Shown: positions 1-64,000, counted from the stretch's first letter. The stretch: DNA of 64,000 nucleotides from Octopus bimaculoides (GCF_001194135.2 NC_068981.1:173522036-173586035); one strand, 5' to 3'. Program-made: numbers and translations. The notes: generated by a model from the sequence alone, not told the origin.

Positions 1-63
1 TTCATATTTTCCTAAATGTGGTATTTTTTTTCACAAAAAAGAAAGAAAAAAAAGCAATCAATA

Positions 64-203
64 GGCACAGATATGGCAGTGTGGTAAGAAGTTTGTTTCC
101 CAACCACATGGTTCTGAGTTTCAGTTCCACTGTGTGGCACCTTGGGCAAGTGTCCTCTACTATAGTCTTGTGAGTGGATTTGGTAGATGGAAACTGAAAG
201 AAT
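64..203 (+). mobile_element. SINE family A (tRNA-like head + CORE-like domain), 5' part, runs into (TA)n and gap
   Basis: GTGTGGTAAG...GGTTCTGAGTTTCAGTTCCACTGTGTGGCACCTTGGGCAAGTGTC matches the head of the full copies at 18884-19327 and 42822-43202; CCTTGGGCAAGT resembles the CORE-SINE motif (recalled). Confidence 0.8.
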
Positions 204-208
204 TTTGT

Positions 209-253
<45 letters not shown>

Positions 254-1036
254 NNNNNNNNNNNNNNNNNNNNNNNNNNNNNNNNNNNNNNNNNNNNNNN
301 NNNNNNNNNNNNNNNNNNNNNNNNNNNNNNNNNNNNNNNNNNNNNNNNNNNNNNNNNNNNNNNNNNNNNNNNNNNNNNNNNNNNNNNNNNNNNNNNNNNN
401 NNNNNNNNNNNNNNNNNNNNNNNNNNNNNNNNNNNNNNNNNNNNNNNNNNNNNNNNNNNNNNNNNNNNNNNNNNNNNNNNNNNNNNNNNNNNNNNNNNNN
501 NNNNNNNNNNNNNNNNNNNNNNNNNNNNNNNNNNNNNNNNNNNNNNNNNNNNNNNNNNNNNNNNNNNNNNNNNNNNNNNNNNNNNNNNNNNNNNNNNNNN
601 NNNNNNNNNNNNNNNNNNNNNNNNNNNNNNNNNNNNNNNNNNNNNNNNNNNNNNNNNNNNNNNNNNNNNNNNNNNNNNNNNNNNNNNNNNNNNNNNNNNN
701 NNNNNNNNNNNNNNNNNNNNNNNNNNNNNNNNNNNNNNNNNNNNNNNNNNNNNNNNNNNNNNNNNNNNNNNNNNNNNNNNNNNNNNNNNNNNNNNNNNNN
801 NNNNNNNNNNNNNNNNNNNNNNNNNNNNNNNNNNNNNNNNNNNNNNNNNNNNNNNNNNNNNNNNNNNNNNNNNNNNNNNNNNNNNNNNNNNNNNNNNNNN
901 NNNNNNNNNNNNNNNNNNNNNNNNNNNNNNNNNNNNNNNNNNNNNNNNNNNNNNNNNNNNNNNNNNNNNNNNNNNNNNNNNNNNNNNNNNNNNNNNNNNN
1001 NNNNNNNNNNNNNNNNNNNNNNNNNNNNNNNNNNNN

Positions 1037-1089
<53 letters not shown>

Positions 1090-2469
1090 TACATACAACC
1101 AAGAACCACAGTAACAACAAAAATTGATAGACAAATAAAAACACAAAGAAAAAAACTTGTAAAGCCATATGACCAACTTAAAAGAAGCAAAATTTCAATA
1201 TTACCAAAGTTTTAACAAATGTTTTAAAAATATTAAATATAATTACGATATTCAATTAGACTTGCAGAATGATTAAAAGTTTGTGAAGGTAAACACACAG
1301 ATGTCTGAAATATCCATTTTGTTGTTGTTGCTGATACTTTAGCAGAAAATTTGTTAAAATCTAACAAATTAAACTAAATTTTGAGGTTTGGCTCACCAAG
1401 TAGAGTTATAAAAATGTCAATGTTTTAATTTCAATGTTCCGTCCAACCCATGCCAGCATGGAAAACAAATGTTAAACGATGATTATGTTCTTGTCTTTTG
1501 GATTTACAATCTAGGGATGGGGTAGGGACCAGGCTTATCAAGTAAAAAAAAGGACAGACTACTAAAATATTTTGCTTTACTTCACTCACTACCATCAACA
1601 GTACTGGACCATGCATTTGTTGTTACAAATCATCAAAGAATACCACGTACAATATGCTGGATATGTTAGTTTACAAGCTGTTGCTTTTCCGTTTTATGAA
1701 TCTCCTTAAAGAATCCAAGAGAGAGAAAGAGTGAGGAAGTAGGAAGTGTGTGGTGAAGTGGAATAAAGAAAGAATAAATCAAGACAGAGTAGTAAGAAGA
1801 AATAGAGACAAAGAGAATAATGGTGGGGTGGGTTTCCAAAAAACAAAAAAAAAAAAGGATTGATTTGTAAGAAACTTAAATTTATGATTTTAAACAAACA
1901 TCAAGAAAACTCTTTTAAAAATTTCAGTCATGTTTTCTTCCCAATTATTGGTATAAAAATATAAATAAAAATAAAATGAGAGAGAAAAAAAAAAAAATGA
2001 CAAAATACACTTTGGAAAGTAATACTAGATCACTAGAATACTACAACACGGACTACCCACTGTCAAATCTGGAGAGTTATTGATTTTTAGCACAAGCAAC
2101 AACCAACCAATCAATATAAGTGCCAGTGGTAAAGCAGTGAAGAGAAAATTACTATAAGATACAACAGTGAGAGCAAGAGGAGGAGGAGGAGGAGGAGGGA
2201 ATAATTCAGTAAAATTTACAACTAAGACTTGCTGTTGTAAGGCTAATGATGTCAATATTACTACGTCTTTCTCGCCTGCTTATTTAGGTATATTAGTACT
2301 TATCTCACCATTCTAGAGAAATCTAGTTGAATTAAAAGTTACTTATGATTTAATATAATGAATTTGCTTAAACTAATGCTTATTTACAGTTAGGGGGTTG
2401 AGAAAATTGATGCTACTAAAGTATTTCATATCAATCACTTTACAAATTAACCTCATTCTTGGTCGATCC

Positions 2470-5400
2470 AACAAAGTGGCCCCTACATGGTCACTTAAAC
2501 TGCTAAAAATAGCAGCTAAATCTCTCTAAAATCACAACCTTATTCTCTTAAAGAAAGCAGAACACATTGGATATAATATGATCTTAGAAACAGTATATCA
2601 GAATAAAAGCTGAGATAGTTGAGGCTGGAATAGCTATGACCATATGTTTGCTGGTCAGAGCTGACCTGAGGGTAAACTGCTACATTCTTAGTATGAGAAA
2701 ATATTAGCAAGGCATAGAAAAAATGCCTAAAAGATTGCTTTAAAAAATTTGAAAAGAATAGAAAAAATATAACATATAAATATTTTAAAAAATATATTCA
2801 AAGTATAAGATAAACAAGAAACAAGAAAATAACAATATATATACATATATATATACTGAGATAAGTAAGGATAAAAAATTAACTGAAAATTAGTTTCTCA
2901 TTTTGTATCTATCTAATTAAGGATTTCAGTGTTTTTAATGGAATACATTTCCAGCCTGTTGCTTTTACACTTCTAGAAATTACAAACTGTGTCCCAGCAA
3001 ATAAGACAGCCTCTCTGTAATACAGTTGCTTGATCTGCTGAAAATAGCAGCCAATCTCCATCAAATCACACCTAAAGACTTAACAAAAAGGGACACATTG
3101 GATAATATAATCTGGGGGTATACTTTACCTGAAAAAAATATAATGTAAAAATGACAGGGCGGTCATGACTGGAATGCTTTTTATCATAGATCATCTCAGT
3201 CAGGGCCGACTTGGGGTTAAACAACAACAACAACAACAACAATAACAGAATCTAATAAACTTTCTGCAATATGGACCACTGAAAATTCAACAAAGCCGAG
3301 AGTTGTCACAAGATGTTTCAATAGGAAATGGGCAAGGGTGATTAAATTATCATGTGACTACACAGCACATTGGAATAGATGGAGAAAAAATGAGTTAGGA
3401 AATGTATTTATGTAGAAATTGATTGATTTAGTCATTAAGTTACAGTGGTTTTCTTTTGTAATTTATAAAGATGTTCAATCAACTAATATTATAATACTTA
3501 TGACTACTTACTGAAAAAGCTTAGAAAGTAGCTGTCCATTTTTAAGCCTCAGATCTTAACATTTGTTCTTATAATACTTTAGCTGGATATGTTATTTGTA
3601 CTTCATTAACAGGACATAACTGAATGAGAAACAGTGAGTAAGAACATTTAATATAAATGAAATAAATATACGACACCATTCTAATTATTATTCTTATACC
3701 CAGTAACATCCTCATCCCGTTGTCCAACATCTCTCCACTCCTTTAACTTCATCATCACAAACATCTCCACTAGAAATAATAAATAACACAGCTACCACCA
3801 CTACCTCCAGCATTATCATTACTACCACGGCTGATGCTTGCAACATCATCACCATCACTATTATCAGCATGAGCATACTCATCACTATCACAGCTTCCAC
3901 CACCACTACTGCCTTCATCACTAGCACTGCCACCATCAATACTGCCCACCCAATATTATCAATAATTATGCTACCCTACAAACATCTTTCTCTTCCATAC
4001 CCTTCCATAACAATGACTATTCTATTTTTATTTCCAAATACATGTAAATATTACAGTTTTGTAGTAGCCATTCAATCCTACTTAGGACTGCTTAGGATAT
4101 CTAATACAATATTTAGGACATATTTAAAAGAAGATATTTATTTATAATCACTACTGCATAAATATGTAACTTATTTTGTATAGATTTCCTTACGTGTCAT
4201 GGTTGGTTAAATCTGATGTTCTTTGGTATTTACTGGTAAGAAGGAAACATTGGATTTAACTTAGCATCGCACTCAGTAACATAAACATATTGCACTCCCC
4301 AAAAATCAAAATATTAGGAATTAACTACAACTCTTCTACAACATTCACATCGCACATATAAGATATAATAAAAAAAGGGGTGAAATGATGTACAAGCTCA
4401 CCAAAACCAGAAAGAGGCATTACTTTTAATGAACACAAAGGAATAGCAACACTAAAGCACAAACAATACATTAGACCCATCATAGATTATGCCAATTTTA
4501 CCTGCACCCAATCTCTCTGCAACAAGCTACAGAAAACTACAAACTCAAAACCAGATATTGTGCCTTAATGCAGATTGCACACATACCACTAACACAATGA
4601 AAGAAAAATATTCTGTGTCGATAAGGAAGCTTCTATGTAGTTGTTTGACTAGCAAGAAATTGCAGCCAAATTTTCCTCAAATATTACCCTACCATAAAAA
4701 AAAAAAAAGATAACGATACAGGGTATATTAATATTGAATATAATATGCTAGAGATGAATATGGGATAATCACTGAAGCATGGTCAGAAAATTTTTCGTTT
4801 TTTAAAATATTTTAATTTTTTATTTTGCCACAGAAATATTTTTCCATTGCATGTAAACACAGTCAGAGAACGACAACCATGATAAAGCCATGACTCTGCA
4901 GGAAATGGCTTATAAACTGCAGAGGAATAGCAGCTGTTGAACTCTTAGTTAACCTTGCTTGCTTCTACTGTGGTCACTGCACAGAAATAGATGGGATAGT
5001 GGAAAGAGATCAACAAGTGTAGACTGTCATGCTACACTCCACATGAGTCATCACAGTATGGTAGAATGTGCAGCATGGACTTCAGTTAGGTGAAGGCATG
5101 ATATAACTTGAAAGATCTGCACCTCATTGTTTATCCAACTATCTGTGTGCCATAAGTTGACTTGATCAGAGCAGAACTGGGTCTTTACAGCAACAACAAA
5201 AATATTTCAAATGTAAATCCTTTTGTTGCTTTAAACTACAACCATTACGGTACTTGCTGCTACAACCACCCCAAACACCCAGGCACATTTACAACACCCA
5301 AACACATTTGAAACCTTCCAGCTACATTTGCACAACCCAAATACATTAACAGCTCTCCAGAAACATTAACAACAGCATGAAATAAGAAGGAAGCTTCTCT

Positions 5401-7485
5401 ATGGTTACTCAACAAGTTAGAAATAACTACCAAATTTTCCTCAGATCACACCCTACTGTCTTATGAAAGATACATTGAACAATGTACTCTCTGATATATA
5501 AAAAAAATGAGATGGTCATAACTTAGACATCCTTGATCATATGTCTGCTCAGTCAGGGCTGACAAGGAACTGAACAACTATAACAACTACATTGACAAAA
5601 TAGTTACGTGGTAGCCCAACCTGAAAGAGAAACTGCTAAATATCCTTCAAATAACACCTCACCATATTAAAATAAAAAAAAAAGAAAAACCCACATTAGA
5701 TAATATAGTTCTAGATGCATTGTATGCAGCACTTACATGGGATGGTCATAGTTGGAATGTTTAGTTCAGTGAGGGTGAACTGAGCTAAACAACAAAAATA
5801 ACAAAGCTACATCAAAAACATTACCCCCCACAAACCCACCCACCCCATCCACCCACACACACACACAATCCACAAAAATAAAGCATAAAGAATATAAAGA
5901 ACAGCAGCTGTATCAATAACTTCATTAGACCCAAACAATGTTTTGGGATGCTTCCTTGTACCCAGAATTAAATGCATATGAACATTAAATGTAATATACT
6001 AATATATTGATTCCAACTTGCCACTTCTGTTGTGTTCATCCCCCCCCCCCCAGAACTTATTGGTGTATAGACTAGACAGTTGTACAAAATCAACACATTT
6101 GTGCTGCCATATGGTACTTCAGATTTTGGGTAGTTGCAGCTGAAACTGGACATATAACTATGATGTAATAGACTTCATCAATTATTTAAAAGTTGATAAA
6201 AGTAATAATTTAAATTACAACCAAACGTGATAGTAAGCAAATGGTATTGTTAGTTTATCTTTGGGTGGGTGCCAGAAAGTAGAGTTAAACTTTTGGCATG
6301 CTAAGCAAAGACTGACCTTTCTCTTCAGGACTAGAAAATACTTTAGCACCTTATCAACTACTCACTCCCTACAACGCTCATGTGAGACCCACAATGGTGT
6401 CTCCCACATCCGAGACAGTAATTCTGCTATAGACATTCCAGATCATATCTAGAGAAAGGTTACTCAACTGATTGATATGAAGTCACTTATAAACATACCC
6501 CAGCCTCCAACCCACAGACACTGTCTCGCCTCTCTACCTTTTTCTACTATAACTACAATGGCTTCTGCTTTTTGGAGTTGGCTGGTCCTGTGTCACACTC
6601 AATTCACTCACCTCTCCTACTCTCATTATCCCATGTTATGCCCATCTCCCTGCTGCCTTGTGGGGTAATTAACTAAGCTTTTATAAAAAGGTTAAGGGAG
6701 TAAAACCCTAAAGAAAATTCAGAGGGAAGGACCCAAAAGCAGATGGCTTCCTCAGTGATTTCATGCACACTGTAAATATACAGACTAGTTTTTCTATTGT
6801 GGCTTATCCATGAGTGGAGAGGTGGNNNNNNNNNNNNNNACTGTAAATATACAGACTAGTTTTTCTATTGTGGCTTATCCATGAGTGGAGAGGTGGTTAG
6901 TGTACAGGGGCTAGGTATTCACTTCTGGAAACAGCCCATGCACTTGTGAAGGTTAAGTTATTGTTGCTGCAATACTTTTAACCAACGATGAAAAAGGCCA
7001 ACCAGCCTGTCTTCCTGGATTCTGCACTAACCTCCATGCTTAGTTCTATCTTCTCAGAATATTGGCCCTTTGAAATTTTCTCTTTCCATGTGCCTTTCTA
7101 GCAGTGGTTGATTTACAGTGATTTAAGCCAACTGCTGACAGCATCACTCTCTCTTGGAGGACATATAAAGGCTAAGGATATAGCTAATAAAAAAGTCTGT
7201 AACCTTGTAGTAATTCTCGATAATTTTCTCTCTGATACTAACATTTGTAGGAAAGATATTAATGTCACCAGGTCAATGAAAAATGCTATACTAGGTTGCT
7301 TAGCTTGCTAGAAATAACAACCTAATGTCTGTTAAATCATACCCAACCATCTTAGCAAATAGGAAAAAGATATTGGATAAGGCAGTCTGAGATAAACTGT
7401 TTGAAAAGACAAGATGGCCATGGCTAGAAAGCCTTTGGTCATAGGTCAATTCAGTTAGGACTAACTTCACACTAAAAAATAACAG
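2470..7485 (+). mobile_element. Cluster of six decayed copies of SINE-like family C 3' part (approx 2470-2685, 2998-3245, 4620-4735, 5385-5590, 5600-5800, 7280-7485)
   Basis: Recurring CTGCTAGAAATAGCAGCCAAATCT...TCACACCCTA...CATTGGATAAT...GGATGGTCA..GCTGGAATG...GCTGAC, often ending in (AAC)n, e.g. 3221-3245; intervening DNA is not part of the family. Confidence 0.7.
6640..7290 (-). mobile_element. Highly decayed CR1/Jockey-group LINE 3' end (tentative)
   Basis: Minus-strand reading ...FWVLPSEFSLGFYSLNLFIKA*L resembles the WNSLP...Y.LNSFK..L C-terminus of these ORF2s; many stops; contains a 14-N join. Confidence 0.3.
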
Positions 7486-8096
7486 TTAATCCTTCTCAAT
7501 AAATCTGTTTTTTTTTGTATCAAAGAGTGGTAAAATGTGGTGAAAACAATAGTATCTTAAATGGAATACTTTGCTGCATCAAGAGACAGAACTAATTTTT
7601 CTGAGAAAAAATTCCATCATTTAGATACTGTTCTATTTGGAGAGAAATGCAATATTTCTGTAAGAAATATTAAACGATGTTATGAAGCAGAGAAATTCAA
7701 AGATGGCCATAGCAAAATATCTTAATCACTTGAAAGTACCTGTGTTTACACAGCGAAACAAGTTATTCCCTGTAAGAAGTGAAAAAAAAGGTAAGGTGTG
7801 AATAGAACCCCCCCCCCCAAAAAAAAACATATAATATACATACACTGTATTTTAGATATGAATGTAGATGCCCCCATTCCATGTAGTTGATAGTTTCTGT
7901 CACTTAAGTGACCTAATTAGTACTGAGTTGGCTTTTAATTCTTTAAAAAAAAAAAAATTTTTTTATATCACATTTCATGAACAATAGTGTTGTCATTAGT
8001 TACAGGTTTACAATGAAGCAGTGACTGGTTCACTGCATTTAGAATACAAATTAACAATGACAAAGGAGTGCCTGTGCAATTTGTGTCAAATAAATA

Positions 8097-8320
8097 TGTT
8101 GGTTTCAAATTTTGGCACAAGACCAATAACTTTGAGGGAGGAGTAAGTCGACTGCATCAACAACCTCCTCCTCTAGTCCTTGACTGGTACTTGTTTTATC
8201 AACCCCAAAAGGATGAAAGGCAAAGTCAACCTTGATGGAATTTGAACTCAGAATGCATGAACGGATGAAATGCTGCTAAGCATTTGTCTGACATGCTAAT
8301 GATTCTGTCAGCCTGCTGCA
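8097..8320 (-). mobile_element. SINE family B (tRNA-like head, GTCGACTTTGCCTTTCATCC central block), CpG-decayed copy
   Basis: Reverse complement aligns along its length to the young copy at 22285-22490. Confidence 0.8.
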
Positions 8321-8819
8321 CGACACATTTTAGTTCAAAAGCACTAGTTTATCAGTTTTCTTGCTAATGTTTATTTACATCTTTTGCCAACACACAATAG
8401 AGTAAAACACACATATGCACCCCCCCCCCCACCTCCATTTTGTTTTTGCAATGTTTTTTATGCAAGAATCTTGATGTTAAATTGTGGGTTGAGACAGATA
8501 CTGTTCTATTTGGAGAGAAATGCAGATGCATACCAACCAGTACACATGCACAAAAATCTCTCTTGTAACTCTGCACTAGGTAATGTAGACAAGGAAGTCA
8601 ATGGAAAAGCTTTTGTGGTGAAATGAATGATTTTCACAAACCAGTCAATTGACTAATTAATTGATTAATTAGTCAATTAGCAATAAAAAAGAAATGAGTT
8701 ACATCCAGTACCTGTGATTTTATTGGTAGAATGTTATGCCTAAAGTATAACAGTATATATATATATATACATTCACACACACATACGCATACAGATGCAT
8801 ACATACACATATATATATA

Positions 8820-9047
8820 TTGGGTTGTCCGGAAAGTTCGTGCCAATTTATAGTAGCTTATCTTTCGACTTATTTGCCATGAAACCACCTCAATTCTGGG
8901 AAGAGGGTATTTTCAAGTTAAAGGAAAGATGGAGACGCATTGTGCAACAAAATGGTTTATATTTGGTTGATTAAAAATGTAATGGCAAGTATTTATTGAA
9001 ATTTTTCTTTCCTTTAAAAATCAGCACAAACTTTCCAGACAACCCAA
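8820..9047 (+). mobile_element. Mariner-derived MITE (228 bp) with TA target duplication
   Basis: TIRs TA|TTGGGTTGTCCGGAAAGTTCGTGC and GCACAAACTTTCCAGACAACCCAA|TA; interior reads KPPQFWEEGIFKLKERWRRIVQQNGLYLVD*, a mariner transposase C-terminus. Confidence 0.85.
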
Positions 9048-9095
9048 TACATGTATACTATATATGTATGTACATACATATATATTAATTAGCAA

Positions 9096-9400
9096 CAGAG
9101 ACAGTATTTATACAGAGAGGGAATATTTATCCCCACCTAAACGTGAATGTTCTGTTAAAACAAATTATACTGCAGTATACCTCCCCACCAGTGATATATA
9201 GAATAACAGTGCCAGAACAGATGCTGGTGTTGCAATTAGCCAGTGAGCTTGTTAAAAGATATTTATTAGTGACAGAGACAGTATTAATACCAAGAGGTAA
9301 TATTTATCCCCACTTAAACATAGATGTTCTGCTAGAACATGCTATAACTACAGCAGTTACCATAAGAGAAATTCTCATATTGGCTTTTGGTGCCATATTT
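9096..9400 (+). repeat. Two tandem ~175 bp-period units; left arm of an inverted structure
   Basis: ACAGAGACAGTATT...AATATTTATCCCCAC begins near 9096 and again near 9272; segments recur inverted at 10555-10862. Confidence 0.75.
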
Positions 9401-9415
9401 ATTCCCACTCGAATG

Positions 9416-10538
9416 TCATCATCATCATCATCATCGTTTAACGTCTGCTTTCCATGCTAGCATGGGTTGGACGATTTGACTGAGGACTGGTGAAACCGGA
9501 TGGCAACACCAGGCTCCAGTCTGATTTGGCAGAGTTTCTACAGCTGAATGCCCTTCCTAACGCCAACCACTCAGAGAGTGTAGTGGGTGCTTTTACGTGT
9601 CACCCGAACGAAAACGACCACACACGAAATGGTGTCTTTTATGTGCCACCCGCACAAGCCAGTCCAGGGGCACTGGCAACGATCTCGCTCGAAAATCCTA
9701 CAGGAGCCAGTCAGGCGGTACTGGCAACGGCCACGNNNNNNNNNNNNNNNNNNNNNNNNNNNNNNNNNNNNNNNNNNNNNNNNNNNNNNNNNNNNNNNNN
9801 NNNNNNNNNNNNNNNNNNNNNNNNNNNNNNNNNNNNNNNNNNNNNNNNNNNNNNNNNNNNNNNNNNNNNNNNNNNNNNNNNNNNNNNNNNNNNNNNNNNN
9901 NNNNNNNNNNNNNNNNNNNNNNNNNNNNNNNNNNNNNNNNNNNNNNNNNNNNNNNNNNNNNNNNNNNNNNNNNNNNNNNNNNNNNNNNNNNNNNNNNNNN
10001 NNNNNNNNNNNNNNNNNNNNNNNNNNNNNNNNNNNNNNNNNNNNNNNNNNNNNNNNNNNNNNNNNNNNNNNNNNNNNNNNNNNNNNNNNNNNNNNNNNNN
10101 NNNNNNNNNNNNNNNNNNNNNNNNNNNNNNNNNNNNNNNNNNNNNNNNNNNNNNNNNNNNNNNNNNNNNNNNNNNNNNNNNNNNNNNNNNNNNNNNCTAT
10201 CCTCCTCCATTCTCACCACATGTCCATACCAGCGCAATCGTCTCTCTTGCACGCCACAACTGATGCTTCTAATGTTCAGCTTTTCTCTCAAGATACTTAC
10301 ACTCTGACGGGTATTCACATTGACATTACACATCCAACGGAGCATACTGGCTTCATTCCTTGCGAGCTTACGTATGTCCTCAGCAGTTACAGCCCATGTT
10401 TCACTGCCATGTAGCATGGTTGTTCGTACGCATGCGTCATACAGTCTGCCTTTTACTCTGAGTGAGAGTCCCTTTGTCGCCAGCAGGGGTAAGAGCTCTC
10501 TAAACTTTGCCCAGGCTATTCTTATTCTAGCCCAGGCT
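9416..10538 (-). mobile_element. 5'-truncated RTE-clade LINE (RT C-terminal fragment, gap, 3' UTR, (GAT)n tail)
   Basis: 10197-10538 encodes ARIRIAWAKFRELLPLL...LYDACVRTTMLHGSETWAV...EASMLRWMC...RRLRWYGHVVRM (RTE/BovB-like GSETW and LRWYGHV motifs); (CAT)n tail at 9416-9434. Confidence 0.9.
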
Positions 10539-10554
10539 GTAGATAAATATTGAC

Positions 10555-10857
10555 TATGTTGATAGTAAATATCTTTTAACAAGCTCACTGGCTAATTGTA
10601 ATACCAGTGCCTGTTCTGGCACAGTTATTCTAAATATTGCTGGCTGGGAGGTGAATCACTGCTATTTCTAGTGGTCAGGCATCCATTATTGACAAGATCA
10701 AGGAAGGTCGAAATTATGTGATCTGGCGGACTCAGTGCCGGAGGTGTCAGGGATTTATCTTCCTGTTAGCACCAAAAACCAATATGAGAGTTTCTCTCAT
10801 GGTAACTATCACAATATACTTTGATCTAAAAGAACATACCTGTTCAAGTGGGGATAA

Positions 10858-10862
<5 letters not shown>
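10555..10862 (-). repeat. Inverted copy of the 9096-9400 repeat unit (right arm)
   Basis: 33-nt exact reverse-complement match 9233-9265 vs 10566-10598; 9299-9393 matches 10769-10862 with scattered mismatches. Confidence 0.8.
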
Positions 10863-10925
<63 letters not shown>

Positions 10926-11303
10926 CATAATGATTGCTTCATCTTGTCAGATGGTAGCCATTTCACATTCAGTGAACCGAGAAATGAAATGAATAGTGAG
11001 ACAACTGTTTATCATTGAACTTAAGTGACAAAAGCTTGTACAACACTTTTGCCACTCTTTCAGTCACCATAATAGGTTCTAGTGACAAGCATTGTAAGAT
11101 GACTGGTTCTATTTTGACAGCAAGTTTTATGTCAGAATATCTTTCTCGTAGATGAGCTGCCTTTCCTATAATATAGTCAAAAATAATGGGAGCTTTCTCT
11201 ACCTCTGGGCAATCTATTTAACCCATAGATGGGACCCTGACAGATACTACTGGTCCAGATATGAATGGTAGTTAAGAGTTGACTCCACAATCCCCACAAC
11301 TCT

Positions 11304-11430
11304 GGTTTCCATCTACCAAATCTACTCATGAAGCCTTAGACACTTGTCTAAAGTACCCCACTTTGGGGCTAAGCCCCAAACCATGCGGTTGGGAAACAAA
11401 TTTCTTATCACACACAGCCTTACCTGTGCC
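11304..11430 (-). mobile_element. SINE family A, decayed 5' fragment
   Basis: GTTTCCATCTACCAAATCTACTCA...AACCATGCGGTTGGGAAACAAA...CACAGCC, reverse complement of the family A head. Confidence 0.65.
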
Positions 11431-12851
11431 TGCGTATACATGCACACATGCATACATATACATAAATGCATAGACACATATATATCATCATCATCATCGT
11501 TTATATATATATATATATATAAAATTAATAATAATATACATATGTATATAATTATATTAAAGGAGCAATATATATTATTATTAATTTAATGTATAAATTA
11601 CCTATAAATTCTTATAGCATGCTGACTACCTGATAAAAATCATTATATAATTCCAAGAGAGTTAGAGGTTGTGAATCCAACCAACTACGGGATAATATCT
11701 ATCCAATACACTGCTGGTAAAATACCCAATTATTAATACACAAGTGTTGTTTATTGCATGGCAATTACACTACTGAATGTAATAAATAGGCGAAGGTAAA
11801 AAGTTGTTTTGCCCTTAATTTATACGGCAAGAAGAAAATAGAGGGGATCAAGAGGGGGTATTCATCAACTTTTAGACATTATACTATGTCTATTTATTTA
11901 TTTTAAACAATTATAATATACATACATGTTTTACGTATATAAAAATACCAGTAATTATTAGAATATAGAAAGTAGAACAGTTTCTTACAGCTGTTTCAGC
12001 CAAGAGGTCACAGTACTTCACATGTTACTTCCATCCCTTCAATGAACTGTAGTATTTGGTAGACAAAATTAAGGTACTTGGATGTGCCTCTAGGCTTCGT
12101 CAGAGAGTTTAGAAAGTGTGTGTGTGTGTGTGCATGTGTGCACACGTGTGTTTGTTTCTTTAGCTTGACATTGCATCCTATTTATAAATAAACATAACCA
12201 TCCTACAATTGGAGTCCTTTTCTGGCAATCTACAAAGAAAACACATCTAACCATTGTGCTGTTCATGTTTGAAGGACTAGAGAAAATAATTTACTTTGCT
12301 TGGAAACAAGTGAATGTTGGCAACAGGAACAGCATCTGGCAGCAGAAAATTTGCCTCAACAAATTGATCCATTCAATTATGGAAAAGTGTACATTTAAAA
12401 TGACGATGATGATGATAGTGGTGGTGATGATGAATATATAATGTGATGGATCTTATTCTAGTGTTTAAGGTATCGTGCAGCTTTGGTTATAACATTTGTG
12501 TCTCAATCACAAATTCTGTTCAAACAAAATTCGGGATCTGTGAGGCTGGTTAAAAAAAATTCTCATACATTGCATAGCTTCCTGAATGTATAAATCAGTG
12601 AACTGTCCTTGTTTATGGTGCATATTTACAACCAAATGAAATGGACCATCGAGAACTCAGTGTATTTGATATGAACACAAACAGCATTGGAGACAGGATA
12701 TATGTTATTGACACTTAAGATCATGAAAAGATTAATTGGGTGAGTAAATGCATGTATTGCATTCATTTAAAAAAATAATTGGATGCTTTTATGACATTGA
12801 CTTTTTTTTTATTGGGAAAAGGAGTGTGGTATATATATTTTCAAGTTAGAT

Positions 12852-13022
12852 ACACTCTCTGAGTGGTTGGCGTTAGGAAGGGCATCCAACTGTAGAAACT
12901 CTGCCAAATTTAGATTGGAGCCTGGTGCTGCCATCCGGCTTCACCAGTCCTCAGTCAAATCGTCCAACCCATGCTAGCATGGAAAGCGGACGTTAAACGA
13001 TGATGATGATGATGATGATGAT
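12852..13022 (+). mobile_element. Young 5'-truncated RTE 3' end
   Basis: GAGTGGTTGGCGTTAGGAAGGGCATCC...CATGGAAAGCGGACGTTAAACGATGATGAT, near-identical to 9416-9600 (reverse complement). Confidence 0.85.
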
Positions 13023-13509
13023 AGACTGAGGTTTAAAGAATAACATATCTGTGTCTATTGTGTTTGTGTCTAGTAAAAAGAACACACCTTTATTTATTTA
13101 TAGATAAGGCTGTTGATGCATATATGTTTAAAATCTTTAAAGATCATTTGTACATTAATGACCTACTTGCTATTATTTCTTACTGCATACATTCCTATAT
13201 AGCTCATATCATGCTTTATGTCTCTTTAACTTTGCACATATAGTATGATACATAAGTAACTTAGATACCACATGCCAAACATGCATTGCATTTCTAAGCA
13301 AAACATGTCTGAAAACATATTTTAATTAAAACATGACAATGAAATCTTATTCAACAATACTAAGACAAAATCAATTCATATATCAAAAAGATATTCTTTG
13401 CATATGAGCAGAAATATAACTAATGCCTTCACAGTCATTACAAATATTAAATTTTATATTCTCTGATTATTTCTTATGATGGCCTTACATACATGATATT
13501 GTTACAATT

Positions 13510-13660
13510 GCATCCGAGGGTCAGAATATAATTCTCAGCTCTAATAAATTGCTGACACTTTACAAAGCTCAGGTGCAACCCAATTTTGAGAAACATTGAT
13601 ATCTTTAAGACAGTGTACACAAAAACTTTCGAGACAACATTCAAAAGAAGGTCACCCAGG
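13510..13660 (+). mobile_element. Decayed CR1/Jockey-group LINE RT fragment
   Basis: Reads KLLTLYKAQVQPNFEKH*YL*DSVHKNFRDNIQKKVT, resembling the LL.LYKAQIRP.LEY...LD.IQK.A.R segment of these ORF2s. Confidence 0.5.
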
Positions 13661-13664
13661 AAAA

Positions 13665-13950
13665 TACTACTACTAGGACTGCTTCTTCAGGAAGCCTTTG
13701 AAGAAAAGGTGTTGCATATCTAGACATGCTCTTATATATTTAAATGATAAACTTCTGGAAAGTTTTACAGATTTTTACAGTTCCAGTGATGGCTTGGATC
13801 TGTAACCTTCGAATCAGCTTTCTCCTTTCTGGTGTTTAGAAGACTAATTTCTCAAGATTGCTATAGCCTAGTTGTGTTTATCTGCATCAGTGTCTCCATA
13901 TCAGCTCACCTGGATTTCTCTAATAGCCACTCTTTAACTCGTGGACCTAG
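13665..13950 (-). mobile_element. 3' end of an RLE-type (R4/Dong/NeSL-like) non-LTR element (tentative)
   Basis: Minus strand ...LEKLVF*TPERRKLIRRLQIQAITGTVKICKTFQKFII*, resembling the L..LG....I..LQ..A..GT..I...F end of RLE ORFs; short (TAG)n tail near 13665. Confidence 0.45.
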
Positions 13951-14056
13951 TCCTTGATAAAGACTTTAGAATTTAAGTTTGAATTTTTGAGCACTATGTG
14001 TTTTCTATACTGAGCCTCTCTCTAGATCTCACCTGTTGACTGTATACATATACACA

Positions 14057-14156
<100 letters not shown>

Positions 14157-14409
14157 GACATATAAACACACACACACATATATGTAAATACATATATACA
14201 TAAACATATCCATTTCTGTTATATATATGTGATGAATAAAGTGGCAAGAAAACTGAAGATAGATGGAAAAATAACACAAGCGAACATGAACACACTTCAC
14301 CCTCATCAATAGTCAACCAAATACCATAGCAAATTCAACACCTTCAAACAATGTCCAATTTGGGGGTGTTAGTAATGTGGAAACAACTGAGACATAAAGG
14401 AGCACACAT

Positions 14410-14459
<50 letters not shown>

Positions 14460-14776
14460 NNNNNNNNNNNNNNNNNNNNNNNNNNNNNNNNNNNNNNNNN
14501 NNNNNNNNNNNNNNNNNNNNNNNNNNNNNNNNNNNNNNNNNNNNNNNNNNNNNNNNNNNNNNNNNNNNNNNNNNNNNNNNNNNNNNNNNNNNNNNNNNNN
14601 NNNNNNNNNNNNNNNNNNNNNNNNNNNNNNNNNNNNNNNNNNNNNNNNNNNNNNNNNNNNNNNNNNNNNNNNNNNNNNNNNNNNNNNNNNNNNNNNNNNN
14701 NNNNNNNNNNNNNNNNNNNNNNNNNNNNNNNNNNNNNNNNNNNNNNNNNNNNNNNNNNNNNNNNNNNNNNNNNNNN

Positions 14777-14830
<54 letters not shown>

Positions 14831-15619
14831 TTATAACAAAATGTGCCCAACTTTTCTCATCAGCAAGATTTTGAAATTAAATCAAGGTACTTACATAAAT
14901 TTTGACATTTTTTATGAAATGATTTTGTCCCTTTATTCTTCCTAACTCAGCTCCTTACAATCAATTTTTTGTTGTGGGATATCTGTAGCATTGATACAAG
15001 CAATAGCATGCTGATTTTCAGCTTTCTTATTCTCACTGGTTCCCACATCAGCCAGTCATGAAAAGACAAACTAAGATTCTAATGCTCACTTGTTCTTCAA
15101 TGAAAGAAAAAATTCAGTTTTTTTTTTCCTGCTTTCAATGGCTGCTACTCTGTGTTTGTTGTAGTTTTTGAGCTAACACTGACCCCAACTAAGTATTAAA
15201 AAAAAGAGAGAGAGAGGGAAAAAAAAACAACTCGTCCAAGAAAAACCAGTGTCTTAACTCTTTCGAAGTCAAGAAATAAAATGGCCTAGAAATACACTTG
15301 GTTTTCTTTGTCTCATATGTGAAAATATAAACGTATCCAATTACATATTAACATTCTATTTTTGTATCCATTTGTGAACTACGATAAATAAATGAATATC
15401 TACAACAGTTAGATGACGGCTTTGTATTTTGACAATGATCAGCTGTTGTTTATGAACTTTCTAACAGCTGGCATTATATGAAATATTTATTGAAAAAAAT
15501 AAAACATTAAAAATGTACAAAATAAAGACAAATAAAGCAATAATATGTATAGTCTGTTTATGTTTGTGTGTGCATGTGTAATTTTTATGTTCATTTCTCC
15601 ATGTTTTTATGAGGTGGGC

Positions 15620-16050
15620 ATATCTTCTCCTCCACAACCTCCCACTATTTGTCATGGGCAGACAACGACTCCTTCAGGTTTAGTGTCCTGATTTGAGTCT
15701 TTGCCATTTCTGTCCATGTCTTCCTTGCCTCCTACTTTTTTCTTTTCAGCAAGTTCCTTCCATTTGGATCATTTGTCACTTCTTTTTATAGCTGACATCC
15801 TCCATGTACATCACAGATTTATACCAGTGCAGTTACTTGCACACTATATACAATGTCTTTTATACTGTTTTATTCCCAACTCATTCCAGCATTCATACAC
15901 ACTAATACTACACATCCAACAGAGCATGCTCACCTCATTTTTTTTTTAGCCTACACAGATCCTCTACATTCAATATCCACGTTTTGATTCTATGCAACAT
16001 TGCCTGTTGTACACGTTTTACATACACATTTTCCACCTGATTTTTACATT
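15620..16050 (-). mobile_element. Old decayed RTE LINE RT C-terminal fragment
   Basis: Minus strand VSMLCWMCSIS (15904-15934) and ARKTWTEMAK (15701-15730) parallel ASMLRWMCNVN and the PRKTW motif of RTE. Confidence 0.6.
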
Positions 16051-16175
16051 GGCTGCTATGCTTTCAGAGTACCTACCTTCACTGCTACTTAGGTCATCAA
16101 GGTAAGAGAAGCTATGAACTATTTCTATGGAGCCTTCTGACCATTTGTAAGAATATATTTCCTTGAATGCTTTCA

Positions 16176-16761
16176 CTCTTTTACACCTTTACTCTTTTAC
16201 TTGTTTCAGTCATTTGACTGCGGCCATGCTGGAGCACCGCCTTTTAGTCAAGCAAATCGACCCCAGAACTTATTCTTTTTGTAAGCCTAGTACTTATTCT
16301 ATCGGTCTCTTTTGCCGAACCGCTAAGTTACAGGGACGTAAACACACCACCATCGGTTGTCAAGCGATGCTGGGGGGGGGGACAAACACAGACACACAAA
16401 CATATACACACACATACATACATATATATATACATATATATGACGAGCTTCTTTCAGTTTCCGTCTACCAANNNNNNNNNNCCGCTAAGTTACAGGGACG
16501 TAAACACACCACCATCGGTTGTCAAGCGATGCTGGGGGGGGGGACAAACACAGACACACAAACATATACACACACATACATACATATATATATACATATA
16601 TATGACGAGCTTCTTTCAGTTTCCGTCTACCAAATCCACTCACAAGGCTTTGGTTGGCCCGAGGCTATAGTGGAAGACATTTGCCCAAGGTGCCACGCAG
16701 TGTGAATGAACCCGGAACCATGTGGTTGGTAAGCAAGCTACTTACCACACAGCCACTCCTG
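16176..16761 (-). mobile_element. SINE family A, full length; internal ~150 bp duplication is an assembly overlap across the 10-N join at 16472-16481
   Basis: Head ...CACAGCCACTCCTG, internal microsatellite, (CTCTTTTA)n tail; 16320-16471 repeated at 16482-16633. Confidence 0.85.
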
Positions 16762-16976
16762 TTGTACATTTACCACATATGAAGTCTTTCTTTTTTGTGA
16801 GCCTGCCTATTATTTCACTTTTCTTCCTGAGCACCCACGAAGCATACCATATGGAATTCGCATCTGCTCCTTTTTTGCATATCGAGTATGACCATAAACC
16901 AGCAGAGTCTTGTTCCCTTTCTTGCTAAATTTTCTTTTTTTGTTTTGTTTTGCCTAAGTATATTTTAAGCCCTAGC

Positions 16977-17197
16977 ACTTTAGCATTTAGATTCTTCTGT
17001 CAAATATATGCCTATTTAATCAGATTATTTCGAATTAATCATGCATTATCTCATAGCTTTGAGATTTTGATGATGTGGCTTTGTTTTTAGGATGACATTA
17101 TAGGGTAGTTGTAAAAGGCTTGACCAATTCAGTTTGAATGATAAAACAGGTAGAATGTTTTGGCCAAATACGACCAGTTTAAATGCTAAAGGATTAA
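16977..17197 (-). mobile_element. piggyBac-like MITE
   Basis: Ends CTTTAGCATTTAGA... and ...TAAATGCTAAAGGA|TTAA; interior is the reverse complement of 34961-35166. Confidence 0.65.
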
Positions 17198-17408
17198 GCT
17201 TAATATGCACACACTACACTGGTATGGAGATTTTAGGCATTACACACACACACACACACACATGGGCAAAGTTTTCTATGGTCAAATGCCCTTCTTGACA
17301 GCAGCAATCCATTTCTGCTTCCAGACAAGATAATAATCCCCCAGTTTATTGAATAAAATGCCCAGACATGGTTATACAGGAAACTACACACACACACATT
17401 TCTATTTA

Positions 17409-17590
17409 TATCATCATCACAATTATCTAATGTCCCCTTTCCCTGCTTGCATGGGTCAGACAAAATTTGTTGAGCAGATTTTCTACAGCCAGATGTCCTT
17501 CCTGTTGCCAATCTTCACCTGTTTCCAAATAAGGTGGCATTCCCGATGACCAGGCATGTTTTTATGGCATACTGGAAATGACAGACACTT
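17409..17590 (-). mobile_element. Repeat with RTE-like (GAT)n tail, second subfamily (similar copies at approx 12250-12430, 17760-17930, 57950-58200, all +)
   Basis: Shared CTTG.TTGGAAACA.GTGA..GTTGGCAACAGGAAG.GCATC.GGC.GTAGAAAAT...GCATGGAAAAG...GATGAT. Confidence 0.6.
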
Positions 17591-17994
17591 CTTTTGTGTG
17601 TGTGTGTGTGTGTTGTGTGTGTGTGCGCATGCATGTGTGTGTGTGTGATTGTGAAAGAGAGAGAGAGAGAGAGAGAGATTGTATATTCCCTGTCTTGATA
17701 TATGTAAGCTGATTTTAAACAGAGTCATTCTTCATACAAACAGTCTTGCTATTTTATAATGCTTTGTGAAAGCATGTCCAGACTAGGAGAAATATTATCT
17801 TGCTTGGAAGCATGTGAAAGCTGGAAATATGAAGAGCATCTGGCCATAGAAAAGTCTACCTCAAGAAAGTCTCTCTCATCTGACCTATGCAAGCATGGAA
17901 AAGTGGTTGTTGAAATGAGGATGATATTTAGCTCAGCATTCTGTATCACTGTTTCAGTTTTCCTGGCATTATAGATTGAAAGATCATAATTCAT

Positions 17995-18031
<37 letters not shown>

Positions 18032-18084
18032 GTACTATTGTTTTGCCTTATGTTAGCCTTGACTGGTGCTGGTGCCATGTCTTC

Positions 18085-18490
18085 ATCATCATTGTTAATA
18101 ACATTTAATGTCTGTTTTCCATGCTGGCATGGGTTGGATGGCTTGACAAGAACTGGCAAGATCAGGGTTCACACCATGCTCTGTAGTCTGTTTTGGCTTG
18201 ATTTCTACAGCTGGATGTCCTTCTTAATACTTACCACTCTACAGAGTGTACTAGGTACTTTTTACAAGGCACCATCACCAGCACCAGTGCTTTTTACATG
18301 GCACTAACACCAGTCTATGATCAAAATATTTCAGTTGTAACTATCCTGTCATTTTTTTTTTTATTTTCCAGGTATATATTCTAAACAACACTGTCTGATA
18401 TAACTTTGTCATTTTTAAGATAGCTGTATGTGATTTGAGGGATATTTGGCTATTGTTTCTAGTAGATTAGGTGACTGTCATAAGGTTTTT
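18085..18490 (-). mobile_element. Old RTE 3' end (18085-18310) followed by family C SINE remnant (18310-18490)
   Basis: TTTCCATGCTGGCATGGGTTGG...CTACAGCTGGATGTCCTTC; then GGGATATTTGGCTATTGTTTCTAGTAG. Confidence 0.6.
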
Positions 18491-18883
18491 ATTGACTCGA
18501 AAATAAGAGAGTTATGTCGTATTTCTATAGGTCTGACCAATAGCAAATTCTGCTCCTTACAGCTCAGCAATGGTTATTTCAAATATATAAATATTTAATT
18601 TTGTAAAATACTATGAAGCTAGGAGAAATCATAATATGTTTAGCCTTCATGTTCGACTCTTCACTAAAGACGTAAAATAACATTAAAAAAATGAAACAAA
18701 AACAAACTAGACATTCCAAAACATGTATTCTAACTGTTTTGCTAATTCATATCACCAATTGCTACTTTCCATCCTTTTAATTTTATCTTTATTGTCTTTT
18801 TTTATTCTATTTAAATGGAATACAGTAATACCACATGCTCCACTCACACTACACCCATCATAAACTATCTCCCTAAAATCACT

Positions 18884-19121
18884 CTCTTTTACTCTTTTAC
18901 TTGTTTCAGTCATTTGACTGCAGCCATGCTGGAGCACCGCCTTTAGTCGAGCAAATCGACCCCAGGACTTATTCTTTGTAAGCCTAGTACTTATTCTATT
19001 GGTCTCTTTTGCCGAACCGCTAAGTTACGGAGACGTAAACACACCAGCATCGGTTGTCAAGCGATGTTGGGGGGACAAACACAGACACACAAACACATAC
19101 ACACACATACATATATATATA

Positions 19122-19165
<44 letters not shown>

Positions 19166-19327
19166 ACAGGCTTCTTTCAGTTTCCGTCTACCAAATCCAC
19201 TCACAAGGTTTTGGTCGGCCTGACGCTATAGCAGAAGACACTTACCCAAGGTGCTACACAGTGGGACTGAACCCAGAACAATGCGGTTGGTAAGCAAGCT
19301 ACTTACCACACAGCCACTCCTGTGCCT
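18884..19327 (-). mobile_element. SINE family A, full length
   Basis: Complete head, CORE-like block, internal (TG)n, GCTCCAGCATGGC.GCAGTCAAATGACTGAAACAAG and (GTAAAAGA)n tail. Confidence 0.9.
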
Positions 19328-19469
19328 ATAACATCCCTAACATCTAACAAAAATAGATATATACATTAGATAATGTTGTTCTTAATATATGAAGTTTGAA
19401 AAAGAATGAGATGGCCAAGTCTGGACTGTCTTTGATCATAAGTGTGCTTAATCAGGATTGATCTTGGGC

Positions 19470-20480
19470 TGAATAACAACAATGACAACAACTTACACAT
19501 ACTGTAGTACACAGAGTAACAAAAACAATTAAAATCATATCCAGAAAACATATCCGCAAGACAACATAAATATAATACAATGCCAATTGTGCATCAGAAA
19601 TAACTAACTTGAGGAAAAACCAGGGCAACTTCAAACACATGTTAAGACATATAACACAAATATAACATAGTATCAAATAATTAAACAAAGACAATAACCC
19701 ATAGAAGAAAATCTATCCAACATAAACCTCAAAACAAACATTAAAACACTATATAATAATTAGCAACATCAACAACAACACCATACTTTATTATTTGTCA
19801 CAATAACAACCACAAAAATGTATCTACACTTTAATATGTAGCAAACATCTTAATTGACATTTCTGGAAAAAACTAGTCACAAAAATCTACACGAAAAAGA
19901 TAGGAACCTAAAACGAAAAATATGCATTCCTACCTAGGCCATGGTTTGACCACTTTCTTCCTCCTAAGCACTTGGAATGCAATTGGGATATTTAAAAACT
20001 TAAAAGCCCCAAGATCATGCCAAATCACAAACTACATCTAAAATATTTAACATCTAAAGGAATCATTGTACTCACCAACATCTATGACTACTTGTATCAA
20101 CAGTCAAAATTCCCAGAATATGGAAACTGGATAAAATAATCATAGCAATTCTAAAAGCCAGCTAAATAAAACATAAGTAAAGTAATCAAAGAAATACCTC
20201 AAAAATTTTAGGTTTTTTCTTGTTATTGCTAAATCAGTCATATTCCTTGTCAAATCATAACACTTAACTACCATGACTTACGAACAGAGGATATATGATG
20301 GCTCCAACAACAGAAAAAAACTACTTTCCACATGTACCATTCTAACTACCATTGATATCAGCAACGCTTTTGCTTCCGTTCCCTGCTACTTGTTCACTTA
20401 TACACAAAATATTCAAAACCTTCCAGCAAACTACCTGTCAGGGTGCCAAGCCTATGCAGTGTACAATAACAATACTTCCA
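19470..20480 (+). mobile_element. Decayed Jockey/I-like LINE: A-rich linker and N-terminal RT motifs
   Basis: KSPKIMPNHKLHLKYLTSKGIIVLTNIYDYLYQQSKFPEYGNWIKIIIAILK (from 20002) resembles KAPGPD.I....LK.L...LT.I.N....FP..WK...II.ILKP; TILTTIDISNAFASVP (20339-20383) resembles the .DISKAFD.V RT motif; stops and frameshifts. Confidence 0.7.
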
Positions 20481-21900
20481 TAACTTGCAATTTTCTGAAC
20501 AGAGTAGCGAGGAAGTTTTCAATAGGAGGAGTTGAGCTTAGAGCTAGCTGACAATACACACAGTTATTACACCAGGAACATTGTCGTATTTAGATCAGTA
20601 CAAAACTTCCTAGCTGAATTACTGATTCCATTATGTGCAGTCAATTTAATTTTATGAATTTTCAGTCTGGTCCTTTCCTAAGTATTTACTCTTCATTTAA
20701 TGCAGACTAATAGACTCTATTTTCATTTGATAAATGTTTAGTTATTTCTAATTTTGTTATATCTCTCCCAAGAAATATCTTTTCATATTTCTCAAGCCTG
20801 GTTTCTCATTTTCATTATCAACCAGAATTACTTTGGAGATTGTGCAGTTTTGGGTAGCCAATGCTGTGAGAAAATTTCTATTCAGAGAGGCAAGTAGTGT
20901 TGATGTTTCTCAAGATAATAATAGTATTTGAATGTGAAACAAAAATGATATAGTATTTCAGATTGTGAAACTTATATTTTGTAAAAAACAGCATCTATAA
21001 CATCAGCTGAGAACCCAATCAGTAAATCTAGTGTTGAGTTTAGACCAATGTGTCTGCTATGAAGGAAAATAAGTTTAAATCTCACTTTAATTCACTACTA
21101 TTTCAATTATTGGTTCATGATAGAGTAGGTAAAAGTATTGAAATTTTGTATTCAATGTAACTTTGTGGTTCTGTCTGAACAGATATACAAGCCAAATAAG
21201 AAAACTGGGATGAACACATTGATACTTTTCTTTTAAATCTTGGAAACTTTGATGTTAACAATACAAATTTCTTTTCCTTTCACATATACGATTTCATATA
21301 TTGGCACTAAGACATATTTGGGGAGTGGAATAATTGATGGAATAAATTCCAGTACATTACTGGTACAGTCTGGATCACTTATCAGACTTCCAGGTATCTA
21401 GGATTACTGTGCAATATTCTGCAATATATTGTACCCTGTATTGAGTAAACAGACGCTGATTTTGAAGCTGGTTGCATATGGTGTGTTAAAATGAGTCTTG
21501 TTCTCCACTTTTTTATGCGGATTGGTAAGAAGTAAATATACTCTGCTTTATAAGTGTATTAATTTGTATCTCTATTTGTTAAACAAAATCATGTTCTTTA
21601 CTTTTCATCATTTAATTTTCATCCTATGAACATTGAATGATAGACATAGTACAGTAATGTATGTTTTAAGAATTTTGAGTGCATTAGTAAATTTCAAACT
21701 GCCTCTGCTTTAGAAGTGTATTAATTTAGATCTGTTAAATACAGGTTAGTTCTATATTTAACATAGTTTATTTTATATTCTAAGTATATATTTAAGCTGT
21801 CTCCAGAAAACCAGAAAACCAGAAATCCAGGACACTTCTAGTCCCAAGCTTGCCAGATATTTGGTCTGACACTGTACTAATTTTATCAATCCTTGATAAA

Positions 21901-22252
21901 ATGTCTTCTCCTATGGCCTCTGGTTAACCAAAGCCTTGTGAGTAGATTTAGTAGATGGAAACTGAAAGAAGGCCGATGTGTGTGTGTGTATATATATATA
22001 TAGTGTGGTCGATGCCAGTACCGTCTGACTGGCCCTCACGCTGGTGGCACATAAAAAGCACCCACTACACTCTTAGAGTGCTTGGCGTTAGGAAGGGCAT
22101 CCAGCTGTAGAAACATTGCCAGATAAGACTGAGACTGATAGAATAAGTAGTAGACTTTAAAAAAATAAGTCCTGGGGTCGATTTGTTCAACTAAAACCTT
22201 TCACGGCAGTGCTCCAGCATGACCACAGTGAAATGACTGAAACAAGTAAGAG
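21901..22252 (+). mobile_element. Chimera: SINE A middle (21901-21990) + RTE 3' UTR piece (22000-22126) + SINE A tail (22127-22252)
   Basis: Three consecutive same-strand segments each match the respective family elsewhere in the window. Confidence 0.7.
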
Positions 22253-22284
22253 AAAAAAAATAAATGTTTCAATAAATTGTTTGT

Positions 22285-22490
22285 GCAAGATGGCGAGCTA
22301 GCAGAAACGTTAGCATGCTGGACGAAATGCTTAGCGGTATTTCATCTGTCTTTACGTTCTGAGTTCAAATTCCACCGAGGTCGACTTTGCCGTTCATCCT
22401 TTCGGGGTTGATAAATTAAGTACTGGGGGTCAATCTAATTGACTGGCTCCCTCCCCCAAAATTTCAGGCCTTGTGCCTAGAGTAGAAAAG
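22285..22490 (+). mobile_element. SINE family B, young full-length copy with perfect 14 bp TSD
   Basis: AATAAATTGTTTGT at 22271-22284 and 22491-22504; B-box-like GAGTTCAAATTCC. Confidence 0.92.
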
Positions 22491-23165
22491 AATAAATTGT
22501 TTGTACATATTTTCACATGTATTTTATTTGATTTTCCATTTTAGTATTGGTTTTAATGGGTTTTAAAATTTTCATGCCATTAAATATGTTTGCTGCGAGT
22601 GACATAAAGTTGGAAAATCAACAGAGCTTGAGGTTTATTTTTCCCATTAATTTCTTTAATAAAACAATGCAAATTTGAAAATGACATCATGGAAAAGGAC
22701 ATAAATTGAGGTATGTCTATATTTTGTGTATATTTCTATCAGTTGACAATTTAAATCTGACAAAAATGGGAACAAAAAGAAACTTTTTCAAATTCAGCAA
22801 TGAATTTTGTATGAGTTTTACTTTTCAGGATCTTTTAGCGCTTCAAACTGAGAAACCTAAGCTTTTTATCCAACTTTTTGTATTTTCTTCAAAAGATTTG
22901 ATGACTACAATTAAAAATCAGCAGAACGTCTTCCAATAAAATAATTTGCTAAGCAAATAGGAAAACTAATATAAGCATACAAAAGAAAATAAACAATGTC
23001 TGATCGATACAAAAGGATTGATTGATGTTTTTCTTTGTCAAAAGGGTTAGCTTTCTGCTTTGTTTCCTTGGAATTGCCAACATCTTTGTTACTTCTGTGT
23101 ACTGAACAAAGAACTATTTTTTTTGAGAATTAAGAATACTTAGAACAAATATATGTGCATGTATT

Positions 23166-23220
<55 letters not shown>

Positions 23221-23619
23221 NNNNNNNNNNNNNNNNNNNNNNNNNNNNNNNNNNNNNNNNNNNNNNNNNNNNNNNNNNNNNNNNNNNNNNNNNNNNNNNN
23301 NNNNNNNNNNNNNNNNNNNNNNNNNNNNNNNNNNNNNNNNNNNNNNNNNNNNNNNNNNNNNNNNNNNNNNNNNNNNNNNNNNNNNNNNNNNNNNNNNNNN
23401 NNNNNNNNNNNNNNNNNNNNNNNNNNNNNNNNNNNNNNNNNNNNNNNNNNNNNNNNNNNNNNNNNNNNNNNNNNNNNNNNNNNNNNNNNNNNNNNNNNNN
23501 NNNNNNNNNNNNNNNNNNNNNNNNNNNNNNNNNNNNNNNNNNNNNNNNNNNNNNNNNNNNNNNNNNNNNNNNNNNNNNNNNNNNNNCACACACATACATA
23601 CATACATACATACATACAT

Positions 23620-24001
23620 TGGCTTGTGCGGGTGGCACATAAAAGACACCATTTCGAGCGTGGCCGTTTTCGTGCGGGTGACACGTAAAAGCACCCACTA
23701 CACTCTCTGAGTGGTTGGCGTTAGGAAGGGCATCCAGCTGTAGAAACTCTGCCAAATTAGATTGGAGCCTGGTGTTGCCATCCGGTTTCACCAGTCCTCA
23801 GTCAAATCGTCCAACCCATGCTAGCATGGAAAGCGGACGTTAAACAATGATGATGATGATGATGATGATATATATACACGATGGGCTTCTTTCAGTTTCC
23901 GTCTACCGAATCCACACACAAGGCTTTGGTCGGCTATAGTAGAAGACACTTGCCCACGTGGTTCATAAGCAAGCTACTTACCACACAGCCACTCCTATGC
24001 C
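23620..24001. mobile_element. Young RTE 3' end (+, 23620-23870) abutting a SINE A 5' fragment (-, 23879-24001)
   Basis: Matches to the respective families; (GAT)n tail at 23847-23869. Confidence 0.8.
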
Positions 24002-24319
24002 TATATATACCAATTGTGAATATATTGTATTTATGATATCATTATTATTAATATTAATAGCTATATTCATAATGTATTTCCTATATTGCAATGGAACACA
24101 TATGACATGGAATTGACAATATATCAAACTTTTCAGTCTTTGTTCTGATATATACTTACTCTGCAAATATGCTTCATGAGAACTTTCACCTGCTATTTAT
24201 GCTTCATTTAAAATAAAACATTGATATACATACATTTGATTACTGGAATGTGCGGACATGTTTCATGAAGACCCAGACTGGATTTTAATCCCTTTTTTAC
24301 ATTATACATACATATACAT

Positions 24320-24730
24320 CGTCTCCTTCATTAGACACAGAAACTCGGCTTGTGAAGACCTGTTGAGGCAAGCAAAATCGTGATGGCACCTGTGCCCTGG
24401 CATTTGTGCCCGCAGCATGTGTAAGGACTTTCGAGCGAGATCGTTGCCAGTGCCACTGGACTGGCTCCTGTGCAGGTGGCACGTAAAAGAAACCATTTTG
24501 AGTGTGGCCATTGCCAGTACCGCCTGACTGGCCTTCGTGCCGGTGGCACGTAAAAGCACCCACTACACTCTCGGAGTGGTTGGCGTTAGGAAGGGCATCC
24601 AGCTGTAGAAACTCTGCCAAATCAGATTGGAGCCTGGTGTTGCCATCTGGTTCACCAGTCCTCAGTTAAATCGTCCAACCTATGCTAGCATGGAAAGCAG
24701 ACGTTAAACGATGATGAGTGAATGATGAAT
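24320..24730 (+). mobile_element. RTE-type 3' end with several internal GGTGGCACGTAAAA modules
   Basis: Same terminal ~170 bp as 12852-13022, preceded by repeated modules. Confidence 0.8.
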
Positions 24731-24874
24731 ACATATTGCTGCTTTTAAACTTTGTTACATGCATATTTTCACAGGCCACTTGGTGCTCTTGCAGTAGCTA
24801 ACTGGCACTCTTGTGAAAGCCAATGACACTTTTGTGCAAACCGATTACCTTGTTTCCTTAATATTAGTAGTAAT

Positions 24875-25046
24875 CAAGGCAGCGAGCTGGCAGAAGCGTT
24901 AGCATGCCAAGCAAAATGCTTAGTGGTATTTCATCTGTCTTTACATTTAGAGTTCAAATTCCGCCAAGGTCGACTTTGCCTTTCATCCTTTTGGGGTCGA
25001 TAAATTAAGTACCAGTTGCATATTGGGGTTGATCTAATTGGCTTGT
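24875..25046 (+). mobile_element. SINE family B, 3'-shortened
   Basis: CAAGGCAGCGAGCTGGCAGAAGCGTTAGC...CCGCCAAGGTCGACTTTGCCTTTCATCC. Confidence 0.85.
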
Positions 25047-25331
25047 GAAACATGTGTATATGACATAAAGCTTAAAAATACCAATAGTGTTTGCTACGTT
25101 TCTATTATTGTATAACGTGTATAACTAGCCTATCCAGTGATATGATGGCTATTTTCAAACTATGTAAAGCATAAGACTGGAATGTGGAATATGGAACTGC
25201 CTACTGAACCCAACCTTTTTAGTAACATGTCAAGCCTTCAAGCATGACATGTTACTCTAACACACACACACATACATTTATAGATATGTATTTATGTATT
25301 TATGTGTTTGTGTGAGTATATGTGTGTGTCT

Positions 25332-25394
<63 letters not shown>

Positions 25395-26302
25395 TATACA
25401 AGCAAACAAATATAATTTCTTGACAAGTTGTTAATATGGTTGGTAATATGGTTTCCAAAGAAGAGGTTTTCAATGATATCACTCCGAAAATCCTATAATC
25501 AACTAGATGTATCCTGTATTGGATCAAAATGCTTATTGCAAGAACGTGTTTAGAGTATGGAAGTCGTACTTCCCTTTAGAGTTACTGGACACCTGATGGC
25601 ATGTAATATTAGCTTTCACTGATTGAATGATCAACTAGTCTAATGGGATTAAGATGGAAATCATATATGATTGTTAATGTTCTGCAAGCTAGAGCTGAAA
25701 GAGAAAGATTCTTTTATATAATTTTTAATACTGAGTGTTAAGCATTTGCTTTTTTTAAATGTTAGGTGTTTTTTAAACGTTAGGAGAATTTTATATTTTG
25801 TTTGTATGAGGAACAGTGTTCTCCAAATGGTAATGAAAGAAAAGACGGAGAAGATGAGCAAGAAAACAAGAAGTGAAGAACAGAATTAGAAAAAGAACAG
25901 AAAGCATTTGAAGGGAGAAATAGAAGTAGAAAGGGATTGGTAAATAAATTAATATGATGGAATGTATGTTTGTGTGCATACACATGCACACATATACACA
26001 CAAAGATATTTATATATAAGCATATACATTTATACATGCATACATACATATGTATATATATATCTATATTTACACACATGCACACACACACACACACACA
26101 CAGAAATATGCACATACACACAAATAGCTGCAAACATGGCTTTGTTATAAAGTCCACATCAATACTACATGGTAAAATGTTTGTTCCCAATGTGTGGATG
26201 CTGTTGGCCAGTGTCCTCTATTATAGCTGTAGGCTGACCAATAGCTTATGAGAGAAAATGATAGACAAAAACTAAAGAAGCCCATTGTTTATATCTACAT
26301 AT

Positions 26303-26342
<40 letters not shown>

Positions 26343-26929
26343 AAGTTTGAGTGAGTGAGTTTGTATTTAGTCTTATCTTCAAGTGTGTTCACTGACTGTA
26401 GACAAAAGGCTCATACATACTGTCATTTGTTCCCAGCTCTCTACATAACTACTTCTGGATTGTTTGTTGTTCATTAGACTTGGAGATTATTACCTTGCTT
26501 GAAAATATATGAGAGGTGACATAAAAGAAGGACATCTGGTTGTAGGAAACTTTGCTCCAGTGTAGCCTTATCTGATCCATATATATGCCCACCTACTCTT
26601 CTGGATTTCTTGTCTCTGCACTCACTTCTATTCAGTTTCTTGTACCTTGAGGCCATGCTCTGATACCTTGTCGCTACCATCTTCATCTCTCTTACCAGCT
26701 TCACTCCCACCCACTTTATATAATGTGAAGGAGCTACATATCTCCTCTACAGCAGGAAAGCTTTTTCTTTCCCTTCTATCATACTTTGACCTTTCAAATT
26801 TAGCATAAAGCCATCTCCCTTCCTACCATAGTCCCACACTTTACACTGTAGTCCCATACTGTAGTCAAAAGTGCACTTAGTCTTGCAAGTCACATAATGA
26901 CTTCACTAGTTGTGATGCCACAAAAACAG

Positions 26930-27400
26930 TACTCATTACACTCTGTAAAGTGGTTGGCATTAGGAAGGGCATCCAACCATAGACACCATGCTAAAGAAAG
27001 CATTGGACTATGATGTAACCCCCCCAGTTGCTTAGATCCTGTTAGACTATCTAATCTATGCTAACAAGGAAGGCAGACATTGAATGTTGATGATGATGGT
27101 ACATGCATACATTCATATATATATATAAGACTCATCAAGCCAAGTGAAACTGTAGTCATGGCTGATGCTGGTGCCACATGGCTGGCATCTGTACTGGTGG
27201 TACGTAAAAGCACCCATGCTGGTAGTACATTAAAAGCAACCATTACACTCTTGGAGTGGTTGGTGTTAGGAAGGGCATCCAGCTGTAGAAACCATTCCAA
27301 ACCAGATTGGAACCTGGTGCAGCTCTCCGGTTTGCTGATTCCAGTTAAACTGTCTAACCCATGCCAGCATGGAAAGCAAATGATGATGATGATGATCAAA
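26930..27400 (+). mobile_element. Two older RTE 3'-end copies (26930-27075, 27130-27400)
   Basis: CATTACACTC...GTGGTTGG..TTAGGAAGGGCATCCA motif twice; (GAT)n tails. Confidence 0.65.
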
Positions 27401-27689
27401 TGCATATGATGCATATATGCAACATTGATATGTAGTTGATAAAGGAGAGGAAGGAAAATATTATTAGCTGAAACGGCCCTTTATTTTCATTGTTACAATG
27501 TAAGATACAACTTCTTCCGAGTTGTCGTTGTACACAAATTATTTGCTATTCTGTTATCCATTCTACATGTAGGTAGTTAACGTCATCTGTGAGCGACTGC
27601 TAGAAGACTGATGGAAAATGAGAGAAAGAGTAAGAGAGTTTACTTCTCTGGGCTGACAAGTAGAGAGGGTGAAAGTTATGTAGCCATGT

Positions 27690-27960
27690 GTAGATAAATC
27701 ATACTTGAAGTGAGAAACTGACAGATGTACTCTTTTAAAGAGGGGCCAGATGAAAGAGGGGCCAGATGAAAGAGGTAGAACTAAATTTGGGTTCCACTGT
27801 TATGTTTTTCTATCTAAATTAAGTCAGGCATAAACAGAGGATTTTCCATCTCCTACCTGCCTTGACCTAAGTTCCACTTGAAAGGTAACAGGTTGACAGT
27901 TGACTCTCATAAATTTCTTGGTGTGAAAGGCAAGAATAGGAAGGGGCTCAAGAGAAAAAT
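27690..27960 (-). mobile_element. Very decayed LINE RT core fragment (tentative)
   Basis: Minus strand RQVGDGKSS then, after a frameshift, NSGTQ..; loosely the V.VDG.SS...INSGVPQG motif. Confidence 0.3.
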
Positions 27961-28021
27961 TTAGACTGGGTTTCAAATCTAGGCTAAAAATCTAGGACAT
28001 TGTTCGTTAGAACACACACAC

Positions 28022-28222
28022 ACACGAGGGGGTGCTGAAAAGTTCCTGGCTTTGAGTAAGGAGGATCAGATAATTATGATTTTATTAAACATATCCCCCT
28101 CTCAGATTCACACACTTATTGCAGCGGTCCTTCAGTTTTTCTAAACCCTGTAAAAGAACTTGGAAGGTCGAGCCTCTAACCAGGCCTTTCCCGATACACT
28201 TAAAGCCAGGAACATTTCATCA
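28022..28222 (+). mobile_element. Mariner-like MITE (second copy at 57043-57250, opposite strand)
   Basis: Left TIR CACGAGGGGGTGCTGAAAAGTTCCTGGCTTT, right AAAGCCAGGAACATTTCATCA; interior matches 57043-57250 reverse complement. Confidence 0.75.
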
Positions 28223-29111
28223 TGTATGTATATATGTATGTATGTATGTAGGTAGGTATTTACATATGTACATACATCACCCACACAATTTCTTTACACT
28301 TTGAGTTCATTTTGTGCTTGGTAAAATATGTACCAGGGTAGATTTGACTACCTTTACAATAAATTTGTGGCCTTGAGTTACTTTTAGAAATCCTCATGAA
28401 TATCATTTATTTCTTTTTCTTCAAAAGCTTGAAAGCGAAACAGGCTGTCTTTGCTTTCAAGCGTTAGTAGATATACTAGATTTATCACAAATATCACAAA
28501 ACAGGCTACTTAGGTAATCTTTTTAATTAATTCATTTGTTATATCAATGTTTATTCTTTGAAAAGTTTTACCCATAACCGAGCTCTATGACTATTCAGTT
28601 TCTTTAGTTTGAATTTATTCTATCTACAATAATGGTTAGTCAGTAGAAATACACACAGATTATGAATATCAAGGGGTTTTTTTAATATCAAGTTTTCTTA
28701 CATGGCCAGTCAGAAATATAGGTCAATATTTTATGCATGGCTGAGTACACTGTAAAGGTGAGTCAATATTCTCAAGCATTAAGTCATAGATTCAAATAAA
28801 ACAGAATGTAACCTTTTGATGGTGGCATATAAAACTAAACATATGGTTATGTTCTGTTAAAGACTAGTACCACAACACTAAATAATATTCCATTTACACT
28901 TTTTGATTAAACTAAGTTTATATTACTTTTCTTTTGACAAATAATATTAGATAAATGCATTCCCCCATGTCAGATATTAGAAAAGATTTTGATTTTTATA
29001 TTTTTCTGAAGAAAATGTATTACATGAATAATTTTCTTTTAAGAATATTGACAAGGAATACTTTCTCTCTCTCACAGATACCCACATTTATGCAATATAT
29101 GTACATATATA

Positions 29112-29502
29112 TCATTATCATCATCGTTTAACGTCCGCTTTCCATGCTAGCATAGGTTGGACGATTTGACTGAGGACTAGCAAGCCAGAAGGCTGCACCA
29201 GGTTCCAATCTGATCTGGCAGAGTTTCTACAGCTGGATACCCTTCTTAACATGCCACCAGCACAAGTGCTAGAAGGCAACACTGGTAATGATTATGCTCA
29301 AATGGTGCTACTTACGGGCCACTAGCACAGAAGCCAGACTGCTGCTCTGGCAATGAACACACTTGGACAGTGCTATTAGTGCTCCACTGGCGCAGGTGCC
29401 AGTCATCGAGTATGGTTCAATTACGATTTCACTTGCCCCCAACAGGTCTTCGCAAGCGGAGTTTAGTGTCCAATGAAGGAGTGGTTGGCATGGGTGCCAG
29501 TC

Positions 29503-29505
<3 letters not shown>
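29112..29505 (-). mobile_element. RTE-type 3' end, same extended family as 24320-24730
   Basis: (CAT)n tail at 29112; shares the CCTTCATT(G/A)GACAC...GCTTG(C/T)GAAGACCTGTTG upstream block with 24320. Confidence 0.75.
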
Positions 29506-29539
<34 letters not shown>

Positions 29540-29559
29540 TATATATATATATATATCTT

Positions 29560-29770
29560 GTCGGTTATGATGACGAGGGTTCCAGTTGATCTGATCGACG
29601 GAACAGCCTCCTTGTGAAATTAACATGCAAGTGGATGAGCACTCCACAAACACATGTATCTTTAATGTAGTTCTCAGGAGATTCAGTGTGACACAATGTG
29701 TTGCCGGGAATTCAACTCATGACCCTATGATCATAAACTGAATACACTAACCACTAAGCCACATGCCTTC
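29560..29770 (-). mobile_element. SINE with family D tail but a different tRNA-like head
   Basis: 29560-29700 matches 37855-38000; head (rc) GGCATGTGGCTTAGTGGTTAG...GAGTTGAATTCCCGG differs from the 38224 head. Confidence 0.65.
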
Positions 29771-29827
29771 ACCCCACCAACACAATATATATGTACATAT
29801 ATACACATAGACATACACACAAGCATA

Positions 29828-30503
29828 CAAGGTATTCAGGTTAAATATGACAATTTTTTTATGTGTGTTCATGTGCAACAGAGACTACAATGTTGTGGTC
29901 AACAGGAAGGGACACAGCAGGCATTCTGACTCCATCTGCATGACAGAATTCATCCCCTCCCCATATCTTTGAATAGGGCCTTCGGTTTAATTCATAGGGT
30001 TTTGTGAAGCTGCTAATGACTGTGGTCAATCTTTGGCTGGAGAGAGTTGCTCTTAGAAAGCCATATTTATGGCAGCAGGATTTGGCTCCTTGCCACACCT
30101 CAGGAATGAGTGGTTGGTTGTTAGAGAATTTCTACGACTTCACCAGTACCAATTTCTGGCCTCCTAATCTTTCCGATTGCAATCTCATGGTTTACTATGT
30201 ATGGGACCTGATTGAGACAGACACCAACTACTCTGCCTGTAACAGCAAGGACAAGCTGGTGACCAAGAGCAAAGAGGTGTTCGAACTTCTTCCTAGGGAC
30301 ACTGTGAATGCATGCACCAGCTTATGGAGCTGTCTTGAGGCTGTGGTGGAAGCTGAGGACAGCTACTTAGAGTAAGGTGTTATTTTCCAGCCATAATCTA
30401 CTTGATATTTTTTATTTTTTAAAATACTCTATTTTAAAAAAATGGATATTGTGTTTTCTTTTCCTTTTATGTAAATTATCAAATTTAATCAGAATATCCT
30501 GTG
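29828..30503 (+). mobile_element. Internally deleted Tc1/maT-like DNA transposon, transposase C-terminal half
   Basis: ORF 30004-30375 WQQDLAPCHT...FWPPNLSDCNLMVYYVW...CLEAVVEAEDSYLE resembles QQD.APAH / WPP.SPDLNP.DY / RLEAV..A.G; degenerate TIRs TACAAGGTATTCAGGTTAAAT and (rc) TACACAGGATATTCTGATTAAAT. Confidence 0.8.
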
Positions 30504-31046
30504 TATTTATGCATTTAATTTTACTCTACTTTTGGTATTTGAGTGCTATTTTCTCTACCTTGTTTTGTACCTATGTGCTTGCATGTACGTGTATATACAT
30601 GTGTGTGTATGTGCATACATGCATGTGTGTTCTAACAAAAGATCTATGTTAAGTTAAGTATAAAGATTATATTATGGTATTAATACTGATTCCATTGTTA
30701 ATAATTAATTTCTGATAAGCCTGCTGGCTATTTGTGACATCAGTTCCTGAAAAGATGCTGATATTCTATATATCATAGCAGCAAGACCTGATTTGCATTC
30801 AGTGACTTGATGCCCCCCACTGATGATTTCCAGTAGAATGAAATCACATGATATGGAAGTTCCGGCACCCATGACAGATGATTCACATCTGCTAAGATCT
30901 ATGTCTGTGCTTTTATGCACCAAGTGTCTATATGAGAGGGTTTCTCAAGACTAATAACACAGTATTCGGTGATCTAACAAGATATTCATGTTAATTTGGA
31001 TACAAAGATTATATTTTGGGATCAATACTGCTTCTGTTATTAATAA

Positions 31047-31081
<35 letters not shown>

Positions 31082-31152
31082 TTATATTAAGGGCATTACT
31101 ATACATAAATGCCTCATGCTACGAGGAACTCTTAAAATCAAAACTACCATAA

Positions 31153-31234
<82 letters not shown>

Positions 31235-33039
31235 TGAAGTTATCTAAAGTGTTTGAAAAGTGCAACAGTGTGTCTGGATGATTTTTCATTCATGTTTACA
31301 TCATAGTCAAAAAACCAACCTATCAAACTTGTATCTCTATTTATGTTGTTATGCTGACCCAAAATAGCATTGTTTCATTTAGTACTACAGTTTTAGGAAC
31401 ACATCAAAAAAGTTAACCAATGTATTGCTGTATACACAGGAACATGCACTAATTAACCACCATATACAAGGTTCAATGCCAAATATACTATCTTTAAGGT
31501 AACATGTCTGCACTAAAAGACACACACAATGGATTTTTCTAATGATTTTGACCAATGAGCATCAAGCTCTTTGATCAACTGGACATCCTAATTATTCATT
31601 GAATCAGCATGCAAAGTGTCTGGATATTCCACAGACATCAGCATTCTTTTAACATATTTATTAAGCAGCAGAATTAGTGCAACACAGCCTGTGACAAGGC
31701 TGGACTTTTGAATTACAGGTACAGTTCATAAGACAAGTTTCTTCACAGTTTCCACCTACCTAAATTTACTCACAAGGCTTGGGGCAACCTAAGGCCATAG
31801 TAAAGGCATTTACCTAAAAGATACCTCACAGTGGAATATGACTTTGGATTTCCTGTATGTGAAATGAACTTAACCACTCAGGTATGCTTGCATCCATATT
31901 TGTGTGTGTGTTTGCTTGTGTGTGTGCATGTATATGTGCGTGTGTGTGTATGAGCGTGTGCACGTGTGGGTGGAGGGGTGTTAATGACTTGACCTTTTCA
32001 TCACAGATATTTCAGGTTATTGCATGTTCTCTCTATTAATTTATTTCTAAGCTTATTGCACATTTTGCTTCTTGTTTTACCTCCAGGTTAAAGCCATTTG
32101 AGTTATGTCATTTGCTCACCAAGTCAATAATGTTTTTCTTTTCATCCAGTTACAAGCTATCAGGTCTTCTTTTATGGAGAGAGAGAAAATTGATAATTCA
32201 CATTACCGACACAGTGAAGTGAAATGGAGATATTATCATATGACTCACCAGCCTACAGCCTGATGCTATTTTAAATCAGTGATTATGTTTGTTGTTGTTT
32301 TTGTTATTCCTTCATCAAATTAATGAGGAACATAATATTTGTATTCTTTCTTGCTAAAAGACAATGATGACTATAAGACAATTTTTCAGATTATCTCCCT
32401 GTTGGAAAGTGAACCTAGCAAAATCTAAGTAAAAAATAATGAAGATAAATTATTTGATAAATAGTTATTTTTCCATCATATTCGAAATAGTGAGCTTGAA
32501 TGATCATCAGTCATGTGCAGTTAGAGAACATCTGCTAGTCATAAAGGATAAACACATACTATGAAACACAAATCCATATTGAAAATCAGTACTGAAATTT
32601 TAATGTTTTAACAAACACTTCCTTCAGTAACAGCTGTGGAAAAGGCAAATCAGATATCACAAAATATAATGTCTAACTTATACAACAAATACATGGTATA
32701 TGCCGAGGTAATTTATACGACAAAAAAAAAAAAAAAAAAAAAAACAACCTCTTCTGATGTATAAAGCTAAAACTGGTTTCTGACTTTTGTACAAGGTCAC
32801 CGACTTATATAGAGCAGAGAGAAATGTAATTATGTAATGTACAGGCTTTTGTCAAAGACTTAGGAAATAAAAGTGACGTGAAATGACTATAACTAGGAGC
32901 TGAAACTAGGTCAGGTAACTGTTCACCATTAGCTTTCTTCTTGTTTGACATAGATGTATTATAAGGAAAAAGAAACCGACTCAATTGATCACATACAAAC
33001 ACTTTCGACCATAACTCCCAACCAAAAGCCTGGATTCTC

Positions 33040-33320
33040 ACAGATACGCTGTCACCTTATTCTATCCTTTCCACTGCTACTTCAGAAGCTTCTGCTCTGT
33101 AGACATGACTGACTTTATGTTACCTTCTTCAAGGATCAACTGAATCACTCATCTCACCTCCTGCCATTACCCATACTGTGCTAAACTTATCACTCTTGGC
33201 CTAAAAGTAACCCTTATCCCAATTCTTTCTCCTCTGAACATAATTTCTCTTGCCTAGGTTTTCCCTGAAATTGTCAACATGATTTTGTTCAAAAATATCA
33301 ACTACGTTGGTCTTAATGTC
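33040..33320 (+). mobile_element. Decayed CR1/Jockey-group LINE 3' end
   Basis: Across frameshifts FHCYFRSFCSVDM...HYPYC...SLA*VFPEIVNMILFKNIN resembles FYRYFHG.CS.EL...HP.CV...WNSLP..VFP...N...FK..IN. Confidence 0.45.
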
Positions 33321-34960
33321 CCAGAGGGCCAGGAAAGGCCATAGTCACTGTTTCTTCCTCTAGGTCAAGCATATTTTTTTTTAAAGGAAGATATTCGTAA
33401 GAGAGTCACCATTAAATAGTTCCATTATTATCATCAGGAACTGAGTATAATTTTCTACCAAGTAAACAAACATCTGTGCTTGATTTATTTTAAAACAGAA
33501 AAGCTGTTTGACAGATAAGGAGAAAATCACTTCTTCACACAAAGAGATCAAACAGTATCATAAAGAGATAGATAGCTAGAAGGAGAGAGACAGAAGGAAA
33601 GAGAAATAGAGAGAGAGAGAAAGCCATTTTGAATGCCATTGCAGAATATTGTGCAAATATCACCTTATGCTTTGTTCCCTATAACCATTAACAAGGATTT
33701 ACATCTCAAGTAACACAAGATATGTTTACTCATTATAGAGACATTTTAAGAAATAAATCATGAGTCTTTGAATTATATAAACATTACAGAGTGCTTTACA
33801 AATGTAAGTACAGAGTATTGTTGTGCTACATATAACACCCTACTCTCAGAGTCCCCCCCACCAATGAAATATTAATTATATTACAATTCAACAACAAAAA
33901 CAACTGAAATATTAATTACATTATATTCTTTTTTACTTGTTTATTAAATTAAAAATTAGATGATCTAAATTACTTTTTGGCAGTGACCTAATGGATAAGG
34001 TCTTTCTGACCCTTACTTTAGCTGCTAGTTCATATCCAAATTAAATGCTTTTGTATACACAATTTTTTTTATTAGCTTGTAAGTTTTTGTAGTTATTAAT
34101 ATAATACTTGTTATTATGTAATGATTTTCTTTTTAACATTATGTAGTGTTATCAGTTTTTTTCTGATCAAGTAAAACAAACAATATAACAGCTAATTTAA
34201 AGAATAAATTACTGTCTGATCTAATATACACCACATTTAGATCTTTAATTGTATCAAATAACTTTCTATTTTTCATACACACACACACTGAGATTCTGAG
34301 CAGTGGATTACCAGACTTCTTAGAGTGACAGACAAAATGTTTTAGTTGCCTTGCTTTATGTTCTGAGTTCAAATCCTGCTAGAGTTAACTTTGCCTTTTC
34401 ATCCTTGGGAAGTCAATAGGGTTAATGAAATCAACTATACTCTTCCCTAAAAATGTGTGGGTTTGTGTGTATGTCATAAATCAACATGAAAATATGTAAC
34501 AAACTTTAAAATAGTTTGACTCACTACCTTATGTGTGTTAGCCCCTACTTAACTTATATGTCCTTCATCCAGAAGACATCAGAAGGGAACTTTTCTCATG
34601 TCATTATTTTAAAATGCCAAATGATTGAAGGTTTTTTCACTACAATCCTCTAAATCCTCAGTTATTTTAAGGTCTTGTAAGAGTAAGACAATGTTTTATT
34701 GAACAGAGCAAATAAGACAAAACATGTTCTGAATTGTCATCATATTTACTGAAGATCAAACTCACTATCCCTCATTCAGCTTTCAACCAATTTGAATCTT
34801 GAAGTTGTCTCCCTTGACTTTAAAAAGAATTTTATCATTAATGCTTATGTTTTGTTGCCCACTATGGTTGTGCTGGCAGAAATGTTAACTTGTTGAACAA
34901 ATGCTTCACAGCATTTCTTGTTGAAGTCAACTTTGCCTTTCATCCTTTCAGGTTGTTTAA

Positions 34961-35166
34961 CCCTGGTCATATCCGATAAAAATATTCTGCCTATTTTATG
35001 CTAAAACTGACCAGATCAGGCCTCTCACACCTACCCTGCAATGTTGTTCTAAAAATAAACAACCATATCTTTGAAATATCAAAGCTACAAGATAGTACAG
35101 GATTAATTTTATAAAACGTGAATAAATAAGTATAACATTAGACAGAGTAATCTGAATGCTAAAGGG
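34961..35166 (+). mobile_element. piggyBac-like MITE with TTAA on both sides
   Basis: TTAA|CCCT... and ...AATGCTAAAGGG|TTAA (34957-34960, 35167-35170); second copy at 16977-17197. Confidence 0.75.
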
Positions 35167-35314
35167 TTAAAGGGTTGAACACTGGAGGGGGGGGGGAGTT
35201 CATGTAATCAGATAACCCCATCCCACTAAAATTACTATCCTTGTGCTAAAATTTGAAAAAAAAAGAAGAAAAATTATGAGTATAATTGTAAATGAAAAAT
35301 ATGACCACTACATA

Positions 35315-36177
35315 CAGGGTGCAGTGAATAAACTCGTCTAAATTACACAAAAATGAAAATAACACTGACATCTCATTCTAACAGATATATTTACCAAAAT
35401 TACATAAAAATATCTTGAAATACTAAAGAGTAAATTTATTCAATAAAATTGCCATTGGCTTCAACCACAACCTCCAGACAACTTTGGAATCTCTTGCAAC
35501 TCTTCTGGATGATCTCCTTGTTTAAGTTGGTGAATGCTGCCATAATCTTTGCCTTCAGTTCATCTTCGGTGTTACAAGGAGTTTTGTTGGTCTCTCACTC
35601 AACTGCACCCCACACATAATAATCTTGGGAGTTAGGTGGCTAAATGTTAGGGGTGATGTGGTTGCAGAAATTGTTTGACAGCCATGCCTGTGTTCTCCTG
35701 GCATGGTGCAGAGTCCTATTGCCAGACACAGGATATTCCAGCAGCCACCCTCTTGACCCAGGGCAGTACTACCTCCTCCAGGCCCTTGATGTAGGCCTCT
35801 GTGTTGTGTCTGAGGCCATGTGGGAAGATGAATGGAGGCATAACGTTGCCATCATTAGCGATCACTTTAAACACCTTGATGTTGACTGGATGTTTGATTT
35901 TTATCACTCTCGGTACATGTCCTCAGACTGTACTGTCTTCAGATTGACACCCAAACACTCTGAAATGTTTGAATTGGAGTTTCTGGCATGAATGCCAAGC
36001 AGTACAGCATATCGTTTCCAAATTTCTGGCAAAGGGAATTTCGTCATGTTGCTGTTTTTCTCACAGATGGTGCCCAAAAGACCCTACTATACTGTGTAGT
36101 CGACAAAATCAAAAACAAACAATGCGCATGCACGAAATTAAAAATACAAATGGCGAAAATTTACCCATTGCACCCTG
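35315..36177 (-). mobile_element. Internally deleted Tc1/maT-like transposon (863 bp) with TA TSD
   Basis: TIRs TA|CAGGGTGCAGTGAATAAA and TTTACCCATTGCACCCTG|TA; minus strand has HTH-like KRYAVLLGIHARNSNSNISECLGVNLKTVQ, then DGNVMPPFIFPHGL...LPWVKRVAAG..VWQ*DSAPCH...CLEVVVEANGNFIE*. Confidence 0.9.
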
Positions 36178-36416
36178 TATGCTAGTTTCCATTTAAGTAT
36201 GTGTTCTTTACATAGAAGATGGCTGCAAAATTTTCCTGTTATAATCTCAATGTTGTTATTTTTTAAATTTTATTTTATTTTATATAATTTATTTTACCAA
36301 AACCTTATATATTCTAAATCATTCTTAGGTCAGGTAAGAACCAATAGTTTTTATTCACTCATTATATTATGCTAAGTCTCACATAAATATTTTATACATA
36401 CAGACATACTATCTTA

Positions 36417-36497
<81 letters not shown>

Positions 36498-36914
36498 GAC
36501 AAAACGTTGTGTGCATTAGTGACCAAAATGAAGGGAAATAAGCACACATGACAAAAAAAAAACATATAAAGCACAGGAAACAAAACCAAAATAAAATGAA
36601 TAAAAAGGCTTCCTTCATCTGCTATTATCTGAAGGTAATGGTAATTTTGCATCTAATAGCAGGACTGTTGCCATCCAATGGTGCCAACAGCTACAAGAGA
36701 AATGCTACCAGAGAATAATGCAGTAAAGTGGAGCCAAAAGCAAAGAACAGAGAGAATAGATTCTAGGCATTCTGACTGAGACAAACAAAACACAGGACAA
36801 TGTGTGCATGTGTGTGTGTATTTGAGTGTGTGTGTGTGTGTGTGTGTGTGCACAGTATCTAACTATATTATATCTATCTATCTATATATATATGTATATA
36901 TATTCTTTTACATT

Positions 36915-37110
36915 TTTCTTGTACTTGTTTCAGTCATTTTGACTGTGGCCATGCTGGAGTACCACCTTAAAGGGTTTCTAATTGAAGCAATCAACTTCAG
37001 AACTTATTCTTTGTAAGCCTAGTACTTGTTCTATCGGTCTCTTTTGCTGAACTGCTAAGTCATGGGGACATAAACACACTGATGTCAGTTATCAAGCGAC
37101 GGTGGGGGTG
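36915..37110 (-). mobile_element. SINE family A, 3' half
   Basis: CTTGTTTCAGTCATTTTGACTGTGGCCATGCTGGAG...AGCCTAGTACTT. Confidence 0.75.
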
Positions 37111-37840
37111 GATGGGACTACACCACCACCGGTGCCATTTGCATGACACTGGTGTGCTCTTATGTGCCACTGGCACGAGTGCCAATTTGTGTGACACCAG
37201 TATCTGCCGAAAGAGAAGTACGCTCAAAGTTATAGAGCAGTAGAGTATTTAGAGAATGTTAGTTAATGGCCTTAATTAGGGTCTGATGAGATGTGTGTAA
37301 AGCTAACCACTTTATGAACATGAAACCCTGGGTAAAGCTATGAAATGGCCATAACTAACATTCTCTAAACATACATACATACATATATACTATAAATTGG
37401 TACAGTATGGGCTTTTTAAGAAGGTGTGTATGATTTTAGGAAGATTTGGTTACTATTTCCAGCAGGTAGAGTGACTGTCTTGTAACTTTTCAACCTAATG
37501 AAAGAGTTACATATGTTGATGGTTTAAATAAAATTAAAGTAACAAAATATTATGTCTGTGACCTTTGGAAGATAAAAGTTGTTCTCCTTCAATAAAACTA
37601 TATTCTATAATGATTTCATTATAGAATATAATGAAATCATATGTCAGTATTAGTATTTGGGATTCTGAACAAGACACTTGAAAATATCTGTAACCAAGAC
37701 ATCAAGGCAATAAAACTATTAATCACCACTTGTAACTTTTATGGCAATAGGGACACAGACAGGATCTATGTTGAAGCCTTATATTATAGTATCTCCCAGC
37801 CAACATCTAATGAACAATAAAAGATAAACAAGTACATTGT

Positions 37841-38224
37841 TGTTGTTGGCACTCCATCGGTTACGATGTCGAGGGTTCCAGTTGATCCGATCAATGGAAC
37901 AGCCTGCTCATGAAATTAACGTGCAAGTGGCTGAGCACTCCACAGACACATGTACCCTTAACGTAGTTCTCGGGGATATTCAGCATGACACAGTGTGATA
38001 AGGCTGACCCTTTGAATTACAGGCACAACAGAAACAGGAAGTAAGAGTGAGAGAAAGTTGTGGTGAGAGAGTACAGTAGGGTTCACCACTATCCCCTGCC
38101 AGAGCCTCGTGGTGCTTTTAGGTGTTTTCGCTCAATAAACCCTCAAAACGCCTGGTCTGGGAATCTAAACCGCGATCCTATGACCGCGAGTCCGCTGCCC
38201 TAACCACTGGGCCATTGCGCCTCC
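37841..38224 (-). mobile_element. SINE family D, full length, tRNA(Arg)-like head, (AAC)n tail, 8 bp TSD
   Basis: Head (rc) GGAGGCGCAATGGCCCAGTGGTTAGGGCAGCGGACTCGCGGTCATAGGATCGCGGTTTAGATTCCC with A/B-box-like motifs; TSD TACATTGT (37833-37840) / TACGTTGT (38225-38232). Arg-tRNA-derived SINEs (OR1/OR2) are described from octopus; identity with them is not verified. Confidence 0.85.
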
Positions 38225-38671
38225 TACGTTGTATGTGTACTCTAAAGTGAAAATAACATAACCAAAGTTTGGGAAACTAACAAATAGATATTTTGAAAGT
38301 TTTTGACATCATAAAAATTTTTATAAACTTTCAAGAGTATGTGGGATAATTCTTTTCTGAAATGGCGGATCTTGAAGCACACATAGAACTATAAATGATA
38401 GCATGTAAATATGGAAGTGGAAAACTCTGTTGGACAGTAAAAATCAAAGGTTACTCATTGGACACTTTTTCTATCCAAAATGGTTTTTCAAATGATATTC
38501 AATCATTTATAGCTTTATGTGTACTTCAAGATCCACTATTCCAGAAATTAATTATTTTGAAACCTGTGATAGTCCATGTGACTGGAGGGCAAAAATTTTG
38601 CGTAGAAGTGCTCATAATATTGGCAAAAAATTATGTATAGAAATATATCATGCAAGGTATATGATAGGAAT

Positions 38672-38890
38672 ATTGATTTCAAATTTTGACATAAGGCCAG
38701 CAATTTTGTGAGAAGGGATAAATCAATTACAATCACCCCAGTGTTGAACTGGTACTTATTTTATTGATCCTGGAAGGGATGATAGGTAAAGCTGATCTCA
38801 GTGGAATTTGAACTCAGAATGTAAAGATGGACAAAATGTCACCAAGCATTTTGCCTGGCGTGCTAATGATTCTGCCAGCTCACCACCTTA
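38672..38890 (-). mobile_element. SINE family B, CpG-decayed full copy
   Basis: Reverse complement aligns to 22285-22490 with CG>TG/CA changes. Confidence 0.8.
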
Positions 38891-39188
38891 GTACATGACA
38901 GGAACATTGATAGAGAGAAACAGTCTCTCTTGACCCTGAGATAGAAGGATACACCAACTGTATTCAAGTACAGGAAAAACTTTGAAATACATAACTAATA
39001 AAACAGATGTGTGCCCCTAAACAACCATGCTGAAACCAAAAAAAAAGAAAAAGTATTCTGCCATACCAGTCTATAACATTTCCTACACATTGATAACAGA
39101 TTCTCTTAAATGTGTATATGATATTAACTTGTCATTGTTTGTTCTGATAAACACAACAAAAGTACCACCCAAGGTACTAAAATTCTAT

Positions 39189-39598
39189 AGGAGCAGGCAT
39201 CACTGTGTAGTTAAGAAGCTCATTTGACAACCACATGGTTTTGTGTTTAGTCCCAATGTATGGTGCCTTGGACAAATGTCTGTTACTATAGCCATGGTTT
39301 GCCCAATGTCTTGTGAATGTGTAGAAGCTAGTCATATGTGTATGTCTGTATGTATATGTGTATGCATAGATGTTTGTGTTTTTGTGTATGTGCGTGTGTT
39401 TGTCTCACATTGTTTGACAAGCAATATTGAGTTATGTTGCAGTAACTTAGCAGTTCAGCAAAAAGAGACCAATAGAATAAGTGCTAAACTTAAAATATGT
39501 TATCAGGAGGAGGGATCAATCTGCTCAACTAGATTTTTTAATGTAATGTTCCAGCATGGCCATAACCCATTGAACAAAACAAGTAGAGGATAAAAGAA
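39189..39598 (+). mobile_element. SINE family A, old full-length copy
   Basis: Decayed head, GCCTTGGACAAATGTC, internal TG tract, TTCCAGCATGGCC tail block. Confidence 0.65.
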
Positions 39599-40004
39599 TG
39601 CATATGTTGTCATCATTTTATGTTTTCTTTCCATACAAGTGTGGGTTGGATGTGTGGATTGGATGTGTGGATTGGATGTGTAGCACATATTCAGGGCTTC
39701 AGCCCACTTAGATGGGAAAGGGGACCTCATAGTGCTCCTATTTCATATTTGGTTTAGTTTCTATAGCTGGATGCCCTTAACTTAATAACAAGTACTTTAC
39801 AGAATGAGAAGAATGTGTAAAAGAATGTGCAATGAAAGAATAGAAGTATGAAAGAGTGTGACTGGGGTGTCTTGACAGGAATCATCAGTAAAGATAGAAA
39901 CCTAAGGTGTGTGGGTGAAAAGAGCAAAAGGCTGACGGTAGACAGAGTGAATCAGGTTGATGATAGGTAATGCAAGAGAGGGAGGGTGAATGTTGTGTGT
40001 ACTT

Positions 40005-40250
40005 CCTTCTCGGGTCACACTGACTCATAAGGGCTAGTTTCCTGGTTTCCATGGTATATATATTCCCTACCTTGATGGGACACCAGTCCATCACAAGATT
40101 ACTCCTTTTTGCCAGCTGAGTGGACTGGAGCAACGTGAAATGAAGTGTTTTGCTCAAGAACACAATGAGTCACTCAGTCCAGGTATTGAAACCACAATCT
40201 TACGCTCATGAGTCCAACACCCCAACTACTAAGCCATGCACCTCCGCTGT
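40005..40250 (-). mobile_element. tRNA-headed SINE with CTTGAGCAAAACACTT central motif (related old copy at approx 59960-60200)
   Basis: rc head GGAGGTGCATGGCTTAGTAGTTGGGG...GTGGTTTCAATACCTGG then TTCTTGAGCAAAACACTTCATTTCACGTTGCTCCAGTCCACTCAGCTGG. Confidence 0.6.
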
Positions 40251-42106
40251 ATATNNNNNNNNNNNNNNNNNNNNNNNNNNNNNNNNNNNNNNNNNNNNNN
40301 NNNNNNNNNNNNNNNNNNNNNNNNNNNNNNNNNNNNNNNNNNNNNNNNNNNNNNNNNNNNNNNNNNNNNNNNNNNNNNNNNNNNNNNNNNNNNNNNNNNN
40401 NNNNNNNNNNNNNNNNNNNNNNNNNNNNNNNNNNNNNNNNNNNNNNNNNNNNNNNNNNNNNNNNNNNNNNNNNNNNNNNNNNNNNNNNNNNNNNNNNNNN
40501 NNNNNNNNNNNNNNNNNNNNNNNNNNNNNNNNNNNNNNNNNNNNNNNNNNNNNNNNNNNNNNNNNNNNNNNNNNNNNNNNNNNNNNNNNNNNNNNNNNNN
40601 NNNNNNNNNNNNNNNNNNNNNNNNNNNNNNNNNNNNNNNNNNNNNNNNNNNNNNNNNNNNNNNNNNNNNNNNNNNNNNNNNNNNNNNNNNNNNNNNNNNN
40701 NNNNNNNNNNNNNNNNNNNNNNNNNNNNNNNNNNNNNNNNNNNNNNNNNNNNNNNNNNNNNNNNNNNNNNNNNNNNNNNNNNNNNNNNNNNNNNNNNNNN
40801 NNNNNNNNNNNNNNNNNNNNNNNNNNNNNNNNNNNNNNNNNNNNNNNNNNNNNNNNNNNNNNNNNNNNNNNNNNNNNNNNNNNNNNNNNNNNNNNNNNNN
40901 NNNNNNNNNNNNNNNNNNNNATATATATAAAGATGGAACAAAAACAATAGAGGACAATAGTAAGATTTGGACAGATAGACGATACAAAGGCGGACAAGAG
41001 AAACAACAGTTAGAAGGACAGGCAAAAGAAGACAGGTCATTCATGGCCTTCTTTCTTCAGTCAAGTACTAGATGTCATGACCATTTCGGGCAGTTACACT
41101 TGAGATGGTTCGATCTGTTTGCCCCCAAAAAAGTCTAAGCTAAGAGCATTAGACCCCTTTGTAAAAAAGCTAGCGTATATATATCACAACAAAGACAAAA
41201 AATGGAGAACATGGAACACAATATGAATACAAACAACAAGGAATAACAACAGGTGTCTTTTGACAGAACAAATCAATTGAGCTGGCATGTATGAAGTGAA
41301 AGCCTAAAGGCAGGAACATAGAAGATGGACATAAGAGGTGTTGGTGGTCGGCAGTCAGGCCAAAAAAGAAAGATCATGGCTGGCCGGACACTGGTCATGT
41401 GGAAGGAGGAGAGATGGGTAGGGGGCAGTGAGATTGAAGGATTAGAAAAAAATCACAAACAAAGAGAAAGGTACAGAGGAGATAAACGAGTGGGAAATAG
41501 TGGGAGTTAAAGAAAGAGAGGGCCAAGAATTACAAAAATTACTACCTGCTTTTATAGCAAGTTAATGCAGGTAGTTTATCCCATCCCACTCTAACTTTTA
41601 GTTCAAGCAATTGAAAAATCTGCATTATTTATGGGATGACCCAATATATGTGTGTGTGTGTGTGTGTGTNNNNNNNNNNNNNNNNNNNNNNNNNNNNNNN
41701 NNNNNNNNNNNNNNNNNNNNNNNNNNNNNNNNNNNNNNNNNNNNNNNNNNNNNNNNNNNNNNNNNNNNNNNNNNNNNNNNNNNNNNNNNNNNNNNNNNNN
41801 NNNNNNNNNNNNNNNNNNNNNNNNNNNNNNNNNNNNNNNNNNNNNNNNNNNNNNNNNNNNNNNNNNNNNNNNNNNNNNNNNNNNNNNNNNNNNNNNNNNN
41901 NNNNNNNNNNNNNNNNNNNNNNNNNNNNNNNNNNNNNNNNNNNNNNNNNNNNNNNNNNNNNNNNTAAATGTCATAAGATAAAGATAATAATATTAATTTT
42001 TCTATATGTGATAGTGGATTTTCATCGATGAGTTCATGAAACTTGGTTCTTTTCCCTAAAACTATATATTGATATATATATATATATATTCACACACACA
42101 CATACA

Positions 42107-42348
42107 CACGTAAAAAAGACCATTTTGAGCGTGGCTGTTGCCAGTACCGTGTGACTGGCCCTCGTGCCGGTGGCATGTAAAAGCACCCACTACACTCTCG
42201 GAGTGGTTGGCGTTAGGAAGGGCATCCAGCTGTAGAAACTCTGCCAGATCAGATTGGAGCCTGGTGCAGCCATCTGGTTCACCAGTCCTCAGTCAAATCG
42301 TCCAATCCATGCTAGCATGGAAATCAGACGTTAAACGATGATGATGAT
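42107..42348 (+). mobile_element. Young RTE 3' end
   Basis: Family match; (GAT)n tail. Confidence 0.85.
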
Positions 42349-42821
42349 ATATATATACATATAAATATATATATACACATATACATATATGTATATACAT
42401 ATATACACACACATATACATATGTATGAATGCCCATAAAGGATTATATGATTAACTCCATTGGGAACATTGATTACATCTACTGAGGTATGTGAAATTTA
42501 AAAGGAAAGTAAATAAATAAATAAAAGATAACCTAACCATTGTCTCAATTAGAGAAAATGAATGAGAAAGTAGCAACTACACACATTCATAATTACTCTA
42601 TTTACTTAATTTGAAAGGCAATCTCATTATGTTTGATGATTCGCCACACACACACAGAGGCAAACCCACACACACACACACCTATGCATGCATGCATATG
42701 CATACACACTTCTTCCGTAAAAGATTATGAAGCATTAGTATTAGTTGGTATGCATACAATATGTGCATGCATGCATGAGTGTATATATGAATATATATAT
42801 GCACACATGTATGTATGTATA

Positions 42822-43202
42822 GGTGCAGGAGTGGCTGTGTGGTAAGTAGCTTACTTACCAACCACATGGTTCCAGGTTCAGTCCCACTGCGTGGCACCTT
42901 GGGCAAGTGTCTTCTACTATAGCCTCAGGCCGACCAAAGCCTTGTGAGTGGATTTGGTAGATGGAAACTGAAAGAAGCCCGTCGTATATATGTGTATATA
43001 TATATATGTGTGTTTGTGTGTCTGTGTTTGTCCCCTCACCATCACTTGACAACCGATGGTGGTGTGTTTACGTCCCCATAACTTAGCGGTCCGGCAAAAG
43101 AGACCGATAGAATAAGTCCTGGGGTCGATTTGCTCGACTAAAGGCGGTGCTCCAGCATGGCTGCAGTCAAGTGACTGAAACAAGTAAAAGAGTAAAAGAG
43201 TA
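42822..43202 (+). mobile_element. SINE family A, full length
   Basis: GGTGCAGGAGTGGCTGTGTGGTAAG head to GTAAAAGAGTAAAAGAG tail. Confidence 0.9.
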
Positions 43203-43231
43203 TGTGTGCATGCAGGTATGTGTATACATAT

Positions 43232-43436
43232 TCTTTTACTTATTTCAGTCATTTGACTGTGGCCATGCTGGAGCACTGCCTTTAGTCAAACAAATCGACT
43301 CCAGGACTTATTCTTTGTAAGTTCAGTACTTATTCTATTGGTCACTTTTGCCGAATTGCTAAGATATGGGGATGTAAACACACCAGCATCGATTGTCAGG
43401 CAATGATGGGGGGACAAACACAGACACACAAACATA

Positions 43437-43469
<33 letters not shown>

Positions 43470-43602
43470 GACAGGCTTCTTTCAGTTTCCGTCTACCAAA
43501 TCCACTCACAAGGCTTTGGTTGGCCCAGGGCTATAGTAGAAGACACTTGCCCAAGATGCCACACAATGGGACTGAACCTGGAACCATGTGGTTAGTAAGC
43601 AA
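43232..43602 (-). mobile_element. SINE family A, near full length, tail-to-tail with the previous copy
   Basis: Reverse complement of 42850-43195; 29 nt spacer. Confidence 0.9.
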
Positions 43603-43628
43603 ATGTATGTATGTATGTCTGAATGTAT

Positions 43629-43666
<38 letters not shown>

Positions 43667-43668
<2 letters not shown>

Positions 43669-44317
43669 TAATCATCATCATGATCATCATCGCTTAATGT
43701 CCGTTTTCCATGCTAGCATGGGTCGGATGGTTTGACCTGGGTCTGGGAAGCCAGAAGGCTGCACCAGGCTCCAATCTGATCTGGCAGTGTTTCTACAGCT
43801 GGATGCCCTTCCTAACACCAACCACTCTGTGAGTGTAGTGGGTGCTTTTTACATGCCACTGGCACAGGGACCAGAGGAGGCTGGCAACAGCCACGATTGG
43901 TTGGTGCATTTTACATGCCACATGGAAGTCAGTCAATGGCAGTGCTGGTATCGGCCACGTTCAGATGGTGCTTTTTACGTGCCACCGGCACAGGTATCAC
44001 AAATGCAATTTCCATTTGATTTTTATTTTGGTGTTGATGTACTTGACTCAATAGGTCTCCTCAAGCACAGCAGGTTGTCCTATAATCCAAGGTAAGCACA
44101 GCAGGTCACCCCACGATCCAAGGTACTTTTGAATGGGCTGGGGCTCACATTTCTTAAAAATTGTGGTCAGGCCTTGGTCTCAGGACCACTCATGTCTAGA
44201 AACTGAGTTTGGGGGTAAGCAAGGGCATGCTCCCCATAGAAAATCCAGCTCCAAAAAAGCCTCATGATAGCAAGGGTGAATGGGCACTAGCCAGCCCAAA
44301 GTTTGGGGCAGGCTGCA
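43667..44317 (-). mobile_element. RTE-type element: 3' UTR, ORF end (AVLEET), 31 bp tandem duplication, then non-RT upstream sequence cut by a 10-N join
   Basis: (CAT)n tail at 43667; rc CCTGCTGTGCTTGAGGAGACC at 44054-44074; 31 bp units at 44063-44093 and 44094-44124. Confidence 0.7.
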
Positions 44318-44687
44318 NNNNNNNNNNATGAATTATGCTTTTAATTTTAAGTAATATTATTAAATGTTTTTCATTTATTTATTGTATTAACACATATTTT
44401 TCTATATTTATTTCTATTTTTAATTAATTATTATGTGGTAAGATACGTACATTGATTTTTTATTTTATTCTAGACCCGATGAGTGACTATATTTTTAAAT
44501 AGAATTAAATTTGGATCGATTTATTTTTGAATTGAATTGATTTTATCTGTTTTAATATAGCCACGAAATGCGTGTAGTCAACTTAGTACTATTTACTTTT
44601 TATGCTTTATTGAATTCTTAGATTAGTATTTTTATAGTGTATTTTTTTCTGGGTGGTGTCATTGAGGCATGGAAAGCGGACGTTAAA

Positions 44688-44719
<32 letters not shown>

Positions 44720-44723
<4 letters not shown>

Positions 44724-45190
44724 CTTTTTTACTTGTTTCAGTCATTTGACTGCGGCCATGCTGGAGCACCACCNNNNNNNNNNTATATATATATATATAT
44801 ATATATTACTTTTTTACTTGTTTCAGTCATTTGACTGCGGCCATGCTGGAGCACCACCTTTAGTCGAGCAAATCGACCCCAGGACTTATTTCTTTTTTTG
44901 GAAGCCTAGTACTTATTCTATCGATCTCGTTTGCCGAACCACTAAGTTACGGGGACGCAAACACACCAGCATCGGTTGTCAAGCGATGTTGGGGGGACAA
45001 ACACAGACACACAAACACATACATATATATATACGACGGGCTTCTTTCAGTTTCCGTCTACCAAATCCACTCACAAGGCTTTGGTCAGCCCGAGGCTATA
45101 GTAGAAGACACTTGCCCAAGATGCCATGCAGTGGGACTGAACCCAGAACCATGTGGTTGGTAAGCTAGCTATTTACCACACAGCCACTCA
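44720..45190 (-). mobile_element. SINE family A, full length; tail duplicated across the 10-N join at 44774-44783 (assembly overlap)
   Basis: Family match; identical ~50 bp either side of the join. Confidence 0.85.
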
Positions 45191-45885
45191 ATATTATACA
45201 TATATATATATCATATATGTATCACTATATATATATGTATCACTNNNNNNNNNNNNNNNNNNNNNNNNNNNNNNNNNNNNNNNNNNNNNNNNNNNNNNNN
45301 NNNNNNNNNNNNNNNNNNNNNNNNNNNNNNNNNNNNNNNNNNNNNNNNNNNNNNNNNNNNNNNNNNNNNNNNNNNNNNNNNNNNNNNNNNNNNNNNNNNN
45401 NNNNNNNNNNNNNNNNNNNNNNNNNNNNNNNNNNNNNNNNNNNNNNNNNNNNNNNNNNNNNNNNNNNNNNNNNNNNNNNNNNNNNNNNNNNNNNNNNNNN
45501 NNNNNNNNNNNNNNNNNNNNNNNNNNNNNNNNNNNNNNNNNNNNNNNNNNNNNNNNNNNNNNNNNNNNNNNNNNNNNNNNNNNNNNNNNNNNNNNNNNNN
45601 NNNNNNNNNNNNNNNNNNNNNNNNNNNNNNNNNNNNNNNNNNNNNNNNNNNNNNNNNNNNNNNNNNNNNNNNNNNNNNNNNNNNNNNNNNNNNNNAATAA
45701 TAAATTGAACAATTATAAATTCTATTCCATTTAAATATTTTATACAAACAAATGACTCATCTTGTAGATCTTCTTTGTCTTCCGGAACATTTCTTCCATC
45801 AGCTTCAAAGTTATCTCTAATATGAATGATTGTAAGTCGACTAGGTGGATGTGCTTGAAACTCCCTTCTAAATTGTCTAAATTGT

Positions 45886-45916
<31 letters not shown>

Positions 45917-46476
45917 TTATATGTATATATTATATTATAAATATGTTATATATACATATATCATATCATATTATATTAAATCATATATGTAACATGGGCA
46001 GTAGTTTTACACTCTGATCTCATGCTGACCAAAGACTTGTGAGTGTATTCGGTATATGGAAACTGAAAAAAAACACCTTATTGTATAATGATGTAAGTTT
46101 GTGCATGGGTGAGTGTGTATGTGTGTGTGCATGGGTGTGTGCGTGTAAATGTGTATGTGTCTGTGTGAATGTGTATGTGTGTATGTGTCTGTGTCACACA
46201 TGCACAGTTACACACACATACATACATACAAAATATTCAAAGAGTGACATCACTGTTTGCAGCTCAGCCGCAAATGACGACATCACTGTTTATGGTTGGA
46301 CTGCAATTGGTGACATTTGTTTACATTTCCTATGAACAAATTGCCCACTAACTCCCTGCTTTTCAGCCCTATCGGAATTACAATAAAATCCTTTATTTGA
46401 ACAATTGGTAAGGTTTAGCGACAACTAGTATATCCAGCCCTAAAAATCATTCCATTAAAAAATTTATTTGCTTAAA

Positions 46477-46515
<39 letters not shown>

Positions 46516-46525
46516 NNNNNNNNNN

Positions 46526-46684
46526 GTTTTTACGCTCTAAGCGAGTTCAAATTCCGCCGAGGTCGACTTTGCTTTTCATCCTTTCGGGTTCGATAAAATA
46601 AGTACCTGCCGAGCAGTGATGTAATCACCTTAACCCCTTTCTCAAACGAAATTGCTGGCCTTGTGCCAGAATTTGAAACCAATA
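46526..46684 (+). mobile_element. SINE family B, CpG-retaining
   Basis: GCGAGTTCAAATTCCGCCGAGGTCGACTTTGC...TTTCGGGTTCGATAAAATAAGTACC. Confidence 0.85.
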
Positions 46685-47902
46685 TAAGAGAAAAATGTAT
46701 GGGTATGTATTCCGTTACCACCACCATCATCATCATGATTCGGCATCTATCTGGGGACACAATTACTAGCCCCGAAAACATCATTTCCCATTTTCCTGCC
46801 CAACTGATGGAGCTTTGTTCCAATTTCATTTCAGCATGTCCTTGTTTATACCCTGCATCCCAATATAACTAGCTAAACCATAAGTACATAAACCAGGTAC
46901 TTTTTGACGAAACTTCGGGCGATACAAATAAATTTTGTCGTATTCATGGCTATTAAACTTGTGTGCCTGTGTATTAGGTGTATATATTATATATAAATAA
47001 GCATATATATATAATGTACGTGAGTGTGTCTGTGTTTATGTTACACCGGTCTAAAAACTGGTTCTGTTTATGTTATATCCCATTATGTCCCCTAACCTGG
47101 CAACTGAACATGCATTATTCGACAAAATGTGTACCAGAGTGGAATAGGTACTGGGGTCGATAAAGCTGACCTAAAGCCCTGAAAACAATGCTCCAGCATG
47201 ATCACAATACAACTACTGAGATCAGTAAAAGATGACTTTTTTTTAGGAAGACAGAAATATAGAAACGCAGAAATGGAAATGAATCATACATATGTCGCGC
47301 AGAGCGCATGAAGAGAGAAAGAAAGCGAGAGAGGTATATATATATATATATATATATNNNNNNNNNNNNNNNNNNNNNNNNNNNNNNNNNNNNNNNNNNN
47401 NNNNNNNNNNNNNNNNNNNNNNNNNNNNNNNNNNNNNNNNNNNNNNNNNNNNNNNNNNNNNNNNNNNNNNNNNNNNNNNNNNNNNNNNNNNNNNNNNNNN
47501 NNNNNNNNNNNNNNNNNNNNNNNNNNNNNNNNNNNNNNNNNNNNNNNNNNNNNNNNNNNNNNNNNNNNNNNNNNNNNNNNNNNNNNNNNNNNNNNNNNNN
47601 NNNNNNNNNNNNNNNNNNNNNNNNNNNNNNNNNNNNNNNNNNNNNNNNNNNNNNNNNNNNNNNNNNNNNNNNNNNNNNNNNNNNNNNNNNNNNNNNNNNN
47701 NNNNNNNNNNNNNNNNNNNNNNNNNNNNNNNNNNNNNNNNNNNNNNNNNNNNNNNNNNNNNNNNNNNNNNNNNNNNNNNNNNNNNNNNNNNNNNNNNNNN
47801 NNNNNNNNNNNNNNNNNNNNNNNNNNNNNNNNNNNNNNNNNNNNNNNNNNNNNNNNNNNNNNNNNNNNNNNNNNNNNNNNTATATATATAATAATAATAA
47901 TA

Positions 47903-47940
<38 letters not shown>

Positions 47941-48286
47941 TACAAATCAGCAAAGTAAAAACGATAGTGTATTTAAGTGTAGTTTTGAATGGTTACAATG
48001 ATTAACTCGATGAAATTTTCTTAATCTCAACACGATGTAAGATGAAATCATTTGTCGTACAAGTGCATGTTAAGAACAACATATCTATCTTACACACACA
48101 TACATATAAGACGTAAGTATATGTAATATATGTGTAATAAATGCTATATAATATGATATAAATATGACATTTGTCATGTTAGATGATGGCACGTTCAGCA
48201 AAATTTAACTATGGATGACGTTTTCTCATTCTTACTTACGAAGAAACAAAACATTATACACATATACACACACCAAATTATAACCA

Positions 48287-48317
<31 letters not shown>

Positions 48318-48402
48318 GTATGTATGAATATGTCTATCTATCTATCTATATGCACACAAACACAAATAAATGCATGCATACATATATACATAAATGAATA
48401 TG

Positions 48403-48482
<80 letters not shown>

Positions 48483-48560
48483 ATAATTTGTAATACTTAC
48501 TCAGTATTGGAATTGTTGCATTCACTTGACGGCACTTGAGCATATCTAGCATAGTTGAAG

Positions 48561-48568
48561 TATAAAAG
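48561..48568 (+). promoter_or_regulatory. Candidate TATA box inside the CpG-retaining domain
   Basis: TATAAAAG followed by GC-rich CGGAGCGACCAGGCG; consensus donor GAGG|GTAAGA at 48745/48746; the motif alone is weak evidence in AT-rich DNA. Confidence 0.25.
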
Positions 48569-49034
48569 CGGAGCGACCAGGCGATCTTATAGGATTATAA
48601 ACAAAAGGTTTGCAATGAAAGTACGAAATACATTTGGCATCAGAGTGGATATCACCTGTATCGAAGTGCCACTTGTGTGATGATAACCTAGTCATCGCCA
48701 TCGCTAGCTACTACAGCAGCAAGGTATTATTAATCGACGGGGAGGGTAAGAAAGAAGAGAAGAAAGCACATATATATGGGTGTGTGTTTGTGTATACATA
48801 CGTGTACGTGATGTATTATAATATTATCTGTGTATAGACGCGTACGCATAGACATACATATATGTATATTGCCACTGCTGTCGCTGGTTGACTGCTATTG
48901 GATGACTCGTTTTTACCCCGTCACTGGCATCGATGTTCAATAAGCTTTGAGAATCAAGCAAGCAACCTCGATTATTAGTGTAGAAATGCAGAGCTCGTCT
49001 AACCACTCACACTACATGAACACTTGCTAACAAA

Positions 49035-49246
49035 CAAGGGAGCCTCTACGTGGTTGTTCGGCTTGCTAGAAAGAGCAGCCAAATTGTCTTTGAATGACAC
49101 CCTGCTATCTTGAAATAGAGAACGCATTGGATAATGTATTTAAAAAAAAATCTTTTTGATATCCCTAAAAAGACAGGATGGTCCTAGTTAGAACTCCTTT
49201 ACGCTCAATCAGAACTGACTTGGGGGTGGGGCCCTAAACAACAACT
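49035..49246 (+). mobile_element. Family C SINE remnant, CpG-retaining (another at 51128-51292, -)
   Basis: TACGTGG...GCTAGAAAGAGCAGCCAAAT...CATTGGATAATGTA...AAACAACAAC. Confidence 0.7.
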
Positions 49247-49312
49247 GGCTATTATTCGAATGCACAATGGCACACATATTCACACATGTATATACAGGTA
49301 TGCATACATACA

Positions 49313-49376
<64 letters not shown>

Positions 49377-50877
49377 ATATAGGATACACTTACATGCGCG
49401 CGCGCGCGCACACACACACACACACACACAGATATATGCAATGCTATACACTTAGAAGCTCGCACATGCATGTATTACTCTCTCTTTTACAGTTTAGGCC
49501 CCTCTCAGTCCTAAGTTATGATTTAAGGCACTGAAGGCGCGAACATCTCGATTTTCATTTTATTTTTCGAGGCGTAGTGTAGCACTGGGCAACAACTATT
49601 ACCCAATGGTACCCTTCCCCTTTTAATACAGTAGAATGTGATGAAAGAGATTTGTGTGCTATTTCTAGCAGATTGAGCGATCACGTGAAGCCTTATACTT
49701 TGGTTCGTCGTTATTTCTGTGTGTGTGCATACATTTATACATATGCATACATTTATAGAGTTGAACCTCATTATCGATTTGCTCATAAGGGCACTATTTG
49801 CTGACTTTATCCTTAAGCGGCGTAAATCAGCTGGCAACTCATCATTACTAGCTAATGAATTGCTTGTCAGTTTCCCTATTGTATCTGTACACAACTTGTT
49901 TATTTATAAGCTGTAGCAAGACCACGATAGTTATGCAATTCATGTCCATGGACGACATGCATCTCCATGGTGGGACGTGAGCCAACACCCTACTCAGACA
50001 TGTACATACAAAACTATGGTTAGTTATATTATTATGAATGTAGATACACTAATGTGAGATGTTCACTTATAATTATAAATAACTGAATGTAAATCATTGC
50101 CCTTGTTATTGTTGTGATTATTTATTTCGTTTGTTACCTCGGTCCGTGGCGATTTGTAAACCAGGCGAGTGACCCGATTTAAGTAACCAATCTAGATCTC
50201 TTCATTCAGTTTTGGTAATGTTCTTCTCATTTCTTATAAAAAATATTTAAAAATAAAAAATGAAATAATGATGTAAAGGAACCCAATAATTAAATATGTA
50301 TATTAAAAATTATATGCTTCTTTAATTTTTCTTTAATTACTAAACATTTGATGCCCTTAATTTACAACTTAACATGCCATAATTCGTTGAGAAAACATAA
50401 TTTACAAAACTGGAAAATGGAGAGAAAAAAAATGTAAAATGGAAATTAGTAATTAAATTATCAAAATAGAAACGTACACATTCCTTCAATTATATACCGC
50501 GCTAGAGGAAACTGGTATTACCCTCTAAAAATTTTAAGACACTCCAAAGCAGTTGCAGTATTACAGCTGTTGATTGCATAATTGAGGCACAGTTCCGCGT
50601 TTTAACTGGCTTATGTGAATTTACTATCCCCAAATATACTAACCTTAAAAATATCAGTAGCATATTGAAAATATTCTTTATTCTCTCTTTATACTCTAGA
50701 AACTAGAAATGCAATTATTTAGGGGTAGATGGAATAACTTTAGAAAATAACTTCTAAAAATGCGCACCGCGTTCCCTTTTTCTAGATTTTTATTTTCCCC
50801 CAGGAACTTCAGAGTTGCGACTTAAAATATAAACCAGCCTCTTAGATTCAATAACATCAAAAATAATTCTTTTCTAC

Positions 50878-51024
50878 TATAAGCACAAGGCCTGAAATTT
50901 TGTGGGACGGGGTTAGTCGATTTCATCGACTTGACTGGTTCTTATTTCATCGGCCCCGAAAGAATGAAAGGCCAAGTCGATCTCGGCGGAATTTGAGCTC
51001 AGAACGTAAAGAGTTGGAAGAAAT
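50878..51024 (-). mobile_element. SINE family B, diverged but CpG-retaining, 5'-truncated
   Basis: GCACAAGGCCTGAAATTTTG...GTCGATTTCATCGAC...CCCCGAAAGAATGAAAGGCCAAGTCGATCTCGGCGGAATTTGAGCTCAGAACG. Confidence 0.8.
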
Positions 51025-51780
51025 GAATAATAACTATAATAATATACTACTCTGTATATGGGATATTTTTCTTGTCAGTCTACTGGAAGCTGTAGACTGT
51101 TAAAATCTAGAATTAAATTGGCATTGATGATTATTTTTCTTTGGTTATTAGCCCTAACTCAGCTTTGATTGAGCACACCTATAACCAAAGTCATTCCAAC
51201 CATGACTATCCCGTCTTTTTTATATACCAAGGACTACATTACCTCTATTTTTAAGATCGTAGGGTGTGATTTGCGGGAGATTTGACTGCAGATCGTATAA
51301 CCCTATTGGCTTGACTGTGTAAACTGGCACCATTGTGAAAGTAAGGAATATAGAATAAAATCTAATGAAATAAAAGCATTTAATATTGCGGAATACAGTA
51401 CATTGTGATAGTTCTCTACTGTTATTGGCGATCATTGGTTTAAACCAGAGATGGCCCCGTTATTATCAAATTATTAAAAGGGTTTTTCTTCGTCTGATTT
51501 TTTAAAATCGGCATGACCGCAACCCATATAATGTGAGTGATATTTTTTCTTCTAGTCGTTGTACTTGGAATTAGAACACGCATGTTCAAAAATTGTTCGT
51601 AACAATATGTATATTTTATTTGTCTGAAGGGGAAAAAAAAAACGCTTTATATACACTCATATTCATACTTCTCATGCGCATACAAAGCAGCATATACGGC
51701 CGTATACGTATACATGTGTGCGTTGTTTTATATACATAGATACACTGACATCACCATCAGCATCACAAATCACCACCACC

Positions 51781-51826
<46 letters not shown>

Positions 51827-52200
51827 CCAACATAAGTGTTTTCTTTCTTCCATTCTGGCAATTCGTTTTAATTGCGACTTGCTTCAGTTCTGCTCCCTCT
51901 TGTCTGGAAGCCCAATTATCCTTCAATTCAACCATACCACTTTCTGCGAATATACACACGCATACATACTTACATACATGCATGTATTTCTGTATGCATG
52001 CATGTATTTATGTATGCATGCATGCATGCATGTATGTATATATGTATATATGTATGTATGTAGGTAGGTAGGAACATAGGTAGGTGGGTAGTTAGGTCTG
52101 TAGGAAGGTACGTACGTATGTATGCAGGTAGGTAGGTAGCATGGTACGTACGTACGTATGTGTGTATGTATGTATGTATATTAGTAGGAAGATACGTACG

Positions 52201-52237
<37 letters not shown>

Positions 52238-52666
52238 GTGTGTGTGTGTGTGTGAAAGCGTATACGGCATAACAGAGTTAGAAGTAAACCACAGAAAATA
52301 CTATTTGGAATTTGGTTACGTCCCTTTACATGTTCAGTTCAAAATAACTACCCAATTTCTATGTTTATCATCATTCCGAGATTTAAAAGACGAACACGAG
52401 TTGATGAAATCTGGCGTGTTTTTGAACGCGATTCCCCATCACGATTGCAATACAATGACCGAAACGTGTACACACACATACATACAGGGGGGGGGGGTTA
52501 ATGTCAGCTAGTAAGTGAGAGAGGGTGAGCGATGGGCAGTGATGAAAAAAGTGAGGGGTGGCTTAGTGCAGTGAATAGGAGTGGAAATGAGAATGATAGA
52601 TGAAAAGTTCGAGTATAAAAGAGGTGCAGCAGATAGACATTAACAGGTACAAAATGAGCGAAAGGT

Positions 52667-52721
<55 letters not shown>

Positions 52722-52731
52722 TTTCATATTT

Positions 52732-53058
52732 TATCTTTTACTTGTTTCAGCATCAGACTGCGGCCATCTAGGGGCACCGTCTTAGAGAATTTTTTCATCG
52801 AATGTATTCACCCCAGTACTTATTCTATCGATCTCTATTACCGAGCCGCCAAGTCACAGGGACGTAAAAACACCAGCACTGTTGTCAAACAGTGGTGGAG
52901 GTGGACAAAAACACACACACACACACGATGGACTACTTTCAATTTCCATCTATCAGATCCACACGCAAGGCTTTGGTCGGCCCAAGTCTTATAGTAGAAG
53001 ACATTTGCCCAAAGTGCCACACAGTGGGATTGAACCCTGAACCATGTGGTTGGGCCAC
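52732..53058 (-). mobile_element. SINE family A, diverged, CpG-retaining
   Basis: Family match from the CTTTTACTTGTTTCAG tail to AACCATGTGGTTGG. Confidence 0.8.
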
Positions 53059-54786
53059 TATCTTAATATACATTTTATCATATTTGTATAAGAGAGCAGA
53101 TCTTTTCTAAAGGTGACATCTTGAGATGCATTGTAGGCATAAGCTCGAAACAACAAAGATTCTTCCATTCTTAATGAGCATCAAACTAGTGCCCCTTGTT
53201 GTTCCCTCAATTGTCTCTGCTTTTTGTATAATTTTGAACTATGTGTGTGTGTGTGTGTGTGTATGTATTGAGAGAGAGAGAGAGAGAGATGCATTCATAT
53301 GTATGAATTTCTATTTTCCTCCCTTATGTTGTTTTAACTTCATTTCATCTCTGATCAGCACAACCATAATTGAGAAACGTTCCACCCATGAATATCTTGT
53401 CTCTATAGGAATATGTAAGACTACATTAGCTAATGTGTCCTTTCTTTTTTAAATGGTAGAGTGTTATTTGAGGGAAACATAACTGCCATTTCCAGCAAGT
53501 CGAATAAATACATGGAGGTGGATCCCTTGTTGGCTTAATCTGAGAATAAATGAGTGCTGGGAGTGTGCTAGGGATTAAGATAGGGTAAAGTCTGTATTAT
53601 GTTGCCAACAATTTAGTCAAAGGAGACTTTCAAGAAAATTAATAAATTTGATTACTATAAAGAGTGGAAAGCTCTACTAAGAGCTTTTAGAGTGCTCAAT
53701 GCATCCCTAGGTGGGGGTGAACTCTGTTGTTGCACTTCCACATCATGTCAATGTGGGTGTTCTTTTGGGACATGGGGCAGGGTGGATATGACCTTAGTCA
53801 TGATTAACGTGGCATGGATGCAAACAACTGGCATGATATCAAGACTAGCTCTCAGTATCCATTTTTGAGAGGAGTTACAAACTAGGTGAGTTGAGCCTGG
53901 AGTGTCATAAAACTGCCTAGGAGAGGGAAGCTCTGATTTCACATCCCCAGCAAGTGAAGCTTGTGAATATGGACAGCACTGCAATTATCAAATGAAGGAA
54001 AACCAGACATAAAACCAATTCTCCTTCAGGTCTTGAAAATTGGGCATTGGGCTAATCCCCTAATCCCGGAAAAAAAAAAAAAGTCTGATTCCAGAATCTT
54101 CAAACATTCAGAAGCATCCACAATGTCTTGGAGAGAGCAGTTCCTAGCCTGGAAAGAGAAGGAAGAACAGCACACTTAATTGAAAGTTGAGAGGAAGCTC
54201 AGGGGCTGATTACATCGCTGCATGGTTTCTTGAAAGAAGGAGTAAGTGCAGAAAACCCAAGAACAGCTGGAGTTGGCTTGTGGATGGGGAATGTGGAATC
54301 AAGTGCAAACCACAGTCTTCATCAAGATCAAAATGCATATAAGAGAACCTGTATGCAGTCAGTTGACTAACCTAAGATAGCAGGAAAAAGTTTCTTTTAC
54401 ATCATAACCCTAATATCTCACAAAAACAGAAAAGAAAGAAAGAAAAGTAGAGCACATCGCATAGTGTGTTGTAATGCATTCTATCTAAGGTGCATTGTGA
54501 GTGTGGGAGGGAGATAAGTTGGCTTTGACTGCAATGGATTTGATAGATTCATTCAACTTGTTCTGACTCGAAGGCTCTACTACTACTACTACCACCACCA
54601 CCACCACCACCACCACCACCACCACCACTACTACTATCAAATGGACAAGTAAAAACTTTGTTTTATATATCCAGGACTAGCCAATGCTATTCAATTCAAA
54701 CACTATTCTATATTCTCTATATTTTCTAAGCAAACAATCCTTTTTGTTAATAAAGAAACTGCTGCTGGAGGGCAAAAGCCTTTCTA

Positions 54787-56004
54787 CAAGTGGTGGGCTG
54801 AGAAGTTCATAAGCTGACTATGAAGGAGTGATGCTAGAGTTGTGAAATCTTGCAAGCATTCATTTCATCTCTTCTTAATTAATAATAACTGCATTGTTTC
54901 TTTCCAGGTAAACTGACTTCTGACTGTTCAAAGAAGACTTCAAAAGTAAATAGTAGAGACTTCTCTTGAAAATGGACAAAATTTGGCATCATAGTGTTAT
55001 CAAGTACCTACAAAAAAAGAGTTTACCCCCCAACGATATTCATGCTGGCATGGTTGCTACATTAGGAGATGATGCTCCAGCTTTATCAACAGTGGGCAGA
55101 TGAATTTAGGAGGGGAAAGGAGAAAGGAGGGTCTTAAAGAAGACCCAAGTTCTGGACTTCCTGACCACCAAAGAAAACATTTATTGTGTTCACCACAGGT
55201 ACTCACCTGTGGTGAACACAATCAATGCTATTAGTATATCCTGTGGGAGAGTGGAGAATATTCTGCACAATTAACTTGGCATGAGAGATGTTTGGTGGAT
55301 GAAATGTCTTCTAATACTTGACCAAAAGTTCACCAAGCTGATCACATCATGGGAAAATCTAACATTGTTTGAGGCAGATACAGGATGAGTGTTGGGTTCA
55401 TCCCTTCAAGCTAGAGACAAAGAGACAATCCATGCAGCAGAAACACTTCTCTTCACCTGCTCCAAAGAAGACCAATGTTGTTTTGTTTGGGCTCAGTTTT
55501 TTTTGGATGCAAAAAGCATTGAGTTTATTGACTGTCTTCTAAAGGGCCACATCATCAATGGAGCTTACTATGCTAACCTGCTGAGGAAAGGTTTTCAAGA
55601 CCAAACACCCAGGAAAACAGACAAAATAGATGTTGTTTCATCAAGACAATGCTCCAGTACACAGGTCGTTGGTTTCAATGGCTGTTGTGCATGATTATGG
55701 CTTTAAACTGGTTGATTAGCCTCCCTATTCTCCTGATCTGGCCCCATCTGACTATCATCTGTTCCCCAATATGAAAGAAACTTGACTAAGAACCAGTATC
55801 ACAGTGATGATGACATCATATCTACTGCTGATGACTTTGTGACCAACAAGATTAAAGCTTCTTCAGCAATGGGATCTAAGTGCTGTGACACCAATGGAAG
55901 AAGTGTGTGAACCATAAGGTGGACTATTTTGAAAGTTAAACCTCATTTGATCACATTCCATGAGAGTATCTTGATCAGCCTATGAACTTTTCAGCTGACC
56001 CTTG
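54787..56004 (+). mobile_element. Near full-length dead mariner (DD34D-type) transposon, 1218 bp, TA TSD
   Basis: TIRs TA|CAAGTGGTGGGCTGAGAAGTTCATAAGCTGA and TCAGCCTATGAACTTTTCAGCTGACCCTTG|TA; ATG at 54972 (MDKIWHHSVIKYLQKK); PPYSPDLAPSDYHLF at 55720-55764; many frameshifts and stops. Confidence 0.92.
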
Positions 56005-56179
56005 TAACAATTTACTAAATCCGTGATTAGGACAATTAATTCTTTACATAAAAAAAATTGGATCCATCAGTTAGAGAAAAAGTTTGAAACAGGATCAATT
56101 ACTATTGATTCTATCAATTAACTGGAAATGTCTTTAAATGCTTTCATTAATCCTTCATCTGTAAAATTAAATTTTATGC

Positions 56180-56526
56180 CCAGCGTCGCCTTCCTGGCAC
56201 TTGTGCCGGTGGCACGTGTAAAGACATTCGAGTGAGATCGTTGCCAGTGCCGCTGGACTGGCTCCTGTGCAGGTGGCACGTAAAATACACCATTTTGAGC
56301 GTGGCCATTGCCAGTACCGCCTGACTGGCCTTCACGCCGGTGGCATGTAAAAGCACCCACTACACTCTCGGAGTGGTTGGCGTTAGGAAGGGCATCCAGC
56401 TGTAGAAACTCTGCCAAATCAGATTGGAGCTTGGTGTAGCCATCTGGTTCACCAGTCCTCAGTTAAATCGTCCAACCCATGCTAGCATGGAAAGTGGACG
56501 TTAAACGATGATGATGATGATGATGA
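56180..56526 (+). mobile_element. Young RTE 3' end with three internal modules
   Basis: Repeated GGTGGCA(C/T)GT modules, then the common terminal block and (GAT)n. Confidence 0.85.
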
Positions 56527-57042
56527 TTCCAGTAATCATGATAAATATCTACCAAAAAGTAGAATTGGTATTTTCTGCAATCATGTTGCCTCAATAAACT
56601 TGACACATCTTAACAGAAAACTGTTTCAATCAAAAAAAAAAGATAGATTGGTGCATAAAGCTGCTCTCCACAATTAAGGATGATATAATTTTGAGTGGAT
56701 ATATCTGCTTCTCATGGTGGAAGGGTTTATTTTTGTTTCAAATTAGTACCACAAACATATGACAAAGATAAAAAGCAACAGCTGCAGAAATAAATGATAT
56801 AAATAATATAAAAAAAAACGTCAATTAGCCTTAGATTGTAGTTTTAATTAGCTGCTACTGCAAACATTTGTTAATTAGTTAATTAGCAACTTGATAGTCT
56901 TCCTATTGAAGAGTTTACATATGTTTATAAGTATGTATGTATGTGTGTGTATGTATGTATGTATGTATGTATGGACATACATACAGATGTATACGTGTAT
57001 GTGTGTGTATGTGCGTGTGTACATGATGTATATGTATGTATG

Positions 57043-57250
57043 TGGGGGAGTGCTGAAAGTTCCCAATTTTAAGAGTATCACGAAAGGCCTGGTTGGAGGT
57101 CCAACCTTCTGAGTTCTTTTACAGGCCTTAGAAAATCTGAAGGGCCAGTGCAAGGAGTGTGTGAATAAGAGAGGGGGGTATGTTAAATAAAATCATAATT
57201 AACTGATCCTCCTGTATTTTCTTGTACCCAAAGCCAGGAACTTGTCAGCA
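57043..57250 (-). mobile_element. Mariner-like MITE, second copy
   Basis: GGGGGAGTGCTGAAAGTTCC ... AAAGCCAGGAACTTGTCAGCA; interior is rc of 28022-28222. Confidence 0.7.
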
Positions 57251-57350
57251 TACATGCATATATATGTGTGTATATCTATCTATTTATCTGTCTGTCTGTC
57301 TGTCTGTCTGTCTATATATATATGTATGTATGAGTGTGTGTGTGTATATA

Positions 57351-57379
<29 letters not shown>

Positions 57380-57381
<2 letters not shown>

Positions 57382-57735
57382 TGGGCCTCACGGAGGCAAT
57401 AACCGAGACATTTGGCATTATGTTGTGCTTGAGAAGAAGCTCTATCAAGCTGAGTAAAATTGCAGTTGTGGCAGATACCAGTGTCACGCAAATTGGCACC
57501 CATGCTGGTGGCACGTAAATGCACCCTGGTGTCACACAAATGACACCTGTGCCAGTGGCACGTAAAAGCACCCATTACACTCTTGGAGTGGTTGGCATTA
57601 GGAAGGGCATCCAGCCATAGAAAACCATCCTAAATCAGACTGGAGTCTGGTGCAGCCTTCCAGTGAACTAGCCCAGTCAAACTGTCAAATCCATGCCAGC
57701 ATGGACAACAGATGTTAAATGATGATGATGATGAT
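57380..57735 (+). mobile_element. 5'-truncated RTE: last codons of the ORF plus 3' UTR
   Basis: RDIWHYVVLEKKLYQAE* directly followed by the modular UTR and (GAT)n tail. Confidence 0.75.
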
Positions 57736-59112
57736 ATATGTATGTACGTATGTAGTACATCCCTACATACATACATACATACATACATACATAAAGATAA
57801 ATTTCCAAATTTGGTTTTTCTAACCAGCAGAGTTGAAAGGGTCAAAATTTAGATTATTTTTAGGAATACTAACACCACATGTATGAAAAATTTTGGTTGG
57901 ACTTGTTTTGAATCTCTCTCATCTATATGTATGCCATATTCACTGGTTTGTAAACAACTGCTTCGTTAATGGTGCTATTTGCTTGTAGTCCACTATGAAA
58001 GCACGTCAGGGCTGTTAACTGGGAGATATTATCTCACTTGGAAGCAAGTGGGGATTTATGACAGGAAGAGCATGCATCTAGCTGCAGGAAAAACTCCACT
58101 CCATCATGCTCCCATCTGATCCATATAAGCATGGAAAAGTAGATGTTAAAATAATGATGGTGGTGGTGACAATGATGATGACGACGATGACGACAATGTC
58201 AACGACAAAGACAATGATGACAATGAGGATAAAGATGAAGATAATGATAGTCATTGGGTAAAAGCAACAAAAATCTATATGGTAAATTCATGTCTCCTAG
58301 TAGATAAAACCAATTAGTGAAGTCAATGAATTCAATAAACAGAAGACCCAATGGTTGAGGTGGGTTTAATTAAGGTTTGGTCTCTTATTTTAATAGTTGG
58401 GAATTGTATTCTAAATAAAGAACTAAATTCCAGGTTTACTTACCTAAGACACTACAGTTACAAAATAAAAAGCACAATTCACTGTTGGAGTTCCGAAGAT
58501 AAAAAAACCCTAAAACTAGAGATTACTAATAACTTTATAGTCTGTATGTTATTAACAAGACTTGATTAGTTCCTCCCACAAAATAGTGAATATTCCGGCT
58601 GACGTACAAAAGTCAACTGACCATTATTAAAATACTTGAATAAAGTCAGGAACTAGGCCATATATATTAAGTTTCTATTTTCTCAGCTACCATACAGTCT
58701 GAAACAGAAATTAGTTTGTGTGCATTTGATATTAGTTTTATGCTAAGTTTCACAATCTCTGACCATCACTCATGATAACTGTGTTTTTATAACATTGTCT
58801 TAAGATTGTATCCTAATGGAGGGAATTTCTACTTAGGTAAAGAAACTATTTTTAGTCTGAATAGCTAATGACATCTTACAATGCAAAGAGGTACCTTGCT
58901 ATCCCAACTCTGTGTCTCACCCTAAAAGAAAATTCACAACAGATTCTTTTCTCAGTTCTTCCTTTTTAGAACTATAAACCTTTCATTACTTACTCCAGCA
59001 GTGTTATCTGATATATTCCTTATTGATATACTCAGAGGCTCTAATTTACATGTATAGTAAATTGAAAAGGTGCATGTTATACTTATACCTTGCATTATAG
59101 ATATTGCTTATT

Positions 59113-59564
59113 AAGGTGGTGAACTACCTGAGTTGTTAGTATGTTGGGTAAAATGCTTAGCAGTATTTTGTCTGTCTTTATATCCTGAGTTCAAATTCTG
59201 CCGAGGTTGACTTTGCCTTTCATTCTTTCAGGGTCAATAAAATAAGTACTTGTCAAGTACTAGGGTTGATGTAATCAACTATTCCCCCACCTTCCTGTAA
59301 ATTTCAGGCTTTGTGCCTGTAACAGAAAGGATTATAGATATTGTTTATTGAAGGTGGTGAACTGGCAGAATCATTAGCACACCAGACAGCATGCTTAGTG
59401 GCATTTCTTCCAGGATACAGTTCTGAGTTCAAAATCTGCTAAAGTCAACTTTGTCTTTCATACTTTCAAGGTCAATAAAGCAAATACCAGTTGAGCACTG
59501 GGGTCAGTGTAATCTACCAATCCCTCCCCACAAATTTTCAGGCCTTATACCTTTAGTAGAATGG
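59113..59564 (+). mobile_element. Two tandem SINE family B copies (59113-59330, 59351-59564) bracketed by three copies of one target sequence; family C remnant follows at approx 59585-59790 (-)
   Basis: ATTATAGATATTG(C/T)(T/A)TATT at 59094-59112, 59331-59349 and 59565-59583. Confidence 0.85.
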
Positions 59565-61154
59565 ATTATAGATATTGTATATTGCTATTGTTTAACCCAA
59601 GGTCAGTGCTCATTGAGTAGACCTATGATCAAGAGTGTTCCATCTAAGGCCATCTTGCCTTTTCAAGTGTAGCTCAGAATACATTTTCTAATGTATACCA
59701 GTTCAAAATAGTAGACTATAATTTGAGGGAGATTTGGCTGCTATTTCTAGCAGGTAGAGTGAATGCATGGAGGCTGCCTCAATAGCTCATTGATATTGCT
59801 TGTTACTTATATTTCCACTTGATATCTCCTGTAAATTGCAATCTGAGAAAAATTAACTTTTGTCATTTGATTAGTACAACCAGCCACCACTTGGGAGTGA
59901 ATTATGGTTTGGTAACATATACTTTATGTTCAGTAATTGCTTTAAGTGCCTATATAGTTGTGAGCAGATACAGACGCCCTCTGGGGTCCTTCAACTTTGA
60001 CTCACTGGATCCTTCAGGGTGTAACAATGGAAGGAGAGAGGGCTACACAAGTATCCACCTGGTACTCATTACAGTTGAGAGGACTGAAGCAACATGATAT
60101 GAAGTGCCTTACTCAAGGACACAAGGAGTTGCCTTGTCCAAGAATTGAACCCACTACCTTATGAGCATGAGTGGAACATCCCAACCTCTAGGCCATGTGC
60201 CCTTTCTGTCATATGATTTTAATCAGTTTTACTCTTGTAGCAGAGATATTTCATTCATGCTTTTCAGCTATCACCCTTGTCTTCAGTGCTGTTACCTCAT
60301 CATATTGCAATAGTCATTCCAATCATTATTTTTTAATTTTACATTTGTTGCTTCATCATAGTGTAAATTAGTTAAATTTTCCAACAATATATCCTTTTAA
60401 AATCCTTTCTTTCTAATATTCTTTGAACTGTAATTTTCTCAACTGGAGCTAATGATTATTAATTAAAAGCTTTTTAATGTTTTTAAAAATTATACTCGTG
60501 TCAGGAAAAAAGAATAGAACTAAAACTTACATAATTTCAAATAAATTTGGATTACTCATAGATAAAATATGCTATTTATATAAATATTAATTGATGTAAT
60601 TGACTTAAATAAATATGACAACTTATGTGATAATGATTGCATGATAGAATTTCTGAAATGGATATTCTTATTTTACTGGTTAAATAAACAATGCTTTTGA
60701 TTGTATCCAATCTGACCCAGACAGCTGATGAATATTTGAGTAAGTATTTACTGTATTTAATACTACTAATAAATACACTTGAAAGTGTGTGTGTGTGTTT
60801 GTGTGTGTGCGCGCGCGTGTGTGCTTGTGTGCACGTGTGTGCTTGTGTGAGTACTTATAATATGAAACTTAAGTCATTCTTTCCCTTAGGAAGTATTGAA
60901 CATTTTATTTCCACTTCTTCCTCCTTATAATCATGATCATCTTCATTGTCTTGATTACCAACACAATTATTCCTTCCACTCCTTGTCTACTGTCTCACTC
61001 ATTCCTGTATTTAACCTCCTTAAACTACTCTTAATATCTGTCTGATCATCAAGTTGAGAATTACGAGCAATTTCCTTAAATTTTCTAAGTAATTGAGCTA
61101 GAAACACAAACTACACAGCAAGATTAACTGATACTAGAAAAAGAAGAGAAATGG

Positions 61155-61222
61155 TAATTTATTAACCCTATTACTGTGCATTTCACATTAATTTATTAAC
61201 CCTATTACTGTGCATTTCACAT
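61155..61222 (+). repeat. Perfect 34 bp tandem duplication
   Basis: TAATTTATTAACCCTATTACTGTGCATTTCACAT at 61155-61188 and 61189-61222. Confidence 0.9.
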
Positions 61223-61225
61223 TTT

Positions 61226-62098
61226 TGTTACGACCTGGTGGTCATAACCCAAATTTACACAACCAACAAGAATGGGGTGAACCCAAAACAACAACACACC
61301 ATGAAATTTTTTGTAAAATATTATTAACAATTGTCAGCATGAAACAACAGCCTAGATACAAAAACAAATATATGCAAGAACAAAAAAACCAATGCCACAC
61401 CAGACGTGCAATCAAAATATTTACAAAGGTAACATATATATACAGTTCAGAAATTTGGACTCAGAATCCTGGCTTCACCAACTTGATTTCACAAACTTGG
61501 ATCCCTAACTCTGGATTCACAAATTTCGGTTTCACCAAAACTGGCCTCACAAATTTGGTTTTCAAAAAATACGGATTCCGAAAATTTGGATTTCATAAAA
61601 TCTGGATTTCCATTTTAGTACAAATTTGGTTTTCGAACCTTGGATTTCGAACTGTGGATTCCAAACCTTGAATTTTTCAAAACTTGGATTTTGAACCTTG
61701 GATGTTGAACCTTGGATTTCGAAGCTTGGACCCAGATGTGACATGGAAATTATTTTACATATGACAAAAGTTCTGGCAAATTCCTGGAGCATAAAATAAA
61801 TCCCTAAATGCCTAACACAAAGCACAATGTGCATAAACTAAACAGGCAATCATAGCTTCCAGAATCCAATTGAATAACTTCGTCTCACAGAAAAAACTGT
61901 CACAAAAACTGGGGGGTACAATTATCTCTGTTTATAAAGGTTTGCCAAGGTCTAGCCAATTTGTTATAGTTTCACAGTTTTGGCTAACAACACCCAGCTT
62001 CCCCCATTCTGACAATGGATTTCATCCTGACCTTACAGTGCATCATGAAAAACTGGTTACCTGTTTAACTTAACATTATAGTTTATAATTTCCTAACA
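61226..62098 (-). mobile_element. Probable solo LTR (Gypsy-like termini) with internal degenerate ~13-15 bp repeat array
   Basis: Minus strand TGTTAGG...GGTCGTAACA; TTTT on both flanks (61222-61225, 62099-62102); CTTGGATTT(C/T)GAA-type units at 61480-61735; no PBS/PPT or coding sequence seen. Confidence 0.5.
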
Positions 62099-62583
62099 TT
62101 TTATTAATTTTAACTGCAGAAATCAGTTTTATTTACCAATCTGTCTTTTGTTGAAGAATGTCATATTTGAAACTATTTTTGTTGAGATAAGTCAAGTTTA
62201 TTGAAGCAACACAATTTGTAGAAAATACCACTTCTTTTCTTGGGTAGATGTTTAACATCATTACTGGAATAATTGTGAAATTTAATATCGCAGTTAAAGG
62301 TTTGAGCAGATAAACATAAGACATTACAACATAAAGGTTGTGAAAATAGTGAAAAATAATTCACGTTGTTATAATGTTAACTAGTTTTCACATCCAGTTA
62401 GAGTTATTTCCCTTAGGCTTCTGAGGTCTTACCGTGTAATGCATAGATTAACAACTATCCATTTTCCTTACTTTGATACGTTTTGAAACTTCAAACTTCA
62501 GGAATAGAATATATTTGCAATCAGTTAGTTAAAATATGTTTGTGAAATAATTTGACACAACATAGGCAAATTCATTGCAGTTA

Positions 62584-62900
62584 CATCATCATCATCATCA
62601 TCATCGTTTAACGTCCGCTTTCAACGCTAGCATGGGTTGGACAATTTAACTGAGGACTGGTGAACCAAATAGCTACACCAGGCTCCAATCTGAACTGCCA
62701 GAGTTTCTACAGCTGGATGCCCTTCCTAACGGCCAGTCTGGCAGTACTGGCAACGGCCACGCTCAAATGGTGTTTTTTACGTGCCACCTGCACAAGAGTC
62801 AGTCCAGTGGCACTGGCAACGACCTCGCTCGAATGTTTTGTTCACGTGCCAGTAAGGCGACGCTGGTAACGATCATGCTCAAATGGTACTTTTTACGTGT
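62584..62900 (-). mobile_element. Young RTE 3' end with small internal deletion
   Basis: (CAT)n tail at 62585-62604; family match. Confidence 0.85.
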
Positions 62901-62901
62901 C

Positions 62902-62932
<31 letters not shown>

Positions 62933-63389
62933 AAGACAGAAAGAGTGTGTGTGTGTGTGTGTGTGTGTTTATACATCCAAAGAACTGAATAAATTTCGGT
63001 GATCACGACGAAGNNNNNNNNNNNNNNNNNNNNNNNNNNNNNNNNNNNNNNNNNNNNNNNNNNNNNNNNNNNNNNNNNNNNNNNNNNNNNNNNNNNNNNN
63101 NNNNNNNNNNNNNNNNNNNNNNNNNNNNNNNNNNNNNNNNNNNNNNNNNNNNNNNNNNNNNNNNNNNNNNNNNNNNNNNNNNNNNNNNNNNNNNNNNNNN
63201 NNNNNNNNNNNNNNNNNNNNNNNNNNNNNNNNNNNNNNNNNNNNNNNNNNNNNNNNNNNNNNNNNNNNNNNNNNNNNNNNNNNNNNNNNNNNNNNNNNNN
63301 NNNNNNNNNNNNNNNNNNNNNNNNNNNNNNNNNNNNNNNNNNNNNNNNNNNNNNNNNNNNNNNNNNNNNNNTTTTTTTTTTTTTTTTTT

Positions 63390-63500
63390 GAAGTCTGGTA
63401 CTTATTCTATCGGTCATTTTTGCCAAACATCTAGATTATGGGGATGTAAACACACCAATACTGGTTGACAAGCAGTGGTAGGGAACAATCACAGACTTAG
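63390..63500 (-). mobile_element. SINE family A fragment adjoining the gap
   Basis: GTACTTATTCTATCGGTCATTTTTGCC...GTAAACACACCA. Confidence 0.7.
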
Positions 63501-63536
63501 ATATAGATGTATGTGTAACCACACACACACTCACAC

Positions 63537-64000
63537 ATATCATCATCATCATCATCATTTCTTGTCCATTTTCCATTCTGGCATGGGTTGGGCAGTTTGA
63601 TTGGATCTGATAGGACTAAGGTGGAGGGGCACACCAGGTTCCATTGTCTGTTCTGGCATGGTTTCTATGGTTGGATATCCTTCCTAATGCCAACCACTTT
63701 ACAGCGTACTGGGTGCTTTTTATGTGGTACCAGCACCAGTGCATTTAATGTGACACCAGTATGAGTGCATTTTATGTGGCACCAGCACTGGTATCAATTT
63801 TGCTGTGGACAAGTCTTCTTGAGTACAGCAAGCTGCTAGATATCTCGGTCCTTTGTCATCTCTTTCATAAGACTCAATGTCTTGAGGTCGGCCTTCAGTA
63901 CTTTGTTGCATGTCTTCCTGGGTCACTCTCTTTCACAATTTCCATCCACTTGAAGTGATCAGCACTTCTGGATGCAGCTGCATCACATGACCATATACCT
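63537..64000 (-). mobile_element. Older RTE LINE 3' end: ORF C-terminus contiguous with 3' UTR and (GAT)n tail; continues past the window
   Basis: Minus strand YGHVM...KC*SLQVDGNCERE*PRKTCNKVLKADLKTLSLMKEMTKDRDI*QLAVLKKT, then UTR modules, no gap. Confidence 0.8.

What the first reader, a model, noticed from the sequence alone, without database searches (positions are those of the whole stretch)
44330..53500. ~9 kb CpG-retaining domain between two CpG-empty domains
Seen: hand counts give 20 CpGs in 48541-49020, versus 0 in 31261-31740 and 0 in 58621-59100 (480 bp each). CpGs are scattered through unique sequence from about 44330 to 53500 and are rare outside young repeats elsewhere. Established: molluscs have mosaic, largely gene-body methylation, which erodes CpG in transcribed regions. 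Inference: the flanks are methylated introns of one or two genes, and this block is an unmethylated promoter/intergenic or methylation-valley region. That would map gene boundaries without any visible exon. Caveat: the left edge sits at the 10-N join at 44318-44327, so a scaffolding join could contribute.
Basis: partly seen in the sequence, partly recalled or inferred. Interest (0 to 1): 0.7.

Follow-up and report, generated by a model that had tools for sequence, protein, structure and literature searches.

The report
Long-lived unmethylated DNA domain (inferred)
A 6.5-8.7 kb non-coding stretch has kept its CpG dinucleotides while the DNA on both sides lost about 80% of theirs, which is the expected sequence footprint of a region that stayed unmethylated in the germ line of an animal with patchy DNA methylation; it is real but an ordinary kind of feature.

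Summary
CpG observed/expected is 0.83 in 44328-53000, against 0.27 on the left and 0.25 on the right. After masking repeats it is 0.82 against 0.22 and 0.19, and GC content is about 35% throughout.

The best-fitting segment is 44446-52983. The core is 46526-52983. The right edge is an 8-fold step inside a gap-free contig, so it is not a scaffolding artefact. The left edge coincides with a 10-N gap and a young SINE, and stays uncertain.

The decisive evidence is an internal control. Old SINE copies inside the block keep 11 of 14 ancestral CpG sites. Equally old copies of the same family outside keep 4 of 47, and their losses are TpG/CpA. The block is therefore old DNA with about 10-fold slower CpG decay, not young DNA. 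This is the signature of long-term germline hypomethylation.

No exon, protein domain, ncRNA, terminal repeat or classical CpG island was found in the block. No exon was found in 22-64 kb. The organism was not identified.

This is a new instance of a well-known kind, a mosaic invertebrate methylome. Interest is low to moderate.

The parts
46526..52983 (.). Core CpG-retaining domain: non-coding, about 36% GC, CpG o/e about 0.85
   Evidence: CpG o/e is 0.83 for 46526-47357 and 0.87 for 47881-52983. The masked ML segment is 46900-53055. No Pfam domain, protein homologue or Rfam family was found.
44328..46515 (.). Left shoulder of the domain: four small contigs with mixed CpG o/e; membership in the domain is uncertain
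   Evidence: CpG o/e is 1.42 for 44328-44773 (only 9 CpG at 24% GC), 0.75 for 44784-45244 (a young SINE) and 0.42 for 45696-46515. The unique 322 bp just left of the gap (43996-44317) has o/e 0.06.
44774..44783 (.). Spurious 10-N gap: an unmerged 75-bp contig overlap
   Evidence: 44699-44773 is identical to 44784-44858.
44792..45242 (+). Young copy of SINE-like family A. It keeps its CpGs because it is young, so it says nothing about the domain.
   Evidence: Non-CpG divergence is 0.07-0.08, with 13 of 17 or 13 of 24 CpG sites kept. Young copies outside behave the same way.
46526..46690 (+). Old, 5'-truncated copy of SINE-like family B inside the block, with CpGs retained
   Evidence: Branch length is 0.11-0.14 on non-CpG columns. 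It keeps 5 of 6 (sites defined from outside copies) or 6 of 7 ancestral CpG sites.
50855..51030 (-). Old copy of SINE-like family B inside the block, with CpGs retained
   Evidence: Branch length is 0.14-0.15. It keeps 6 of 8 or 7 of 7 CpG sites, with no TpG/CpA decay.
52729..53054 (+). Old copy of SINE-like family A that straddles the right boundary. It is preceded by a (CA)25 array at 52668-52717.
   Evidence: Divergence is 0.22-0.24. It keeps 8 of 16 CpG sites, against 10 of 71 in old outside copies. The last CpG of the dense run is at 52978, followed by 53146, 53378 and 53501.
53055..64000 (.). Right CpG-depleted flank, on the same gap-free contig as the core up to 63013
   Evidence: CpG o/e is 0.11 in 52984-55000, and 0.26 raw or 0.19 masked in 52984-63013. 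Old SINE-B copies at 59100-59340 and 59340-59570 keep 1 of 12 and 0 of 12 CpG sites.
1..44317 (.). Left CpG-depleted flank
   Evidence: CpG o/e is 0.27 raw and 0.22 masked for 1-42000. Old SINE-B copies at 8090-8320 and 38665-38895 keep 2 of 11 and 1 of 12 CpG sites.
49397..49408 (.). (CG)6 microsatellite within the core. One other such run, (CG)4, is at 60810.
   Evidence: Regex scan and sequence read.

Best explanation
The block is a stretch of ordinary, old, non-coding host DNA that has stayed unmethylated in the germ line for a long evolutionary time. It is embedded in DNA that has been methylated.

Mechanism. This part comes from established knowledge of 5-methylcytosine deamination and of mosaic invertebrate methylomes. 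It was not measured here. Methylated CpGs deaminate to TpG/CpA roughly ten times faster than other bases mutate, so methylated domains lose their CpGs. An unmethylated domain loses CpGs only at the background rate.

Shown here:
- There is a 4-fold difference in CpG o/e at equal GC content.
- There is an 8-fold step at the right edge within a gap-free contig.
- Same-age SINE copies keep their CpGs inside the block at the neutral expectation: 11 of 14 observed (0.79), against about 0.76 expected for any dinucleotide at branch length 0.13.
- Outside the block they lose them about 10 times faster (4 of 47 kept), and almost all of those losses are TpG/CpA.

Inferred, not shown:
- The cause is germline methylation status.
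- The flanks are bodies of genes transcribed in the germ line.
- The block is one of three things: the spacer between two such transcription units; the unmethylated promoter and 5' part of a gene; or an unmethylated, germline-silent gene or regulatory region.
For: CpG o/e is 0.82 against 0.22 and 0.19 after masking, at equal GC. The ML segmentation has an LLR of 73-82, against permutation maxima of 12-30.

The TpG+CpA o/e is lower inside (1.19) than in the flanks (1.30-1.31).

The gap-free contig 47881-63013 holds the step from o/e 0.87 to 0.11.

SINE family B, matched age: inside copies keep 13 of 14 CpG sites and four outside copies keep 2 of 36 (Fisher p = 4e-9). With sites defined from outside copies only, the figures are 11 of 14 against 4 of 47, and 40 of those 47 outside sites are TG or CA. 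Three-point branch lengths on non-CpG columns are 0.11-0.15 inside and 0.11-0.16 for the old outside copies.

SINE family A: the edge copy keeps 8 of 16 sites, against 10 of 71 in old outside copies (p = 0.004).

The block carries the same SINE families and a similar CpG-free 4-mer profile as the flanks (r = 0.84-0.95), so it belongs to the same genome.

Literature. In Ciona sperm, methylated and unmethylated domains have sharp boundaries, and 83% of methylated DNA overlaps genes (PMC3827831). In Octopus bimaculoides, fewer than 10% of CpGs are methylated and these cluster in gene bodies. Intergenic CpGs are largely unmethylated. [quoted passage not shown]
Against: Methylation was not measured, and the organism and its methylation machinery were not identified.

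No exon was found in either flank within 22-64 kb. The link between the methylated flanks and gene bodies is therefore unsupported here.

The internal control rests on three informative copies (two of family B, one of family A). Subfamily structure could bias the inferred ancestral sites.

The left edge coincides with a gap (44318-44327), and the left 3 kb of the block is assembled from four small scaffolded contigs.

Part of the sequence that is unique within the window could be young transposon sequence, which only a genome-wide repeat library would reveal.
Confidence: 0.75

Rival explanations
1. The block is young DNA. It could be a recent insertion, a segmental duplication from an unmethylated locus, or a mosaic of young transposons that are single-copy in this window. 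In that case it has simply not had time to lose its CpGs.
For: Young SINE copies anywhere in the window keep 50-76% of their CpG sites. Only intrawindow repeats could be masked. Two same-orientation family A copies lie near the two ends of the block (44792-45242 and 52729-53054).
Against: The two SINE-B copies and the edge SINE-A copy inside the block are as diverged at non-CpG positions as the CpG-eroded copies outside. The DNA around 46.5, 50.9 and 52.8 kb is therefore old.

No LTR or TIR pair bounds the block other than the dispersed SINE, which also occurs about 12 times elsewhere in both orientations. No reverse transcriptase, transposase or any other Pfam domain was found, and there is no protein homologue.

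A recent transfer of an old, already unmethylated segment from elsewhere cannot be excluded.
Confidence: 0.1
2. The block is an assembly artefact. Contigs from a different, unmethylated part of the genome were scaffolded or mis-joined here.
For: The left edge sits exactly at the 10-N gap 44318-44327, with no overlap between its sides. 44328-47357 consists of four contigs of 0.45-0.83 kb separated by gaps. The right edge lies in a SINE preceded by a (CA)25 array.
Against: The 5.1-kb core and 10 kb of depleted flank lie on one gap-free contig. The SINE copy at the junction is old and diverged: 0.22 from the consensus, and at most 77-86% identical to other copies. A k-mer mis-join through it is therefore unlikely.

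Three of the five short gaps are exact unmerged overlaps, that is, true adjacencies. The small contigs left of the core share the CpG-retaining state.
Confidence: 0.07
3. CpGs are kept for a reason other than methylation status. Candidates are purifying selection on dense regulatory sites, GC-biased gene conversion, or a locally different mutation spectrum.
For: Nothing specific. It stays formally possible only because methylation was not measured.
Against: GC content is not raised (0.35 against 0.36-0.37). GpC is only slightly higher (1.13 against 1.02 and 0.95). CpGs are retained even inside SINE relics. Retention matches the neutral dinucleotide expectation rather than exceeding it. Non-CpG divergence of the SINE copies is the same inside and outside.
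Confidence: 0.04
4. The block is foreign or organellar DNA, such as a contaminant, a horizontal transfer or a mitochondrial insertion.
For: Its CpG level is near expectation, unlike the rest of the window.
Against: The block holds the host's own SINE families and microsatellites. It has no ORF longer than 126 aa, no Pfam domain (including no mitochondrial genes) and no protein homologue. Its CpG-free 4-mer profile resembles the flanks.
Confidence: 0.02

Closest known systems
Unmethylated domains of mosaic (fractional) invertebrate methylomes, as mapped in Ciona intestinalis sperm (Suzuki et al., PMC3827831 and its reference 11)
   Same: It is a kilobase-scale domain with near-expected CpG content next to strongly CpG-depleted domains. 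It has at least one sharp boundary. The state appears stable over long times.
   Different: Here the methylation state is only inferred from sequence. No genes could be placed in the depleted flanks. The organism is unidentified.
Gene methylation patterns in Octopus bimaculoides (Macchi et al. 2022, PMC9476566): MP2 (body methylated, promoter and TSS free), MP3 (first third free), MP4 (unmethylated genes) and unmethylated intergenic DNA
   Same: The block could be any of these unmethylated compartments, flanked by methylated gene bodies. The window's SINE- and microsatellite-rich, AT-rich make-up resembles what I recall of octopus genomes. That resemblance is from memory and was not tested.
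   Different: No TSS, exon or transcript evidence is available, so the compartment cannot be assigned. Species identity was not established.
Vertebrate CpG islands and non-methylated islands
   Same: It is an unmethylated (inferred) island with CpG o/e above 0.6 in a CpG-poor background.
   Different: GC is 35%, not 50% or more. No 200-bp window of the unique block meets the Gardiner-Garden and Frommer criteria; only SINE copies do. At 6.5-8.7 kb it is also much longer than a typical island.
DNA methylation valleys or canyons over developmental regulator genes
   Same: It is a hypomethylated (inferred) region several kilobases long.
   Different: No homeobox or other transcription-factor domain, nor any coding sequence, was detected. 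The surrounding genome is a mosaic methylome, not a globally methylated one.

Membership tests
Unmethylated domain of a mosaic invertebrate methylome | A kilobase-scale domain with CpG o/e near 1, adjacent to domains with strong CpG depletion at similar GC | tested here: met
   0.82 against 0.22 and 0.19 after masking; GC 0.35-0.37. LLR 73-82, against null maxima of 12-30.
Unmethylated domain of a mosaic invertebrate methylome | Sharp boundaries between the two states | tested here: inconclusive
   Right edge: o/e 0.87 falls to 0.11 within about 170 bp in a gap-free contig. Left edge: it falls on a 10-N gap with small contigs of mixed values.
Unmethylated domain of a mosaic invertebrate methylome | CpG loss in the depleted domains is by C-to-T transition (TpG/CpA) and is faster than background; in the retained domain it runs at the background rate | tested here: met
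   SINE-B: 40 of 47 outside sites are TG or CA and 4 of 47 are kept. Inside, 11 of 14 are kept, against a neutral expectation of about 0.76. Fisher p = 4e-9 with the first site definition.
Unmethylated domain of a mosaic invertebrate methylome | Direct absence of 5mC in germline DNA of the domain, and presence in the flanks | not testable with these tools
   No methylation data are available, and the organism was not identified.
Unmethylated domain of a mosaic invertebrate methylome | Methylated domains coincide with transcription units | tested here: inconclusive
   No exon or protein match was found in 22-64 kb. The searches were insensitive to short or diverged exons. Strand skews are uninformative.
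Classical CpG island (Gardiner-Garden and Frommer) | At least 200 bp with GC of 50% or more and CpG o/e of 0.6 or more | tested here: not met
   Inside the block, the only qualifying window is the young SINE at 44950-45149. The unique core has none. Block GC is 0.35.
DNA methylation valley or canyon | Covers a developmental transcription-factor gene | tested here: not met
   Six-frame Pfam scans found no domain. No protein homologue was found.
DNA methylation valley or canyon | A hypomethylated region of at least 3.5 kb marked by H3K27me3 and/or H3K4me3 | not testable with these tools
   The size criterion would be met (6.5-8.7 kb), but chromatin and methylation data are lacking.
Young transposable element insertion | Terminal repeats (LTR or TIR) and coding capacity, or multiple near-identical copies | tested here: not met
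   No bounding repeats beyond a dispersed SINE. No reverse transcriptase or transposase domain. No other copy in the window. Genome-wide copy number is not testable.

The most novel reading that the evidence does not exclude
The block is not a plain intergenic spacer. It is an evolutionarily old methylation-free valley inside one long, germline-transcribed gene. It is actively protected, for example by an unannotated alternative promoter, an enhancer cluster or a non-coding RNA promoter. Its right border is pinned to within about 170 bp at a (CA)25 array and SINE junction, which acts as a sequence-encoded stop to the spread of methylation.
Probability: 0.1. Interest if true: 0.45.

Novelty: new member of a known kind. 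Interest (0 to 1): 0.25.

Why it matters
If the inference holds, sequence alone records the germline methylation map of this locus. It also shows that one domain border has stayed put long enough for about 13% neutral substitution. This adds a small data point for the evolutionary stability of mosaic methylomes, and gives annotators a hint that a transcription-unit boundary or regulatory region lies near 53.0 kb.

The same-family, same-age SINE comparison is a cheap internal control. It separates unmethylated DNA from merely young DNA without any methylation data, and it could be applied genome-wide.

The finding does not reveal a new kind of element.

Tried and rejected
- **Six-frame Pfam scans of 44328-53503** found nothing above noise.
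- **Concatenated ORF queries against 5.8 billion proteins** gave no hit at E <= 0.001. They covered the block (>=30 aa), the right flank (>=32 aa) and the left flank 22-44.3 kb (>=40 aa). A first 8831-aa query exceeded the 5000-aa limit. Even a 77-aa mariner-like control piece found nothing, so sensitivity to diverged matches was low.
- **Full HMMER search of the longest block ORF** (49526-49903, minus strand, 126 aa) against 1.84 billion representatives found 0 hits.
- **Pfam on right-flank ORFs** found nothing.
- **Rfam at gathering threshold and ARAGORN** on the whole window found nothing. Rfam in E-value mode on the block found only microsatellite-derived miRNA look-alikes far below their gathering scores.
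- **Search for LTR or TIR pairs bounding the block** found none beyond dispersed SINE copies.
- **Strand skews as a proxy for transcription direction** were weak and inconsistent.
- **Classical CpG-island criteria** are met only by SINE copies.
- **Attempts to identify the organism** failed: SINE strings in the literature and two metagenome scans gave no matches.
- **Rejected readings:** foreign or organellar DNA, because host SINEs lie inside the block; and GC-biased gene conversion, because GC is not raised.


Full report
**Observation.** The window is 64 kb, 36% GC, and has 14 runs of N.

48541-49020 has 20 CpG against 19.4 expected. 31261-31740 and 58621-59100 each have 0, against 13.8 and 11.7 expected.

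In 1-kb bins, CpG observed/expected is 0.5-1.1 from 44 to 53 kb and mostly 0.03-0.4 elsewhere. The outside peaks of 0.4-0.66 lie at 9-10, 16, 22-24, 29, 42-43, 56 and 62 kb. All of these peaks lie on repeats found by self-BLAST.

After masking intrawindow repeats and TRF arrays, the block 44328-53000 has o/e 0.82. The left flank has 0.22 and the right flank 0.19, at nearly equal GC.

A two-changepoint likelihood scan of P(G|C) picks 44446-52983 (0.145 against 0.049, LLR 72.9). On masked sequence it picks 46900-53055 (LLR 82). Permutation nulls reach at most 12, or at most 30 when blocks are permuted. Tiles of 480 bp have a median of 13 CpG inside and 3 outside (p = 6e-8).

The right edge is near 52980-53150 rather than 53500.

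**Gaps and assembly.** The scan program asked that the gaps be tested first.

- Gap 44774-44783 is not a gap. The 75 bases before it are identical to the 75 bases after it, so it is an unmerged contig overlap. The same holds at 6826 (57 bp) and 16472 (152 bp).
- Gaps 44318-44327 and 46516-46525 show no overlap.
- The sized gaps 45245-45695 and 47358-47880 break at microsatellites, and continuity cannot be checked there.
- Contig 47881-63013 has no gap and contains the right boundary. CpG o/e is 0.87 in 47881-52983, 0.11 in the next 2 kb and 0.19-0.26 up to 63013.

The SINE copy at that junction is old and diverged, so an assembler mis-join through it is unlikely.

The left boundary is less certain. 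The unique 322 bp left of the gap has o/e 0.06. The four small contigs to its right read 1.42, 0.75 (a young SINE), 0.42 and 0.83. This boundary depends on scaffolding.

**Content of the block.**
- There is no ORF longer than 126 aa without N.
- There is no Pfam domain in any of the six frames.
- No homologue was found among 5.8 billion proteins for its ORFs of 30 aa or more.
- The longest ORF has no hit in a full HMMER search of 1.84 billion representatives.
- No tRNA or Rfam family reaches threshold. The sub-threshold matches are microsatellite look-alikes.
- No LTR or TIR pair bounds the block.
- No 200-bp window of its unique sequence meets classical CpG-island criteria.

By eye, the sequence is AT-rich, microsatellite-studded and non-coding-looking, with evenly scattered CpGs and a (CG)6 run. 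It carries the same two SINE-like families as the flanks. Its CpG-free 4-mer profile resembles theirs. It is therefore host DNA, not a contaminant or an organellar insertion.

**Young DNA or slowly decaying DNA?** This is the key question. Young repeats anywhere in the window keep their CpGs. I used dispersed repeats as an internal clock to separate the two possibilities.

Family B is about 230 bp. It has two copies inside the block (46526-46690 and 50855-51030) and six outside.
- On non-CpG columns, three-point branch lengths are 0.11-0.15 for the inside copies. They are 0.11-0.16 for four old outside copies and 0.08-0.10 for two younger outside copies.
- At inferred ancestral CpG sites, the inside copies keep 13 of 14. 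The four equally old outside copies keep 2 of 36 (Fisher p = 4e-9).
- I then defined the sites from outside copies only, which biases against the result. The figures become 11 of 14 against 4 of 47, and 40 of the 47 outside sites read TG or CA.

Family A is about 450 bp. The old copy at the right edge (52729-53054, divergence 0.22) keeps 8 of 16 sites. Old outside copies keep 10 of 71 (p = 0.004). The family A copy at 44792-45242 is young and therefore uninformative.

At branch length 0.13, any dinucleotide is expected to survive with probability of about 0.76. The inside copies show 0.79, so CpG is not hypermutable there. Outside, the implied loss rate is about ten times higher. These two figures are my inference.

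The block is therefore old DNA in which CpG has decayed at the background rate for as long as it takes to accumulate about 13% neutral change.

**Explanation.** Rapid, transition-type CpG loss is the established consequence of cytosine methylation in the germ line, and its absence marks unmethylated DNA.

Mosaic methylomes with sharply bounded methylated and unmethylated domains are documented in Ciona sperm. There, 83% of methylated DNA overlaps genes, and the pattern is constant across tissues (PMC3827831).

In Octopus bimaculoides, fewer than 10% of CpGs are methylated and they cluster in gene bodies. Intergenic CpGs are mostly unmethylated. Genes fall into classes that lack methylation at the promoter and TSS, in the first third, or throughout (PMC9476566).

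The block fits an unmethylated compartment of such a genome, and the flanks fit methylated ones. I hold this with a confidence of about 0.75.

Which compartment it is cannot be decided. The options are an intergenic spacer, the promoter and 5' part of a gene, an unmethylated gene, or an intragenic valley. No exon was found in 22-64 kb and strand skews are uninformative. Those searches used long concatenated queries and would miss short or diverged exons. Even a mariner-like control fragment gave no hit.

**Rivals.**
- Young or recently transferred DNA (0.10) is contradicted by the old SINE copies inside the block. Relocation of an already old, unmethylated segment cannot be excluded.
- Assembly artefact (0.07) is excluded for the right edge but not for the left 3 kb.
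- Selection, biased gene conversion or another mutational cause (0.04) does not fit the unchanged GC, the retention inside SINE relics, or the match to the neutral expectation.
- Foreign or organellar DNA (0.02) is excluded by the host SINEs.

**Comparison with known systems, and novelty.** The feature works like, and on sequence criteria qualifies as, an unmethylated domain of a mosaic invertebrate methylome. The defining direct test, 5mC mapping, could not be done.

It is not a classical CpG island, because GC is 35%. It shows none of the gene content of a methylation valley. Inferring methylation from CpG o/e is a long-established method.

This is therefore a new instance of a known kind. 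The only mildly new points are the same-age SINE control and the evidence for a long-lived, sharply placed border at a (CA)25 and SINE junction.

The organism was not identified by any tool.

**Verdict.** Interest is low to moderate (0.25).

Noticed in passing
6826-6839, 16472-16481, 44774-44783: Three of the five 10-14-N gaps are unmerged exact contig overlaps of 57, 152 and 75 bp. The sequence is continuous across them, and those bases are duplicated in the assembly.
   Followed up: yes
29850-30400, 35400-36200, 54900-56000: Three degenerate relics look like Tc1/mariner transposase by eye (motifs such as QQDLAPCHTS and WPPNLSDCNL). Only 55431-55691 gives a weak Pfam match: PF01359 Transposase_1, E = 0.0038, below the cutoff. 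All three lie in the CpG-depleted flanks.
   Followed up: partly
9413-9735, 23620-24025, 24396-24736, 27166-27419, 29085-29356, 42107-42421, 43700-43995, 56193-56677, 57470-57799, 62583-62897: A third dispersed repeat family is GC- and CpG-rich, and translates as ...LQLDALPNANHS.SVVGAFTCH.... It accounts for most CpG peaks outside the block and for most windows that meet CpG-island criteria. I found no copy inside the block.
   Followed up: partly
37999-38278: This stretch is single-copy within the window, has GC of 50% or more and CpG o/e of 0.6 or more, and lies in the depleted left flank. It is probably a young repeat whose other copies lie outside the window. It was not examined further.
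   Followed up: no
49397-49408 and 52105-52200: CpG-containing simple repeats, (CG)6 and (TACG)/(GTAC) units within the 51978-52207 array, survive inside the block. The only comparable run outside is (CG)4 at 60810-60817.
   Followed up: partly
44063-44125: A 31-bp tandem duplication (2 copies, 81% identical) lies just left of the gap that marks the left edge of the block.
   Followed up: no
most sized gaps (254, 14460, 23221, 41670, 45245, 47358): These gaps begin or end in TA, CA/GT or similar microsatellites, as expected when a short-read assembly breaks at simple repeats.
   Followed up: partly
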